Positions 1 to 64,000 of a DNA stretch of 64,000 nucleotides are shown here, piece after piece (the stretch's first letter is position 1; every line of letters starts with the position of its first letter). Under the pieces are notes generated by a model. It ran no database searches and was not told the DNA's origin. It was given only the letters and a program-made list of their open reading frames with translations. The DNA lies in the NCBI GenBank assembly GCA_963718615.1, contig OY970368.1, positions 1,056,001 to 1,120,000 of the forward strand, written 5' to 3'. Position numbers and translations under genes: made by a program. The stretch is from an uncultured cyanobacterium. Its GTDB lineage: Bacteria > Cyanobacteriota > Cyanobacteriia > PCC-9006 > JAAUQQ01.

Positions 1-267
1 TAGTGCAGGTTTGGGTAGATGTATAAGAGTCTCTAAAGCAACATCAATTCCTTTAGTCTCAGTTACACTGATAGGAGAATGAGCATAGACCATTTTAAGC
101 GATTCAATTAGTCGAGCTTCATAGAAATGTAATCTCAGTTCACTAGGTAACTGTAAATTCAAAATTGAACAGAAGCCATGAGCAGCAGCCCATTCAATTT
201 GTCTTACTGAAAGTTCACCACCAATACTATAGTGTGAGTTTACCAAGCGAATACTCTTAGTAAGCAT
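1..267 (-). CDS. DUF442/beta-lactamase-hydrolase-like (PTP-fold) putative sulfurtransferase/phosphatase, 3' end outside window
   Basis: Not in ORF track. Manual translation from ATG at 267 (GGAGAA RBS upstream): MLTKSIRLVNSHYSIGGELSVRQIEWAAAHGFCSILNLQLPSE...MVYAHSPI...LPKPAL, matching the GFxSxLNLRxPxE...Y.x.P...LPKPxL pattern of DUF442; sits in a sulfur cluster. Confidence 0.65.
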   Translation of the reverse strand, partial: MLTKSIRLVNSHYSIGGELSVRQIEWAAAHGFCSILNLQLPSELRLHFYEARLIESLKMVYAHSPISVTETKGIDVALETLIHLPKPAL

Positions 268-1007
268 AATTTCTCCTTATTTCTCCTTGGAGTATTAGGA
301 TATTTAATATCTCTTCGATATTAAATTCGATAGTCTACGCTCTCCAGTTATATTGAGAGCCGCATGACTTAAAAAGTGTTTGAGAAAAGTTTTCCTTTGT
401 TCATATAACAAGTAGAAGTGGATCCTAAGTAAGCTATAGATTAGCTGCGGAATTAAAGTCAGAACAATGAGATAGCTGCGGCCACAAGACCATTGCTTGT
501 TCCTCGACCTCGATCGCCATAAGTCGTCCATCAATAGAGATGGAGAGTTCGTAGTGACAATGCTTCGTAAGATACTCATAGAATGATGGCTTTAATTGAC
601 AAGGACTGAGCATGGGAGAGTTCAACTCTAAAAATGAAGACAGTACAAGTAGATCGTTAAACCCAGGTGATCTGAATCTCCTGGGACGATAACTAATTCC
701 ATCCTAAGGAATATCAAAAATACTAGGAAACTTGGCGTATTGCAGTCTCTTAAACTCTGTAAATAACAGAGAACTAGTAACGGAATGAATTATGGCATAG
801 CCATGCTCACCTTGGCAGTACAATCAACTACCTTAAAAATGTTACTTATTGCACATTTTGTGGCGTGAAGAACTTAAGGATTGGAAACAAAGGTAAACAA
901 CTTACTAGGGTGTGTTTCAGATTACAACTTTTGAGTATCTGAAAATGCTGCAATTCAGGTGAAGCTATAGACATACTGAAAGCTGTCTGTAGCTAATAAA
1001 GACGTTC

Positions 1008-2123
1008 ATGGATTTCCTGAAAGTGTTGCTTCCCTTAAATGAGGCTCGTAAAGTGCAGAATTTTCTCCCTGTTCAAGTACTAAGACAACCCTCTATAGTC
1101 ATTGCCTCTACTGCCTTTTCCATAATTGCAGTATCAGGTCCCGTATTAGCAGGTTCTCAAGATCTAATCTCACAAAATAAAAAGGTTGAGATTACGCTCG
1201 CATCCTATGCTGTTACCAAAGCTGCCTATGACAAAATCATTCCTAAGTTCACAGCTGAGTGGAAAAAGAAAACCGGTCAAGATGTGGTTATTAAAACCAG
1301 TTATGGTGGTTCTGGAAGTCAAACAAGAGCTGTAATTGATGGCTTACAAGCAGATGTTGTCGCTCTGGCTCTAGCTTCAGACCACTCAAAGATCGAAAAA
1401 GCAGGTTTGATTCAGCCAGGTTGGGAAAAGGAAGCTCCCAATAACTCAATAGTAACTAACTCTGTTATTGCATTAGAAACACGAGATGGTAATCCCAAGA
1501 AAATTCAAGGATGGAAAGATTTGGCGAAGCCAGGTGTCACGGTTATTACAGCCAACCCTCAGACTTCAGGTGGGGCAAAATGGAATTTCCTTGGTATTTG
1601 GGGTTCAGTAGCTAGATCAGGGCAAAGCGAGACTCAAGCTCAGAGTTTCGCAACCCAAATTTACAGAAATGTACCAATTCTTCCTAAGGATGCCAGAGAG
1701 GCTAGCGATACATTCTACAAAAAGAAACAGGGCGATGTTTTACTTAACTATGAAAATGAAGTAATTTTAGCTGCAAAAAGGGAGCAAACTAATTCTTCTT
1801 ACATCGTTCCTTCACCAAATATTAAAGTTGAGGGGCCAGTCGCAGTTGTAGACAAGATAGTTGATAAACGTGGAACACGTAAGGTTTCAGAAGCATTTGT
1901 CAATTATTTGTTTACACAAACAGCACAACGTGAGTTTGCATCGTTAGGGTTCCGTCCTGTCAACTCTACTGTATCTAAAGAGTTTGCAAATCGTTTTCCA
2001 AAAGTCTCTAATCTTTTTTCAGTGCGGGATTTAGGAGGATGGAACAATGTTGATAAAAAGTTTTTCAGCGATGGGGGAATCTTCAGTAAGGTTCTAGCAA
2101 GTCGAAAACAAGTTTCTAAGTAA
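1008..2123 (+). CDS. sbp: Sulfate/thiosulfate ABC transporter substrate-binding protein (copy 1)
   Basis: SYGGSGSQTRAVIDGL, NPQTSGGAKWNFL and DVLLNYENE motifs. Confidence 0.93.
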   Translation: MDFLKVLLPLNEARKVQNFLPVQVLRQPSIVIASTAFSIIAVSGPVLAGSQDLISQNKKVEITLASYAVTKAAYDKIIPKFTAEWKKKTGQDVVIKTSYGGSGSQTRAVIDGLQADVVALALASDHSKIEKAGLIQPGWEKEAPNNSIVTNSVIALETRDGNPKKIQGWKDLAKPGVTVITANPQTSGGAKWNFLGIWGSVARSGQSETQAQSFATQIYRNVPILPKDAREASDTFYKKKQGDVLLNYENEVILAAKREQTNSSYIVPSPNIKVEGPVAVVDKIVDKRGTRKVSEAFVNYLFTQTAQREFASLGFRPVNSTVSKEFANRFPKVSNLFSVRDLGGWNNVDKKFFSDGGIFSKVLASRKQVSK

Positions 2124-2340
2124 TTATCTAACGACTCCTACCTACGAGAGTATCCTACCAAACTGCTGGATATAATTGACTTATCTGGCCTAATTCCCTT
2201 ATGTTGCTACTACGACGAGGCTATATAAGGTAACAATAGGATACTCTCGCTCTTTAGAAAAGAAATAAAACTTACTAGATCTCAAAGTTATTAATGCAAT
2301 TAAAAAAAGTTAAAACGTATGCAGTGTGAAGAATTAAGGT

Positions 2341-3327
2341 TCACTTAATATTTACAGCCGCACTTTTTGCTCTATAATGAGAGCAAGCTCCTAAAGAATT
2401 CGAAAATATTCCTGTACTAAGATAACGTTCCCCAAAACTAGGCTGTATAAAAACTACTAACTTATCAGCATTTTCGCTTCGCTTTGCAATCTGAATTGCT
2501 GCGTATAGAGCAGCACCGGAAGAGATCCCAGAAAGTATTCCTTCCTCTCGTGCTAGTCTACATGTATAAGTGATTGCTGCCTCACTTCTAACTTGAACTA
2601 CCTCATCAATTAGGTCGATCTTCAAGATATCAGGGATGAATCCAGCACCCAGACCTTGAATTTGGTGAGGGCCTGGCTTTCCACCTGATAAAACCGGGCT
2701 TTCCGCTGGTTCAACCGCAATAATTTGAAATTTCGGTTTTCTGGGTTTTAAAGCCTCTGCAATTCCAGTGATTGTTCCTCCGGTACCAACACCAGCAACC
2801 ACAATATCAACTTGACCATCAGTATCATTCCAGATTTCCTCTGCTGTTGTGTGCCGGTGAACGCTGACATTTGCCTTATTGCTAAACTGCTGTAGCACAA
2901 AAGAATCAGGCAAAGAATTGGCAATTGCCGAAGCTTTAGCGATTGCACCTTTCATTCCTTTAGATCCCTCAGTTAGCTCAATACGAGCCCCATAGGAACG
3001 AATTAGCAATTGATGCTCATAGCTCATCGTATCAGGCATCGTTAGGATTAACTGATACCCCTTTATAGCTGCAACTAGAGCCAAGGCTACTCCTGTATTG
3101 CCTAAAGTCGGCTCTACTAAAACCGTCTTTCCTGGCTCAATTAATCCCGATTTCTCTGCTGCTTCAAGCATACTCATTGCAACCCGATCCTTAACAGACG
3201 AGGATGGATTTAGACCCTCTAGTTTTGCAACAACTCTAGCCCTACAGCCTTCACTTTGAGGTATACGATTCAAATAAACTAAAGGTGTTTTTCCGATTGT
3301 ATTCAAAACATTATACGCAATATTCAT
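2341..3327 (-). CDS. cysK: Cysteine synthase A (O-acetylserine thiol-lyase), atypical substrate loop
   Basis: IGKTPLV, SVKDR (PLP Lys), GVGTGGT, HQIQGLGAGF motifs; EPTLGNTG instead of EPTSGNTG. Confidence 0.9.
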   Translation of the reverse strand: MNIAYNVLNTIGKTPLVYLNRIPQSEGCRARVVAKLEGLNPSSSVKDRVAMSMLEAAEKSGLIEPGKTVLVEPTLGNTGVALALVAAIKGYQLILTMPDTMSYEHQLLIRSYGARIELTEGSKGMKGAIAKASAIANSLPDSFVLQQFSNKANVSVHRHTTAEEIWNDTDGQVDIVVAGVGTGGTITGIAEALKPRKPKFQIIAVEPAESPVLSGGKPGPHQIQGLGAGFIPDILKIDLIDEVVQVRSEAAITYTCRLAREEGILSGISSGAALYAAIQIAKRSENADKLVVFIQPSFGERYLSTGIFSNSLGACSHYRAKSAAVNIK

Positions 3328-3630
3328 GCTGCGATGACTCCTAAAAGCTGAATCTTTGATACATTCTAGTTCGCAAAACTAAGATTTTTGCGTAATAGCG
3401 GCTACCGAGTCTTTGTTTTGTATTCATCAGCGTTTCAGATGAAATCTTTATGAAACAAGAAAAACATACAATCATTCAGTTTAAGGTCGTTAAGCCTTAA
3501 AGTGTACGACTTAGCACATTTACTAGTACATAGTAGTGATTCTATGCTGCTTGTAAAGCCATCATTACAAACAGAGTAAAATCCATGCTCATCTTAATTT
3601 TCTCCTTACGATGAAACATCTACCATTATT

Positions 3631-4647
3631 TTAGATTTGATATTGTAATGGAAAAGCCTTTGCATTCTTAGGTTTAATATAAATCTGAGTTTTAGGCTGT
3701 AGATTTAACTCTCTAAAACGATCGCGACTCAAGTTTGCCACTAAAGTTTGTCCATCTCCTAAAGTTAAGTCTAACTGAATTTCCCAACCAAGATGAGTAA
3801 TTCGATCAACGAGTGCGTCAACATATCCCTCTGCAGGCAGTCGATTAATATCTACATCATGAGGACGTAAAAAAACCTCTCGACTTTCTGTAGTAAAGTT
3901 GTTTCCCTGAAATATAGGTGTATTTAGAGGAAGTATATTAACAGGCCCAATGAAGCTCATAACAAATGGTGTAGCTGGCTGATCATATATTTCCGCAGGG
4001 CTTCCAATTTGTTCAACTCGACCCTGATTCATCACAACAATCTGGTCAGCTACCTCCATTGCTTCCTCCTGATCATGAGTCACAAATACTGTCGTGACAT
4101 GCACCTCATCATGCAAACGACGCAACCAAACTCGAAGGTCCTTGCGAACTTTTGCATCTAACGCTCCAAAGGGTTCGTCTAGCAACAGGACCTTAGGTTC
4201 CACTGCTAAAGCACGAGCAAGCGCAACTCGTTGTCGTTGACCTCCAGACAATTGGGATGGGTAGCGATCGCCCAACCCTGCTAACTGCACCAGGGCCAAA
4301 AGCTCCTCAACTCGATGCCTAATTCGAGCCTTAGGAGATTTACGGATACGCAGGCCAAAGCCAATATTTTCACGGACAGTCATGTGCTTAAACAAGGCGT
4401 AGTGCTGGAAGACAAACCCAATGTTGCGATCTTGCACACTTTGGTGAGTGGCATCCGCCCCCGGCAAGAAAATTCTTCCCTCATCCGGCTCTTCTAATCC
4501 CGCAATTACCCGCAGCAGTGTTGACTTTCCGGAACCTGAAGGCCCCAACAAGGCGACCAAAGAGCCCGTATCAACTTGAACATTCACCCGATCTAAAGCA
4601 GAAAAGCTTCCAAAGCGCTTGGAGACTTGCTCAACAAAGATTCCCAT
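3631..4647 (-). CDS. cysA: Sulfate ABC transporter ATP-binding protein
   Basis: Walker [42 protein letters not shown]-terminal TOBE-like region. Confidence 0.95.
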
Positions 4648-4659
4648 AGTACAAAAACA

Positions 4660-4689
4660 CTCTTTTAATCTACGGTTTGTCGGTCGATT
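4660..4689 (-). promoter_or_regulatory. Candidate shared regulatory box upstream of cysA
   Basis: Minus strand reads CGACCGACAAACCGTAGATTAAAAGAG; the core ACCGTAGATTAAA is identical to 4938-4950 on the plus strand upstream of sbp copy 2. Confidence 0.5.
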
Positions 4690-4814
4690 TATCGTACTTT
4701 ACATGAACAGAGAGCTGTCCTCACAGAAGTTTCCAGCACCTTGGCTGCTACCTAAAAACCCTAAAGCTCTACCTGGAATAGCTTTGGACAGCTTTTGGAA
4801 AACAGTTCAGACTT

Positions 4815-4868
4815 GATTTAAATCATAATTGAATTACAAATGAAATGCAATTCAATTATGATTAAATC
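4815..4868. repeat. Long AT-rich inverted repeat in the cysA/sbp divergent region
   Basis: AATCATAATTGAATT (4821-4835) and AATTCAATTATGATT (4849-4863) are perfect reverse complements, extendable by GATTT/AAATC with one bulge. Confidence 0.85.
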
Positions 4869-4925
4869 TAAGGGTTGATCTCAAAAAGCCTTGGTGCTAG
4901 TATCGGATGACCAAAACATCACTAT

Positions 4926-4953
4926 TCCGATCAACTTACCGTAGATTAAAGAG
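4926..4953 (+). promoter_or_regulatory. Candidate shared regulatory box upstream of sbp copy 2
   Basis: TCCGATCAACTTACCGTAGATTAAAGAG, mirrored upstream of cysA. Confidence 0.5.
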
Positions 4954-4963
4954 AGATAGGCTC

Positions 4964-6118
4964 ATGATTAAATGCCCGAACAGCTTTCAGAGCAAGTATT
5001 TTGACTCTACGCTCCTTCAGAAAATGCAAAAATTTCACCTTTTCGGCATACCTCGTCGTCGCTTCTTGGCACTTCTGCTCACTTCGACTTTGGTTAGTGG
5101 CAGTATCACCGCTTGTGCGACCAACTCCGAGTTGCAGGAGTCTAGCGCTAGGGCAGTAGCAAATACCTCGGGAGCAAGTAAGCCTGACGTAGAATTAACG
5201 TTGGTCTCTTTTGCAGTGACTAAAGCAGCTCATGATGCGATCATTCCGAAATTTGTTGACAAATGGCAGCAAGAACATCAGCAAACAGTCAAGTTTAACC
5301 AAAGCTATGGTGGCTCTGGTTCCCAGACTCGGGCTGTTATTGATGGTTTAGAGGCAGATATTGTTCATCTCGCAATTGGTTCAGACGTTCAAAAAATTTC
5401 AGAGGCTGGGCTCATTGAAACGGGTTGGGACCAGGAATTTCCAGCTAATAGTGTAGTTTCCCGCTCCGTTGCAGCTTTAGTAACCCGTGAGGGTAATCCC
5501 AAAAATATCAATAGCTGGCAAGATTTAGCGAAGCCAGATATTAAATTCATCACGGCTGACCCCAAAACGTCAGGGGTGGCTCGTTGGAATTTCCTTGCCC
5601 TTTGGAATGCAGGGCTAAAATCAGGGGGCGATGAATCTGCTGCTCAGGCTTTTGTGACACAAGCTTATCGAAATGTTCCCATTCTGACTAAAAATGCGAG
5701 AGAAGCAACGGATGTTTTCCTCAAGCAAGGGCAGGGTGATGCCCTGATTAACTATGAAAATGAGGTTCTTCTAGCGATTCAGAGTGGAGAGAATCCTTCT
5801 TATATCATTCCAGAACCAAACATTTCTATTGATAATCCTATTGCGATTGTTGATAAGAACGTTGACAAGCATGGAAACCGGGAAGTTGCGGAAGCTTTTG
5901 TACAGTTTCTGTTTTCCCCAGAAGCTCAGGCCGAATTTGCTAATTTTGGGTTTCGGCCTGCGGATGAGGCTGTTTTAAGTGCCAACAAAGAGCGAGAACA
6001 AAAATATCCTAAGGTTAATCAGCTTGCCCAAAGTCAAGATTTTGGTGATTGGAATGCAATTGAAAATAAATTCTTTCAAGACGGTGCTATTTTTGATCAA
6101 ATTCAGCAGTCAAAGTAA
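4964..6118 (+). CDS. sbpA: Sulfate ABC transporter substrate-binding lipoprotein (copy 2)
   Basis: Sbp motifs SYGGSGSQTRAVIDGL and DPKTSGVARWNFL; lipobox-like ITAC. Start moved from 4907 to ATG 4964 (5024 also possible) because the candidate regulatory box lies at 4926-4953. Confidence 0.92.
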   Translation: MIKCPNSFQSKYFDSTLLQKMQKFHLFGIPRRRFLALLLTSTLVSGSITACATNSELQESSARAVANTSGASKPDVELTLVSFAVTKAAHDAIIPKFVDKWQQEHQQTVKFNQSYGGSGSQTRAVIDGLEADIVHLAIGSDVQKISEAGLIETGWDQEFPANSVVSRSVAALVTREGNPKNINSWQDLAKPDIKFITADPKTSGVARWNFLALWNAGLKSGGDESAAQAFVTQAYRNVPILTKNAREATDVFLKQGQGDALINYENEVLLAIQSGENPSYIIPEPNISIDNPIAIVDKNVDKHGNREVAEAFVQFLFSPEAQAEFANFGFRPADEAVLSANKEREQKYPKVNQLAQSQDFGDWNAIENKFFQDGAIFDQIQQSK

Positions 6119-6127
6119 CCTAACCTA

Positions 6128-6988
6128 ATGACAACTCAAATTACACCACGTCTTGCATGGCATTTTCTGGTAGCAAAAGGGGCCAAGGTGCCAGCACTGT
6201 CCGTGAATTGGGGAGTAATGATAAGCTACTTGTTTATCATGCTTTTATTACCCATTCTCTGTCTGATTAACCGAGCGGCAATCGTTCCGTTTCCAGAGTT
6301 CTGGCGGATTGCAACCGCACCAGTGGCAATCAAAACCTATGAAGTTACTTTTGTAACAGCTCTTTTCACAGCTCTGATTAATGGCCTATTTGGAACTCTG
6401 ATTGCCTGGGTTTTAGTTCGTTATTCTTTCCCCCTCAAACGCTGGATCGAAGCATCTATCGATTTACCCTTTGCTTTACCCACGGCGGTGGCAGGACTAA
6501 CCTTGGCAACGGTCTATAGTGACCAAGGCTGGATTGGCGCTTGGTTTTCACCCTTTGGGATTCAGATTTCCTTTTCCCGGTTAGGCGTTGCGATCGCCAT
6601 GCTCTACATTTCGCTTCCCTTTGTAGTACGAACAGTACAGCCTGTTTTGATGGAAATTGAAAAAGAAATCGAAGAAGCAGCTTGGAGTTTGGGAGCATCA
6701 TCTCAGCAAACGTTTCTTCAGGTGATTCTCCCTCCCATTATGCCCGCCATTTTAACAGGCATTGCACTGGGGTTCTCCCGCGCAGTTGGTGAGTATGGTT
6801 CAGTAGTAATTATTTCTTCCAATACCCCTTTCAAAGATTTGATTGCTCCTGTATTGATCTTTCAACGTCTTGAACAATATGACTATGGGGGAGCAACTGT
6901 CATTGGATTTGTTCTGATGTTAATTTCCTTAGCAGTTCTCCTGTTGATTAATCTGTTGCAAGCCTGGAGTAGACGCTATGCCGAGTAA
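6128..6988 (+). CDS. cysT: Sulfate ABC transporter permease CysT
   Basis: DLPFALPTAVAGLTL, EEAAWSLGAS (EAA loop), SRAVGEYGSV. Confidence 0.95.
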   Translation: MTTQITPRLAWHFLVAKGAKVPALSVNWGVMISYLFIMLLLPILCLINRAAIVPFPEFWRIATAPVAIKTYEVTFVTALFTALINGLFGTLIAWVLVRYSFPLKRWIEASIDLPFALPTAVAGLTLATVYSDQGWIGAWFSPFGIQISFSRLGVAIAMLYISLPFVVRTVQPVLMEIEKEIEEAAWSLGASSQQTFLQVILPPIMPAILTGIALGFSRAVGEYGSVVIISSNTPFKDLIAPVLIFQRLEQYDYGGATVIGFVLMLISLAVLLLINLLQAWSRRYAE

Positions 6989-7841
6989 AAATACATTTAG
7001 AAGAGCTCAGACTTTTCTCCAGCATTATCGACAGCATTTGGTGACCACAATCCTGATCAGCCTTTCTCTGTTTTATATTGCTTTAGTTCTTTATATTCCG
7101 ACTGCAAATGTTTTTGCCCGAGCTTTTCAAAAGGGTTTAGGTCCTTTAATTTCTAATCTCAATAGTCCTGACTTTTTGCATGCCGCTAAACTTACTGTAA
7201 TCCTTGCACTTATTGCTGTTCCCCTAAATACAGTTTTTGGTCTTTGTACTGCTTTGGCGATCGCCCGCAGACAGTTTCCAGGGCGAACCTTGCTACTCAG
7301 TATTATCGATCTCCCCTTTTCAATTTCTCCTGTAGTTGTGGGCCTAATGTTAGTTTTACTTTATGGTCGTTTAGGGTGGTTTGGCCCCTGGCTAGAGGCC
7401 AATAATTTCAAGGTCCTCTTTGCCTTTCCGTCTATGCTCCTCGCTACCATTATTGTCTCAATGCCTTTCGTTGCTCGTGAAGTGTTGCCAGTACTAGAGG
7501 AAACAGGAGAGGAAGAAGAGGAGGCCGCTAAACTTTTGGGAGCAAATAGCTGGCAAACCTTTTGGTATATAACGCTCCCCAATATTCGTTGGGGTCTTTT
7601 ATATGGCGTTATTTTGACTAATGCAAGAGCAATGGGGGAATTTGGTGCCGTTGCTGTCGTCTCTGGAAATATTACGGGGAAAACTCAAAGTTTGCCATTA
7701 TTTGTAGAAGAATCCTATGTCCAATATGCCACTGAATCAGCCTACTCAGCAGCCGTAATTTTGGTGTTACTTGCATTAGTAACTTTGGTGCTTAAGAGCT
7801 TTATGGAACGTAAGGTTAATGCTCGTCATCGAGCGCTATAA
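6978..7841 (+). CDS. cysW: Sulfate ABC transporter permease CysW
   Basis: DLPFSISPVVVG, PFVAREVLP, NARAMGEFGAV. Confidence 0.95.
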   Translation: MPSKNTFRRAQTFLQHYRQHLVTTILISLSLFYIALVLYIPTANVFARAFQKGLGPLISNLNSPDFLHAAKLTVILALIAVPLNTVFGLCTALAIARRQFPGRTLLLSIIDLPFSISPVVVGLMLVLLYGRLGWFGPWLEANNFKVLFAFPSMLLATIIVSMPFVAREVLPVLEETGEEEEEAAKLLGANSWQTFWYITLPNIRWGLLYGVILTNARAMGEFGAVAVVSGNITGKTQSLPLFVEESYVQYATESAYSAAVILVLLALVTLVLKSFMERKVNARHRAL

Positions 7842-7885
7842 ATGATTGCTTGTCTGGAGAATGAAAAGGATCATTTTAAGGTTAA

Positions 7886-8473
7886 ATGAATCATCGAATA
7901 CTTTGCCAAACTGGAACAAGCAGGAAGTTCAGAAAACGCGATCGCCTCCCCTTAGATTCAAGATATTTTTGGGATATAGAAAGTGGCTTCGTGCGTACTT
8001 TGACATGGTTAGAAGATGGCACTGTCATTAATCTTGGTCTTTGGGGAGTAGGGCATAAAGTCGGACAAGCTTTATCCAATATTCGTCCTCTTGAGATTGA
8101 GTGTCTCAGTCCTGTTTTGGCGAAGGTGATTCTGCTTGAAGATTTTCAAGCAGATTTGCAAATGGAGCGCCAAGTACTGCTCGACCATTTGCAACTCACT
8201 GAGGAACTTGCTTTGATTCGTAGCTATCCCTCAGTAGAGTCTCGACTTCTTCATTTTCTGATGTGGTTAGCAAAAAGATATGGCTATGTCGAGAGTGAAG
8301 GGCAAGCATTAGATTTTTTTCTCAGTCATCAAGACATTGCTGAATATCTTAGTACGACCCGAGTCACAGTTACTAAACTCATGTCCCGTCTAGAAGAACA
8401 CAAGGTTATTCAGCGCTTACCGATGAAAAAGATTGTGATTCAGCCTGAATCTGGCTGGTATTACCAAATTTAG
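7886..8473 (+). CDS. cysR: Crp/Fnr-family regulator, CysR-like
   Basis: C-terminal Crp HTH LSHQDIAEYLSTTRVTVTKLM; GFVRTLTWLEDGT; position in the sulfate permease operon as in Synechococcus elongatus. Confidence 0.8.
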   Translation: MNHRILCQTGTSRKFRKRDRLPLDSRYFWDIESGFVRTLTWLEDGTVINLGLWGVGHKVGQALSNIRPLEIECLSPVLAKVILLEDFQADLQMERQVLLDHLQLTEELALIRSYPSVESRLLHFLMWLAKRYGYVESEGQALDFFLSHQDIAEYLSTTRVTVTKLMSRLEEHKVIQRLPMKKIVIQPESGWYYQI

Positions 8474-8519
8474 ATCCCCTTAAACTCAATTCGTCAATTC
8501 TTGAAAAAGCCCTCAAATC

Positions 8520-8786
8520 ATGCGACATCCTATTCATTTAGAAGTTCCTCAAAAATTCCACCAAGAGCCTGTTCTCTCTCGGTTAGTTTCCGATTATCAA
8601 TTGGTTGTGAATATTCGGGCCGCAGTTCTCGGGAAAAATGGTATTGGTGGCGGCTGGTTTGATTTAGAACTAGAAGGAGAAGCCGATCGCATTGAGGCTG
8701 CACTCCAGTTCCTTCAAGATCTTGGACTAACGCTTTGGGATCAAAATCACCCTGCATCAGATTGGCAACTGTCAGACGATTCTTGA
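8520..8786 (+). CDS. NIL-domain protein
   Basis: EPVLSRLVSDYQLVVNIRAAVL...GWFDLELEG; typical of cyanobacterial sulfate operons. Confidence 0.8.
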   Translation: MRHPIHLEVPQKFHQEPVLSRLVSDYQLVVNIRAAVLGKNGIGGGWFDLELEGEADRIEAALQFLQDLGLTLWDQNHPASDWQLSDDS

Positions 8787-8799
8787 TAGGCATTTTGCA

Positions 8800-8871
8800 T
8801 GGGTGGCCTGGGATTCGAACCCAGAACCAGCGGATTAAGAGTCCGATGCGCTACCGTTGCGCTAGCCACCC
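8800..8871 (-). tRNA. trnK: tRNA-Lys (anticodon CTT)
   Basis: Reverse complement GGGTGGCTAGCGCAACGGTAGCGCATCGGACTCTTAATCCGCTGGTTCTGGGTTCGAATCCCAGGCCACCCA folds as a cloverleaf with a GTTCGAATC T-loop and CTT anticodon; CCA not encoded. Confidence 0.95.
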
Positions 8872-9092
8872 GTGGGTAAAACTATTATATTCCTAATTAT
8901 TTTAGTCCGCTGAGGTAAAAATCGCTCCTGGAGAAGTTGTACGAATCAGACCAAGTCGAGTATCTTGAGACTAAGCTTCTGACCTGTGAAGCAGCGGCTT
9001 ATACACATGATTTAGCCCTAACCCAGCGCTATACTCGGACCAGATCGAATCCCGCAACGGCTTCGCACTTGGTGTTGCTTTTTAATCCTCCT

Positions 9093-10688
9093 ATGAGTTG
9101 CCTCTCCTCCCCCGATCGCCCCTTTCAAGCCCTTCAGGCCCAGTTGCGCGATCGCTGGCAGGACCTAGAGCTAGACCCCTCCCATGACTGCGATATCGTC
9201 ATCATCCCGTCCCTGAGTGTTGACCAACGGGAACTGGAAAAAATCGATGGGGCACTTCACTATGAAGAACGATTGCTATTCTCGTTAATTCGGCTGCGCA
9301 ACCCCCGCACCCGCCTCATTTATCTCACCTCCCAGCCCCTGCCCCCCATTGTTATTGACTATTACCTTCAGCTGCTACCCGGTATTCCCTTTTCCCATGC
9401 TCGCAATCGCCTGCTCCTGCTTTCTACCTATGACAGTTCGCCCCGTCCCCTCACCCAAAAAATCCTAGAACGACCTCGGTTAATTCAGCGCCTGCGCCAA
9501 GCGCTGCGGCCCCAACGGGCATTTATGGTCTGCTTCAATGTCAGCAAGCTGGAAGAGCAGCTCTCAGTGCAATTAGGCATTCCACTGTTTGGGGCACCGC
9601 CGACGCTGCTGACCTGGGGAACGAAACAGGGCAGTCGACAGATTTTTGCAGAATGCGCCGTGCCCCATCCCGATGGCAGCGAATTGGTGTATAGCGCAAC
9701 CGAGCTGGCCGACCGAGCTGCCGCACTCTGGGAGCGACAGGCGGCGTTAAAGCGAATCGTCATCAAGCTCAATGAAGGGTTTTCCGGGGAAGGCAATGCG
9801 CTGCTAGATCTGCGTCCCCTGGCAGAAGTGGCTCCCGGTCGCGGTACCCCTGCCGAGCGACGATTGGTCCTCCAAAACCAGTTTGAGCATCTCAGCTTTC
9901 AAGCGGCGGCTGAAACTTGGGCCTCCTTTGGCTCGCGGGTGCCGGAATTAGGGGCGATCGCCGAAGCCTTTATCGAAGGAGAGGTGAAGCGATCGCCCAG
10001 CGTCCAAGGCTCCATTAGCCCCACGGGACAGGTGGAAATTCTCTCAACCCACGATCAAATTTTAGGCGGTCCCGATGGTCAAATTTATTTGGGCTGCGAA
10101 TTTCCAGCGGACGAACGCTATCGGCTTCAACTGCAAGACTATGGCCGCCGCATCGGCGAATGTTTAGCCGCGAAGGGGGCAATGGAGCGGTTTGGGGTGG
10201 ATTTTGTTGTGGTCCAACAACCGGATGGCCAATGGGATTGTCAGGCGATCGAAATCAATTTGCGGAAGGGTGGCACAACCCATCCCTTTATGACGCTGCA
10301 ATATTTAACCAATGGATCCTATAACGAAAAGGATGGCTTGTTTTATAGCCAACCCGGTAGCCCTAAATATTACAAAGCCACGGATAATTTACAGGCCAAG
10401 CACTATCGAGGCTTGCTGCCCAGCGATCTCATGGATATTGTGGCGGAGTATCAGCTACATTTTGATAGCGGGACCAAAACCGGAACGGTGTTTCATCTCA
10501 TGGGCTGTCTCTCGGAATTTGGCAAACTGGGATTAACCTGCGTGGGCGATTCTCCTCACCATGCCCTGGAGATTTACGATCGCGTCAAGGCCGTATTGGA
10601 CGAAGCCTGTCAGGCTGAGGCGATCGCCCTACCCACGGGCTGGACCATGCTGCCCATGGGATGGACAGGCTACCCAACGACGGATTGA
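9093..10688 (+). CDS. ATP-grasp peptide ligase, PGM1-related
   Basis: HYEERLLFSLIRL, KLNEGFSGEGNA, SPSVQ, EINLRKGGTTHP; ATG 9093 preferred over TTG 8937. Confidence 0.75.
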   Translation: MSCLSSPDRPFQALQAQLRDRWQDLELDPSHDCDIVIIPSLSVDQRELEKIDGALHYEERLLFSLIRLRNPRTRLIYLTSQPLPPIVIDYYLQLLPGIPFSHARNRLLLLSTYDSSPRPLTQKILERPRLIQRLRQALRPQRAFMVCFNVSKLEEQLSVQLGIPLFGAPPTLLTWGTKQGSRQIFAECAVPHPDGSELVYSATELADRAAALWERQAALKRIVIKLNEGFSGEGNALLDLRPLAEVAPGRGTPAERRLVLQNQFEHLSFQAAAETWASFGSRVPELGAIAEAFIEGEVKRSPSVQGSISPTGQVEILSTHDQILGGPDGQIYLGCEFPADERYRLQLQDYGRRIGECLAAKGAMERFGVDFVVVQQPDGQWDCQAIEINLRKGGTTHPFMTLQYLTNGSYNEKDGLFYSQPGSPKYYKATDNLQAKHYRGLLPSDLMDIVAEYQLHFDSGTKTGTVFHLMGCLSEFGKLGLTCVGDSPHHALEIYDRVKAVLDEACQAEAIALPTGWTMLPMGWTGYPTTD

Positions 10689-10876
10689 GCGTCAAACCGA
10701 GATGTCCAAGACAGGTTGAGATAGATTGAGACAGGTTGAAACCGCGTTGAAACCGCGTCAAGGGGACCGTTCACCGGGCGCGATCGCCCCCGGTCTCCCC
10801 TAGTCATTTGCAGTCAGCATTCGCTTCAATCATCCCGTGTCCCTGTTGAACCACTGCCAGCCATTTCCAGGTCAAT

Positions 10877-11056
10877 ATGGTGGAACTATCCGATCGCGCC
10901 ATTCTGATTTGTGTGCTTCTGGGTATGGGAATCGGTTTGCTCCGAGACCGACCCCGGAAAAAGAAGAAACCCCCGGACCCCACACCGGGTCAAAAAGCAG
11001 CGAAGGTCATGGAACAATATATCGATGTCATGATGGCGGAAATTAAGGGGAAATAG
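10877..11056 (+). CDS. Small (59 aa) single-TM protein with Lys-rich segment, below the ORF-track cut-off
   Basis: MVELSDRAILICVLLGMGIGLLRDRPRKKKKPPDPTPGQKAAKVMEQYIDVMMAEIKGK; hydrophobic helix followed by a basic cluster. Confidence 0.55.
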   Translation: MVELSDRAILICVLLGMGIGLLRDRPRKKKKPPDPTPGQKAAKVMEQYIDVMMAEIKGK

Positions 11057-11117
11057 TGACGTTCTACCCCTCAAACAGAGGCAGAAAAACAGCGGAAATA
11101 CAGCAGAAACACAGCAG

Positions 11118-14100
11118 CTACCAGGGATTGCCCACCAGCGTAAACGCCGCCCAAAAATAGGGATGGGAAAGGTCGCGATCGCCAATATCTTCCGCCACCC
11201 GTTCCGTCAAGGGAATCGATTTCTGCTCACTTTGTAAATCGTTTTGTAAAATGCCTTGGCTGATCGTGACCTGTTGATGGAGCATGGCGATCTGGGCCTG
11301 ACGCAGGGCTTCTGCCTTCACCGGCACCTTGCGCAACTGTTCATAAAACTGGGTGATCAAAGCTAAGGTTCCGGCATCGCTCACATACCACAAACTGCCC
11401 AAGGCTGATTTGACCCCCGACTCGATGGCCAAACCCGCAAAGCCCAATTCAGCATTTTTATCCCCCAGGGCCGTTCGACAGGCACTTAACACCAGCAGTT
11501 CTACCGGTGGATTGCCAAGGCCCAAATTGCGCAACTGATTCACCTGGAGTTTTTGATCCCACAATTGGATATAGGATTGATCCACTTTTCCAGCTCGAAA
11601 CTCGCCATGGGTCGCCAAATGCACAATGCCATAGGGTTGTTGCTGCCGCGCTTGGGTCAAGTTTTTCAGCGTAAACTGATCATTGAGAAAAGACTTGCCT
11701 TGCCACAATCTTTGGGTCAACACGGACAGCTCAGTTTCCACTGCGGGTAAGTCAGATTTTGCATCAAATTCCGATGCCCCCATGGCCAAAATCTCTGATT
11801 TACGAACATCCACATAGCGCGTATCCGCCAGACTCAAGCTGGGCATGAGGCCCAGGCTATAGCGCTCCACGAGGAACTGGTTGCCATCATGGAGAGCTGC
11901 CATGGGGAGCGATCGCAATCCCGCATCCAAGATAAAGCTAAGGTTATCAATCTCCCGAATTTGGAGTTCACCCTCAATGGGCTCAATCAGCAGTTTATAT
12001 AATGCCTGAGCTGGTTTTAGATAGCTTTTGCTCCAAAGCTTGCGGGGATCTGTCACTTCTCGACGGAAGCGATCGGCCAATTGGATCACGTCTTTACGCA
12101 TCACTGACAAGCGTTTTCGTACGGCTGCACCATCGGGCATGACCACCAGTAGTTCTAGCTCATCGGTCTCATTTTCGCTCAAATTTACCGTATCCGTAGC
12201 CCCTTGAAAATATTGTTCCAAGGCATCTGAAAAATGCGCTTCTCGCTGGGCAAAATCTGGTGACTGGCGCATTGTCGCAGGCACAAATTGAATATAAACC
12301 AACGCCGGTTTAACGCCAGCCGCAGCCTCCACACGATTGAGAATTGTTGCTGCTTCAGCCACTGTTTCAATCCGTCGCTCATAGCCTTCAAAGGGTCTAG
12401 CATAGGCAACTGAGTTGGTGCTGTTTTCCCCTGTCTCGCTGCCCTGGGTTTCATGCTCAACAGCAGCATTCGAACTCAGGGCATCCAGTAAATCCATGGG
12501 GATTTTCAACACAGAATCCGGTGAATTGAGAGGAAGCTCGGGCTCTGGAGAAGGCTCAGGACCTGGAGGAGGCTCGGGTCTGGGAGAAGGCTCGGGTTTG
12601 GGAGTCGGCTCAGGCTCTGGAGAAGGTTCGGGCTTGGGAGTTGGCTCGGGTTTGGGAGTAGGATCTATAGGCCCAGGTTCTCCCACTTCAGGGTTAACGG
12701 TCAAGCGGTAGGCGATCGCCTCCGAACTCGACACCCCATCCGTTGCCACGATCGAAAAGGCATTGATTGGCCCATTGCTCACCGCTGTGGGCTGATAGGT
12801 TAAAGGCGTTCCCGGTTGCCAGATATCACCATTTTTGAGCAAGCGATCGCCTTGACGCAACTCTCCGCCAGCAATGCCTTGAATTTGCAATCGCAACTGA
12901 TCCTGATTGACATCCGTAAACAGCGTGTCCGGGGTGGGCAGGGTAATGATTAGCGTATCCGCGACGGTGATGTCGTTGGCCTCTAGGCCCTGCACCAATG
13001 CCTGGGGCGGTGTATTGTCTGACAGAATGGCGATCGCCCCCGGCAATCCCGGCGTCACCCCTCCTTCGGGCAAAACCGAAAACCGTCCCCCAGTCAGTTG
13101 GTTCTCGACCTGATCGGCTGTGCCTGCTCGAATAGCGCCTCGGGTGCCGTTAGGGCTCGCTTGGCCTACGGTTAAGGGCGTATTGGTGGCCCCGCCGCTG
13201 TGACGCAGAGACACTTGACCACCGGTGACGGAGCCGACGGTAGGAGAATCCTCAAGATTCAAAACCTCTCCCAGAACGACATTACTCTCCGTGGCCGCCA
13301 TGCGCAAAACGGACGCCTGGGCATTGAGGGTGGTATTGGGCGGATTGTTCATCTCCGTGTCCGGATCAACGGCGGGTAACAGACCCTGCCCCTGGATCGT
13401 GCCTCCCGAGACTACGGTGACATCTCCGGCTTTTGCCGTTGCAACGGATTGCCCGTCGCTACTGGAGTCTAAGGCTCGGGCGGAGGTGTCGAGGGTGGAA
13501 AATTCGACGGTTTGATTTAACTCAGGGGCTGTAATCCCAACGGTTCCAGCAATGGCCGTCAGACTCCCGGCCCCCACAGCAAAGGTTGTCGCATTGATGT
13601 CTCCGGATTGAACGCGATCGCCCGTTAGCTGAACATTACCAGCCTGAGCCTGCACCGAGCCATTGCCCACCCCACTCCGGGCTGTGGTGCGAATGGACTC
13701 GACGGTGATGCCCCCATTCTCGTTGGCGGCTCCAGCGGTTGGATTAGAGGACAGCGTGACATTGCCCGCCGTCACCTGGGAGGTTTTGCCCGCAGACCCC
13801 AAAACCGACGTCGTTAGGGTCTTAGCGCTAATGTCTGAGCCTGCGGTGGTCAACTGCACATCGCCACCCGTTAGAGACACGGTTTCAAAGGCGATCGCCG
13901 AGTTGGCTGAGGCGTCTATCGTTTGAGCCCCGATGGGGCTGTTGCTTCCGGTTGTCGTTAACTGAATGGGTCCGGCCTGGGCCGTAATCCGATTCCCCCC
14001 TCGGTTGTTCACCCTACTGGACAGATCGCCCACATTCAAATCCCCCGATGTCGTTAGCTGAATCGCCCCTCCCGCTGCTTCCACCGTTGCAAAGATAGCT

Positions 14101-15485
14101 GAGCTAGAGGTCTCTGTGGTTGCAGAAGCATCCAGCTTGCCGCTGGTGAACTGCCCCTGGGTCACTTCCGCCTCAATCCGGCCAGCGATCGCCCGACTCA
14201 CATCTCCCCCCTGGATCTTGGCTGTGGTCTCGACATTGCCCACTTGCACCGAGGGTCCGGCAGCGCTGATCTGAAGATTACCGCCCTGGGCAATCACTGT
14301 GGCTCCGGCAGCTCGGTTGGACGTGGCGATCGCCCCCATTTGAATGCCATCGGTTTCGATGGTCCCCCGCACACTGCCAGCCTCTAGCACAATATCGCCC
14401 GCCTGGGCTTGGGTCGTGGCAGCCTGGGGGGAATTGGCGGGTAGGGCATCTGTGGCCCGAGCGGAGGTTGTGAGGGATCCGAGGGCGATCGCCCCCGCCT
14501 GGGTTTTGACCGAAATTGTCCCCCCCCTAACCGGTTCTGCCTGGGCCACAGGATTTGAGGCCACAGGATTTGAGGCCACAGCGGTAGAAATCGTCCCCGA
14601 CAGGCGAATATCACCAGCCTGAGCCGTGCTATCCTCATTCGCCGCCGCCGCAGGCAATCCTTGTCCCGTCAACAGTTCTGGCAGGGACAAGACCGACAAA
14701 GCATTCGTCGTAAAGGTGGGGTCCAGCTCCAGCGCGAGAATTTGTCCCGATTGACCCAGGCGTAGCCGCTGCGCACCCGAGGCTGTGGTCACGGTCTGGA
14801 GCGTAATATTGCCCCCAGGGGCTGTGAGTTGGCCATTGCCCCCAATGGCACCAGCCGCCAGCGTCAGGTTTTGCTCGGGATTGAGCGTCAAATCGCCAAA
14901 GAGGCCGATCGCCCCAGGGTTAGTCGCCGTTGTAAACAAAAAGCCTGTTGGATCTCCATTCAGGCGGTCATAACTATTTTCTCCAGTCGCAAAAAACCAG
15001 GTTTCTTCCCCAGGATTACCAAAGCCAATGCCATTGGCTGTGGTCGCCGCAAAGGCTCCTGGCAAATCTAGCTGGGCCGTTGGGCCAAAGACGATTCCCG
15101 CCGGATTCATCAGCAAGAGATTGGCATTACTGCCAGTAATCTTCAGCGTGCCATTGATCAAAGAAGCTTCGCCACCCGTGATGCGACCCAGGACATTTTG
15201 CACATTCGGGGTAGTCAGAAACTGGGCCGCTTGTCCTGCATCCAAGCCAAATTTTGAAAAACTGTGAAATAAGTTACCCCCATCCGTTGATGGGGTTCCC
15301 CCGGTAATGTTAATGACAGGGCCATTGCCTTCGACTTGGGTTCCAGCACCGTTGGGCGTAATGGTTTGGGCACCATTGGCAGGAACCGGCTGGGCGATCG
15401 CCCCTTGCATTCCCAATCCGGAAACGAAGAGTGCACAAGTGGCATGGGCAGTGAAGCGATAGCATCCTTGCATAGCGAGGTCCAA
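11118..15485 (-). CDS. Two-partner-secretion exoprotein (filamentous haemagglutinin TPS domain, beta-helix) with Pro/Glu linker and C-terminal CHAT protease domain
   Basis: Signal peptide; NLFHSFSKF...NPAGIVFG TPS motif; PKPE/PSPE repeats; CHAT catalytic HLATHG and LSAC; C-terminal HPYFWAAFTLVGNPW. Confidence 0.9.
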   Translation of the reverse strand: MDLAMQGCYRFTAHATCALFVSGLGMQGAIAQPVPANGAQTITPNGAGTQVEGNGPVINITGGTPSTDGGNLFHSFSKFGLDAGQAAQFLTTPNVQNVLGRITGGEASLINGTLKITGSNANLLLMNPAGIVFGPTAQLDLPGAFAATTANGIGFGNPGEETWFFATGENSYDRLNGDPTGFLFTTATNPGAIGLFGDLTLNPEQNLTLAAGAIGGNGQLTAPGGNITLQTVTTASGAQRLRLGQSGQILALELDPTFTTNALSVLSLPELLTGQGLPAAAANEDSTAQAGDIRLSGTISTAVASNPVASNPVAQAEPVRGGTISVKTQAGAIALGSLTTSARATDALPANSPQAATTQAQAGDIVLEAGSVRGTIETDGIQMGAIATSNRAAGATVIAQGGNLQISAAGPSVQVGNVETTAKIQGGDVSRAIAGRIEAEVTQGQFTSGKLDASATTETSSSAIFATVEAAGGAIQLTTSGDLNVGDLSSRVNNRGGNRITAQAGPIQLTTTGSNSPIGAQTIDASANSAIAFETVSLTGGDVQLTTAGSDISAKTLTTSVLGSAGKTSQVTAGNVTLSSNPTAGAANENGGITVESIRTTARSGVGNGSVQAQAGNVQLTGDRVQSGDINATTFAVGAGSLTAIAGTVGITAPELNQTVEFSTLDTSARALDSSSDGQSVATAKAGDVTVVSGGTIQGQGLLPAVDPDTEMNNPPNTTLNAQASVLRMAATESNVVLGEVLNLEDSPTVGSVTGGQVSLRHSGGATNTPLTVGQASPNGTRGAIRAGTADQVENQLTGGRFSVLPEGGVTPGLPGAIAILSDNTPPQALVQGLEANDITVADTLIITLPTPDTLFTDVNQDQLRLQIQGIAGGELRQGDRLLKNGDIWQPGTPLTYQPTAVSNGPINAFSIVATDGVSSSEAIAYRLTVNPEVGEPGPIDPTPKPEPTPKPEPSPEPEPTPKPEPSPRPEPPPGPEPSPEPELPLNSPDSVLKIPMDLLDALSSNAAVEHETQGSETGENSTNSVAYARPFEGYERRIETVAEAATILNRVEAAAGVKPALVYIQFVPATMRQSPDFAQREAHFSDALEQYFQGATDTVNLSENETDELELLVVMPDGAAVRKRLSVMRKDVIQLADRFRREVTDPRKLWSKSYLKPAQALYKLLIEPIEGELQIREIDNLSFILDAGLRSLPMAALHDGNQFLVERYSLGLMPSLSLADTRYVDVRKSEILAMGASEFDAKSDLPAVETELSVLTQRLWQGKSFLNDQFTLKNLTQARQQQPYGIVHLATHGEFRAGKVDQSYIQLWDQKLQVNQLRNLGLGNPPVELLVLSACRTALGDKNAELGFAGLAIESGVKSALGSLWYVSDAGTLALITQFYEQLRKVPVKAEALRQAQIAMLHQQVTISQGILQNDLQSEQKSIPLTERVAEDIGDRDLSHPYFWAAFTLVGNPW

Positions 15486-15676
15486 GCGAAAGAGTCTCCA
15501 GCAATCATTTCGATTTTCATACGAGAGCCTGTAATCTCCGGAATTGCACGGATAATCTTTGTCTTAAATTCACGATTTCACGAGTTTTACACAAACGAGA
15601 GATAAATTCATTCGGATCGCCCAATCCCCAGCGCGAAGTATCCAAGGATGCATCATTCTATGGATACCTTCGGCCT

Positions 15677-17485
15677 ATGATGGCTGCCCCTCCTCCAGAT
15701 CTCGCGCAGCTGCCGGCGACCCCACCGTCGCCAGCCAACGTTGTTTTTGCATCGCAGCCCCAGGTTTCTCCCATCGCCGAAGCAGCAGCCCAGGGGATTC
15801 AGCCTCCCCTCTCCCTTGAGCCGGAGCGCTTTCAGCCTGAAACCGAGCAGCCTGAAACGGAGCAGGCGATCGCCCAGCAGTTCCCGGTTCCAGAGGCCAT
15901 TCCTCCCACTTCAGAATTGCCCCAGGAATCGCCCGAGAGCAGCAGGCCAGAATTTTCAGAATCCGTTCCAGAATCGCCACCACAATCATCGCCTTCAGAG
16001 GCATCGGTCACGCTCAAAACCATTCAGGTAAACGGCAGCCAGATTTTCAGCCCTGGGGAATTTGACGCTTGGATGGCTCCCTTTCTCAATAAACCATTGG
16101 CCCCAACGGACCTGCGGGCGATCGCCGATACCATCACCCAGCATTACCTCAACCAGGGATACATCACCTCCCGTGCCTTGGATCCTGTGGTGAGTGGCGA
16201 TCGCGCCACGGTACAGATTGTCGAAGGGGCGATCGAGCAGATTGAAATTACGGGCACGGAACGGGTCAGCCAAGACTACATTCGTCGCCGCATCGAACTG
16301 GCGGCCCAACAACCCCTCAATACTAACCGCCTGGAAGAACAGCTCAAGCTGTTGCGCAATGACCCGCTGTTTGAGGAGCTGAGTGCCAGTTTGCGAGCGG
16401 GGGATGGTTTGGGGCAGAGTGTCTTGGCCGTGACGGTAAAGGAGGCCCAGTCGTTTACGGCGGAGGCCAGTGTGGATAACTATTCTCCGCCCAGTGTGGG
16501 TTCAGAACGGTTTGGTACACAACTTCAGTATCGTAACCTCACGGGCAACGGGGATGTTTTGAGTGGGGGATATACGCGATCGCGCACCGGGGGCTCCCAG
16601 CAGGTCAATCTCTCCTACAGCACACCGGTCAATCCTCGGGAGGGAACGCTAAGCCTGTCGGCGGATTGGACCCGGACCAAAATCACCCAGGATGAATTTG
16701 AATCGCTCAATATTACCGGCAACTCCCAGCGCTACAGTCTGCAATATCGCCAGCCGCTGCTCCGCAGTCTTCGCCAGGAGTTGGCGCTCTCCGCTGGGTT
16801 CACGTTTCAGGATGGTCAGACCTTTTTAGATGGTACACCAACTCCTTTTGGGGCCGGTCCCGATGCCGATGGGATCAGCCGCACAGCGGTGATTAATTTT
16901 GGCCAGGACTATGTAAAGCGGGATCCGTCGGGGGCCTGGGCGTTGCGATCGCAATTCAACCTCGGCACGGGTCTCTTCGATGCCACGAACAACGCCGAAC
17001 CCATGCCCGATGGTCAATTTCTCAGTTGGCTGGGTCAGGTGCAGCGGGTGCAGCGGCTCGGTGACAACCATTTGGTCATTGCCCAGGGGAGCCTGCAACT
17101 GAGCTCTGATGCGCTGTTGGCCTCCCAGCAGTTTAGTTTGGGTGGGGGTCAGTCCCTGCGGGGCTATCGGCAAAATGTGCGGTCTGGGGACAATGGCTTC
17201 CGGGTTTCCGTTGAGGATCGCATAACGCTGCAGCGGGATGCGGGGGGCGCTTCGACGGTGCAACTGGCTCCCTTTGCGGAGGTGGGTAAGGTTTGGAATG
17301 ATGTGGATAATCCCAGCGGCAGCGGGACGGCGCTCTTGGCGAGTGCGGGGGTGGGGGTGATCTGGAAACCAACGCCTGCGTCGACGATTCGGGTGGATTA
17401 TGGGGTGCCGTTGGTGAGTTTGGGCGATCGCGGCAACAATCTACAGGATCAAGGGGTGCATTTCAGCGCCAGCTACCGGTTTTGA
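15677..17485 (+). CDS. ShlB/FhaC/HecB-family TpsB outer-membrane transporter
   Basis: POTRA YLNQGYITSRA, DNYSPPSVGSER, GGGQSLRGYRQN (VRGY motif), terminal aromatic YRF. Confidence 0.92.
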   Translation: MMAAPPPDLAQLPATPPSPANVVFASQPQVSPIAEAAAQGIQPPLSLEPERFQPETEQPETEQAIAQQFPVPEAIPPTSELPQESPESSRPEFSESVPESPPQSSPSEASVTLKTIQVNGSQIFSPGEFDAWMAPFLNKPLAPTDLRAIADTITQHYLNQGYITSRALDPVVSGDRATVQIVEGAIEQIEITGTERVSQDYIRRRIELAAQQPLNTNRLEEQLKLLRNDPLFEELSASLRAGDGLGQSVLAVTVKEAQSFTAEASVDNYSPPSVGSERFGTQLQYRNLTGNGDVLSGGYTRSRTGGSQQVNLSYSTPVNPREGTLSLSADWTRTKITQDEFESLNITGNSQRYSLQYRQPLLRSLRQELALSAGFTFQDGQTFLDGTPTPFGAGPDADGISRTAVINFGQDYVKRDPSGAWALRSQFNLGTGLFDATNNAEPMPDGQFLSWLGQVQRVQRLGDNHLVIAQGSLQLSSDALLASQQFSLGGGQSLRGYRQNVRSGDNGFRVSVEDRITLQRDAGGASTVQLAPFAEVGKVWNDVDNPSGSGTALLASAGVGVIWKPTPASTIRVDYGVPLVSLGDRGNNLQDQGVHFSASYRF

Positions 17486-17566
17486 ATTTCCCTGTTTTTG
17501 ATTTGAATTCCCACGGCGATCGCTTTGCCGGTAGGCTATAAAGGATCTGATTCTCCCTCTTTTTCC

Positions 17567-17851
17567 ATGAGCAATCAACCCCAAACCGGTGCAGAAGCCG
17601 TTGACGCCGCCATTGCCCAGGGCATCGATCTGGATGGTTCCCCGATTCCCGCCGAAAAGCTAGATCTCTACAACCAGGTGATGGGACTAGAGGGCGATCG
17701 CCAGCGTAGCGGGGTGTCGAATAGTATGCGATCGCGCATCGTCCGCATTGGCGCGAAGCATATTCCCCAGGATGAGCTCAACCAAAAGCTAATTGATGCA
17801 GGTTTTGCGGGCTTAAAGGACAAAGAAATCGCGTTTTATTACGGCAAATAA
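17567..17851 (+). CDS. DUF4090-family small cyanobacterial protein (Ssr1528-like)
   Basis: GAEAVDAAIAQGIDLDGSPIP...RQRSGVSNSMRSRIVRIGAKH. Confidence 0.75.
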   Translation: MSNQPQTGAEAVDAAIAQGIDLDGSPIPAEKLDLYNQVMGLEGDRQRSGVSNSMRSRIVRIGAKHIPQDELNQKLIDAGFAGLKDKEIAFYYGK

Positions 17852-17868
17852 GCCGCGAGTCCTGAGCC

Positions 17869-18531
17869 ATGGCCAGTGATGCAATCCTGTGTGTGGATGA
17901 AGTCAGTCTCAAAACGGGGATTGCGGTGTTGTGCGATCGCGACCCCGATCTCGCCCGCCTGGTCGAGCGGCACGGCCATCCCCCCCTCTGGAGCCGCCCT
18001 CCGGGATTTGCAACGCTGGTCCACATTATTCTAGAGCAGCAGGTTTCCATGGCTTCGGCCCAGGCGACGTTTGAGCGACTGCGGGGGGCGATCGCCCTGA
18101 CGCCGGAGGCATTTTTGACCCTGGAGGATGAGTCGCTGCGGGGGATGGGATTTAGTCGGCAAAAGACGGCCTATGTGCGAAATTTGGCGGAGGCGATTCG
18201 GAGCGATCGCCTAGATCTTGATGGGTTGGTGACACAACCCGATGATAGGGTGCGGGAAACGCTGTGTCAGCTGAAGGGGATTGGCCCCTGGACGGCTGAG
18301 ATCTATTTGATGATGGCGCTGGATCGGGCGGATGCTTGGCCCTTGGGGGATTTGGCGGTGCAGTTGTCGGTGCAGCGAATTAAGGGATTAGAGCAGAGGC
18401 CAGACCGGGAGATGTTGATGGCGATCGCTGAGCCTTGGCGGCCTTGGCGCAGTGTGGCGGCGCGGTTGCTGTGGCAAGCTTATTTGGCAAAAGAAACGTC
18501 AAGCAAGCTCGGAGTTAGCGCTTCACGTTGA
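17869..18531 (+). CDS. alkA: DNA-3-methyladenine glycosylase II (HhH-GPD)
   Basis: IILEQQVS, LKGIGPWTAE HhH, WPLGDL, WRPWRS. Confidence 0.85.
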   Translation: MASDAILCVDEVSLKTGIAVLCDRDPDLARLVERHGHPPLWSRPPGFATLVHIILEQQVSMASAQATFERLRGAIALTPEAFLTLEDESLRGMGFSRQKTAYVRNLAEAIRSDRLDLDGLVTQPDDRVRETLCQLKGIGPWTAEIYLMMALDRADAWPLGDLAVQLSVQRIKGLEQRPDREMLMAIAEPWRPWRSVAARLLWQAYLAKETSSKLGVSASR

Positions 18532-18648
18532 GAACCAAGTTGGATTGAGTCGCAGGTTTTTCCGCAGTTACGGTTGCGACTGGATGATTTGATGCGATGA
18601 TTCTCAAATTCTAGAGGCGAATCTGGCGGGTTTGGGAGCGTATCGCAG

Positions 18649-19843
18649 TTGAGACAAACAATTTTTTTGATGGCACTGCTCTATTCGGTGCAGGCTTGCA
18701 GTAGCAATCCGGGGCTGGCGATGTTGCCGATCGCCGAGTTTCTCAAAGCAGATTTGGGATTGACTGCGGCCCAGGTGATGGGATTTCGGGCGATCGCCTT
18801 CCTCCCCTGGTTCCTCAAGCCGCTGTTTGGATTTGTCGCCGATAGCTTTCTATTTTGGGGATTCCGGTTTAAGGGGTATTTGGTGGCTTGCTATGCCGGG
18901 GCGATTTTTGTGTTTTTGGGTCTGAGTCGGGTGGGGGACTATTCCTATGGGGGTCTGTTAGGGGGGATTGTAGCGGTGTCGGGGGCGATCGCCTTCTCCG
19001 ATGTGGTTGCCGATAAGCTGATGATCACCCAGGGAAAGGCTACCGGAACGACGGCTCGGTTGCAGGGCGCACAGTGGGTGGGTCTGGGCCTGAGCGGTGC
19101 GGCGATCTTGCTTTTGGGGGGTTGGTTGGCGGATCGGGTATCGTTGTCGGTGGTGTTTGGCTTGAGTGCTATCGGGCCTGTCTTGGGAATTTGGGGCGTT
19201 TTGCAGTTGCTGAAAGAACCGCGTCAACAGGCGAGTGCGGTGCTGGGGGATGTGCGGACGACGATGCGCAGTCTCTGGAAAACGATCAGGCAGCGTCATT
19301 TCCTGCTGGTGATGCTTTTGATTGTATTGCTGGGTTTTTGTCCGATTCCGCCAACCTATTTTTATCAGCGGGATGCATTGCAGTTTAGCAATACGTTGAT
19401 TGGTCAACTCAATGCGGTAAGTTTGCTGGGAACAGGGCTGGGAGCGTTGCTGTTTGGGCGATTGTCAAGTTGGCTTTCCCGTGGCAATTTGGTTTATGGA
19501 GTGGTGGGTTTTAGTGCTATTGCAACTGTGAGTTTGGGCCTGATGCAGGGGGTGGGGAGCGCGATCGCCATTTCTCTCTTCACGGGGGCCAGCACCATTT
19601 GGGCGACGTTGCTGATGTTTGAACTGGTCATTAAAACCTGTCCAGAAGGGGGCGGAGGGAACGGTTTATGCGGTGGCTGTGGCGCTGTCGAATTTGGCGG
19701 CTTCGTTGGGTTTGGTGTTGGGGGCTTGGTTGTACGATGGGGGGCTGAGTTTTGCCAATTTGGCATTGCTGGCAGCAGGAGCAATGGTAGTTTGCTCGGG
19801 GGTAGGGCCGTCTTTGAAGAAAAGCTTGTCGAGATTGCCTTAA
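18649..19843 (+). pseudogene. BT1/folate-biopterin-type MFS transporter with a +1 G frameshift at 19648-19652 (real or assembly error)
   Basis: LPWFLKPLFGFVAD and AFSDVVAD motifs; removing one G from GAAGGGGGCG restores CPEGAEGTVYA...SNLA and the last two TM helices (ORF 19619-19843). Confidence 0.8.
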
Positions 19844-19853
19844 AATTCTGCTC

Positions 19854-20984
19854 ATGATTGACCATGATCGTCTCTTCAAAGAACTTCTGACCACCTTTTT
19901 CCTCGACTTTATCGAGCTGTTTTTTCCTGACATTCTCATGTACCTTGAGCCTGATAGCCTCGACTTTCTTGATAAAGAGCTCTTCACCGATGTCACAGCG
20001 GGAGAACGTTATGAGACCGATCTTCTGGTTCAAGCCCGGTTTAGGGAGCAACCCGCTTGCTTCCTGATCCATGTTGAAAACCAGGCTAACCCTCAGAATA
20101 ACTTCGGAAAACGTATGTTCCGCTACTTTGCACGCCTCTATGAAAAATATGATACTCCTATCTATCCCATCGTCATTTTCTCCTACGATAAACCACGTAA
20201 ACGTGCCCCTAAACAATTTCGTGTTGAATTTCCGGGATTCACGGTTAATACGTTTAACTACCGTGTGCTGCAACTCAACCAACTCAACTGGCGTGATTTT
20301 CTCGATCGCCCCAATCCGATCGCCAGCGCGCTTATGACTAAAATGCATATTGAGCCCCAAGACCGACCCAAGGTCAAAGCCCAATGTCTACGCCTCTTGG
20401 TGACACTCAGATTGGATCCAGCCAGAATGCACTTGATCTCTGGATTCATCGATACCTACCTACGCCTGAACAGCCGAGAGAAGCGCCAGTTTCAAGCAGA
20501 GCTTGGTAACATTGAACCAGAAGCACAGGAGGCAGCCATGCAAATTGTCACCAGTTGGATGGAAGAAGGCATCGAGCAGGGGCTTCAGCAGGGGCTTCAA
20601 CAGGGGCTTCAGCAGGGGCTTCAACGAGAGGCGGGTCTTGTTGTGAAATTTCTGGAGCGGCAGTTAGGGCCATTGCCTGAGGCGCTGAAACAGGAGGTTT
20701 ATCGGCTGGATGCAAAAGCGCTGGATGCCCTAGAGGATGCCTGTTTTGAGATGAAATCTAGTGCTGAGTTGGCAACCTGGCTGATGATATTTCCTTCGCC
20801 TCGACAGCGTCGTGTAGTGGTCGTTCGTTTATTGCAAGAGTTTTTGGGGGAGCCGCTTTCTGCTGAAAGCCAGGAGCAGCTAGGCGGTCTCAAAAAGAGG
20901 CAGTTACAACGGTTAGGTTCAGAATTTTTGACCTTTGGGTCTGTGGCAGATTTGGAGCGTTGGTTGGCGGCGCAGGCTGGCTAA
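19854..20984 (+). CDS. Rpn/YhgA-like PD-(D/E)XK nuclease with GLQQ repeats and tandem DUF4351-like C-terminal modules
   Basis: MIDHDRLFKELL, D-LLV...IHVENQ, RMFRYFARL, TSWMEEG(IEQGLQQ)n; 12-bp repeats at about 20575-20625. Confidence 0.85.
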   Translation: MIDHDRLFKELLTTFFLDFIELFFPDILMYLEPDSLDFLDKELFTDVTAGERYETDLLVQARFREQPACFLIHVENQANPQNNFGKRMFRYFARLYEKYDTPIYPIVIFSYDKPRKRAPKQFRVEFPGFTVNTFNYRVLQLNQLNWRDFLDRPNPIASALMTKMHIEPQDRPKVKAQCLRLLVTLRLDPARMHLISGFIDTYLRLNSREKRQFQAELGNIEPEAQEAAMQIVTSWMEEGIEQGLQQGLQQGLQQGLQREAGLVVKFLERQLGPLPEALKQEVYRLDAKALDALEDACFEMKSSAELATWLMIFPSPRQRRVVVVRLLQEFLGEPLSAESQEQLGGLKKRQLQRLGSEFLTFGSVADLERWLAAQAG

Positions 20985-22435
20985 GCTTTAGCTTTTTTTA
21001 GGGCTGAAAGGCGCAGTTTGCTCCCCACAGTTTCGAGAAAGACTCTCAGCATCAGTTGACCATTGGCATCTCTCCAGGGTTGCCAAATGAGGAACATTTT
21101 GAGGGCGGTCCAAAGCCCTAGAAAGGGATGGCCGTTGTGCCAGTGGGCGTTGGCGATCGCTCCCATAGCAAGCGCCTCGACCTGCCGGTAGCCAAATTCT
21201 CGACTAGTCTGCTGGGCTTCTTGGGCATAGTCTAAAGCCTCTTGATATCGATGTATTTTTCCTAAACATCCACTCAAGGCTACTTTTTCATGGGCAATAA
21301 TTCGCAAATCACCAACAGATTGTGCATAAGCAAGTGCCTGCTCAAGATAACTGAGTGCTGCTTCCGCCTGATCGAGATGAAAGCAGTACAGAATGCCGAT
21401 GCTATTAAAAATGCTTCCAAGAAATATTCGATTGTCAGAGTTTTGCGCCAGTTTCAAACTTTTCTCAAAACAAGTTAGTGCTTTTTTATGCTGACCCAAC
21501 ATCAGGTAACAAGACCCAAGATTGTGAAATATTTCTTCTAGTTGCTCACTGTTCTCAAGGTTTCTACTAATTTTCTCTTCTATTTTAAGATATTTTATAG
21601 CAAGCTGATATTTTCCCCATGTGGAGTAGAGATTACCTAACTCATTTAAAATATGGCTATTTAGGCTCGATGATCGATCGATCTTGCTGAGTATTAATGC
21701 TTGCTTTAGGTAGGTCTCAGCTTGTTTATATTTTAAATTGATAACGTCTAGTCTGGCAAGGCCACAAAGTGATTGAATCTGTAAATTGACGTTATGGATA
21801 CAACTAGCAGCTTGCAGTTGCGTCTGATAAAAATCATTGGAGATCCTGTAGCTTCCCTGAGTTCTATATGCATTAGCTAAGCACCCAAAAGCTCTGACAA
21901 TAAGAGACTGGTCTTGTAAGATATTTTCTTTTTTGAGGAGTTCTTTGCCATAGAAAATTGCCTGTTTAATCTCTCCAATCGCTCGGTAGGAAACCGCTAG
22001 ACCACACAAACAAATACCACTTACCTCTACGGAAAGCTTGTTCAGTAAACGACTGTAGAGGTCAATGGAGATTTGATAATAGCCCCAAAGAGATAATTGC
22101 TCATGAAGAAGTTGCTGTTGTGGGGCGACAGGGATCTGTAAAATTTGCCAAGCGACTTCCCAGGCTTCCACCTCGCAGCAATGGTGAAAGGCTTCTAAAT
22201 ATCCCCGCACTTGCTCAAGCCCCGTCGCATCTACCCTTGGGCGATAGTCCACCAACCAAGATTCAGCCGCAGCGTAATGAGCCAGTTGCCAATGAGAGAC
22301 TTGTTGAGATAGGGGATAGAGCTTTTCTAAGGCTAGGGCAATTGTTTCCGAGAGTTCTCCTGGAGAATTTAGATTTAGCTGACATATCTCCGCATCTAAA
22401 TCCGCAATAAGCACATTCTGACTTTGATCCTTCAT
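20981..22435 (-). CDS. TPR-repeat protein B
   Basis: Multiple TPR units (e.g. ILNELGNLYSTWGKYQLAIKYL, FHNLGSCYLMLGQHKKALTCFEKSL); N- and C-termini paralogous to the upstream gene. Confidence 0.85.
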   Translation of the reverse strand: MKDQSQNVLIADLDAEICQLNLNSPGELSETIALALEKLYPLSQQVSHWQLAHYAAAESWLVDYRPRVDATGLEQVRGYLEAFHHCCEVEAWEVAWQILQIPVAPQQQLLHEQLSLWGYYQISIDLYSRLLNKLSVEVSGICLCGLAVSYRAIGEIKQAIFYGKELLKKENILQDQSLIVRAFGCLANAYRTQGSYRISNDFYQTQLQAASCIHNVNLQIQSLCGLARLDVINLKYKQAETYLKQALILSKIDRSSSLNSHILNELGNLYSTWGKYQLAIKYLKIEEKISRNLENSEQLEEIFHNLGSCYLMLGQHKKALTCFEKSLKLAQNSDNRIFLGSIFNSIGILYCFHLDQAEAALSYLEQALAYAQSVGDLRIIAHEKVALSGCLGKIHRYQEALDYAQEAQQTSREFGYRQVEALAMGAIANAHWHNGHPFLGLWTALKMFLIWQPWRDANGQLMLRVFLETVGSKLRLSALKKAKA

Positions 22436-22456
22436 ATTTCAGCTCTTTTTGTTAAT

Positions 22457-23896
22457 TTATGTGCGTGATTTATAGAGGAAGGCAAAGATAGTTTCTAAAG
22501 TTTTCTTCAGCATAAAGCGGCCATCTGCACTGGCCCAAGGGGGCTGTATCCAAAATGCCATGAGGATTGTCAGGATGCCTTTAATATGATGTCCATAACA
22601 CCAGTAGGCATTGGCCAGACCTGCTGTAGCAAACGATTCCATCGGTCGGTGATTGATAGATCTAAAAATATGGATTGATTGTCTAAGGTTTGAAAATACC
22701 ATCTTTTGGTCTGGATGCCTGAGTCTTGCATAGCAATAAGATAGATTATTTAAGTCGCTGGCTTGACTTATAATATCACCCAGTTTTATCGATAATTGCA
22801 GCAAATCTTGAAAGAGAATGATAGCTTTTTTATACTGACCAGAGCGCGCATAAACAGAGGCTATATTTCCTCGATTTATATATTCTCCCAACAGATCGTT
22901 ACGACTTTTGCTAATCAAAAGTGCTGTTTCTAAATATCTTAATCCAGCTTGAAAATTGTCAGAGTTTACAAGATTTCCCCCTAGATTACTAATCGCTACC
23001 CATTCTTGATGAATGATCTTAGACTGCCGAGCAATTGCAAGTTGTTCTAGTAAATATTTTTCTGCTAGTTCGGTCTTACCTAAGCGCATATAGGAAGAGC
23101 CTAAAAGTCCTAAAATCTCCGTTTTTAGTCTTAAATTAGATAGCTGTAGACTATGATCATAACTTCTTTTGATCCAACTCAATGACTCTTTGAAGTGACC
23201 CCAATCTCCCATGAGACATGCAAGATCAAGCTCAGCTTTTGTAATTTGGTCTAAATTTTCTGACGCTGTAGCCAGCTCCAGCCGACGTAAAAATAGCTTC
23301 CTCGCTTGCTTGTAGTCAGCACCTTGATTTTTGCAATGTCCTAACCCGCTCAGTGTATCTCCATACAGATCAGCATATTTTTGAGATCTGATCAGCTCAT
23401 TATTCAGAATGTGATTATAGTGATTATCCGCCGTTTTAAAGTCACCAAATTTTCGTAAGCAGTCACCAATTTTGAGATGTAGCAAGAGCTGATAGTTAGT
23501 ACTCATATGTTCAAGCAGCTTCAGACCTATTTCTTTTAATTCATTAAAATACCCTTTGCTATAGAGGCGATCGCAAACACTCTGCCGCTCCTCCTCAAAC
23601 TGAATGGGCGTCATAAACAATTGCTCGGCTCTTGGCCAATCTTCCAGTTCAACTAAATGATGAATCGCCTCTAAATATCCCCGTACCTGCTCAAGTCCAG
23701 TCGCATCAGCCCTCGGGCGATAATCCAGCAACCAAGACTCCACCGCCGCATAGTGGGCCAACTGCCAATGGGATAATCGCTGCGGTTGGGCATAGAGGGT
23801 TTCTAGATCTAGACCTGCAACCGCCGAAAGACCACCCGGTTCGTCTAGATTTAAGTCAAAAGCAGTAGCAATTAAATCCTGTTCCAGCAGTTCCAT
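22457..23896 (-). CDS. TPR-repeat protein A
   Basis: TPR units (ILGLLGSSYMRLGKTELAEKYL, RGNIASVYARSGQYKKAIILF); ATG 23896 aligns with the start of paralog B. Confidence 0.85.
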   Translation of the reverse strand: MELLEQDLIATAFDLNLDEPGGLSAVAGLDLETLYAQPQRLSHWQLAHYAAVESWLLDYRPRADATGLEQVRGYLEAIHHLVELEDWPRAEQLFMTPIQFEEERQSVCDRLYSKGYFNELKEIGLKLLEHMSTNYQLLLHLKIGDCLRKFGDFKTADNHYNHILNNELIRSQKYADLYGDTLSGLGHCKNQGADYKQARKLFLRRLELATASENLDQITKAELDLACLMGDWGHFKESLSWIKRSYDHSLQLSNLRLKTEILGLLGSSYMRLGKTELAEKYLLEQLAIARQSKIIHQEWVAISNLGGNLVNSDNFQAGLRYLETALLISKSRNDLLGEYINRGNIASVYARSGQYKKAIILFQDLLQLSIKLGDIISQASDLNNLSYCYARLRHPDQKMVFSNLRQSIHIFRSINHRPMESFATAGLANAYWCYGHHIKGILTILMAFWIQPPWASADGRFMLKKTLETIFAFLYKSRT

Positions 23897-23963
23897 CACC
23901 CTCACCCTTTTCCCGATACCTGACCTTGCTGCCAAGCGGTTCACCCCCTGGCAAAACCTCAGT

Positions 23964-25430
23964 CTACTCCCGCGAAATCTCACTCTCTATTCGCTTCAAA
24001 TGCTCCCGCGCCACACTCCGCACCAAATTATGCAACTTCAAAACCCGACGGTCCAACGCAAAGGGTTCCTCCTGATATTCCACCAAATAGCGCTGCACCA
24101 GCAGTTCCAAAGCCTGGGCTGTTTGCCCCATTGACCATCCTAGCCGTTGCACCGACCGTGCCCAAAAACGCGGCGGCACCGGACGATTAAACACCGATCC
24201 ATGGCACAACAAAATGTAAGCACCTTGCCCATGACTCGCCAATCGCTTCAGCGTCAGTTCAATGCGATCCTTGACTCGCTGCCGTAAGGATTTGCTGTAG
24301 CGATGCAGCTTGTGCTCCCGCCCTGGTTGTTCGATGCCTTCCCGCTGGGCCGTTTTCTCAATTTCAATAATCTCTTTGCCATACTTCTCCCAATAGGCCA
24401 AGACATTGCCTGAAAATGGTTCCGCTAAAATCTCACAGGCAATAAGCTGAAGCGCCAGGGGATGACCTTCATAGGCCGTTCCAATCCGCTCTAAATGGGG
24501 TCGTCCTAGAGATTCAGGCTGAACACTAATGCCCCGTAGATGAAACAGTCGCAATTGTTGCAGACGGCTGAGGCCGGTGATGGTTTGGCAGTGGTAGCGA
24601 TCGCAGGAGGGGCGATCGCGAAAACAACCGGGCAGATCCTGAGAACTAATAATCAAACGCGGCGCAAAGGCCGGGACTTCCAAACAACGCTTGAAAAACG
24701 CCTCCCAGCCCGAGTCGATAAATTCATTCCAGCCTAGCGCTTCGTTTCCTCTCAGGCAATATTCAAAGGAGTGGAGTTGGATAATGACCGGGCGATCGAC
24801 CAATGCTGCCATGAATCGATTCAGCAGTTTTTCGGCCTCCTGAAGTTCCGAATTCGGAAAGTCTATTTGCCAAGATCGGAAACAATAGGTGACGAATTGG
24901 ACAAATTCTAATCCCTCATCGGGATCGATCCGCAAAATTAATCCTTCCGGCCATCCTGCTTCGCTCAATTGGTCACCCAGATAGAGGCTAATGGCAGTTT
25001 TACCAATGCCAGTGAGGCCCGTTAGTAAGAGCAAGCGGCAGTTGAGTTGGAGATCGGCGAGGAGGCGATCGGTCACCTCTCCCCTCTCGACCCAGTTTTC
25101 TTGGGCCTGCTGAAACTCGGCCTGCTGCTCTTGCAAGGCTTTGGAGCTGTCGATCTCAATCACCTCATGCCAATTGAGATTGAGCACTTCGCAGGTTGCT
25201 CGGACGAGCGTCTCAGAAACGGGCTTCATGGCCAAAAACCGTTGCCAAGTCGCAGGGGAAAAGGCATAGAGCAGATCCCCCTCGGCATTCACCTGGGGCC
25301 ATTGCAGGTGCGGCTCTAGGAGATTACTGATTTCTGTTAGGAGCACGGTGCTAGAACGGGTAAGTTCTCGGTTTTTTATGGCTTGGAGAATGAGGGCTTG
25401 GCCGGTTTTCGAGAGTTTTAATCGTCCCAT
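23964..25430 (-). CDS. STAND/NB-ARC ATPase with N-terminal XRE-like HTH and no C-terminal repeat domain
   Basis: N-terminal SPATWQRFL...CEVLNLNWHEVI; Walker A GLTGIGKT; Walker B-like IIQLHSFE; GxP motif GHPLAL; MHD-like LHNLVRSVA about 15 aa before the stop. Confidence 0.82.
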   Translation of the reverse strand: MGRLKLSKTGQALILQAIKNRELTRSSTVLLTEISNLLEPHLQWPQVNAEGDLLYAFSPATWQRFLAMKPVSETLVRATCEVLNLNWHEVIEIDSSKALQEQQAEFQQAQENWVERGEVTDRLLADLQLNCRLLLLTGLTGIGKTAISLYLGDQLSEAGWPEGLILRIDPDEGLEFVQFVTYCFRSWQIDFPNSELQEAEKLLNRFMAALVDRPVIIQLHSFEYCLRGNEALGWNEFIDSGWEAFFKRCLEVPAFAPRLIISSQDLPGCFRDRPSCDRYHCQTITGLSRLQQLRLFHLRGISVQPESLGRPHLERIGTAYEGHPLALQLIACEILAEPFSGNVLAYWEKYGKEIIEIEKTAQREGIEQPGREHKLHRYSKSLRQRVKDRIELTLKRLASHGQGAYILLCHGSVFNRPVPPRFWARSVQRLGWSMGQTAQALELLVQRYLVEYQEEPFALDRRVLKLHNLVRSVAREHLKRIESEISRE

Positions 25431-25869
25431 ATCACACAGATGGCAATCAAGTCAATCGTCATTTTTGAGTTTATGAACAGGGGGCGGGCTGGAGAAATTC
25501 CAAAATCTGAGATTGGCGGGTCTCAGGAGTTGTCCTGTAAATTAATTCGCATAAGGTTCAGAAGTTTTGTGAGATCTTCATCATAAGCAAAGAGTGAACA
25601 TTAATTTGCTTTTGAAGTCTTTCAAATCTCTGAATTTGGCTCAAGAGCTCCCCCTCTTGTGGTCTATTTTTCAGTAACTTAATTTTTTAATTGTTAGCCC
25701 CCAGCAATTAACTGACCTAATATAGCCTGCCAGGGCGTAAAAGCTCAGAGATTAGAGGTTAAAAACATCTCTCAAAGATTTGTACTTGAGTTTAACTTGC
25801 AAAGGACTTGATTCTTCTTCGATGGCTGCGATCATAATCTACAGTTTCTAACTAACACGATTTAAGTTC

Positions 25870-26160
25870 ATGAAGAACAAGAAGTTAGTGATGCTATCGA
25901 CGGCTTTTATTTGCTCAACACTTCTCAGTGTTGCTAAACCAGCCTCTGCTTGGTCTGGCTGGAAAAATGTGTATTTAGGTCGCGCAGCTATTGCTGACAA
26001 TAGCAATTATTGGAGGGCAAAAAGCAGACAACCTTTGCCTACTCCACCTTGGGATCGAAATGATTTGTGCAGATGGAAATATGGAAGAGGAGATGCTAAG
26101 GGTAGTCAAGTATTACTCTTGAGTTGGGATACAAATTTCTACTATAGTTATTGGAGTTGA
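25870..26160 (+). CDS. Small secreted Trp/Tyr-rich cationic protein
   Basis: Sec signal MKNKKLVMLSTAFICSTLLSVAKPASA; 69-aa mature part with 7 Trp and 6 Tyr. Confidence 0.7.
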   Translation: MKNKKLVMLSTAFICSTLLSVAKPASAWSGWKNVYLGRAAIADNSNYWRAKSRQPLPTPPWDRNDLCRWKYGRGDAKGSQVLLLSWDTNFYYSYWS

Positions 26161-26302
26161 TGTTAATCTGTGTTCTGATGATTTTCAACATTAATTTAAA
26201 GAAGTAAAAGTATTAGTACCTTCCAGCACAAAGCATAAGGTCTAGAAAAGAGCTCTCCCTATCTTATGATTCCTTTCTGCAAAAAAACTGTTTTTGACAT
26301 AA

Positions 26303-26707
26303 ATGCCACCTCATAGAAAAGATACATCTTCAGGTTTTACAGTTCTTGAGCTTCTTGTCACCTTAGTGATACTAGGGCTTTTGAGTGCTACCTCTATACC
26401 TTTCCTTGCAGGACAAATAGAAAAGGCCAGGAAGGTTGAAGCTATAAATTTCATGAAAAGCTACATGGATAGACAAAAATCCTTTTATTACGAAAACCGA
26501 ACTTTTGCTAGCAATTTGACAGAACTTTCTCTTCCTAGAGAAGGGAGATACTATTATTTCGGTTCGAAAAACTACTCATTTCCAGAAATTAAAGATAGCG
26601 TTTTTTCTTGCATCACAGTGGTTCCAAAATTAATGAATCATGACTCTCTTGGTGGCTGTGTATCAAGTCGAGAACAACTTTATTATAAAACTCGAAGCAC
26701 TGTTTAG
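26303..26707 (+). CDS. Type IV pilin-like protein (cyanobacterial pilin G/H type)
   Basis: Prepilin site G|FTVLELLVTLVILGLL (E5 present); ARKVEA...RQKSFYYENRTFA. Confidence 0.85.
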   Translation: MPPHRKDTSSGFTVLELLVTLVILGLLSATSIPFLAGQIEKARKVEAINFMKSYMDRQKSFYYENRTFASNLTELSLPREGRYYYFGSKNYSFPEIKDSVFSCITVVPKLMNHDSLGGCVSSREQLYYKTRSTV

Positions 26708-26844
26708 CTATGCATTAATTAGAAAATCTGAGGTAAACTCATTTTCTTGAATATGATACTTTACAGTTAGGCTACTAGAGTTCAGTAAATTCATTTTTGT
26801 GAACTCAGGTGAATTTATCACTCTTTCTTATCTTCTTTTAACTA

Positions 26845-26926
26845 TAGGATCTCTTGCATGGATAATTTCTTAGAGGCTGAAACCCTATTGAATCTGTTGA
26901 ATTTCATGATTTATCCAAGAGATCTA
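26845..26926 (+). mobile_element. MITE-like element, copy A
   Basis: Termini TAGGATCTCTTGCA...TCCAAGAGATCTA; roughly 80% identical by eye to the reverse complement of 27551-27631. Confidence 0.75.
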
Positions 26927-26965
26927 TCGAATCTGTTCGTCAACCAAGTTAAGAATACTACTTTT

Positions 26966-27520
26966 ATGAAGATCAAATCATCTCTTTTTCTGCTTTTAGC
27001 TCTTACTCCTGTACTGTTCAAGATCCAGCCGTCATCTGCGCAATCTCAGCGTTCTTCTAATACAGCATCATTAGCAGAGATGTCATGCAAAAATATCGGT
27101 GGTAAATTTAGAGTTAAAAATGAAGATATTGTGATAGGGCGTCGTGTTTATACAGGAATCTTGGAGGTAAGCGACTCCGGAGATCCATATACATGGAATC
27201 AGGCAATTGCGATTACTTGCGCTCTAGCCTCTAATGGTTCTCAGCCCAGATTTAGAACTCTTAACTTAGCCTTCGGCATTGCAGATGACCATCCCTATTC
27301 CGTAGGAAAGACAGAAATTAGAATGAAGTTATTTCGAGATGGAGGTTTTTATGAGTCCGTCAATATTAGGCAAGGAGATTCAATCAGGGCTGCCATTAAT
27401 GTAGAAAACATAAGAAGCTTTTCCTTTGAACTAGAGTGTCTTAATGGACGCCCAGCACTAGGAGGGGGTGAAGGGTACTGCCCACCAGTATGGTTTACAG
27501 AAGATCTGCTGACAGAGTAA
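26966..27520 (+). CDS. Secreted protein with NPCBM/NEW2-like beta-sandwich
   Basis: Signal peptide MKIKSSLFLLLALTPVLFKIQPSSA; FRTLNLAFGIADD...LFRDG...INVENIRSFSFE pattern; the track start at 26858 lies inside the MITE. Confidence 0.65.
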   Translation: MKIKSSLFLLLALTPVLFKIQPSSAQSQRSSNTASLAEMSCKNIGGKFRVKNEDIVIGRRVYTGILEVSDSGDPYTWNQAIAITCALASNGSQPRFRTLNLAFGIADDHPYSVGKTEIRMKLFRDGGFYESVNIRQGDSIRAAINVENIRSFSFELECLNGRPALGGGEGYCPPVWFTEDLLTE

Positions 27521-27550
27521 AACTTGGTAATTCCACTAGATTTAGTGCAT

Positions 27551-27631
27551 TAGATCTCTTGCATAAATCATGAAAATCAACGGATTTTACAGGGCTTCAT
27601 CCTTCAAAAAGGTATCCGTGCAAGAGATCTA
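27551..27631 (-). mobile_element. MITE-like element, copy B
   Basis: Perfect 13-bp TIR TAGATCTCTTGCA/TGCAAGAGATCTA enclosing 55 bp. Confidence 0.8.
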
Positions 27632-27732
27632 TTTATTCAACGTGAAGTCACACAGAATAAGCATGTCGAACTCTTGTTATATCTCTCTTTCTACAAGAGC
27701 TTTATGCTGAAAATTTTCTAACCTTGAAAGAT

Positions 27733-28446
27733 ATGAACAGAAGGAAGCTTATTAGAATTGGCACATTAGGATCAATCTCTTGTGCAACAGGAATTAATCT
27801 CTATAATCCTCAATCTGTGCAAGCTTTTGGACCACTATTTTCATTGTTTCTAAGAGTAGGACTCTCTTATGCGATTGAAAATGCCACTCACTTAGGTTTA
27901 CAGGGGATGTTAGGTATTTACTATAAAGAAATGCGGAGAAGAGTACAGGAATGGTATGATCGACGCCTAGATGCCCAGTTAGCTCAGCGAGCATTAATTG
28001 AGCAAGATTTTACTGATATCAGGGCAGTAGGAATTCCTAATACATCTTATAAGCATATTTTGATCGGAACCAAACAAGAAGCCTCAGGCTATTACAGTCC
28101 AGCTATAGTTTTGCCACGACTAACAGGACAAGGTAATGACCTAGTAGCTTTTTCAGGGCCAGCAGCAATCGGAATCAGTTATGCAGCTAATTATCTCAGC
28201 AAAACTACTCATATGTCCCTGAAGCAGATTCAATCAGCATTGCTTCCAACTCGACGTCATCTCGATGAATGGCATTCTTGGGAGCAAGATTTTGCGCCTA
28301 TTAGTTATGAGACAGCTACATCCTCAAATGGTGTAACGATTCAATATCGTAGGTCTGGAAAGCACCTGAATGGAAGTGCGGAAATTTTGGTCGGTATCGA
28401 TGTTGGGCACAGACTTAGTTTTTCCGTTGAAGTTCAGTTCGGCTAA
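27733..28446 (+). CDS. Hypothetical exported protein with twin-arginine-like leader
   Basis: MNRRKLIRIGTLGSISCATG...SVQA; no recognisable domain. Confidence 0.6.
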   Translation: MNRRKLIRIGTLGSISCATGINLYNPQSVQAFGPLFSLFLRVGLSYAIENATHLGLQGMLGIYYKEMRRRVQEWYDRRLDAQLAQRALIEQDFTDIRAVGIPNTSYKHILIGTKQEASGYYSPAIVLPRLTGQGNDLVAFSGPAAIGISYAANYLSKTTHMSLKQIQSALLPTRRHLDEWHSWEQDFAPISYETATSSNGVTIQYRRSGKHLNGSAEILVGIDVGHRLSFSVEVQFG

Positions 28447-28532
28447 TCTAGCTTAGGAATTAGTCATCAGAGATGAGAATACTGGACAGTGGGAAGTTTT
28501 ACAGTTGCTAGAGCATTAGATAAGAGAAAGGG

Positions 28533-30305
28533 GGTAGTGCATTTATGTAAAGGATAAAGAGAAATAGGGTAAACCTACTATCGAAAGAAGGATAAAGGAA
28601 AACAAAGCGTAGCTGCTGTAGTCGGTAAGGATAGAAGACAACCCGGCATAGCTGTTGTAGCAGAAAGGAAAAGATGACCCTAGAACTCACTTGCCCGACC
28701 TGTGGCTCCCACGACATTTCCAAGAATGGAATAACGCGCCGAGGTAAACAGAACTACAAATGCCGAGACTGCAACCGACAGTTTGTCGAATACCCCCAGT
28801 GGAAGCCGAAAGACAAAGACACCCAGAGTTTGGTAGACCTGCTGTTGCTAGAGAAAATGCCCCTGGCAGGGATTGCTAGAGCAATAGACCTGTAGGGAAA
28901 TAAGAGATAATAGTCGGTAGTTGCACGCTGCTCTAGCCATGCTGAACTTAGACCGAATTCTCCGGGATGACCGCCTGTTGCGGGCAATGACAGGACTCAA
29001 TCGCCAAGCATTTGAGAAACTTCTGCCCAGTTTTAGAGAGGCGTATCAGCAGAGTCAGGTGAAACCTGGGGTAGAGCGAAAACGCGCTCCCGGAGGGGGA
29101 CGAAAAGCGACCCTACGAACAAACCGTGACAAGTTGTTTTACATTTTGTTGTACTGCAAATGCTATCCCACCTTCGACTTACTGAGTGTGTTGTTTGACT
29201 TTGACCGTTCCTGTGCATGGGATTGGGTACATGGTCTGCTCCCAGTTTTGGAACAGGCTTTAGGGCTCAAGCAGGTGCTACCGGAGCGCAAGGTACGGAG
29301 CATAGAGGAATTTCTAGAACGCTTTCCAGAGGTGAAAGAAGTGATTTTCGATGGGACGGAGCGACCCGTGCAGCGTCCTCAAGACTCGAGCAAACAAAAA
29401 GAACATTACTCAGGCAAAAAGAAACGGCATACCCGTAAGCACATCACAGGCAGTACGCGAAAAAAGCGAGTGATCCTCCTGACGAAGGCGAGACCTGGAA
29501 AAATTCATGACAAACGACAGTTGGACGAAGAAGACTTGGTGGGCAACATTCCCGATGAAGTTGCTATAGAAGGAGACTTAGGATTTCAAGGATTACAGAA
29601 TGAGTTTGAGAACGTTCATTTGCCGCACAAGAAACCCAAGGGCAAGGAATTAAGCGAACAACAGAAGCAGGAAAACCGAGAGTTCAGTCGGCAACGAGTC
29701 GTGTGTGAACATGCCCATGCAGGCATCAAGCGTTATCGTTCGGTCACAGATGTTTATCGCAATCGTGTGCCTGATTTTGATGACCGCTTAATGCTTAATG
29801 CTGCGGGTTTATGGAACTGGTATTTGGATGCAGCATAAATTGGGCAGAAACATTGGCAAACCTTGTCCTAAAGCGAGTTTTATTGCCCAACAACTCTAAT
29901 AGGTGTTTCAAGCAGTTGGCTGCAAGATTACGTCAATGCATACTATGAAGCGGTGCCTCAAGAGGTAGAAGTACTGCCCAAAGCGAAAGGGAAGCTGAGA
30001 GTGCAGATGGATGAGCTGTGGTCATTTGTAGACCATAAGGGCAACAAGCAATGGGTCTGGCTCGCGCTGGATGCCGACACCCGAGAGGTGATTGGTTGTC
30101 ACATCGGCGATCCTTCGGAGCTTGGCGAAGCCAATCGTTCCCGAGAATCAGCCAGGGCGTTGTGGGCATCATTACCGTCGGTGTATCGGCAATGTGCCAC
30201 GGTCTATACCGATTTTGGGGAAGCTTACGAGACCGTTATTCCAGCAAAGCGTCATCGTGCGGTCGGCAAAGAGTGTGGTTTGACCAGCTACATAGAAAGG
30301 TTCAA
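28533..30305 (+). mobile_element. IS1-family element, interrupted by an IS5-family element and 3'-truncated
   Basis: Left end GGTAGTG; InsA zinc finger CPTCGS...YKCRDC (from 28674); the frame continues across the insertion (GIARAI|GVSSSWLQDYVN) into the InsB motifs MDELWSFV, VYTD, YIERFN. Confidence 0.85.
28886..29897 (+). mobile_element. IS5-family (ISL2-like, DDE_Tnp_4-type) insertion sequence, intact; transposase about 28939-29838
   Basis: IRs AGACCTGTAGGGAAATAA / TTATTGCCCAACAACTCT; 3-bp target duplication AAT; DGTE, YSGKKKRHT, DLGFQG, CEHA motifs. Confidence 0.88.
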
Positions 30306-32597
30306 TCCGCCCAGCGATTTCATGAGCTTTGAGCTGACGCCACTCAGTTTCAATCAGATTCATCTCGGAGCAATAAGGAGACAGAAAGAAGACAATCAGC
30401 CCCTTCTCCTGCCATTCTGGCCACCGCTTTCGAACGGCCTTACTTTTGTAAGATGAACCATTGAAGTGAACCCCTTCCTTTGGACAGAAAGATCTGGCCT
30501 AAGCGAGAGTTATTTTACTTTTATCACACTTCTGCATTCTGTTGCCCGCGCATCCACTTTTCTTCAAATTCAGCCGGTGTCAAATAGCTCAATGACGAGT
30601 GGATTCTTTTCTTCATATACACTTCCTCTAGAAACTCTTCTATTCGCTCATAGACCTCACTAAAGTTTCGGTATTCTGATAGGTCTACTTCTTCTTCTTT
30701 GATCGTCCTCATTAATCTTTCCGCATATCCATTCTCCCAGGCTTTCCCGACTGCTGCCATACTAATCTTAACGTTGTGTTCTTCCAACATTTTTACATAG
30801 TCATTCGCTGCATATTGCACCCCTTGATCTGAATGATGTATCTCGGGAATTGCTTTCATCAATCCCTTCTCCAGTGCTGTTATCGTCAAGCTCTTCTCCA
30901 TTGTCTTATCCAGGTGCCATCCTCGTATACTGCGGGTGAATACATCCATCACCACTGCCAGATAGACAAACTCCTCCTTCAAGCGGATATAGGTGATGTC
31001 CGCCACCCACACCTGCTCAGGACGCATTACCAACAGCCCTTTCTCCAGATTTGGATAACGCCGATAGCCATGCACACTGTTCGTCGTTCGCTTCCGCCTC
31101 ACCCGCTTTTGAGCTAGTAGACCTAACTGCCTCATCAGACGACTCACTCGCTTATGGTTGACACTCCATCCTTCTCGCTGAAGTTGTTTCGTTATCCGTC
31201 TGTAACCGTAAGTCGGATATCTTCCTGCAACTTCGATAATCGCTACTCTGAGCTTTTCGTCTTCATCTTCTTTCTCTGAATTCGGCTTGTAGTAATATCG
31301 GCTTCGACTGTATCCAATCACATCGCAAATAATTTGAATGGGATAGTCTTCCTTAAGCTCCTCTATCATTTTCCGTTTCCGCTCAGGTTCCACACATCCG
31401 AAGCTTTTTTTGACACTTCCAGCTCCATTGTCAATCGACCTATCATTCTTTCTAATTCGCTTATTCTCTCTGAGGCTTCGTCATTTGATTCTTTCCCTTC
31501 AAATGCTCGATGGGCCTGCTTGAGAAATTCATTCTTCCACCGGCATAGCACTGATAGATGGACCTTATGAGCTCGACTTGCCTCCGTCGGCGACCGCTGG
31601 CCGCTGACCATTTCCAGTACCACCTTGGCCTTGAACTCGCTGCTGTAATTTCTCTGTCTTTTTGCCATGACCCTTTTGCCTCCTGGACTTTAGCTTACTC
31701 TCTCTCGCTTCTGTTCAGGTTTTGGGGGTCACTTCACATTGTCTTGAACCACGACAGTGAATCGTCCAGTCTCAGCCAAGGTCACTTCCGCTTTCTGGAC
31801 CACCGATTCCATGAATTTGAGATACCGCTGTTCATTGAAACTCCCGACAGCTAAGGCATAATCAAAGCTCTGACCCGGTTCAGATAGGCCGATGATGCTC
31901 AATCGCCTGCCTCGTCGGTCGGTCTGCTCTTGATACTTCTGTTGGCCTACTCGGATGTAGCTGTAGCTCACCGGGCTCCACAGGCAAAATCCAGATTCAT
32001 CGAGATACTTGAGGTCAATTTGTCCCTCGTCCGCTGCTCGATTGAGCAACGCTAAATCGGCTTGTTTGAGTTCCTTCTGCTCCGGGTCTTGCTTGCCTCG
32101 GTGCGATTGCCTCGTTCGTTTCCAGTTGACGCCCTTTTTTTTAGCACCCGTCTCAAACGGTCGCTGCTAAGCTGAACCTGACACCCTTGCTCTAACAACC
32201 TTGAGAGCTGAACGCTCGTGTAGGTTCTCTCTTCTTTCTCTAAGCAGGTCTCCAGGTACACTAAGTCCGCTTCACTCCATTTGGGCTTGACACTCCCCTA
32301 CTCGGAGCATCCCACAGGCCCATCAATCCTGCACTTTGCCAGCACTTTATCGTTTGTCTCACCGTGTTGGGATGGCAGCCAAAACATTCAGCTATTTTCG
32401 CCACTCGCCATCCCTGCCCATTCAGCAGCAGCATGTGGGCACGATCCTTCGTCCGCTGAAGCACCTTGGGAGCTACACGTAGCTCCTCCAGCATGGTTTG
32501 TTCTGGCTCACTCAAGCTAATTCGTAGAGGGGCTCCCATCGCTCTGCCTCAATCTTCAACTCCTCTCCTGATTCTCTCACTCTTATTTCCACCTACT
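30306..32597 (-). mobile_element. IS630-family element, degenerate: split by an IS3-family element and 3'-truncated
   Basis: Left end TA|AGTAGGTGGAAATAAG; HTH ORF from 32539; extra frameshift near 32295; A8 slip site 32135-32142; LDESGF, VVQDN|GS, PYCSEMNLIE motifs. Confidence 0.85.
30462..31736 (-). mobile_element. IS3-family insertion sequence, intact (orfA 31366-31668, orfB 30524-31393)
   Basis: TG..CA ends TGAAGTGAACCCC/GGGGGTCACTTCA; target duplication CAT; A7G slippery site 31404-31411; WVADITY, HHSDQGVQY, ENGYAER. Confidence 0.92.
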
Positions 32598-32651
32598 TAC
32601 CCGCGTCTGCTGCCGACCCATGCTGTCATTTCGGGGCCGGGAATGAATGTC

Positions 32652-35266
32652 TGTTAGACGACAATAGCATTGGCGGCTGCTCGACATTTCCTGGCGGGAG
32701 TTGTCGCGAAAGCGTGGCTTGGATCGTGAGACAGACGTGAGACTTTGACAGCTCACTGGCGTGGCGATCGACAAAAAAAGACACTCATAGGGTCCCCCTG
32801 GAAAGAAAGGACTCTAACGAGTGTCGAGAGTAATAATGTATCAACAGCGAGTGTACATGAATGCAAAGGAGCATGGCCTGTCGCAGCAAGATGCGGCAGC
32901 GGTGGCGGAATTTTCGGTGCGAACCGCGCAACGAATGGATGCCAACGAGTGGCAGCAGGGGAGTGGAGAGGGCACCGGGGTGCGGACCCGGCCAGATCCA
33001 CTCAACGGTCTTTGGGAAGCCGAACTAGAGGCGATGCTGCGAGCTGAGCCAAGACTGAAACCGACGACGTTATTTGAGCATTTGCAGGACAAATATCCGG
33101 GTCAATATCCGCAAGTGCTCAGGACGCTTCAGCGGCGAGTGAGAACCTGGAAAGCACTGTATGGTCCAGCTCCCGAGGTGATGTTTGAGCTGCGTCACGA
33201 GCCGGGGGTGCAAGGATTTTCCGACTTCACCGAACTCAAAGGGACGGTGGTGACGATAAATGGAAAGCCCTATGAGCACTTGATTTATCACTACCGCTTG
33301 GGCTACAGCGGCTGGTCCTACGCGGAGTTAATCGAGGGGGGTGAAAGCTTTGTCGCCCTATCCGAAGGATTGCAGAATGCCCTGTTTGCCTGCGGCGGGG
33401 CTCCAAAGCAGCATCGCACCGATAGCCTGAGTGCGGCCTATCGAAATCTGGGTGGGAAGAAGAACCAAACCGCTGACGCGCTTGTATGACGACCTGTGTG
33501 AGCACTATCGGTTGCAACCGACGCGAAACAACCGGGGAATCGCCCACGAGAACGGTTCTATTGAAGGCCCCCACGGTCATCTGAAGAACCGCATTGTCCA
33601 AGCGATGTACCTGCGCGGCAGCACCGACTTCGCTAGCGTCAGCGACTATCAAGACCTGCTCAATGACTGTGTGGCCAAGCTCAATGCCCAGCATCAGGAT
33701 AAGTATGAGCATGAGAAAGCGCATCTCCAGGCGTTGCCCAAATACCGGGCTGCGGACTACGAACTCCTCACCGCCAAGGTGAGCAGCAACAGCACGATTG
33801 ATATCCGCTGCATGCTCTACAGCGTGCCGTCTCGCTTAATTGGCCGGTCCCTGGAAGTGCATCTGCACCACAACCGCCTGATGGGCTACCTCGAAGGCCA
33901 TGAAGTGTTCAGGTTGAAACGGATTCGTTCTACTGACAAGGACAAGCGGCGCGCCCGCTCGGTGGACTATCACCATGTCATCGAAGGGTTGCGCAAAAAG
34001 CCCTTGGCCTTCCTCCACAGCACCTGGCGAGAGGACCTCCTGCCCAATGAGCGCTATCACCAACTCTGGAAACAGCTCCAGGCTGGCTTTGAGCTTGATT
34101 CTGCCGCCGTGCTCATGGTCGAAGCCCTCTATATTGCGGCGACCCAAAACAAGGAAGCGGCGGTCGCTGACTACCTCTTCCCAGAGATTGAGGCCAAAAC
34201 CCTCACCCTCTCAAGGCTCAGACTCCATTTTCAGTTGCTCACCAAACTCGAATTCCCCACCGTGAATGTCCAACAACATGACCTCAACGACTACGATGCC
34301 CTTCTGTTCACCCACAGCAGCGTCATCCCAGATGCAGAACCAGAGCTCGTCTCAACCGGAGCTGAGCCCTTACCAAAGCCTCAGCGCTCAGCTCAAGCAC
34401 CTGCGCTTATCCCATATGCTCAACCACTGGGAGACCTTGGAGCAGCAAGCCATGCGAGAGACCTGGTCCTACGCGCAATTTCTCTTGGCCCTGTGCCAAC
34501 TCGAAACAGACCGCCGCAAGGCTTTGCGCCTCCAAAGAGCCATCACCGAAGCTCAACTGCCCAACGCCAAAACGGTTTCCAATTTCGATTGGACACACCT
34601 GCCCCTGGTTAACCCTCTCCCGATTCAAAAACTCGCCACTGAACCCCAGTGGATTGATGACGCCCAAAACTGTCTCTTCTTCGGACCTTCTGGGGTCGGC
34701 AAAACCCATCTGGCCGCTGGCATCGCTCGTGCCGCCCTGGAAGCGGGCAAGCGCGTCAAATTCTTCTGTGCCACCACCCTGGTGCAGTATCTCCAAAAAG
34801 AAAAGCTTCATCTCCAGCTTCAGCCTGCCCTGAAAAAGCTCGACCGCTTTGACCTCGTGATCATTGATGACCTCGGCTATGTCCAAAAATCCGAGGCAGA
34901 AACCTCCGTTCTCTTTGAACTCATTGCCTATCGCTATGAGCGCAAAAGCATCATGGTCACTGCCAATCAGCCGTTCAGTGAGTGGAACTCCATCTTTGGT
35001 GATTCCATGATGACCGTCGCCGCCGTTGACCGCCTCATTCACCATGCGGTCATTCTCGAAATCAAGGCGGACAGTTTTCGTAAACGCTCCGCTCACCAGC
35101 GCTCTGAGAACTTGAAGGCACTCCCGGCAAAATCCTCTGAATCTGACTCCCAAACATCGACACACCAGAAGCGATCTTAGATTGTCGTCTTGACCTGAGA
35201 TTGCCGCTTCTCATTTCCTTTTGCCAATTCAGTGGGCTCCCCGCCTTCTAATTGTCGCGACAGGCA
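32652..35266 (+). mobile_element. IS21-family element: istA (about 32836-34612, +1 G frameshift near 33455) and istB (34332-35180)
   Basis: TG...CA ends flanked by the 6-bp duplication AATGTC; SDFTEL, HRTDSL, HENGSIEG in IstA; GPSGVGKTH, IIDDLGY, VDRLIHHA in IstB. Confidence 0.9.
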
Positions 35267-35285
35267 AATGTCTTGACACTTGATA

Positions 35286-35460
35286 AATGTCATTCAATGC
35301 CGAAGCAACCATCATTCTAGTGCCGAACTTTAGTGCAAATCCATTACCGCAGTACACCTTCATTCCGGTGCCGAAGTTGCTGTCATTTTGCAGTGCCCCT
35401 GATCCCGAACCCGCGACGGCTTTAAAGCGTCAAGCCAAACAATCATTTCAGCGTGAATTC
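35286..35460 (+). repeat. Degenerate direct repeats TCATT(N2-4)TGCCGAA, continuing 32624-32641 across the IS21
   Basis: TCATTCAATGCCGAAG, TCATTCTAGTGCCGAAC, TCATTCCGGTGCCGAAG, TGTCATTTTGCAGTGCC; TGTCATTTCGGGGCCGG at 32624. Confidence 0.55.
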
Positions 35461-35927
35461 ACTGTCCTCAAACACATTCCAGCTTCCTAGTTTTGTCAGT
35501 CAAGCAGGCTTTATATCTTAATGCTGACTATATTGACTTAATCGCTCCTTGAGATCGGAGTTATGCTTGCACGAAAGGATAGAGATGTCAATATTCATTT
35601 TTTACTTTTTTATGTAATAAAAGCCAACTTTAAAGCCTTGGAATGATTGGGAGTAATTGGTGGATTCTAATAATTCTCGGGAAATCTATTTTACATAGTC
35701 TTGCAAACATTTGATTTATCGTGGTGGCATTAAACGATTTGACAAATAACGTTTCTTCAGCGTTATTTAAGAAAAGTCACATGGTATACCCAGTCATTCT
35801 TCTTTTTGAGTGAGCTGAGTTAATTGCCGCATGCCTTCACCTCGATAGTTGTATGTTGTTTGACTTAGGTCAAAGCGATTAATCTATTGTTTTGGCCGAT
35901 AAACTACTCGTCTAACAGGTTTTATCA

Positions 35928-36299
35928 ATGAAAATCAAGAATATCCTGCCCACATTCGCTTTGCTCGGTATGGTTTTGACCACCGTTTCTGTTCAATCTG
36001 CTACAGCAAGGGAATTGCTCCCTGACGTTGAAATTGCTGAGGATATGACTTTTGTGATTGATACAAAGGCATATGAATCTCCTAGAAATCGAAAGCCTCG
36101 GTTCATCATTAACCCTGACAGTACCAATGAATACAAGTTTGTTAAACGTCTAGCTTCTAAGACCTATGAAGGTGAAGATTTAGGTATTAGCAGTGAAGGA
36201 CGTCGTTTAGGAAAGCAGCTCTACTGGCTCGCTGAAGTCGTGGAATTATCTACAGGAAAGACTAAGGTTGTTGCGGTTCCGTTGGAGTTTCGGCGTTAA
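35928..36299 (+). CDS. Hypothetical secreted protein
   Basis: Sec signal MKIKNILPTFALLGMVLTTVSVQSATA; followed by a hairpin. Confidence 0.7.
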   Translation: MKIKNILPTFALLGMVLTTVSVQSATARELLPDVEIAEDMTFVIDTKAYESPRNRKPRFIINPDSTNEYKFVKRLASKTYEGEDLGISSEGRRLGKQLYWLAEVVELSTGKTKVVAVPLEFRR

Positions 36300-36309
36300 T
36301 TGAGCCTAG

Positions 36310-36347
36310 TCTTGACGGAAGCAGTATCGCAGATGTTTCCGTCAAGA
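36310..36347 (+). terminator. Hairpin downstream of the secreted-protein gene
   Basis: TCTTGACGGAA ... TTCCGTCAAGA 11-bp stem. Confidence 0.55.
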
Positions 36348-36687
36348 ATTGATTTTGAGTATATATTGGGCAACTGACCAAACACTTCTCAATATTGCGT
36401 TTCATGGATTTGAGTGGTATCTGAGTCTAGAACGCTGACCCCAATTCTTTTCTCAAACCCTCAATTCCAACGCTGATATCGGTTTGCACGCATACAGCAC
36501 CAGGATTGGTAGTCCTATTTCTTAAAGGCTAAAGAAAAATAGTCGTTTTCAGAAGGCTTGCTGGATAAAGCTTTCAGGATTTGAATTTTTCTCTTACCTT
36601 TACATAAGGTCACTACCCCAGGATTTTCCTGTCAATGGGCTGCGTCTCTCTTCTCGTTTATATCCATCTTATTTTCTTAACATAGTC

Positions 36688-37257
36688 ATGCTTAGGTCTA
36701 CCCAATTCGTTAGTGTTCTTGGTTTTCTGTTACTATCTCTGCTGTGTGGGTTTGCTGAAACTGCACAGGCCGAAATATTTACTCGAAAGGAGCATGAATT
36801 TGGATGGCAGTTGCCTTGGCAAGCAGACGTCACTGGAGAGATAATTCAAACATGGCATTCTATCAAGAATAGAAATCGCAGTTTTCATGCCATTGATATC
36901 GGCGTACCTGCTGGGACTCCTATCTTAGCGCCTATCGATTCTACTGTTAAATATTTTTGTATCGCAAAAGGTACTAAGAGCCATCACGCAATTATTCTTC
37001 AAGCGTCAGATGGTCAATACTATAACTTAATTCATGTTAGTACATCTGGATTGCGCAAGGGGAAATCTTTTCGACAAGGTGAGAAGATTGGTGTTGTTGC
37101 GTCAGATTTACCAAATGACAAAAAATGCGCATTTTCCTATGGAATTCACTTGCATCTTGGACTACCTAGCAAAAACTTCAGCATCGGTGGTTATCAGTTA
37201 ACACCATTAACTCCGCGAGGTACCACTTTGAAATCAAATAATCGATGGATCAGATAA
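36688..37257 (+). CDS. Secreted M23-family metallopeptidase
   Basis: Signal peptide; HAIDIG (HxxxD), GTPILAP, QGEKIG, HLH. Confidence 0.85.
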   Translation: MLRSTQFVSVLGFLLLSLLCGFAETAQAEIFTRKEHEFGWQLPWQADVTGEIIQTWHSIKNRNRSFHAIDIGVPAGTPILAPIDSTVKYFCIAKGTKSHHAIILQASDGQYYNLIHVSTSGLRKGKSFRQGEKIGVVASDLPNDKKCAFSYGIHLHLGLPSKNFSIGGYQLTPLTPRGTTLKSNNRWIR

Positions 37258-37293
37258 TCTTGTGAGTGAAGTACGCTAGATAGGCGGCGATCG

Positions 37294-37728
37294 CTCGGCG
37301 TTGTCGCCCAACGTTTAGTCCGTCGCATTTGCCCCCACTGTGCCGAACCCTATACTCCCAGCCTAAAAGAGACAAAGCTTTTGGGGCTGACACTGGAGGA
37401 AGCCATGGAGCAAAACTGGCAAAAAGGCCGAGGCTGCGCCAACTGTTTCAACTCCGGTTATCTCGGACGCGAAGCCGTGATGGAAGTCTTGCACGTGGAT
37501 GACACCATTCGCCAAATCATCTACGAAGGCTCAATCACCGATTTGCGTCACTATTTGCAAGAAAGCGACTTTGCTTCATTCCAAACCGCCGCCATTGACA
37601 AAATTAATCGGGGTCTGACGACCCTCGAAGAAGTCAAACGGGTTTTGCCCATGAGCGCGTTGCGGCCTCGGTTTAGCCCCACAGAGACGATCGCCAACGC
37701 GATCGCCCCCATCCACACCAAAGCTTAA
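37294..37728 (+). pseudogene. pilB: 3' fragment of a PilB/GspE-type assembly ATPase
   Basis: LGVVAQRLVRRICPHC...GRGCANCFNSGYLGREAVME...GLTTLEEVKRV; no Walker A region; in-frame stop at 37267. Confidence 0.85.
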
Positions 37729-37858
37729 GAAATCCGTAATTTCCCCAGAGGGTTTTGTCCCCCTGCGACCTTGACCCACCTCACCCCCTGGGCGATCGCC
37801 TCAAAACCCGCGATAGTCAAAACAACTGAATCGCCTAGATATCGCAAGGAGAACCTCG

Positions 37859-38122
37859 ATGGCACTCGATCGCCTCGCCCCCCAGGAAATTCAAGCCGCC
37901 ATGGATGCGATCGCCCGCATTATCCCGGTTTTAGACACCCCCGACTGTCTCAAAATCGTTCAATGGGCCACCCAGCGCGCCACCCAGATTGAATCGACCG
38001 TTGTGGAATTTCGCCCCATGAATGACCTTTCGTTCAATTTTGGAGACGAAGACGATTTTTTTCTCCCTCCCATGCTCCAGCTCGTCAGCGAACCCCCGGA
38101 CGATCTGCCGATCGCCATTTAA
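37859..38122 (+). CDS. Hypothetical protein
   Basis: AAGGAG RBS upstream; host-like composition. Confidence 0.5.
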   Translation: MALDRLAPQEIQAAMDAIARIIPVLDTPDCLKIVQWATQRATQIESTVVEFRPMNDLSFNFGDEDDFFLPPMLQLVSEPPDDLPIAI

Positions 38123-38150
38123 AGGCCCATTTAAAGGCCCATTTAAAGGC
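38115..38150. repeat. 12-bp tandem repeat x3
   Basis: CCATTTAAAGGC repeated three times over a stop codon. Confidence 0.9.
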
Positions 38151-38226
38151 AATGGATTCCAACCCTAGCAATCCCTTCAATCTTGATATCCAATCTTGAT
38201 ATTTCCAATTTCTTAGCCCAGCAGTA

Positions 38227-38249
38227 AGGCCCGTCTATGGGACGGGCCT
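38227..38249. terminator. Hairpin between convergent genes
   Basis: AGGCCCGTC-TATGG-GACGGGCCT. Confidence 0.6.
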
Positions 38250-38289
38250 ATTGGTCAGGAACTAATTGGCAAATTGTGGGGATAGAAAG

Positions 38290-39198
38290 TTAGAGGCGAT
38301 CGCCCGAACGAGAATTGCCCGAACGAGGGTTAATAACCTCGGCATCGCCTTCGACATCGAGTTCTTCCCGACGGACTTGATCGCGCATAACAACCCGATC
38401 CTGTTCAGCTTCCTTGCGAATGCGAACTTCATCACGAACGAAGGTTTGCTTATCAATTTGGGCTGTTTCTTCGTAAAGATCAAGATGCGCCACCTCCTGT
38501 TCTTGGAAGCCAGGAGCCACACTGGTGCTGTTATTGATTTGACCGGATGGACTATATTCCACCACGACTCGCTCTTTTTCTACAGGAACTGATTTCTCCG
38601 CCGTTGCGGTCTCTACCCGTTTCTTGACCGAAACTTCGCCAACTTTGTCCCGACTCTTATTAGCAACAAGACGCTCCTCATGGAGGCGAATAGGATGCTT
38701 GTGATCTTCTGCATCCAAGTCAAAGAGTTCAGGCTCTTGCTCATAGCGATATCCCTGAGCATCATTGGGCTGCATTTGATTGGTGTAGGTTTGTCCTCGG
38801 TATTGTCTAACCTCATTAGCCCGAGAGCGACCTAGAGGACGGTAGACATTTCTGACATTTTCCTCATAGTCATAATCGACAACGAGATCACTGCGATATT
38901 CTGGCAATTGCTCAACTTGTTCACGGGTCAATCCGTTCACATAAACCCGCTGATGGGACATATCAAATTTGGCTAGACCAATGGGGAGGAGGACGTTTTT
39001 GCCAAAAATCCAAAATCCCGTGTCAACGACCAAATAGCGAAATTTGCCGCTTTGCTCATCCACTAAGGCGTCCTTAATGCCGCCAATATTCTCTTCGCCT
39101 TCGGTATAAACATCAAACTGGTCAATATTGAGCAGTTCACTATTTCCTAGAAGGTCTTCATGATGATTGAAATAATCGCGATATTTTACGAGTGTCAT
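38290..39198 (-). CDS. PRC-barrel and DUF2382 domain protein
   Basis: GKFRYLVVDTGFWIFGKNVLLPIG; IRLHEERLVANK, VPVEKERVV, VRREELDV; ATG 39198 with AGGAG RBS. Confidence 0.88.
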   Translation of the reverse strand: MTLVKYRDYFNHHEDLLGNSELLNIDQFDVYTEGEENIGGIKDALVDEQSGKFRYLVVDTGFWIFGKNVLLPIGLAKFDMSHQRVYVNGLTREQVEQLPEYRSDLVVDYDYEENVRNVYRPLGRSRANEVRQYRGQTYTNQMQPNDAQGYRYEQEPELFDLDAEDHKHPIRLHEERLVANKSRDKVGEVSVKKRVETATAEKSVPVEKERVVVEYSPSGQINNSTSVAPGFQEQEVAHLDLYEETAQIDKQTFVRDEVRIRKEAEQDRVVMRDQVRREELDVEGDAEVINPRSGNSRSGDRL

Positions 39199-39461
39199 AC
39201 TGTAAATTCTCCTGTGTCTTTTGCTTGTTTTTGAGAGTCTTGTCGTTGAGATTGCTGTACTGATTGGCCAGTATTTTTGAATCTGATCCCAGAATAGGTT
39301 CACGCCTAGGAGATTGCCTCTTTCCCTTGAGTGAGTTATAGATTTCTGGGGTTATAACTAGAGGCTATCTTTGGGGGGAATCTCTAATTTTGAATGGATT
39401 TCTACTCCATGGGATGGGTCTGGTCTAAAATCAAATACCAGATTCCGATTGTCCCTTCCCT

Positions 39462-40751
39462 ATGTCTAATGGTTTTCCTCGCTCCGCCGCTGATCCCGAC
39501 CTGGCCTCTAGTGAGCAACAGGCTTGGGCTGATATTAGCGATCTGCGCCATGCCGCTAATCCTGGCTATCAGGGCAGCCTAACCCGTGCAACCACACCAG
39601 GATTTGGTCTCACCCCCCCGATCGCTCGCAGTGGACCGAATCTGACACCTTTGATTTTGGTGGCGATCGCCCTCACTCTGACTGGCATGATCCTGAGCCT
39701 GCCGTGGCTGGGCTGGCTCGGTGCCGCCTTTTGCTTGGTGCTCTCACTGCGGCTCATTTGGCCGAGTCTCAGTGCCATTTTGCTCGAACTGCTCGTGGAT
39801 CGTTGGGGAGCTCCCTTGGTAGCGTTTATCGGGCTGATGGTGGCCCTGGCTGCGGTGGTAGATTTCACAGGGTTTGGCGATGAAACCCTGCGGCTGTTGC
39901 GCTGGGTAGATTGGGACATTATTGGCGCGTTGGGGGATACTCTGGGTGCCGTGGGGCAAATCTTTATTGCCCTGTTGGCGGTTTATATTGCTTGGCGGCA
40001 GTACATTATCTCGAAGATCCTGACGGAACAGCAGAATCAGCTTACGATTCAGCAAAACATGATCACCCAACAGCAAACGATCGATGCCTATTTCCAGGGA
40101 ATCTCGGATTTGGTGCTGGATGATGAGGGGCTGCTGGAAGACTGGCCCCAGGAACGGGCGATCGCCGAGGGACGCACCGCTGCCATTCTTAGTAGCGTCA
40201 ACGCCGATGGGAAAGCCAAGGTGATTCGCTTCCTAGCCCGGTCGAAGCTGCTGACACCGCTCAAACGCGATGGCCATCTTGGACGGGCAATTTTGGATGG
40301 TCGCGGTGGCTATGAAGAGGATCGGATGGCAGGGGTGCGAGTCATTGATTTGGGTGTGATGCTGGCCAAGGCTAATCTCGCTGGGACGGACTTACGCTGG
40401 ACAGATCTCAGCGAAGCCAATTTGATTTATGCGGATCTGCGCGAGGCGGATTTGGTAAAAGCTAATCTCTCCCGCACGATTCTGTTTGGGGCTGATCTGC
40501 GGGGGGCCGATCTGATGGGGGCTCGGTTGTTCTATGGGGCTGGGGAGCTGGCTTCGCCTCGCAGCCGAGTGGAGCCGCCCAATTATGCAACGGGAGAGCA
40601 TACAGGGTCTGTGGTCGAAGGGGTCAACTTTACGGGGGTTCAGCGATTGTCCGAGGAGCAGCGTCGCTATTGCTGTGCCTGGTGTGGCGAGCAGTCCCGC
40701 GCAACGATGCCAGGGGGCTGTGGGGATGTGGAGAATCGCTTGGGGCGGTAG
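39462..40751 (+). CDS. Membrane-anchored pentapeptide-repeat protein
   Basis: N-terminal TM helices; ANLAGTDLRWTDLSEANL...ADL repeats. Confidence 0.85.
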   Translation: MSNGFPRSAADPDLASSEQQAWADISDLRHAANPGYQGSLTRATTPGFGLTPPIARSGPNLTPLILVAIALTLTGMILSLPWLGWLGAAFCLVLSLRLIWPSLSAILLELLVDRWGAPLVAFIGLMVALAAVVDFTGFGDETLRLLRWVDWDIIGALGDTLGAVGQIFIALLAVYIAWRQYIISKILTEQQNQLTIQQNMITQQQTIDAYFQGISDLVLDDEGLLEDWPQERAIAEGRTAAILSSVNADGKAKVIRFLARSKLLTPLKRDGHLGRAILDGRGGYEEDRMAGVRVIDLGVMLAKANLAGTDLRWTDLSEANLIYADLREADLVKANLSRTILFGADLRGADLMGARLFYGAGELASPRSRVEPPNYATGEHTGSVVEGVNFTGVQRLSEEQRRYCCAWCGEQSRATMPGGCGDVENRLGR

Positions 40752-40793
40752 GGTGATGGGGTGATGGGGTTGTTGCTGTTTGAGTGGGGGGGT

Positions 40794-41873
40794 ATGGGTA
40801 AGCTTAGGATTTTGTTGGTTTCGACGCCTGTGGGCGCGTTGGGATCGGGTTTGGGGGGCGGGGTGGAGCTGACGCTGGCGAACTTGGCGAAGGCGTTGCA
40901 GCGGCGGGGGCATGAGCTGATTGTGCTTGCGCCTGCTGGTTCGGTTTGTCCGGGGGTGCCGTTGATTTTGGTGCCGGGACAACTGCAAACCACGGCCCAA
41001 ACCCAAGGTCGGGATGCGCCGATTACGATGCCGGGGGATTGTGTCTTGGCCCAGGCTTGGGACATGGCGCGGCAACAGCAGACTCAATTCGATGTCATTC
41101 TCAATTTTGCCTATGATTGGCTACCGTTTTACCTGACGCCGTTTTTTACGACCCCCATTGCCCATTTGGTGAGTATGGGGTCGTTGACGGATGCCATGGA
41201 TCAAATCATTGGCCAGGTGGCGCTGCAACAGCCGGGTAGTATCGGTGTCCATAGCCAAGCCCAGGCGGAGACCTTTACGTTTGCAGCGCACTGCCGAGTT
41301 TTAGGCAATGGATTTGATTTGTCTCAGTACCAATTTCAGCCGGAGCCTCTGCTAGAACCTCAGCCGGAGCTGGGCTGGGTGGGTCGGATTGCGCCGGAGA
41401 AGGGGTTGGAGGATGCGGCGGCGGCGGTTGCTCATACGGGAACGCGGCTGAAGGTGTGGGGAGCGATGCAGTATCCCGACTATTGGGCAGAGGTGCAGGC
41501 GGATTACCCCCAGGCTCAGCTCAGCTATGAGGGCTTTTTATCTACGCAGGATTTGCAGCAACAACTGGGACAATGTCAGGGATTACTGATGACGCCGAAA
41601 TGGGTGGAAGCGTTTGGGAATGTGGCGATCGAAGCGCTGGCTTGTGGGGTGCCAGTGGTGGCCTATCGACGGGGGGGGCCTGCGGAAATTGTGGAGGATG
41701 GCATAACGGGATGGCTGGTTGCACCGGATGATGTGGAAGGGTTGCGGGGGGCGATCGCCAAACTCCCCCAAATCCATCGCCAAACCTGCCGCCACCGAGC
41801 CGAGACCCACTATTCCCTAGCGGCCATGGGAGAACGCGTAGAAGATTGGCTACTGTCGCTGCTGGGGCGCTGA
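40794..41873 (+). CDS. Glycosyltransferase family 4
   Basis: GGVE, WVGRIAPEKG, EAFGNVAIEALACGVPV. Confidence 0.9.
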   Translation: MGKLRILLVSTPVGALGSGLGGGVELTLANLAKALQRRGHELIVLAPAGSVCPGVPLILVPGQLQTTAQTQGRDAPITMPGDCVLAQAWDMARQQQTQFDVILNFAYDWLPFYLTPFFTTPIAHLVSMGSLTDAMDQIIGQVALQQPGSIGVHSQAQAETFTFAAHCRVLGNGFDLSQYQFQPEPLLEPQPELGWVGRIAPEKGLEDAAAAVAHTGTRLKVWGAMQYPDYWAEVQADYPQAQLSYEGFLSTQDLQQQLGQCQGLLMTPKWVEAFGNVAIEALACGVPVVAYRRGGPAEIVEDGITGWLVAPDDVEGLRGAIAKLPQIHRQTCRHRAETHYSLAAMGERVEDWLLSLLGR

Positions 41874-42170
41874 AAACTCGCGAGCTTTGTAGGCATGGCA
41901 GCCTTGGCAAGGTCCCAGGGGATTGACAGCACAGCGGACGTGGGGCGATCGCGCATTGAACTCACAGCTCAAATCCCCAATCAAATAGCCAATGCCCTCT
42001 ACATAGCGAAACTCTGGCAGATGGGCATTGGGATGGGATACCGGCGTCAGGGAGCGACTCCAGGATGCCGCAATGCGTCGGCGGGTGCGCTGCTTGAACT
42101 GGTGAAGTTGCCACAGGGACAGCAACGCAGGCAGCAGAGCGAACAATAGGATTAAAATAAGGGCCAGCAT
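41850..42170 (-). CDS. DUF6464-like membrane protein
   Basis: TM helix then IGDLSCEFNARSPHVRCAVNPLGPCQGCHAY. Confidence 0.7.
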   Translation of the reverse strand: MLALILILLFALLPALLSLWQLHQFKQRTRRRIAASWSRSLTPVSHPNAHLPEFRYVEGIGYLIGDLSCEFNARSPHVRCAVNPLGPCQGCHAYKAREFSAPQQRQ

Positions 42171-42178
42171 AGGCAAAG

Positions 42179-42220
42179 ACAGGCAATTCAAAAACAGGCA
42201 ATTCAAAAACAGGCAATTCA
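42179..42220. repeat. 15-bp tandem repeat, about 2.8 copies
   Basis: ACAGGCAATTCAAAA units. Confidence 0.85.
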
Positions 42221-42358
42221 GCGTCGAGCAGCGTTCGGTCCGCCCTGGGTCGGAGCGTGAGTCAGCGTGGGTAGAGGCCCTAAGCCCTATTATGCGCGAT
42301 GGCTTAGGATGGGAGAAAGCATAACGTCTTTAATTTCTGTAAAGGAGTCGTCCCCCAG

Positions 42359-43009
42359 GTGCTGCTGACCCCTGAACAACGCCGGAAACTCGATGATAGC
42401 AATGATGCTGGGTTCTATGACCAGCCTCGCTTTGTCACCCATGTGGATGAGGGCTTTATCGAACAGCTCACCCAGGTGTATCGCGATCGCCTCTCCGCCG
42501 AGAGCGAGATCCTCGATTTGATGAGTAGTTGGGTTTCCCATTTGCCGTCGGAGCTGCGGTTTCGTCATGTGGAAGGCCACGGTCTCAATGCCGAGGAATT
42601 GGCGCGTAATCCTCGGTTGGACCATTTCTTTGTACAAAATCTCAATGAAACGCCACAGTTGCCCCTGGAGAGCGATCGCTTTGACGCGGTGTTGATTGCG
42701 GTCTCGGTGCAGTATCTCCAGCAGCCGGAAATTGTTTTTGCTGAGATTCAGCGGGTGTTGAAACCCGGCGGGATCGCGATTATCAGTTTTTCCAACCGCA
42801 TGTTTCCCAGCAAGGCGATCCAGGCTTGGCAAACGGCTTCGGAACTGGGGCGAGTGGAGCTGGTGAAGTCCTATTTTCGGGCTACGCCGGGGTTCGCAGA
42901 ACCAGAAACGCTCATCAATCAGCCTGCGGGTGCTGGAATATTGCAGCTTTTCGGCTTTCCGGGAGCGGATCCGTTCTACGCTGTCATGGCTCAAGCTCAA
43001 ATTCTGTAA
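42359..43009 (+). CDS. Class I SAM-dependent methyltransferase
   Basis: FYDQPRFVTHVD, LDLMSSWVSHLP, RVLKPGG, FSNRMF. Confidence 0.85.
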   Translation: MLLTPEQRRKLDDSNDAGFYDQPRFVTHVDEGFIEQLTQVYRDRLSAESEILDLMSSWVSHLPSELRFRHVEGHGLNAEELARNPRLDHFFVQNLNETPQLPLESDRFDAVLIAVSVQYLQQPEIVFAEIQRVLKPGGIAIISFSNRMFPSKAIQAWQTASELGRVELVKSYFRATPGFAEPETLINQPAGAGILQLFGFPGADPFYAVMAQAQIL

Positions 43010-43139
43010 CGGTTTTATTCCAAAGTAAAATTTAGCATCAGTGTCGGGGCACACTGGTAATTAATCATGCTGGGTGCTTATGCTTGGGTGCTAGCATTCA
43101 TCTCGGTTCGATCAGTTTCTCTATTTACACAGAATTATC

Positions 43140-43430
43140 ATGACTCAGTCTCCATCCACTAACGGGGCCGATAAAAAGATTGTGGCGGGAATTTGTGGCA
43201 TTGTGGTCGGTGCCTTCGGGGTGCATAAGTTTATTCTGGGCTATCAGCAGGAGGGCATCATCATGCTGGTGACGAGTCTGGCGGGTTTGGCGCTGTCCTG
43301 TTTTGTGATCCCGGCGTTGGCCACCACGGCCATGGGGATTATTGGGTTAATCGAAGGAATTCTGTATTTGACTAAAAGTGATGAAGAGTTCGTCTCAACC
43401 TATGTTGAAGGCCGCAAACCCTGGTTTTAG
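43140..43430 (+). CDS. TM2-domain protein
   Basis: KKIVAGICGI..GAFGVHKFILG. Confidence 0.85.
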   Translation: MTQSPSTNGADKKIVAGICGIVVGAFGVHKFILGYQQEGIIMLVTSLAGLALSCFVIPALATTAMGIIGLIEGILYLTKSDEEFVSTYVEGRKPWF

Positions 43431-43434
43431 GCCG

Positions 43435-43911
43435 ATGCGATCCCAGCGTTGGGGATACGGGGTGGGCTTGGGAATGGCGATCGCCCCGGTCCTAGGGGCT
43501 GTGCTCTACAACCAAGGCTGGCGTATGCCGGGGATGCACTGTTTGTTCCAGGCGCTGCTGGGATTTCCGGGTCCGGGGTGTGGATTGACGCGATCGCTGA
43601 TGGCGATCGCCCGAGGCGATCTGCTGCAATCCATGCAATATCATTTGTTTGGCCCTCTGCTGTTTGGCCTTTGTTGTGTCAGCATTATTGTCTGCGGAAG
43701 GGCGCTGACCTCAAACCGTCCTGTTCGACTCAGTGAAAGGCTAGGACGAGGAATGCAGCGCTATTCGCTGGGGCTGGGCGCGATCGGCATCGTCTTTGGG
43801 GGATACTATCTGCTGCGGCTTTATGCTTGGTCTGGGGCTGATGGGTTGCCGGGGGCGATCGCCCAGTCGAGCCTTTGGCAGGTCTTCGCCACTGGAGCCC
43901 AGGCGCTATAA
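43435..43911 (+). CDS. DUF2752-family membrane protein
   Basis: C.F..LLGFPGPGCGLTRS...GD...S.QYH; adjacent to the TM2 gene as is usual. Confidence 0.75.
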   Translation: MRSQRWGYGVGLGMAIAPVLGAVLYNQGWRMPGMHCLFQALLGFPGPGCGLTRSLMAIARGDLLQSMQYHLFGPLLFGLCCVSIIVCGRALTSNRPVRLSERLGRGMQRYSLGLGAIGIVFGGYYLLRLYAWSGADGLPGAIAQSSLWQVFATGAQAL

Positions 43912-43965
43912 GGCGCTGTAAGGTGCTGTAACAGATGCCATAAAATCCGAAACCAGGAGAAGTCG

Positions 43966-44154
43966 ATGCTCACCGGAACCCCTAAAAAAGTTGTTTTGTC
44001 GCTCATTTTCGCAGGTTTTGGCCTGGGCTATTTCGCCACGTTTGGTTCCTTAGAAATGAACGCCTTGCTGAAAACTCAGCTAGCACTGTTGCCTTTGCAG
44101 CTCGGTTTGGTGGCCTATTTTCTTTGGTTTCGGCCATCGAAGCCAAAAAACTAA
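43966..44154 (+). CDS. Small two-TM hypothetical protein
   Basis: Two hydrophobic segments and a basic C-terminus. Confidence 0.5.
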   Translation: MLTGTPKKVVLSLIFAGFGLGYFATFGSLEMNALLKTQLALLPLQLGLVAYFLWFRPSKPKN

Positions 44155-44237
44155 AGGACTTTTCTACGCTTCTTGAAAATCAGCCTAGCCTTTGTCGCGG
44201 TGTGGCATATTGCCCCTAAACTGGCTGAAAACGAAAT

Positions 44238-46061
44238 CTAACCCTCCCGAATTCCAGACTGCACCCGCCACAACTTCGCATAAATTCTCCCTTGTGCCAA
44301 CAACGATTCATGGGTGCCCTGCTCCGCCAACCGCCCCTGATCCAACACATAAATCTGATGGGCATGGCGAATCGTCGAAAGACGGTGGGCGATCGCAATG
44401 GTCGTCCGATCCCGCGTAATCACCTCCAAAGACTTCTGAATCGCCGCTTCCGTTTCGTTATCCACCGCCGACGTTGCTTCGTCTAGGATTAAAATCGGTG
44501 GATTTTTGAGAATGGCGCGGGCGATCGCCAACCGCTGCCGCTGCCCCCCCGAGAGCTTTTGTCCCCGCTCTCCCACTACCGTATCGTAGCCCTGAGGCAG
44601 TTGCATGATGAACTCGTGAGCTTCCGCCTGCTTCGCCGCCTGGGCGATTTCTGCGGGGATTGCCTCAAACGTGCCATAGGCAATATTCTCCGCCACGGTG
44701 CCATGGAACAAAAACACATCCTGACTCACCCAGCCAAGACAACGCCGTAGCTCCCGCAGTTGCAGATCGCGGATGTCGATGCCGTCGAGCAAAATGCGTC
44801 CCTGTTGGACTTCGTAAAACCGTAGGAGCAACTTCACCAGCGTACTTTTCCCCGACCCCGTTGCGCCTACAACGCCGATAGTTTCCCCTGCCGGTACGGT
44901 TAGGCTCAAATCAATCAAGGCCGGTTGACGATCTTTGTAGGCAAAGGTGATGTGATCAAACTGGACTTGACCCGCAACTCGCTGGCCGGTGAGGGTGCGA
45001 TCGCCCGTCCGAATCGCGATCGGCGTATCCAACAAATGCATCACCCGACTGACCGAAGCCATGGCCCGCTGGTACTGATCCAAGGTGACTCCCAAACGGG
45101 TAAAGGGCCAGAGCAACCGCTGAATGATAAACACCATGAAGCTATAGACACCGACCGAGAGGCTACCGGCAGCGGCCTGAAGTCCGCCAAAGAAGAGCAC
45201 AGCGGTGAAGCCAATCAGGATAATAAAGCGGATTAAAGGCACGAAGGCCGAACTGAGGACGATCGCCCGACTATTGCTGCGGCGGTAGGCTTCGCTTTCG
45301 AGGGAGACGCGATCGCGTTCGTAAGGCTCGGCGGTATAGCTTTTGATCGTAGCGATGCCGGTCAAATTGTTGGCTAGGCGACTATTGACGAGGCTGGCCT
45401 GTTCGCGCACTACGGCATAGCGGGGGGCAAGGCGTTTTTGGAACCAGAGGGACCCGAGCAAAATAAAGGGAATCGGCAGCATTCCCATCCAGGAGACCTG
45501 GGGCGCAACGATCAGCATCGAGCCACCAATTACCAAAACCGTTGTGATAAATTGCAAAATCTCATTGGCCCCATCGTCCAGAAACCGCTCCAGTTGATTG
45601 ATGTCGTCGTTGACAATGGAAAGGAGTTGGCCGGTGCTGCGCTCTTCAAAAAAGCCCATCTCTAGCTCTTGCAAATGCTGGTAGGCATCGAGGCGCAGGT
45701 CATGTTGAAGCGTTTGGGCCAGGTCGCGCCAGCGGGTGTCGTAGGCGTATTGAAACATCGACTCACCGCCCCAGGTCACCAGCGTGAGCAACGCCAAAAT
45801 GCCCATCTGACCGACGATGCTGGTAATTCCCAACTGCGCGATGAGCGAATTGTCCTGCTGGACGACGGTATCGACGGCAATGCCAATCAGATAGGGCGGA
45901 GCTAGGTCAAAAATGCGGTTGAGGACGGAATAAATACTGGCCAGCCAGATTTGGGCGCGGTAGGTGCGGCTATAGCGCAGGAGGCGGGAGAGGGGGTGGG
46001 AGTCGGCTGAGGGAGCGGCGGATGAGGGGAGAGACGATGCGGTCATGGCTGGCTTTGGCAA
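44238..46061 (-). CDS. ABC exporter, fused permease/ATPase
   Basis: TM domain; [34 protein letters not shown]. Confidence 0.92.
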   Translation of the reverse strand: MPKPAMTASSLPSSAAPSADSHPLSRLLRYSRTYRAQIWLASIYSVLNRIFDLAPPYLIGIAVDTVVQQDNSLIAQLGITSIVGQMGILALLTLVTWGGESMFQYAYDTRWRDLAQTLQHDLRLDAYQHLQELEMGFFEERSTGQLLSIVNDDINQLERFLDDGANEILQFITTVLVIGGSMLIVAPQVSWMGMLPIPFILLGSLWFQKRLAPRYAVVREQASLVNSRLANNLTGIATIKSYTAEPYERDRVSLESEAYRRSNSRAIVLSSAFVPLIRFIILIGFTAVLFFGGLQAAAGSLSVGVYSFMVFIIQRLLWPFTRLGVTLDQYQRAMASVSRVMHLLDTPIAIRTGDRTLTGQRVAGQVQFDHITFAYKDRQPALIDLSLTVPAGETIGVVGATGSGKSTLVKLLLRFYEVQQGRILLDGIDIRDLQLRELRRCLGWVSQDVFLFHGTVAENIAYGTFEAIPAEIAQAAKQAEAHEFIMQLPQGYDTVVGERGQKLSGGQRQRLAIARAILKNPPILILDEATSAVDNETEAAIQKSLEVITRDRTTIAIAHRLSTIRHAHQIYVLDQGRLAEQGTHESLLAQGRIYAKLWRVQSGIREG

Positions 46062-46111
46062 GATGCCCTCCCATTATGGCAGTAGGGGTCGGTATTCCCG
46101 ACCCCACCCCA

Positions 46112-46984
46112 TTAATCGATCGAGATTTTCTGAGGACTACCATCCATGGGGGGCGGCTGGGTTTCGTCAATTTTGCGATAGTCGAGGTAGAGCTGATCGC
46201 GCCAGTTGAAAAACGCCGCGTAGGCCGGATCATCGGCGAGGCCAGGTATGCCCCGATCCTTCAGCGGCAGGGGAATATTCAACGCCGGACTGGAGGGGAA
46301 CTTGATGTACATGCTCAACCCCGCCACGGCAAAGTCCGCCAGCGTGGGATGGTGGGTCACCAAATAGGGCTTTTCAGACAGCAGAATGCTGAGCGCTTCC
46401 AGGTTTTGGGCGAGGTCGCGCTTCGCTGATTTGACTGCATTCGACCCAAACCCCGCCACCGTGCCGCCAATGCTGAGCAATTCGCCAGGAACGGCACCGA
46501 CCATATTTTTCACCACCGTGGGCACCCCATTGGCAACCATGCTGCCCAAGCTCCGGACGGAATCCGGCATGCCGTTGACGAGGCTTTGGATCGCGTCTGG
46601 GGTTTGTGTGGGGAAGAACGCCTTGCGGAACTCGGCATCCTGGTTAAAGGCTCCGATCATTGCGGCTCTGCCATTGAGGGCGATGGAAGCATCGGCCCAT
46701 TCTTCTAGCATGAGCGTCAGGGCGCGGGCCTGGGCATCAAGGGGGAGGATCGGTTTCTCGGGGTACTTTTTGTCGAGGTAGAAGGCGATCGCCGTCGAAT
46801 CCGCAATCACATCATTTCCATCCTTCAACACCGGCACCTGCCGCTGCCCCGACATCCGAAACAGGTCGATTTGCCCTAACCCTGGTGTCACTTCGATTTT
46901 GCGATAGGGCAGGCCCTTGTAGTCTAAGATCAACCGCACCTTTTCGGAGAAGTGGGATAGCTCGAATTGGTATAGCTCTAGCAC
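46112..46984 (-). CDS. Glutathione S-transferase family protein
   Basis: LYQFELSHFSEKVR, QVPVL, DSTAIA, PTLADFAV. Confidence 0.88.
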   Translation of the reverse strand: MLELYQFELSHFSEKVRLILDYKGLPYRKIEVTPGLGQIDLFRMSGQRQVPVLKDGNDVIADSTAIAFYLDKKYPEKPILPLDAQARALTLMLEEWADASIALNGRAAMIGAFNQDAEFRKAFFPTQTPDAIQSLVNGMPDSVRSLGSMVANGVPTVVKNMVGAVPGELLSIGGTVAGFGSNAVKSAKRDLAQNLEALSILLSEKPYLVTHHPTLADFAVAGLSMYIKFPSSPALNIPLPLKDRGIPGLADDPAYAAFFNWRDQLYLDYRKIDETQPPPMDGSPQKISID

Positions 46985-47109
46985 TGTTTTTCTGCCCTTG
47001 CGTCTATAGCTTTATTCAAGAAGAAGAACTCCTCTTTGTTTTCCATCCTAGGGGAGATAGCCAAAGAGCAGGACAAATCTCGGCAAAAGCGCCCAATTTG
47101 GGCCATGGC

Positions 47110-47952
47110 CTAGGGCTGGATGCGCCGTTCCTGGACGAGGGTTACGCTTTCGCAGTCGCCGCTGCTGCTGTAGCGCCGGATCAGCCGCTGCCGCTGATTG
47201 GGCTCCACCATCCAGCCTACTTCCAACCCAAAGGACTGACCGGCGCGCACTTCCAAGGGACCATGGGCGGAAGCACCGCCGGGGAGCATCAACACCTGTA
47301 TGGGCAGCGGACCTTCGTCAAAGAGCAGGCGTGGGCCGTCGATTTTGGCACTGGAGGTGAGGGTGAGGGTGCGATCGCCAAAGGAAAGGGTTTGCTGGAG
47401 GCGATCGCCCTGGTGTTGTAGAACTAACTGGCTGGCGATCGCCTCAGAAATCCGCCCATCCGGATCGATCGAAAGACTTTGCCCCTCCCAGGTCCCGAGC
47501 AATTGTTCCAGGGTGAGGGGCGGACTGGCAGTTGCCCCAGAACCGGCCTGGGTCTCGCGGATCAGCGTCATGCCCTTGAGACTGCTGGTCCCGTTACCTA
47601 AGCCTTCGTAGAGCAGCACCAATCGCACCCGGCGATCGGGCGTAGTCAGCGCCAGCTCCGCCCCACTCTGGGAAAAATGGCTCCAATAGGGAGACCCCTG
47701 GGCAAATGCGCCGGTCTCAAAGAACGGAACCGCAGCGCCGGGACCCGGAGGACGAAACTCTAGGACCATTTCCTGGGGCAGTTCACCCAGCGGGGTGCGG
47801 GTGAGGGCGAGTTTGACGCTCTGATCGGGTTGCTCTGTCAGCCGCAAGACGCTAGGCGTATCGCTGAGCGGCCTTCCATCCGGAGAAAATTGGGTAAAGG
47901 AGCCGCGCCATTCGCCGAGATTGGCTTTGAAGCAGTCCCACTGAGATTTCAT
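47110..47952 (-). CDS. DUF3598-family protein
   Basis: MKSQWDCFKANLGEWRGSFTQFS; two beta-barrel-like halves. Confidence 0.75.
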   Translation of the reverse strand: MKSQWDCFKANLGEWRGSFTQFSPDGRPLSDTPSVLRLTEQPDQSVKLALTRTPLGELPQEMVLEFRPPGPGAAVPFFETGAFAQGSPYWSHFSQSGAELALTTPDRRVRLVLLYEGLGNGTSSLKGMTLIRETQAGSGATASPPLTLEQLLGTWEGQSLSIDPDGRISEAIASQLVLQHQGDRLQQTLSFGDRTLTLTSSAKIDGPRLLFDEGPLPIQVLMLPGGASAHGPLEVRAGQSFGLEVGWMVEPNQRQRLIRRYSSSGDCESVTLVQERRIQP

Positions 47953-48015
47953 AACGGATTCCAAACGCTGGAGGTCAGCTTTGATGATATCGCTGAGCCG
48001 GGGCCGATGCGGGAC

Positions 48016-48375
48016 TCAATCCCCCGAACAGCCCGTCGCCCGCCCCAAATAGGCTTGATAAACCCAACCCCGAGCACCACTGTTCGTCGAAACCTGGGAC
48101 CATTGGCCGGAGCGGTCGGACTGTTCGACCCAGACAGCGGTTCCAGCGGGCAGATCGCCAATGATTTCGCCGTTGGGTTGCGATCGCACATTCAAAACCG
48201 AATCTCGAGACACTTGAACGGTGTGGAAATTGGGGGGACAGTTGCTGGCGATCGCCTGCTGGGCACCGCCCAATCCCTGCACCCGTCCGGGTCGATTGGG
48301 GGATAACAACAGACAAGTCAAGCCAACAACCATAAGGGCGGTTTGAAAGTACTGAGAAACTTTGTCTTGTGGCAT
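48016..48375 (-). CDS. Exported SH3-domain protein
   Basis: LNVRSQPNG.IIG.L..GT...W..V.....RGWV. Confidence 0.75.
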   Translation of the reverse strand: MPQDKVSQYFQTALMVVGLTCLLLSPNRPGRVQGLGGAQQAIASNCPPNFHTVQVSRDSVLNVRSQPNGEIIGDLPAGTAVWVEQSDRSGQWSQVSTNSGARGWVYQAYLGRATGCSGD

Positions 48376-48620
48376 GGGTCTAGGCTCTGGTCTAGGTTAA
48401 GCATTGTCTCAGGGAAGACGGCAGCCAGAGAATTGCCGGGCAGATGGGAGGGATGCAGAGGATATGATGCTGACACTCAAACGGCACATCGAGTTTTGGG
48501 GCGCTCCCTAGCCTCTACAAAGCGCCTCTAGATGATTCCAAAAACTTTGCCTGTACCTTAAATTACGCCTTCAATAACGCCTCAAAATACACCTTAAATT
48601 TCCTCAGTACCGTCCCGAGC

Positions 48621-49460
48621 CTAGGCGGAACCAATCACCCCCACCAGGGGAGAACTCGCGCTGGCATAGGCTTTCACGGGGATCCGACCCGCTTGGTAGG
48701 CGAGGCGACCGGCGATGGTGGCGAGACCCATGGCCTGGGCCATGGCGGCGGGGTTGGTGGCTTGGGCGATCGCCGTATTAATCAACAGCGCATCCGCTCC
48801 CATCTCCATGGCCTGGGCCGCCTCACTGGGGGCACCCAACCCCGCATCGACCACCACCGGGATCGCAGCATTCTCAATGATGATGCTGATATTGGCCGCG
48901 TTCTTAATGCCCTGGCCCGAACCAATGGGTGATCCCAGGGGCATAACAGTCGCGCAGCCAACTTCCTCTAGGCGCTTAGCCAAAAGGGGATCGGCGTTGA
49001 TGTACGGCAGAACGGCAAAGCCTTCTTTCACCAGTTGTTCTGCCGCTTGCAAGGTCCCAATGGGGTCGGGCAGGAGATATTTTGTGTCGGGAATGACCTC
49101 TAGCTTGACAAAGTTGTTGTCCTCTTGGCCGAGGAGTTTCGCCATTTCCCGGCCTAGCCGCGCCACGCGGATGGCATCTTCGGCGGTCTGACAACCGGCG
49201 GTATTGGGCAGCATCCAAATTTTGCTCCAGTCTAGGGCTTCCGCCAACCCCTCGTGGCCTGCCGCATTGGTTTGCACCCGCCGCACGGCAACGGTGACTA
49301 TTTCACAGCCGCTGGCCGCAATGCTCTGGCGCATCTCATCAAAATTGCGGTACTTGCCGGTGCCGGTCATGAGGCGAGACCGGAAGCTACGACCGGCGAT
49401 GACGAGGAGATCGTCGGTGGCTTGGGCAGGACTTGGAGTGGGGCGATCGAGCGTTTGCAT
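48621..49460 (-). CDS. thiG: Thiazole synthase
   Basis: [40 protein letters not shown]. Confidence 0.96.
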
Positions 49461-49555
49461 GATGCGTCTAGAGTCGTCAATGAATCAAGGCTCTCTTTCA
49501 TCCTGTCACTTAAAGGGTCCCTTTGGCAGATCCGCCCTCAGCGATCGCCTGGGAT

Positions 49556-50188
49556 TTAGCCGATTTCTCCAATGGCCTTAACGGCGATCCCCCGATAGAG
49601 ATAGCCCCCCCATTGCGGTACCTCTTCCATGTAAAACTGGTCGATCGCCACATCTGGAAAAACCCGCCGAACGATCGCCCCCATATCCCGATCGAGATGA
49701 CAGCCATCGCCAAGGACTTTTTGCAGCGGTGTTAGGCGATGTTGCCAACGCTGGAGCTGGGGATCATCGGCAGCAAGACCATGTTCAAGAAAGAAGAACC
49801 GTCCCCCTGGCTTCAGCACCCGCCGAATTTCCTGGAGCGCCTGCTCGACGTTGGGGATGCTGCACAGGGTCCAGGTGCTCACGACGTTGTCGAAACTGGC
49901 GTTGGCCATGGGGAGAGATTCGCCGCTGAGGGTGCGTTGATCAACGGCGATCGCACTGGCCTCCACCCGCTTCCGGGCCAAGGTATTCATGCCCACATTG
50001 GGATCCACCGTTGTAATCTTTTGAACGCGATCGGGATAGCAAGCCAAATTCAGCCCTGTGCCAAAGCCAATTTCCAGAACTTCACCACTGACATCAGCCA
50101 AGAGCTCCCGCCGATAATGCTCGAAGGGCTCCCCTTGCATCACTCGATCGATTAGACGCGGAAAAAGAAACTGAGTATAGAGATTCAC
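49556..50188 (-). CDS. Class I SAM-dependent methyltransferase
   Basis: VLEIGFGTGLN, TLCSIP, RVLKPGG, LEHG. Confidence 0.88.
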   Translation of the reverse strand: MNLYTQFLFPRLIDRVMQGEPFEHYRRELLADVSGEVLEIGFGTGLNLACYPDRVQKITTVDPNVGMNTLARKRVEASAIAVDQRTLSGESLPMANASFDNVVSTWTLCSIPNVEQALQEIRRVLKPGGRFFFLEHGLAADDPQLQRWQHRLTPLQKVLGDGCHLDRDMGAIVRRVFPDVAIDQFYMEEVPQWGGYLYRGIAVKAIGEIG

Positions 50189-50273
50189 TGCGGCCCCTAA
50201 AAATTCACCCTACAATAATTAACCTAACAGCTCGCCAGACCAGGCCGTTTGAGGGAATAGCATCGTAGCCTAT

Positions 50274-50942
50274 ATGAATTCTCAGCCGATGGATCTAGAT
50301 CAAATCAAAGCCGAGCTTAATAGCCCTGACTCCCAGGCTCGCCTACGGGCGCTGACGGCGCTTCGTTTCTATGAAGCCGATACCGCAGTGCCACTCTTGT
50401 GCAGTCGTCTGGAGGATCCAGAGTTTTGGGTTCGGTCGTTTGTGGCGATGGGGTTAGGTCGGAAGCGATCGCCCGCTGGGTTCACAGCGCTGCAAACCTT
50501 GCTGGACGATACTGATGCCAATGTGCGGGCGGAGGCGGCCAGTGCCTTGGGGCTCTATGGCAAAATGGCGATCGCCCCCATGATGGTGGCCTTTAAGCAG
50601 GATCAGCATTGGCTCGTTCGCCGCAGTATTCTCGCGGCGCTGTCGGAGATGGATGCACCGGTTGAGCTGTTTAATGCCTGTACGTTGGCCCTGGAGGATG
50701 CGGACATTACGGTGCGGGAAACGGGGGCGCTGACGTTTAGCCGGTTTGCCCACACGGACATGCAAACGGCGGCCCTAGAGCGGTTATTGCCTCTGGCCCA
50801 GGCCGAATATCCGGTGGTGCGGGCGGCATTGGCGCGATCGCTGCGTCAATTTGACAGTTATCGCGCCCGAGAGATGTTAGTGCAACTTCGCCAGGATGAG
50901 GACCATCGGGTTGTGGCTGCGGTTTTAGAAGGCTTAATTTAA
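50274..50942 (+). CDS. HEAT-repeat (PBS lyase-like/NblB-like) protein
   Basis: VRSFVAMGLG, NVRAEAASAL, WLVRRSILAAL. Confidence 0.8.
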   Translation: MNSQPMDLDQIKAELNSPDSQARLRALTALRFYEADTAVPLLCSRLEDPEFWVRSFVAMGLGRKRSPAGFTALQTLLDDTDANVRAEAASALGLYGKMAIAPMMVAFKQDQHWLVRRSILAALSEMDAPVELFNACTLALEDADITVRETGALTFSRFAHTDMQTAALERLLPLAQAEYPVVRAALARSLRQFDSYRAREMLVQLRQDEDHRVVAAVLEGLI

Positions 50943-50955
50943 TGACCAACTCATC

Positions 50956-51495
50956 CTACAAACTAATATGCGTAATCCTCGTGACAAGCGATGTCAGCGC
51001 TGACCAGGTGTCAGGACCCACAAGGCCATCTACCGTCGCGAGGGGCTGACGCACGGGGAGGGGCAACTGTTGGAAGGCTTTGACCGCTTGTTCCGTCAAT
51101 GGGCCAAATTCGCCGTCGATCGCGCCGAAGTAAAAGCCCCGATGGCCTAGAACTTGCTGGATTTCGCTGGCGGCACCGGTTTTGGGGCCAAAGGAGAGGA
51201 TCTGCTGAAGCCGTTTGACGAGTTCGCCTTGGCTGCCCCGACGCAGCAGGGGCAAATGTCCAACGCCGCCTTGGTGCAAAACCTGCCAGGTTTTTGGACC
51301 GACGATGCCATCATCTTCGAGAAAGGAGCGGGTCTGAAAAACGCGAACGGCGAGCTCGGTGGTCGGGCCAAAGAGACCATCGGCGGTGAGGCCAAAGATG
51401 GAGACGCGATCGAGCAATAATAATTGCAGTTCCTTGACGGCTGCACCGCGATCGCCTGGTTGTAGAACGGGATGGGTTACGGTTGTGGTTTGCAT
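50956..51495 (-). CDS. Peptidoglycan-binding domain protein (two domains)
   Basis: L..GD.G..V.ELQ...DG.FGP.TE.AV..FQ...DG.VGP.TW twice. Confidence 0.88.
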   Translation of the reverse strand: MQTTTVTHPVLQPGDRGAAVKELQLLLLDRVSIFGLTADGLFGPTTELAVRVFQTRSFLEDDGIVGPKTWQVLHQGGVGHLPLLRRGSQGELVKRLQQILSFGPKTGAASEIQQVLGHRGFYFGAIDGEFGPLTEQAVKAFQQLPLPVRQPLATVDGLVGPDTWSALTSLVTRITHISL

Positions 51496-51624
51496 GGGAA
51501 TGTCCTGGGTTAACGATGAGATTTCCTAGCTCTTACTCTAGGGGAATCACAGGTTGAATACAGATACCCCCACGGGTGATTTATAGCGTAGAATTTCTAC
51601 AAGCTACTCCTGATTGTTCATCGG

Positions 51625-52251
51625 TCATTCATCGGTTTCCGCTGCTTCGAATAGGGTATTGATACTCAGATTTAAGTTGGGTAAGGTTGGGCTGATGAGG
51701 CGATCGCCGCGATGAAAACGCTGAAGTTCGTAAACTCCATCCACTAAATGACAGACCGTGAACGTGGGCTGCTTGGGTCCTCCGATGGCTCGGACTGCGG
51801 CCAGGGCACGGTAATCAACTAGCCAATATTCCCCAATTCCCATTTCTTCGTAGTCTGAGAGTTTGCGATCGTAATCATCTCGCCAGTTTGTGCTGACAAT
51901 TTCTATGATCAGCGGGATGGTTGCGCCATGAATAATGCTACTGCGACTCTTCCAAAGAGGTTCGTGGATGAGTTGAGTGCGATCGAGCAGGATTAAGTCA
52001 GGTTTATAGGCGTTCCCTTGCCGTTGCGGTTTGACAGTCGCGGAGAGGGGCAGGAAATAGTGGGGATGAAATTGTCGGCAGTGGAGACCGAGTTCTAGGC
52101 TCAAAAATCCACCGAGGGCTTCGTGGGGACCGGTGGGGTTAGTCATTTCTTTGGGAATACCATCGAATAGTTCAAAGTTGCACCCGTCTTCTGGGTGCCA
52201 TTCTAGAAATTCCTCGAAGGTGAGGAGGTTGGAGTGAATGGCGTAGGTCAT
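51625..52251 (-). CDS. Uma2-family endonuclease-fold protein
   Basis: KPDLI, LIIEIVS, K..DYEEMGIGEYWLVD. Confidence 0.88.
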   Translation of the reverse strand: MTYAIHSNLLTFEEFLEWHPEDGCNFELFDGIPKEMTNPTGPHEALGGFLSLELGLHCRQFHPHYFLPLSATVKPQRQGNAYKPDLILLDRTQLIHEPLWKSRSSIIHGATIPLIIEIVSTNWRDDYDRKLSDYEEMGIGEYWLVDYRALAAVRAIGGPKQPTFTVCHLVDGVYELQRFHRGDRLISPTLPNLNLSINTLFEAAETDE

Positions 52252-52495
52252 GGTGTGAGGCCGTGCAAGAAGTCCCTTATCTTAAGACAAGGCTACGGAC
52301 TTATCTAGAGTCTCAGATAGTCAAAATCTTGCAAACTCATGTCTAATCTTCTCTGTCGATAGACAATGAACTAAGCCAGTCTACAAACTCCCCCAATCTG
52401 CGATAGTTTATAGAACTATACAATTCCCAACAAGCCCCAGCGATCCCCGTGTCCTTCCCGGCACCGTCCGCAGGCTTTGCGTTCTGGAGGAATCC

Positions 52496-54472
52496 ATGGT
52501 CCATTCCCTCGACACTATCCCGGTTCAGGCTACTGCCGCTGAGTCCCCTAGCCAGACCTTTTCACCTAACCCTCATTCGAGCCAGCGCTGGACCATCGAA
52601 GCGAGCGAAGACCTCTATCGCATTAAGGGCTGGGGGGAGCCCTACTTCTCCATTAATGCCAATGGCCATGTGACCGTTTCTCCGAAGGGCGATCGCGGTG
52701 GCTCCCTCGATTTAGTGGACTTGGTTCAGGGTCTGCAAAAACGTAACTTACAACTGCCCCTGCTGATTCGGTTTTCGGATATTTTGGCCGATCGCATCGA
52801 ACGCCTCAATGCCTGTTTTTCCAAGGCCATTACCCGCTATAGCTACGATGGCGTTTACAAAGGTGTTTTCCCCGTCAAATGCAACCAACAGCGCCACCTT
52901 GTCGAAAAGCTAGTGGAATTTGGCGCGCCCTATCAATTTGGCCTGGAAGCCGGATCTAAACCTGAATTGATGATTGCCTTGGCGTTGCTTAATACTCCCG
53001 GTGCCCTGCTGATTTGCAATGGCTATAAAGACCAGGAATATATTGAAACTGCCGTTTTGGCACGGCGGTTGGGTAAGACGCCGATCATTGTGTTGGAACA
53101 GGCGGAAGAAGTGGATATGGCGATCGCCGCTTATCAAAAACTCGGAGTTAAACCCATTCTCGGGGTTCGGGCTAAGCTCAATAGCCGGGGCATTGGGCGG
53201 TGGGGAACTTCAGCGGGCGATCGCGCCAAATTTGGCCTCACCATGCCCGAAATCGTCACCGCAGTTGATCAGTTACGGGAAGCGGATCTGCTCGACAGTC
53301 TTCAGCTTTTGCACTTTCATATTGGCTCTCAGATTTCCGATATTAGCGTCATTAAAGATGCCATCCAGGAAGCCAGTCAGATTTATGCACAACTGGCGAA
53401 ACTCGGTGCGGCCATGCAGTATCTGGATGTGGGGGGCGGTCTCGGCGTAGATTACGACGGCTCTAAAACCAACTTCCACGCCTCGAAAAACTACAACATG
53501 CAAAACTACGCTAATGATGTGGTTGCAGGGGTAAAGGATGCCTGTGTGCAGCATCAGTTGGCGATGCCGACGCTGGTGAGTGAAAGTGGTCGGGCGATCG
53601 CCTCTCACCAATCGGTTCTAGTCTTTGATGTTTTGGGGACGAGCGAAGTTGTGTCTGCACAGCCTCAGCCTGCTACGGAGGATGAAGATCTGATTATTCG
53701 CAATCTCTGGGAAGCCTACGAATCGATTACGTCGGACAACTGTCAAGAAGCCTATAACGATGCGCTCAAGTTTAAGGACGATGCCATTAGTGCCTTTCGT
53801 TTGGGCTATTTGTCGCTGACGGCACGGGCTAGGGCGGAGCAGATGTATTGGGCCTGTTGTGAGAAAATTCAGGCGATCGCCCGTACTCTAGATCCTGCTC
53901 CAGACGGCTTAGCAGAATTGGAAGCAGCCATGTCGGCAATTTACTATGTCAATCTTTCCATTTTTCAGTCTGCGCCGGATACCTGGGGAATTGATCAGGT
54001 GTTTCCGGTTATGCCAATCCATCGCCTTAATGAAGAGCCCACCCAACGGGCTAGTCTTGCGGATCTGACCTGCGATAGTGATGGCAAGATCGATAAGTTT
54101 ATCGATACCAAGGCTGTAAAGAATTTGCTGGAGCTACATTCGTTTAATGCCGAACAGCCCTATTATCTCGGTATGTTCCTCAACGGAGCTTACCAGGAAA
54201 TCATGGGGAATTTGCATAATCTCTTTGGTGATACCAATGCGGTCCATATTCAGCTGACGCCGAAGGGCTATGAGATTGAATATGTGGTTAAGGGGGACAC
54301 AATGGAAGAGGTTTTGGGCTATGTGCAATATAGCAGTGAGGATTTGGTAGAGCGGATGCGGAAGCAAACGGAAGTGGCTTTGCAAACGCAACAAATGAGT
54401 ATTGAGGAATCGCAGCGGCTGTTGCAAAATTATGAGCGCAGCTTGAGACGCTATACCTACTTGTCGGTTTAG
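52496..54472 (+). CDS. speA: Biosynthetic arginine decarboxylase
   Basis: FPVKCNQ (PLP Lys), GLEAGSKPE, HFHIGSQI, ESGRA, DLTCDSDG, HNLFG. Confidence 0.96.
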   Translation: MVHSLDTIPVQATAAESPSQTFSPNPHSSQRWTIEASEDLYRIKGWGEPYFSINANGHVTVSPKGDRGGSLDLVDLVQGLQKRNLQLPLLIRFSDILADRIERLNACFSKAITRYSYDGVYKGVFPVKCNQQRHLVEKLVEFGAPYQFGLEAGSKPELMIALALLNTPGALLICNGYKDQEYIETAVLARRLGKTPIIVLEQAEEVDMAIAAYQKLGVKPILGVRAKLNSRGIGRWGTSAGDRAKFGLTMPEIVTAVDQLREADLLDSLQLLHFHIGSQISDISVIKDAIQEASQIYAQLAKLGAAMQYLDVGGGLGVDYDGSKTNFHASKNYNMQNYANDVVAGVKDACVQHQLAMPTLVSESGRAIASHQSVLVFDVLGTSEVVSAQPQPATEDEDLIIRNLWEAYESITSDNCQEAYNDALKFKDDAISAFRLGYLSLTARARAEQMYWACCEKIQAIARTLDPAPDGLAELEAAMSAIYYVNLSIFQSAPDTWGIDQVFPVMPIHRLNEEPTQRASLADLTCDSDGKIDKFIDTKAVKNLLELHSFNAEQPYYLGMFLNGAYQEIMGNLHNLFGDTNAVHIQLTPKGYEIEYVVKGDTMEEVLGYVQYSSEDLVERMRKQTEVALQTQQMSIEESQRLLQNYERSLRRYTYLSV

Positions 54473-54499
54473 GATTGGTTCGTTGTACATTCTTGATTC

Positions 54500-54531
54500 G
54501 TTGGGTTTCGCTGGGCTCAACACCAACCTAC
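54500..54531 (-). repeat. REP-like GTAG palindrome between convergent genes
   Basis: Minus strand GTAGGTTGGTGTTGAGCCCAGCGAAACCCAAC. Confidence 0.5.
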
Positions 54532-55367
54532 AAAATCGTTGTATTTTGTCCATTGAGAGGACTCATCCAGGCCCGTAGCAAATCATCGAGTTGAATATCC
54601 CACTCTAGTAAACATGCGTGGCCACTTTTCGGCAGAAATCGCGTTTGCGCATTGGGTAATCGCTGGGCGATGCGCTGGATTTCTTGTGTTGAGGGTAGGA
54701 GGCGATCGCGTTCTCCCGCCACCAACAACACCGGCTGAACCAAACGTTCTAAATCCACCTCAGCAAGGTCAAACTGACGCAATAACCCCAGCCGCCAAGC
54801 GGTGGTTTTCGGTTGAACACCTTGCATCGCATCTAACAATGCTTCTTGATCGGCCCGCTGCACCCGATCCGGTGCAATCAAAAAGGGAACCAGTCCCACC
54901 GATGAAAATCGATAGAGCGGATTAGGAATCCAATCTGCTGCTAAACTTCCCCATTGTAACCAAGGGGATTGGCTAAAGGAAGAGGCCGGATTAATCAAAA
55001 TGATCCGCTCGAAAAGTGACGGCATATAGCTCGCAACTTTCATCGCCAAACAAGCCCCAAAGGACTCTCCACACAGATAGACCGGCTGACGTTTCCCCGT
55101 TCGCTCCTGCTCCTTAGCAATCAAATGAGCAACCTGAACAACCAAACTATTCCAGTTGGAAAGGTCATCTACTGGCAACGCTAAACAGCGAATGTCAAAA
55201 CAATTTTCTAGACCATCGACTTGTCGTCGCAGGAGTTGACCACTGCCATCCATTCCTGGAAAAAAAATAAACAGGGGTTGCTTAGGCTGCGGCGGTTTGG
55301 GCGTCAGCAATGTCATTTGCTGCGGTTGGATGGGTCTGCGGGAGGTAGAAGAACTTAAGCTCACCAT
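54528..55367 (-). CDS. Alpha/beta hydrolase
   Basis: PGMDGSG, GESFG nucleophile elbow, D.LLPS, SGHACL. Confidence 0.88.
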   Translation of the reverse strand: MVSLSSSTSRRPIQPQQMTLLTPKPPQPKQPLFIFFPGMDGSGQLLRRQVDGLENCFDIRCLALPVDDLSNWNSLVVQVAHLIAKEQERTGKRQPVYLCGESFGACLAMKVASYMPSLFERIILINPASSFSQSPWLQWGSLAADWIPNPLYRFSSVGLVPFLIAPDRVQRADQEALLDAMQGVQPKTTAWRLGLLRQFDLAEVDLERLVQPVLLVAGERDRLLPSTQEIQRIAQRLPNAQTRFLPKSGHACLLEWDIQLDDLLRAWMSPLNGQNTTIL

Positions 55368-55407
55368 GGTTAGAAAATGAGACGACAGAAGGCTGGAAGT
55401 AAAAGTT

Positions 55408-56010
55408 TTAAGAAGGGAGCAACGCCGCTAACTCGACCAAGCTGGTGACACAGGCATCGGCATGTTCGGGCCAGGGAAATTGGCCAGTGACATCGATATG
55501 AACGGTAGCGGTGCCTGCATTGCGCCCAGCCAGTAAATCAAAAACGTAATCTCCCACCATGACGCCTTGGTTGGGCAGAGCTTGCCAGCGCTTTAAAAGA
55601 TGACGAATCCCATCGGGTTCGGGCTTAGGAGCGCAGCAGTTGCGGCTAAGGATGAGGTCGGGCTCAAAGAAAGAGAGTAAACCGCAGACGGCGAGGGTTT
55701 CGTGGGCAACCGGTTTGCTGTTGCGGGTGAGGATGCCGATGCATTTGTCTTGCGATCGCAACTGCTCCAACAGTTCCCCTGCCCCCGCCTGCGCCTCGGC
55801 TTTGCGAGCAATGTCTAGCTCAATGCCTTCCAGCTTGAGCCGTCGAGGGGCGGCTTCTTCGGGGGATAAGCGGGAGAGGGATTCGAGGATGGGCTGGTCA
55901 ATAGGTAGGTCGAGGGATGCGCGAATGGCAACGAAGTCGTGGGCCGCAACGGTGAGGGTTCCATCCATGTCAAAGATCCAGCAGGGGCGTTGGGCGAGGG
56001 GGGTCATCAT
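55408..56010 (-). CDS. HAD-family hydrolase
   Basis: FDMDGTL, LTRN, KPEP, MVGDYVFD. Confidence 0.88.
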   Translation of the reverse strand: MMTPLAQRPCWIFDMDGTLTVAAHDFVAIRASLDLPIDQPILESLSRLSPEEAAPRRLKLEGIELDIARKAEAQAGAGELLEQLRSQDKCIGILTRNSKPVAHETLAVCGLLSFFEPDLILSRNCCAPKPEPDGIRHLLKRWQALPNQGVMVGDYVFDLLAGRNAGTATVHIDVTGQFPWPEHADACVTSLVELAALLPS

Positions 56011-56049
56011 GGGAATTTGAGAATAGGGCTGAAACTCAACAGACGAAGC

Positions 56050-56076
56050 CCTAGCGGTGCGCAAGCTACCGTTAGG
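56050..56076. repeat. 27-nt palindromic dispersed-repeat-like element
   Basis: CCTAGCGGT-GCGCAAGCT-ACCGTTAGG. Confidence 0.45.
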
Positions 56077-56141
56077 AACTCAATTCCATCATAACCAGAG
56101 GGTCTCAATCGCGCCTACCAATCGCCGATGACCTTCTTTAA

Positions 56142-57971
56142 CCCGGATTTCTCACCAGGGCGGATAGAGAGTATCAGGCTTGCCCGAAATGAGATGAGCA
56201 GTCTGTTGACTCGAGCAATAGAGGATGCCTGAGGCATCTTTCAGGCTGTCTATGCTGTAAAGGTAGTCATTGTGCTCTAGATATGGGGCTTCAGGCAGAT
56301 TTTGAGCAGGTCAAAGCAAGGGTGTGTAATCTCACCCTTGGAGAGTCGTTGAATTAAAGTCGGAGCGAAAGGCTAGAGTTCTACTCATCGGTCTATCCTG
56401 GCCTAGGGAGTCGTCTGCGCAACTGTTGTGCTGCCGCTTCAAAGAGGGTTTGTATGGGCGAAGCGAAAGTGAATGCGACGAGAATGCGCCTGACAGAGAT
56501 GCGAACCTGTGCGCCAAGCTTGAGCAGCTTGCGTCGAATGGTGCCCAGAGTCGCATCAGCGAGTTCAGTTTTGGCGAGTGCCTTGAGGCGCAGGGCCTGC
56601 ATCAAGACATAGGCGAAGGATGAAAACCAGAGTCTGAGCTGATTGCTTTCAAAGTCATGGGTGGAGGTGCGGTCGCTGAAGAGGTCAAGCTGATGCTCCT
56701 TGATGCGATTTTCCATCTCTCCTCGCGGACAGTAATAATCGCGGTGAAGGTGAGCGGGATGGGCCTGCTGTGCTGTCAAAGAGGTGACAACGAAATGGCG
56801 ACGTGGGCCATTGCCATCGTAGGTGAGCTTGCAAATGACGCGACGCTCACAGCTCCAGGATTTAAGCGTGGCATAGCTCAAGGACTGATGCCAAACCTGG
56901 GGCGGAACCAAGCGGTTGAGTTCAGCCTCTAGTTCACTTGCACTCTGCTCTAACAGAGGTTCTAAGGTGGCAGCAACCGTTTGGCGCTGGGCCTCATAAA
57001 CGGCTTTGGCTCGCTGTTCTAACCCCCAAGTCAATTGGCGCAAGCGCTCATTGCTGCTGTGGGCAAAAACAAAGTCCACCTGGGCTTCACCTTCACACCA
57101 CAGCATGATGTCATCTCGGCTGTAAGCACTATCGCCGCGCACCAGAATCTTCACCTTCGGCCAATGACCTCGAATCTGAGCCACGATGCGTTGGAGTTCT
57201 TCTAACGCTCCCGCTGCGGGGTCCACATTGGCCGGTCGCAGTTTTGCACTCAACAAATGGCGACCACTGAAGATGAGCAACGGGGTGTAGCAGTCATGGC
57301 GGTAATACCCATTGAACGCTGAACCTTCCTGGGTGCCATGGGTGGGGTCATCGGTGACATCCATGTCCAGGATGATTTGTTTCGGTTCACCTTCGAGTTG
57401 TTCGATGAATAGCTCCACCAAGAGCGCCTCGATGGCAGCCGGGTCCAGGCTCAGTTTCACGTAGCGCGAATCTGACAAGTCGCGGGGGACATGCATCGCT
57501 TGCTCCAATCGGTTGAGGGTGCTCTTGCCCGCTAACGGTGCACAGCGCGGATGCTGGCTTTCTAACTGACCCAGAACTACCCCAAATAATCGCTCATGCC
57601 GAAGGTCGTCATGGTCATTCACGTCCTCGTAGCCTTGCACCAATCCATAAAGCCGTTGCCCGAGCAGCGTTTTCAATTCATGTTGCACCCGGCTGCCATC
57701 GCGGTGATCCGTAAAGCACTCGGACAGCCGCTCACTGATTCGATATAGCTGGTCGATTTCTCGAATTAGCAGCAGCCCTCCATCACTGCTGAGCTCACCA
57801 CCGCTAAAGTTCGCTACTATCTTGCGTTGATTCAGGCGTCCAAACTCGTAGCTTGGCAAGTTACACTCTGTTTGGGTCGGGGCCATCTTTGCAAACCGCT
57901 GAATGTCTTGTGGTTATTACATTCTCGCTGGTTGGTGACCCCGATCCCTCGGCACTGGTGAGATATCCGGG
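56142..57971 (-). mobile_element. IS1380-family insertion sequence, intact (transposase 56393-57886)
   Basis: IRs CCCGGATTTCTCACCAG / CTGGTGAGATATCCGGG; 5-bp duplication TTTAA; SSDGGLLL, LDMDVTDD, RGDSAY, RGEMENRIKE. Confidence 0.93.
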
Positions 57972-58011
57972 TTTAAACATAATCCCACAACAAAATACGA
58001 CAAAATACGAC

Positions 58012-58038
58012 AAAACCCATCACAGATCCTGTGATGGG
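58012..58038 (-). terminator. Intrinsic terminator for the minus-strand genes
   Basis: CCCATCACAG-N3-CTGTGATGGG stem followed by TTTT on the minus strand. Confidence 0.65.
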
Positions 58039-58082
58039 CTATTCCTGGCGAGGAATTCAAGCAAGATAACTGACTGAATCAC

Positions 58083-58529
58083 TTACGATTCACGAGTTTC
58101 CAAGGTTGCGGTTTTGGAGGTTACGGCTGGGGTTACAGCTTTCGAGGCGATCGCTTGCTTCACACCGGCCAGTTTTTTATCGATGCCTTTTTCGACGAAG
58201 TAGCCCGTGAGGAACGTCGTTACAGCAGAAAGCACCACCGGGCCGAGGATAAAGGCCAACAATCCATGGACTGCAAATCCGGGAACCAGCAGCGAAGCCA
58301 GCCAGAAACAAACGCCATTGATCACGAGGGAAAAGCTACCCAGCGTCAGCAGATTCACTGGCAAAGACAGCAACGAAATCACCGGCTTTATAGTACCGTT
58401 GACCAGGCCCAGCGATAGAGCCGCAGCCAAGGCGGCTGGAAAGGTTGCGATACCAACACCAGGGACAGCCAAGTCAACAACCAGGAGGCTGAGGGCCGTA
58501 ACGAGGGTGGTCAGAAAAAATCCCAACAT
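58083..58529 (-). CDS. 4-TM 'phage holin superfamily IV' (YvlD/DUF360-like) membrane protein
   Basis: GLVN..IKP...LLSLP...LTLG.F.LVING...VPGF. Confidence 0.85.
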   Translation of the reverse strand: MLGFFLTTLVTALSLLVVDLAVPGVGIATFPAALAAALSLGLVNGTIKPVISLLSLPVNLLTLGSFSLVINGVCFWLASLLVPGFAVHGLLAFILGPVVLSAVTTFLTGYFVEKGIDKKLAGVKQAIASKAVTPAVTSKTATLETRES

Positions 58530-58598
58530 GTTTTTACGCTCCTAATTCAAATGCTTATGGGGTCAAAATCAATTCAAAACCTAGAAACTCGCTAGAAA

Positions 58599-58820
58599 CT
58601 AGGCATTCACTTCGGCGATATCCGATTGCTGGTTCAGCTTTTGCTGTTGCAATTTTTCGTCATGCTTGGCGATCGCCCACACCGCATGAATACTCCCCGG
58701 TAACCAACCGAGGATCGTCAAGGGAATATTGATAAACAGGGCGGGGCTAATCCCGTAGGTCAGGAACACACCAACCGGTGGTAGAGCAACTCCTAGGGCG
58801 TAGCGAATCAGTTTGTTCAT
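58599..58820 (-). CDS. YqaE/Pmp3-family proteolipid
   Basis: LPPVGVFL...IN..LT.LGWLPGSIHAVW. Confidence 0.88.
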   Translation of the reverse strand: MNKLIRYALGVALPPVGVFLTYGISPALFINIPLTILGWLPGSIHAVWAIAKHDEKLQQQKLNQQSDIAEVNA

Positions 58821-59017
58821 GGTGTTTATCTTTCCGTTTCTCTTTGCCCTTTTAGCATGACAAATCCGTTGCGTTTTTCCGAGGAGAGTTAACCGGAAGA
58901 AATAGGGTGAAAACCTTACCCAGATTAGGGTTTACCCAACAACTGGTTCGGTTAATACGATAAAACTATTTGATGGGGTTACTACTCTTTATCCGATTAG
59001 AGCAGGACGCTAATCCT

Positions 59018-59632
59018 TTACCCTGTCAGCATTCCAACTAAAACCTGAAGGAGATCTTCCACATCCGCAGGAACGCGAAACAAACTCAAATCCTGCCAAA
59101 TCTGCTTCTCCGCCCGGTTCAAAATCCCGAACTGCCACACATTACCAATCGAAACCGCTCCATATAAAACGGGAGTTTCCAACGGGGACCACTGATCTAC
59201 CGCGATCAGCTCCACCGCAAGCTGGGCAAATCCCCGTTGTAAATTCTCATCCTTTGCCTCGATCACAACCAGTGAATTATCCCGCTGCAAATAATAGTCT
59301 AAGGCTCCCTTCAACTGCTCCGTTACAAACAACGAATAGCCAACCTTGAGTTTGGCATGGGTGTAGTGCAGCAAATCCACAAGAACGGGTGCAATTAAGA
59401 ACTGCTGTCGCGCCGATTCATTGTCCAGCGAGATCAGCGGCAGGCTTTCGTTGAGCTGATCAATCAGCCCTTGGGATCGCTCCAATACCCGCCCCGTGCG
59501 AGGCAGTTCCAAAATTTGACGACCGAATCCATAGCCAAAATAGGCCAGCAAATCCTCAATATCAACATTGAGCTTGTAATAGTCCGAAAACGCGTAGGAA
59601 CGCGCCGGGTCAATGACTGCTGCCCGCACCAT
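59018..59632 (-). CDS. Cyanobacterial restriction-endonuclease-fold hypothetical protein
   Basis: NESARQQFLIAPVL, GALDY...VIEAK, GFAQLAVELIA, YGAVSIGNVWQF. Confidence 0.7.
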   Translation of the reverse strand: MVRAAVIDPARSYAFSDYYKLNVDIEDLLAYFGYGFGRQILELPRTGRVLERSQGLIDQLNESLPLISLDNESARQQFLIAPVLVDLLHYTHAKLKVGYSLFVTEQLKGALDYYLQRDNSLVVIEAKDENLQRGFAQLAVELIAVDQWSPLETPVLYGAVSIGNVWQFGILNRAEKQIWQDLSLFRVPADVEDLLQVLVGMLTG

Positions 59633-59807
59633 AGTCAACTGGGCCTCCGGTCTAGAACGCTCGATCCCTTGATTCACAGATCTATATCATAGGCAATCTG
59701 CGAATTTCGTCGGCAAGATCTACCCACCGGGGAGCTGAGGCATTACCCTAGAGAAGAATCGAAACAATCTGCAATAATTCTTCGCTCACCCTCTCCCCTC
59801 CACGCCT

Positions 59808-61535
59808 ATGCTTCGCCTCGAACACATCAAAATGATCTATCCGACCGGTGAAGTCCTCAAGGACGTGAATTGGGAGGTGAAAGTGGGCGATCGCATCGGT
59901 CTGGTGGGCGTCAACGGCGCGGGCAAATCCACCCAGCTCAAGATCATTGCCGGGGAAGTCGAACCCACCGCAGGCAATATTGTCAAGCCCAGCGGCTTCA
60001 AGATCTCCTACCTCAGCCAAGAATTTGACGTGGATACCAGCCGCACCGTTCGCGAAGAGCTGTTCCGCGCCTTCAAAGAAGCCAACGACGTCCACGAGAA
60101 CCTGCTAGAGATTCATCACAAAATGGAGCAGGCGGATCCCGAGGCGTTGGATAAGCTGCTCAAACAAATGGACCGCTACCAGCGCCAATTTGAGGCGATG
60201 AATGGCTACGAGCTGGAGTCCCTGGTGGAAAAGCTCTTGCCGGAACTGGGGTTTGAGGATGAAGATGGCGATCGCCTGGTCAAAGCCTTTAGCGGCGGCT
60301 GGCAAATGCGCATGGGCCTCGGCAAAATCATGCTCCAGGAACCGGATTTGCTGCTGTTGGACGAACCGACCAACCATCTGGACCTGGAAACCATCGAATG
60401 GCTGGAGGGCTATCTCAAGGGCCTGACGACGCCCATGGTGATTGTCTCCCATGACCGGGAGTTTCTCGATCGCCTCTGCACTCAAATTGTTGAAACCGAG
60501 CGGGGCGTTTCCGCCACCTATTTGGGTAACTATTCCCAATACCTCGAACAAAAAGCCTTCAATCGTCAGTCTCAGCTCTCCGCCTTCGAGCGGCAGCAAA
60601 AGGAGTTGGAAAAACAGCAGGCTTTTGTTGAGAAATTCCGTGCGAGCGCCACCCGCAGCACCCAGGCCAAGAGCCGGGAGAAGCAGCTCGACAAAATTGA
60701 GCGGATTGAAGCACCGGATTCCAATGTGCGAACGCTGAAGTTTCGCTTCCCGCCCGCGCCGCGCAGCGGTCGGGAGGTGGTAATTATCAATGACCTAACC
60801 CATACCTATGGGGATAAGGTGCTGTTTTTGGGTGCGGAAGCGTTGATTGAACGGGGCGATCGCATCGCCATTCTCGGCCCCAACGGCGCGGGTAAATCAA
60901 CCCTATTGCGCTTTATTGCGGGCATCGAAAAGCCAGAAGATGGCCAGGTTGCACTCGGTCAGCACAATGTCATTCCCGGCTACTTTGAACAAAACCAAGC
61001 GGAAGCGCTGGATCTGGAAAAGACGGTGATTGATACGATCCACGACGAAGTCCCCGACTGGGAAAACCGGGAAGTTCGAACGCTTTTGGGCCAGTTTTTG
61101 TTTAGTGGTGATACGGTATTTAAGAAGGTCAAGGCCCTGAGCGGGGGCGAAAAAGCACGACTTGCCCTGGCACGGATGCTTCTGCAACCTGTCAACCTGC
61201 TGATGCTGGACGAGCCGACCAATCACCTGGATATTCCGGCGAAGGAAATGCTGGAAAATGCGCTGAAAAACTACGACGGCACCGCCATCATCATCTCCCA
61301 CGATCGCTACTTTATCTCCCAGGTTGCCACCCAAATTCTCGAAGTCCGTGATGGAGAATTACGGCTCTATCGAGGCGATTATCGTTACTATCTTGATAAG
61401 ATCGAAGAGGAAAAAGAGAAAGCACGGCTGATGAAAATCGAAGCCGAAAAAGCAGCGAAGGCCGAAGCCAATCGTGAAAAGCGGATTACCAAGGAAAAGG
61501 AGCGCAAAACCGGCAAAAAGACCGCAAAGTCATAA
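59808..61535 (+). CDS. ABC-F family ATPase
   Basis: Two ABC cassettes (GVNGAGKST, GPNGAGKST; FSGGWQMR, LSGGEKAR; DEPTNHLD x2), no TM segments. Confidence 0.93.
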   Translation: MLRLEHIKMIYPTGEVLKDVNWEVKVGDRIGLVGVNGAGKSTQLKIIAGEVEPTAGNIVKPSGFKISYLSQEFDVDTSRTVREELFRAFKEANDVHENLLEIHHKMEQADPEALDKLLKQMDRYQRQFEAMNGYELESLVEKLLPELGFEDEDGDRLVKAFSGGWQMRMGLGKIMLQEPDLLLLDEPTNHLDLETIEWLEGYLKGLTTPMVIVSHDREFLDRLCTQIVETERGVSATYLGNYSQYLEQKAFNRQSQLSAFERQQKELEKQQAFVEKFRASATRSTQAKSREKQLDKIERIEAPDSNVRTLKFRFPPAPRSGREVVIINDLTHTYGDKVLFLGAEALIERGDRIAILGPNGAGKSTLLRFIAGIEKPEDGQVALGQHNVIPGYFEQNQAEALDLEKTVIDTIHDEVPDWENREVRTLLGQFLFSGDTVFKKVKALSGGEKARLALARMLLQPVNLLMLDEPTNHLDIPAKEMLENALKNYDGTAIIISHDRYFISQVATQILEVRDGELRLYRGDYRYYLDKIEEEKEKARLMKIEAEKAAKAEANREKRITKEKERKTGKKTAKS

Positions 61536-61607
61536 CAGCGAAGTCATAACAGCAAAGTCATCACTGACCCCCATGGCTGACACAAGGGTTTCAACCCACC
61601 CTTCAGA

Positions 61608-63041
61608 CTAAGGCGATTCCGATAATCTCGTGAATCCGTATTCCTGTTTAGCATTGCGCTGGACCTTGAGCAAAATCGCTTCTCCGGTGCGATCGCCCGT
61701 GGGCAAAAATCGCACATCCTCCCCCGCCCCTCGGGCTACAAAATCCGGACGGCGCAGTTGCTGTTGCAGCGTGCTACGAGTTAGGGGTTGTTCCGGGGGG
61801 ATTTGGCGGAGGGCTGTGGCGATCGCCTGAGTCGCGTCAAAGGACGTCGCAGTCCGCCAAGTCAACGAGGTATCGCCCCACCGTTGCGCAGCCCGCGCCA
61901 AAAAGGAAGTTGTGGAATCCGGATTGGCGTACCAAGGGGCGGTGACGACCAAGTCTTTTATGCTGTCATTTCCCTGCTTTAGAATCGTACTGTTATACAT
62001 CGTGGGGGAACCCAAGAGTGCCAGTTGTCCCTGGGCCGCTTGGGCCAGGCGAATAGCCCGATCCGGATAGTCCACATGGGGCGCAATTAACATTGCATCC
62101 GCCCCCTTGGTTAAGGCAACGTTAACCTTGTCTTCCCCAGGCAATTGAGGTTCAGACAGATCACAGCTAATCGGCAGAATTTGTGCTTGCAGTGCCGTTG
62201 CAGCTTGGACGAATTCTGCTTGAAATGCGACATTGTCCGGTGCTTTGGAGTCAACACAAATCAAAAAAATCTTTTGATTGGCTGACTGAACCGAATAGTA
62301 GGCTAGGCTTTCTGCCAGCGTTTTTATATTAGGAATAGTGCGAAAAATATAGCTACCAAATCCCGAAAGTTTCCCTGAAAATCCCGTGGGTGCAATCATC
62401 ACAACGCCAGCATCCTGATACACTGCTGCTGCCGCGAGGGAAGGACCACTGGCATTCGACCCAATCACAGCTAGAATTTGGGGATCTTGGGCAATGGTCT
62501 GGGCGATGGTTGCAGCGGTATTGGCATCATTGTTGTCATTGGCGATGACAATTTCCAGGGGAATACCATTAATCCCTAAATCTCTACTCTGGTCTTGGGC
62601 CTGGGCAACGCCACGCAACATTTCAGCGGCGATCGCCGGATTATTCCCAATGGGTACACTGACCGCAATGCGTAGGGGATGTGCATCGCCTTTGAGACGC
62701 GATCGCGCATTATTCAAGTAAATATAAGCCTCCGGATCATCCGGTTCTTGCAGCAACGAGGTCTGAAACTTCTCGATTGCGGTCAAATAATCTCCTTGTC
62801 TAAAGGCTTGCACTGCCACCTTTTTCGCCGCAGTAGGAGATTGAAATAAGAGGTCTTCACCGAGGCTGATCTGGGGATTTTGGGCCTGAGCTCCAGGCAG
62901 TTCCGAGAAGAATTTCTGCGGTGAGAAGAGCCATTGCAACATCCCCAGAACCAGCAATACTAAAAGGAGCGATCGCCCCCAACGTTTGTGATAGTCTTGG
63001 GGTGGGCGTGACAGGATCGGTGCGTGAGTCTGAATGGACAT
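61608..63041 (-). CDS. Branched-chain-amino-acid-type (type I) substrate-binding protein with TM anchor and TPR-like N-terminus
   Basis: PDDPEAYIYLNNA, EMLRGVAQAQ, ILAVIG, YIFRTIP, WRTATSFDA. Confidence 0.8.
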   Translation of the reverse strand: MSIQTHAPILSRPPQDYHKRWGRSLLLVLLVLGMLQWLFSPQKFFSELPGAQAQNPQISLGEDLLFQSPTAAKKVAVQAFRQGDYLTAIEKFQTSLLQEPDDPEAYIYLNNARSRLKGDAHPLRIAVSVPIGNNPAIAAEMLRGVAQAQDQSRDLGINGIPLEIVIANDNNDANTAATIAQTIAQDPQILAVIGSNASGPSLAAAAVYQDAGVVMIAPTGFSGKLSGFGSYIFRTIPNIKTLAESLAYYSVQSANQKIFLICVDSKAPDNVAFQAEFVQAATALQAQILPISCDLSEPQLPGEDKVNVALTKGADAMLIAPHVDYPDRAIRLAQAAQGQLALLGSPTMYNSTILKQGNDSIKDLVVTAPWYANPDSTTSFLARAAQRWGDTSLTWRTATSFDATQAIATALRQIPPEQPLTRSTLQQQLRRPDFVARGAGEDVRFLPTGDRTGEAILLKVQRNAKQEYGFTRLSESP

Positions 63042-63064
63042 CTTTGGAGTTTCCTTACTGGAGT

Positions 63065-64000
63065 CTATTGCTGATATTCTCGTAGACGTAGTTGTATCCC
63101 CACAGCCGTCAAACCCATGATGATGATCCCCCCAACAGGCAGTTGCCAGCGTAAGGCTTCCAGGGTTTTGGAGGCGGAACCGATGGATTGGTCAAAGGCC
63201 GCTAGCTGGACCTCTAACAGCTTTTGATGGGCGTCGCGAAACAGCTCGAAGGAACCGTTGAGTTGATCGATCTGGTAGCCCGTGGCGAGGGCGATCGCCT
63301 CTTGTTTTCGTCCCTGCTGATTAAACCTATGAATCGTCTCGTAATGCTGTGAGTAGGTTTTTAAAGCCTTTACGGTTGTCTCAACCATGGCCTGTTCTTC
63401 TTCCGTTTTCAGGCTTTGAGCCACTGAGCCCAATAAATCTGAAAAGATAGGCTCGAAGGAATAGCTAGCGTTACTCACTGCGTCGATGGTCGATAGGGAT
63501 ACAATTTGATTGAGCTTTAGTCGGAACGAAGTATCGTATTGCAGTGTTTTAACCGGATCGAGCAGGGCTCGGCTGACGTCTGCATGGGCACTGTAGGCCA
63601 GGGTGCGGATTGTGCGTAGATCGACCAGGGCGGCAAAGGTGTCGGATTGGGCTTGGGCGATTTGGGTGGCGGCGGTGTCGAGCGATCGCAACGTATGTAC
63701 CCACAGCCCCAAAGCCCCCAGCATGGCGCTGAACAGAAGCGGATGGAGGACCCGGCGGGTGCGCTGGCTCAAAAACCATTGCACCGAAACCAAATAGCCT
63801 AACAAGCCTACACCACTGAGAATGAGGCCGACCCTTGTGGTATGAATTCGAGCTTGCTGAAGTCGTTCAGCTCGGGCAAGCTGCTCGGCTTTCACCTGTC
63901 CCAGGGCACGGGCGGCGGGTAAAAGCTGTTGGTCCAACTGCTGGAGTGAGGCCGCATAGGCTTTAGCGGTTTCAGCCGCGTTATCTTGCCCATGCCAGAC
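63065..64000 (-). CDS. Multi-TM protein with helical-bundle extracytoplasmic domains, 5' end outside window
   Basis: Open frame to the window edge; three TM segments; AYSAHADVSRALL; ends LRLREYQQ. Confidence 0.65.
   Translation of the reverse strand, partial: VWHGQDNAAETAKAYAASLQQLDQQLLPAARALGQVKAEQLARAERLQQARIHTTRVGLILSGVGLLGYLVSVQWFLSQRTRRVLHPLLFSAMLGALGLWVHTLRSLDTAATQIAQAQSDTFAALVDLRTIRTLAYSAHADVSRALLDPVKTLQYDTSFRLKLNQIVSLSTIDAVSNASYSFEPIFSDLLGSVAQSLKTEEEQAMVETTVKALKTYSQHYETIHRFNQQGRKQEAIALATGYQIDQLNGSFELFRDAHQKLLEVQLAAFDQSIGSASKTLEALRWQLPVGGIIIMGLTAVGIQLRLREYQQ

What the first reader, a model, noticed from the sequence alone, without database searches (positions are those of the whole stretch)
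20981..25430. Best candidate new system: split NLR-like operon, one HTH-NB-ARC hub plus two stand-alone TPR subunits
Seen: three co-oriented, closely spaced genes. The ATPase has HTH, Walker A, GxP and MHD-like motifs but stops right after the winged helix. Each downstream gene begins with the same about 90-aa module (SHWQLAHYAAxESWLxDYRPRxDATGLEQVRGYLEAxHH), continues with TPRs and ends with a shared cap (ANAxW..G....G.......PW..A.G..ML...LET). Known: STAND proteins (Avs, bacterial NLRs, MalT-type regulators) normally carry effector, NTPase and sensor in one chain. Inference: the shared N-module docks on the ATPase in trans, giving one switch with interchangeable sensors. The only effector-like domain is a DNA-binding HTH, so the output may be transcriptional, e.g. 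on the divergent exported-protein cassette.
Basis: partly seen in the sequence, partly recalled or inferred. Interest (0 to 1): 0.82.

Follow-up and report, generated by a model that had tools for sequence, protein, structure and literature searches.

The report
Split bacterial NLR-like switch, separate sensors
A cyanobacterial operon encodes an NLR-type ATPase core without a sensor, followed by two separate repeat proteins that each carry the missing "arm plus sensor", and this split layout recurs in many cyanobacteria with one to five sensor genes per core.

Summary
Three co-oriented minus-strand genes encode a 488-aa NB-ARC-like ATPase that ends just after its winged helix (25430..23964) and two 479/484-aa TPR proteins (23896..22457, 22435..20981). 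Both TPR proteins share an N-terminal ~110-aa module and a C-terminal cap.

This is not a broken gene. Of 74 related ATPase genes with at least 1500 nt of downstream sequence, 70 are followed on the same strand by 1-5 TPR genes that start with this module, and none of the 80 ATPase ORFs carries it fused. Seeding from the module instead, 23 of 29 loci have a separate ATPase directly upstream and 3 are fusions.

In the rare fused relatives the module follows the winged helix directly, so it corresponds to the STAND "arm" (HD2).

A complex prediction puts the module's invariant helix on the conserved winged-helix motif (ipSAE 0.68; best control 0.00).

Relatives carry PNP, TIR/SEFIR, metallophosphatase or death-like domains in place of the HTH-like N-terminus.

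The output of this particular copy is open. Its HTH-like domain has a 22-aa insertion and matches no Pfam family, and its Walker B Asp is His.

I found no published description. I rate it a new variant of a known kind.

The parts
23964..25430 (-). Sensor-less STAND/NB-ARC-like ATPase (488 aa): N-terminal HTH-like domain, then NBD, HD1 and WHD. It ends 16 residues after the MHD-like motif.
   Evidence: Translation. AF2 model pLDDT 83.2, pTM 0.70. Foldseek top hits are NRC2 8rfh (E 5.1e-10), Apaf-1 1z6t, CED-4, MalT 8bob and PH0952 6mfv. A profile search against PDB finds the Roq1 NB-ARC at E 1e-5.
25146..25430 (-). N-terminal Cro/C1(XRE)-like domain (residues 1-95) with a 22-aa insertion between the presumed helix 2 and helix 3.
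   Evidence: Alignment A5. Pfam finds nothing for this copy; among 25 relatives 4 match HTH_26 and one each match HTH_3, HTH_31 and HTH_24. The Atlas gives a lead only, score 0.84.
24996..25019 (-). Walker A, GLTGIGKT (residues 138-145).
   Evidence: G138, G141, G143, K144 and T145 are invariant in 80 of 80 homologues.
24762..24785 (-). Walker B-like strand IIQLHSFE (residues 216-223), with His220 where 78 of 80 homologues have Asp.
   Evidence: Column counts. The His is shared by P0004, P0005 and P0006.
24141..24221 (-). Winged-helix motif AYILLCHGSVFNRPVPPRFWARSVQRL (residues 404-430), the predicted docking surface for the TPR N-module.
   Evidence: Interface residues 406, 409-416, 418-419, 421-422, 425-426 and 429-430. 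Y405 is invariant, and L407, C409, V418 and W423 are at least 90% conserved in 80 homologues.
23897..23963 (-). Non-coding spacer between the ATPase stop (TAG, 23966-23964) and the TPR-A start (ATG, 23896). GAGG lies 4-7 nt before the ATG.
   Evidence: Sequence. Contigs from related strains carry a 1-nt insertion at 23904.
22457..23896 (-). TPR-A (479 aa): arm-like N-module, TPR solenoid and conserved cap.
   Evidence: (P0123).
23516..23851 (-). N-module (arm-like) of TPR-A.
   Evidence: hmmsearch with my N-module HMM, E 2.0e-38.
20981..22435 (-). TPR-B (484 aa): arm-like N-module, TPR solenoid and conserved cap.
   Evidence: AF2 model pLDDT 86.2, pTM 0.81, all-helical from residue 48, with residues 1-38 below pLDDT 50. 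Foldseek finds LGN and Rap TPR domains.
22046..22378 (-). N-module (arm-like) of TPR-B, residues 20-130. Invariant positions are A56, W60, Y64, L73, G78, E81, H85, W92 and L114.
   Evidence: Alignment A3. Predicted interface residues 48-49, 51-56, 58-60, 63, 67, 77, 81, 84-85 and 88.
21026..21175 (-). Shared C-terminal cap of TPR-B (residues 421-470; ANAHW...QPW...NGQLML...LET).
   Evidence: 21 of 50 residues are identical to TPR-A, against 60 of 288 in the middle. By my reading of alignment A2, about 14 of 20 homologues keep the ..PPW.. form.
25431..25869 (.). Divergent intergenic region between the ATPase and the exported-protein cassette. It is a candidate control region only.
   Evidence: Only weak repeats were found, including a 15-nt direct repeat at 25536 and 25595. 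Promoter-like hits are not above the shuffled control.

Best explanation
This is a STAND (NLR-like) molecular switch whose parts are divided between polypeptides at the boundary of the winged-helix domain and the arm.

**Components.** One gene gives the N-terminal output domain plus the nucleotide-binding oligomerisation core (NBD-HD1-WHD). Each downstream gene gives an arm (HD2-like N-module) joined to a TPR sensor and a conserved cap.

**Proposed mechanism.**
- The invariant first helices of the arm dock non-covalently on the conserved LLC..SVYR.PVP..FW surface of the WHD. This is the same WHD-arm contact that is intramolecular in single-chain STANDs.
- Docking keeps the core closed until the TPR binds its ligand.
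- The core then exchanges nucleotide, oligomerises and activates its N-terminal domain.
- All sensor subunits of a locus share the same docking module but differ in the repeats, so one core can be served by several alternative sensors. There are two here and up to five elsewhere.

**Output.** In relatives the output domain is PNP, TIR/SEFIR, metallophosphatase or a death-like adaptor, which points to a conflict or defence role for the family. In this copy it is an atypical XRE-like domain, so the output is probably DNA binding or transcription, but this is the weakest step.

**Shown:** the anatomy, the conservation of the split, the variable copy number, the homology of the module to the post-WHD segment of fusions, and protein-level selection on the module.

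**Inferred:** physical docking (prediction only), autoinhibition, ligand sensing, and the output.
For: **The split is conserved.**
- 70 of 74 ATPase genes with at least 1500 nt downstream are followed on the same strand by 1-5 N-module TPR genes.
- 0 of 80 ATPase ORFs carry the module.
- In 63 of 72 cases the first TPR ORF overlaps the ATPase stop or starts within 70 nt of it.

**Reverse seeding agrees.** The module occurs in 38 of 401 cyanobacterial genomes. In 23 of 29 loci a separate ATPase lies directly upstream, 2 are array members, 3 are fused and 1 has none.

**A paralogous locus in the same genome has the same split.** The ATPases are 32% identical and the genes are 15 nt apart.

**The module equals the arm.**
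- In the fused P0130 and P0145 the module follows directly after ...HNLIRSVA....
- In PH0952 the NOD is followed by an arm of TPR-like hairpins that docks on the WHD (PMC6468293, passages read).

**Docking prediction.**
- ipSAE was 0.68, 0.67 and 0.68, and the best of 3 controls was 0.00. That mark was reached by 58 of 80 solved complexes and 2 of 110 mismatched pairs.
- The runs agree in at least 64% of contacts and the partner pLDDT is at least 74.
- The interface joins the WHD (406-430, 458, 478-482) with module residues 48-88. It includes the invariant A56, W60, E81 and H85 of the module and C409 and V418 of the WHD.

**Constant dock, variable sensor.**
- In this window, 35 of 41 module residues are identical between TPR-A and TPR-B, against 60 of 288 in the middle.
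- Codon identity is 16 of 33 in the module, against 25 of 60 in the middle.
- Across loci the module is more conserved than the rest in 33 of 36 within-locus paralogue pairs, and in 13 of 13 loci.

**Effector swapping at the N-terminus.** PNP occurs in 11, TIR_2 in 11 and SEFIR in 10 of 80. Metallophosphatase, ParA-like, bDLD3 and EAD8 domains also occur.

**Fold.** NB-ARC-like.
Against: - No experiment or expression data exist. No RNA run holds the stretch.
- The complex prediction used my own alignments, and it may pass from the model's memory of the intramolecular WHD-arm contact in solved single-chain STANDs. It shows likeness, not binding.
- The stand-alone-specific N-terminal ~40 residues of the TPR proteins are disordered in the model and unplaced in the complex, so their role is unknown.
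- This copy is atypical. The Walker B Asp is replaced by His (2 of 80). The HTH-like domain has a 22-aa insertion and no Pfam match. The N-terminal profile finds nothing significant in PDB (best E 0.17). ATP hydrolysis and DNA binding are therefore both in doubt here.
- No conserved target gene or third component was found.
- 4 of 74 ATPases have no adjacent module gene.
- The loci are the 80 best of 293, so the more distant relatives were not examined.
- ORFs were called as the longest frames, and the HMMs were my own.
Confidence: 0.65

Rival explanations
1. The TPR proteins are constitutive anti-activators or chaperones of the NOD, in the way CED-9 restrains the sensor-less CED-4. They are not ligand sensors, and the signal enters elsewhere.
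For: - The arm is the main autoinhibitory element in TPR-type STANDs (PMC6468293, passages read).
- CED-4/CED-9 complexes are among the fold neighbours of the ATPase (2a5y).
- The predicted contact involves only the constant module.
Against: - The repeats diversify strongly between paralogues while the dock is kept (33 of 36 pairs), and copy number varies from 1 to 5. That pattern is expected of recognition modules, not of a uniform inhibitor.
- In fused relatives the same TPRs occupy the canonical sensor position.
Confidence: 0.15
2. The HTH-type operons, including this one, are ordinary chromosomal signal-responsive transcription regulators of the MalT or AfsR kind. They happen to be split and have nothing to do with defence.
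For: - A BT1/MFS transporter is a convergent neighbour in the window and in L009, L011, L051, L067, L070 and L071, which suggests long residence in one chromosomal place.
- HTH-type loci mostly have a single TPR gene: 51 of 58 have at most one, against 8 of 16 for enzymatic types.
- STAND transcription factors are well known (PMC4381067 and PMC10936776, abstracts seen).
Against: - The distribution is patchy: 38 of 401 genomes and 27 of 155 genera.
- The same NOD clade carries PNP, TIR/SEFIR, metallophosphatase and death-like domains in the HTH's place.
- The window locus is flanked by transposase-like genes and low-GC DNA.
- No conserved target gene was found.
- This copy's HTH is atypical.
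Confidence: 0.3
3. A recently broken, formerly fused STAND gene (a pseudogene), with a duplicated remnant.
For: Fused homologues exist (P0130, P0145, P0147 and others).
Against: - The split is kept in 70 of 74 loci.
- It is also kept in a paralogue of the same genome that is 32% identical.
- The stand-alone TPRs have their own start, an SD-like sequence and an extra N-terminal peptide absent from fusions.
- The orthologue at 71% identity keeps the same three-gene order.
Confidence: 0.02
4. The ATPase and the TPR genes are merely neighbours with no physical or functional link.
For: TPR proteins are very common in cyanobacteria, and no binding has been measured.
Against: - The module family is small: 547 clusters at 50% identity among 1.84 billion representatives.
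- It nevertheless sits behind, or fused to, this NOD family in 28 of 29 module-seeded loci.
- The genes overlap or abut in 63 of 72 cases.
- The module is homologous to the covalently attached arm of fusions.
Confidence: 0.03

Closest known systems
Single-chain TPR-type STANDs: PH0952 (PDB 6mfv) and MalT
   Same: An NBD-HD-WHD core is followed by an arm of TPR-like hairpins and a TPR sensor. The arm docks on the WHD and keeps the core closed (PMC6468293). Both are fold neighbours of the ATPase (6mfv and 8bob).
   Different: Here the arm and sensor are on separate polypeptides, in 1-5 copies per core, and the output domain is N-terminal. MalT's HTH (LuxR-type) is C-terminal; this detail is recalled.
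AfsR (SARP-NOD-TPR transcription activator of Streptomyces)
   Same: An N-terminal DNA-binding output domain, then a NOD, then a TPR (PMC10936776, abstract seen).
   Different: AfsR is one chain with an OmpR-type SARP domain. The NCBIfam AfsR model matches only the TPR part, weakly (34.6 bits against a cut-off of 1430).
Avs (antiviral STAND) and other bacterial NLR-like defence proteins
   Same: The same tripartite logic of effector, STAND NTPase and TPR-like sensor. Relatives of this ATPase carry typical defence effectors (PNP, TIR/SEFIR).
   Different: Avs proteins are single chains with sensors of 400 aa or more in cis. The 2026 census excluded clades lacking such sensors from its sensor analysis (PMC13581612, section 5 and passages read). 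PADLOC has no match for the ATPase. No defence phenotype is known.
nSTAND / AP-ATPase conflict systems of multicellular bacteria (Kaur, Burroughs, Iyer, Aravind 2020 and 2021)
   Same: Relatives match nSTAND6 (53 of 80), nSTAND3 (51 of 80), nSTAND1 (44 of 80) and NB-ARC (68 of 80). They carry bDLD3, EAD8, TIR and PNP domains and occur mainly in filamentous cyanobacteria.
   Different: The passages I read describe the repeats as fused to the NTPase. I did not find a trans-encoded arm-TPR array there. Their supplementary neighbourhood tables could not be seen.
CED-4/CED-9; NAIP-NLRC4 and plant sensor/helper NLR pairs
   Same: CED-4 is a sensor-less NB-ARC core controlled by a separate protein (2a5y). 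In NAIP-NLRC4 and plant NLR pairs several sensors feed one executor; that part is recalled.
   Different: CED-9 is unrelated to arm or TPR domains. NAIPs and plant sensor NLRs each have their own NOD, whereas here the sensors have none.

Membership tests
STAND / NB-ARC (AP-ATPase-like) NTPase | Walker A P-loop GxxxxGK[ST] | tested here: met
   GLTGIGKT at 138-145, invariant in 80 of 80 homologues.
STAND / NB-ARC (AP-ATPase-like) NTPase | Walker B hhhhD (Mg-coordinating Asp) | tested here: not met
   This copy has IIQLHSFE with His220. 78 of 80 homologues have Asp, and the His is shared with P0004, P0005 and P0006. The family meets the feature; this clade does not.
STAND / NB-ARC (AP-ATPase-like) NTPase | GxP motif in HD1, and a WHD with an MHD-like His | tested here: met
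   EGHPLAL: G322, H323 and P324 are invariant in 80 of 80. For LHNLVRS, H467 and N468 are present in 79 of 80.
STAND / NB-ARC (AP-ATPase-like) NTPase | NBD-HD1-WHD fold | tested here: met
   AF2 pLDDT 83.2. Foldseek probability 1.00 to NRC2, Apaf-1, CED-4, MalT and PH0952. The Pfam NB-ARC model is below threshold for this copy but matches 68 of 80 relatives at E<=1e-3.
Canonical single-chain STAND architecture (NOD-arm-sensor) | Arm and repeat sensor in the same polypeptide as the NOD | tested here: not met
   The stop codon lies 16 residues after the MHD-like motif. 0 of 80 ATPase ORFs carry the module.
Avs / known anti-phage STAND systems | Match to a curated defence-system model | tested here: not met
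   PADLOC gives 0 families for the ATPase. Only generic 'TPR' models match the TPR proteins (PDLC01169, E 4.9e-41 and 3.1e-26).
Avs / known anti-phage STAND systems | Protection against phage and recognition of a phage protein | not testable with these tools
[quoted passage not shown] | Sequence match to HTH_3, HTH_26 or HTH_31, and an uninterrupted helix-turn-helix | tested here: inconclusive
   The window's N-terminus has 0 Pfam families. Among 25 relatives HTH_26 matches 4, HTH_3 matches 1 and HTH_31 matches 1. A 22-aa insertion lies between the presumed helices 2 and 3. A profile search against PDB gives a best E of 0.17.
TPR sensor proteins | TPR repeats forming a solenoid | tested here: met
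   TPR_12 at E 1.1e-18 and 3.6e-27. The AF2 model is an all-helical solenoid with pLDDT 86.2. Foldseek finds LGN and Rap TPR domains.
STAND arm (HD2) domain | Helical hairpins directly after the WHD that contact the WHD | tested here: met
   In the fused P0130 and P0145 the module follows ...HNLIRSVA... directly. The module is helical from residue 48. The predicted WHD contact has ipSAE 0.68 against 0.00 for controls. The contact itself is a prediction, not a measurement.

The most novel reading that the evidence does not exclude
A family of bacterial NLR-type receptors works as a hub with plug-in sensors. A sensor-less NOD core carrying the effector is armed by exchangeable arm-TPR subunits, which are encoded in expandable tandem arrays of 1-5 genes, some with two docking modules in one chain. 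One executioner can therefore survey several triggers. This would be a prokaryotic counterpart of sensor/helper NLR networks, built by splitting the protein at the WHD-arm hinge. The window's clade, with a His in Walker B and an interrupted HTH, would be a derived version with two sensors that is poor at hydrolysis or does not hydrolyse at all.
Probability: 0.45. Interest if true: 0.82.

Novelty: new variant of a known kind. Interest (0 to 1): 0.7.

Why it matters
STAND/NLR proteins are treated as single-chain receptors in which effector, switch and sensor are covalently coupled. A widespread natural version is cut exactly at the WHD-arm hinge, with a constant docking module and diversified sensors in arrays.

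- **Mechanism.** It would show that the autoinhibitory arm can act in trans.
- **Experimental access.** It gives a natural system for dissecting arm-NOD control with separable proteins.
- **Census gap.** Surveys that require a cis sensor of 400 aa or more (PMC13581612) would pass over such cores.
- **Evolution of specificity.** It suggests how bacteria can widen recognition by duplicating a small sensor gene instead of a whole receptor.
- **Practical use.** The PNP and TIR members with 3-5 sensors are the obvious candidates for phage-defence tests.

Tried and rejected
**Hypotheses set aside**
- Broken gene: rejected on the comparative data.
- Conserved third component or effector gene: all-against-all clustering of 1745 ORFs from 79 loci plus the window found none. 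The only recurrent neighbours are Uma2-like and DUF4058-like genes, a BT1 transporter (7 places) and a PEP-CTERM-like exported protein (7 loci).
- Operator search in 25431-25869: only weak repeats, and promoter-like hits are not above shuffles.
- Gene conversion as the cause of module identity: rejected on codon usage.

**Searches that gave little**
- HTH homology by PDB profile: nothing significant. The Atlas gave a lead below 0.9 only.
- Direction of fission against fusion: a FastTree of 202 NODs needs 3 changes for the 12 fused rows. The tree is unrooted and has long-branch warnings, so the direction is unresolved.
- Expression: no RNA holder is listed.
- Reads: only low-depth contigs of related strains were available. 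One bridges the ATPase/TPR-A junction and shows a 1-nt insertion in the spacer. 82 difference rows were not shown, so the stop codon in those strains is not verified.

**Literature**
- Kaur 2020 and 2021, the 2026 Avs census, the ParA preprint and the CRISPR-linked genes preprint (passages or one section read) do not describe this split.
- The CRISPR-linked STANDs in the preprint are single-chain NTPase-TPR proteins.

**Tools or sources not available**
- The look-up of encoding contigs is marked closed and was not called.
- PMC6003329 is not held.
- Supplementary tables of the census papers could not be seen and may list this clade.

Full report
**1. What is in the window**

Three co-oriented minus-strand ORFs occupy 20981-25430.
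- The first (25430..23964, 488 aa) has GLTGIGKT, EGHPLAL and LHNLVRS motifs. It stops 16 residues after the last of these.
- The second ORF opens at a GTG (23983) that overlaps the ATPase end. The ATG at 23896 is preceded by GAGG and corresponds to the database protein P0123 (479 aa). That leaves a 67-nt spacer.
- The third (22435..20981, 484 aa) starts 21 nt after the second ends.
- The two TPR proteins are 31% identical overall (E 2e-58). Identity is 35/41 in residues 46-86, 21/50 in the C-terminal cap and 60/288 in the repeats between.
- In the module only 16 of 33 identical degenerate residues share a codon, against 25 of 60 in the middle. The module is therefore held by selection on the protein, not by recent gene conversion.

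**2. Folds**

- The ATPase model (pLDDT 83.2, pTM 0.70) matches NB-ARC/NOD structures. These are NRC2 8rfh (E 5.1e-10), Apaf-1 1z6t, CED-4, MalT 8bob and PH0952 6mfv, all at probability 1.00.
- A profile of 13 homologues finds the Roq1 NB-ARC in PDB at E 1e-5.
- Pfam is below threshold for this copy (AAA_16, E 8e-4). Among 80 homologues NB-ARC matches 68, nSTAND6 53, nSTAND3 51 and nSTAND1 44.
- TPR-B models as an all-helical solenoid from residue 48 (pLDDT 86.2), with residues 1-38 disordered. It resembles LGN and Rap TPR domains.

**3. The split is the rule in this family**

- A scan of one genome per species found 293 relatives of the ATPase, of which the best 80 (79 loci) were kept.
- I scanned these with two HMMs built here, one for the ATPase (A1) and one for the N-module (from the hits). 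That gave 80 ATPase genes.
- Of the 74 with at least 1500 nt downstream, 70 are followed on the same strand by N-module TPR genes: 55 by one, 8 by two, 3 by three, 2 by four and 2 by five.
- None of the 80 ATPase ORFs contains the module.
- In 63 of 72 cases the first TPR ORF overlaps the ATPase stop or starts within 70 nt.
- The four exceptions (L029, L031, L064, L079) have unrelated genes downstream.
- Seeding from the module instead, it occurs in 38 of 401 sampled cyanobacterial genomes (27 of 155 genera). Of 29 loci other than the window's own, 23 have a separate ATPase directly upstream, 2 are inner members of arrays, 3 are fusions and 1 has no ATPase within 1.4 kb.
- The window's own genome has a second such locus. 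Its ATPase is 32% identical and the TPR gene starts 15 nt after it, but that TPR gene is interrupted by two copies of an IS.
- In a library of 1.84 billion representatives the module defines 547 clusters (429 at E<=1e-10). Of the best 150, 139 carry it within the first 54 residues. Five carry it at residues 443-575 of proteins 803-980 aa long, which are fusions.

**4. What the module is**

- In the fused relatives P0130 (841 aa) and P0145 (778 aa) the module follows ...HNLIRSVA..., the point where the window's ATPase ends, after about ten residues.
- In the solved TPR-type STAND PH0952 the NOD (NBD-HD-WHD) is followed by an arm of three TPR-like hairpins and then the TPR sensor. The arm docks on the WHD and is the key autoinhibitory element (PMC6468293, passages read).
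- The module is therefore the arm, and the genes are divided at the WHD-arm hinge.
- Stand-alone forms add about 20-45 N-terminal residues that fusions lack, with a loosely conserved P.GE..L..LGI motif.

**5. Docking**

- I ran one complex prediction: the full ATPase alignment against residues 1-200 of the TPR alignment.
- It gave ipSAE 0.68, 0.67 and 0.68, with 0.00 for the best of three controls.
- That mark was reached by 58 of 80 solved complexes and 2 of 110 mismatched pairs. The runs agree in at least 64% of contacts and the partner pLDDT is at least 74.
- The confident interface joins WHD residues 406-430, 458 and 478-482 with module residues 48-60, 63, 67, 77, 81, 84-85 and 88.
- These include the invariant A56, W60, E81 and H85 of the module. 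They also include the conserved LLC..SV(Y/F)..PVP..FW motif of the WHD.
- The alignments were my own, and solved single-chain STANDs contain the same contact within one chain. The pass therefore shows likeness, not binding.

**6. One core, several sensors**

- Within loci that have two or more TPR genes, the module is more conserved than the rest in 33 of 36 paralogue pairs, and in all 13 loci.
- Arrays are commoner behind cores with long enzymatic N-termini (8 of 16) than behind HTH-type cores (7 of 58; Fisher p 0.0024). Related loci are not independent, so this p value overstates the case.
- One genome has a 658-aa core followed by five TPR genes with seven modules. Two of those genes carry two modules each.
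- The cap is also conserved in the HTH-associated subfamily; by my reading about 14 of the 20 sequences in A2 keep it.
- I infer, but did not test, that the cap makes the second contact with the NBD, the sensor-NBD contact described for PH0952.

**7. Output and role**

- In the position of the window's N-terminal domain, relatives carry the following:
  - PNP (11 of 80), TIR_2 (11) and SEFIR (10);
  - metallophosphatase, ParA-like and bDLD3 domains at the N-terminus;
  - EAD8 at the C-terminus of one relative.
- This is the effector-swapping pattern described for conflict systems of multicellular bacteria (PMC7159879 and PMC8195603, passages read).
- Together with the patchy distribution, it favours a defence or conflict role for the family.
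- About 60 of the 80 have the short N-terminal domain that some sources call HTH. The Pfam support is weak: HTH_3 matches 3 and HTH_31 matches 2 of 80, and HTH_26 matches 4 of 25 N-termini.
- The window's copy, and a small clade around it, have a 22-aa insertion where the turn should be.
- The window, P0004, P0005 and P0006 also have His in place of the Walker B Asp.
- DNA binding and hydrolysis are therefore uncertain for this copy, although 70-85% identical relatives keep all these features, so it is under constraint.
- No conserved target gene was found. The divergent exported-protein cassette (25870-28446) is specific to this genome. A BT1 transporter is a recurrent convergent neighbour, and a PEP-CTERM-like protein is a divergent neighbour in some other loci.

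**8. Comparison with what is known**

- The parts are those of a STAND/NLR-like receptor. The new feature is the conserved division into a NOD core and trans-encoded arm-sensor subunits in arrays.
- PADLOC has no model for the core.
- The 2026 STAND census analysed cis sensors of 400 aa or more and excluded clades lacking them from that analysis (PMC13581612, section 5 and passages). It mentions 'split proteins' only in the methods for Avs7/Dsr1.
- Five full-text searches and the passages I read gave no description of this arrangement.
- Supplementary tables were closed and may list the clade.

**9. Verdict**

- Physical docking rests on a prediction.
- The sensing and the output are inferred, and the output of this particular copy is the least certain part.
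- I rate it a new variant of a known kind, with interest 0.7.

Noticed in passing
window 24762-24785 (residues 216-223 of the ATPase): The Walker B Asp is replaced by His in the window's protein and in P0004, P0005 and P0006, all four members of its close clade. 78 of 80 homologues have Asp. This may mean a core that binds nucleotide but hydrolyses it poorly or not at all.
   Followed up: partly
window 25257-25322 (about residues 37-58 of the ATPase): A 22-aa insertion lies between the presumed helices 2 and 3 of the XRE-like N-terminal domain. It is shared with L009, L074, P0007, P0008 and P0010 and would interrupt a canonical helix-turn-helix.
   Followed up: partly
L008 (G000:C1:1904000-1918000), 5178-11183: This is a second split locus in the same genome. 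A 467-aa HTH-type ATPase is followed 15 nt later by an N-module TPR gene, which is interrupted by two identical copies of an IS (393-aa transposase) flanking a 130-aa gene. The rest of the TPR gene resumes at 10167.
   Followed up: partly
L118 (G364:C1:2502000-2521500), 3449-15336: This is the largest array seen: a 658-aa core followed by five TPR genes carrying seven N-modules. Two genes (564 and 1189 aa) have two modules each, so one chain might bridge two cores.
   Followed up: partly
loci L009-L087: Sensor arrays of two or more genes are commoner behind cores with enzymatic N-termini (8 of 16) than behind HTH-type cores (7 of 58). Fisher p is 0.0024, but the loci are related and not independent.
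   Followed up: partly
window 11118-17485: A 1455-aa protein with a TPS secretion domain and a C-terminal CHAT (caspase-like) domain lies divergent from a ShlB/FhaC-type outer-membrane transporter. This looks like two-partner secretion of a CHAT protease.
   Followed up: no
window 19854-20984: A YhgA-like transposase/DUF4351 gene is convergent with TPR-B and overlaps its last 4 nt. It sits between the operon and the BT1 transporter, which is the direct neighbour in related loci.
   Followed up: no
window 25870-28446: A low-GC (0.37) divergent cassette of small exported proteins. It holds a 96-aa protein with a signal peptide, a 134-aa pilin-like protein with an N-terminal methylation motif, and 220-aa and 240-aa proteins with signal-like N-termini. 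IS and integrase genes follow at 28674-31393. The cassette is not conserved in other loci.
   Followed up: partly
L012, L013, L014, L017, L018, L022 (upstream of the ATPase): A ~330-aa exported protein with a PEP-CTERM-like C-terminus lies divergent and directly upstream of the HTH-type ATPase in six loci. A homologue also occurs in L067, in another position. It could be a regulated target or mere synteny.
   Followed up: no
TPR-B residues 46-175; PADLOC model PDLC01169: A generic PADLOC 'TPR repeats containing protein' model matches the N-module strongly (E 4.9e-41, profile positions 13-144). Proteins with this module were therefore already collected in a defence or CRISPR-linked gene set without the link to the ATPase. 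L079 has RAMP-like genes nearby.
   Followed up: no
window 25536-25550 and 25595-25609: A 15-nt direct repeat (TGTAAATTAATTCGC / TGAACATTAATTTGC) lies 59 nt apart in the divergent intergenic region. Each copy holds the palindrome AATTAATT. It may be chance.
   Followed up: no
L027, L055, L057; P0057: A few members lie on contigs labelled Flavobacterium, Saccharibacteria, Pirellulaceae (a 336-kb contig) and Candidatus Parabeggiatoa. The family may reach beyond cyanobacteria, or some bins may be contaminated.
   Followed up: no
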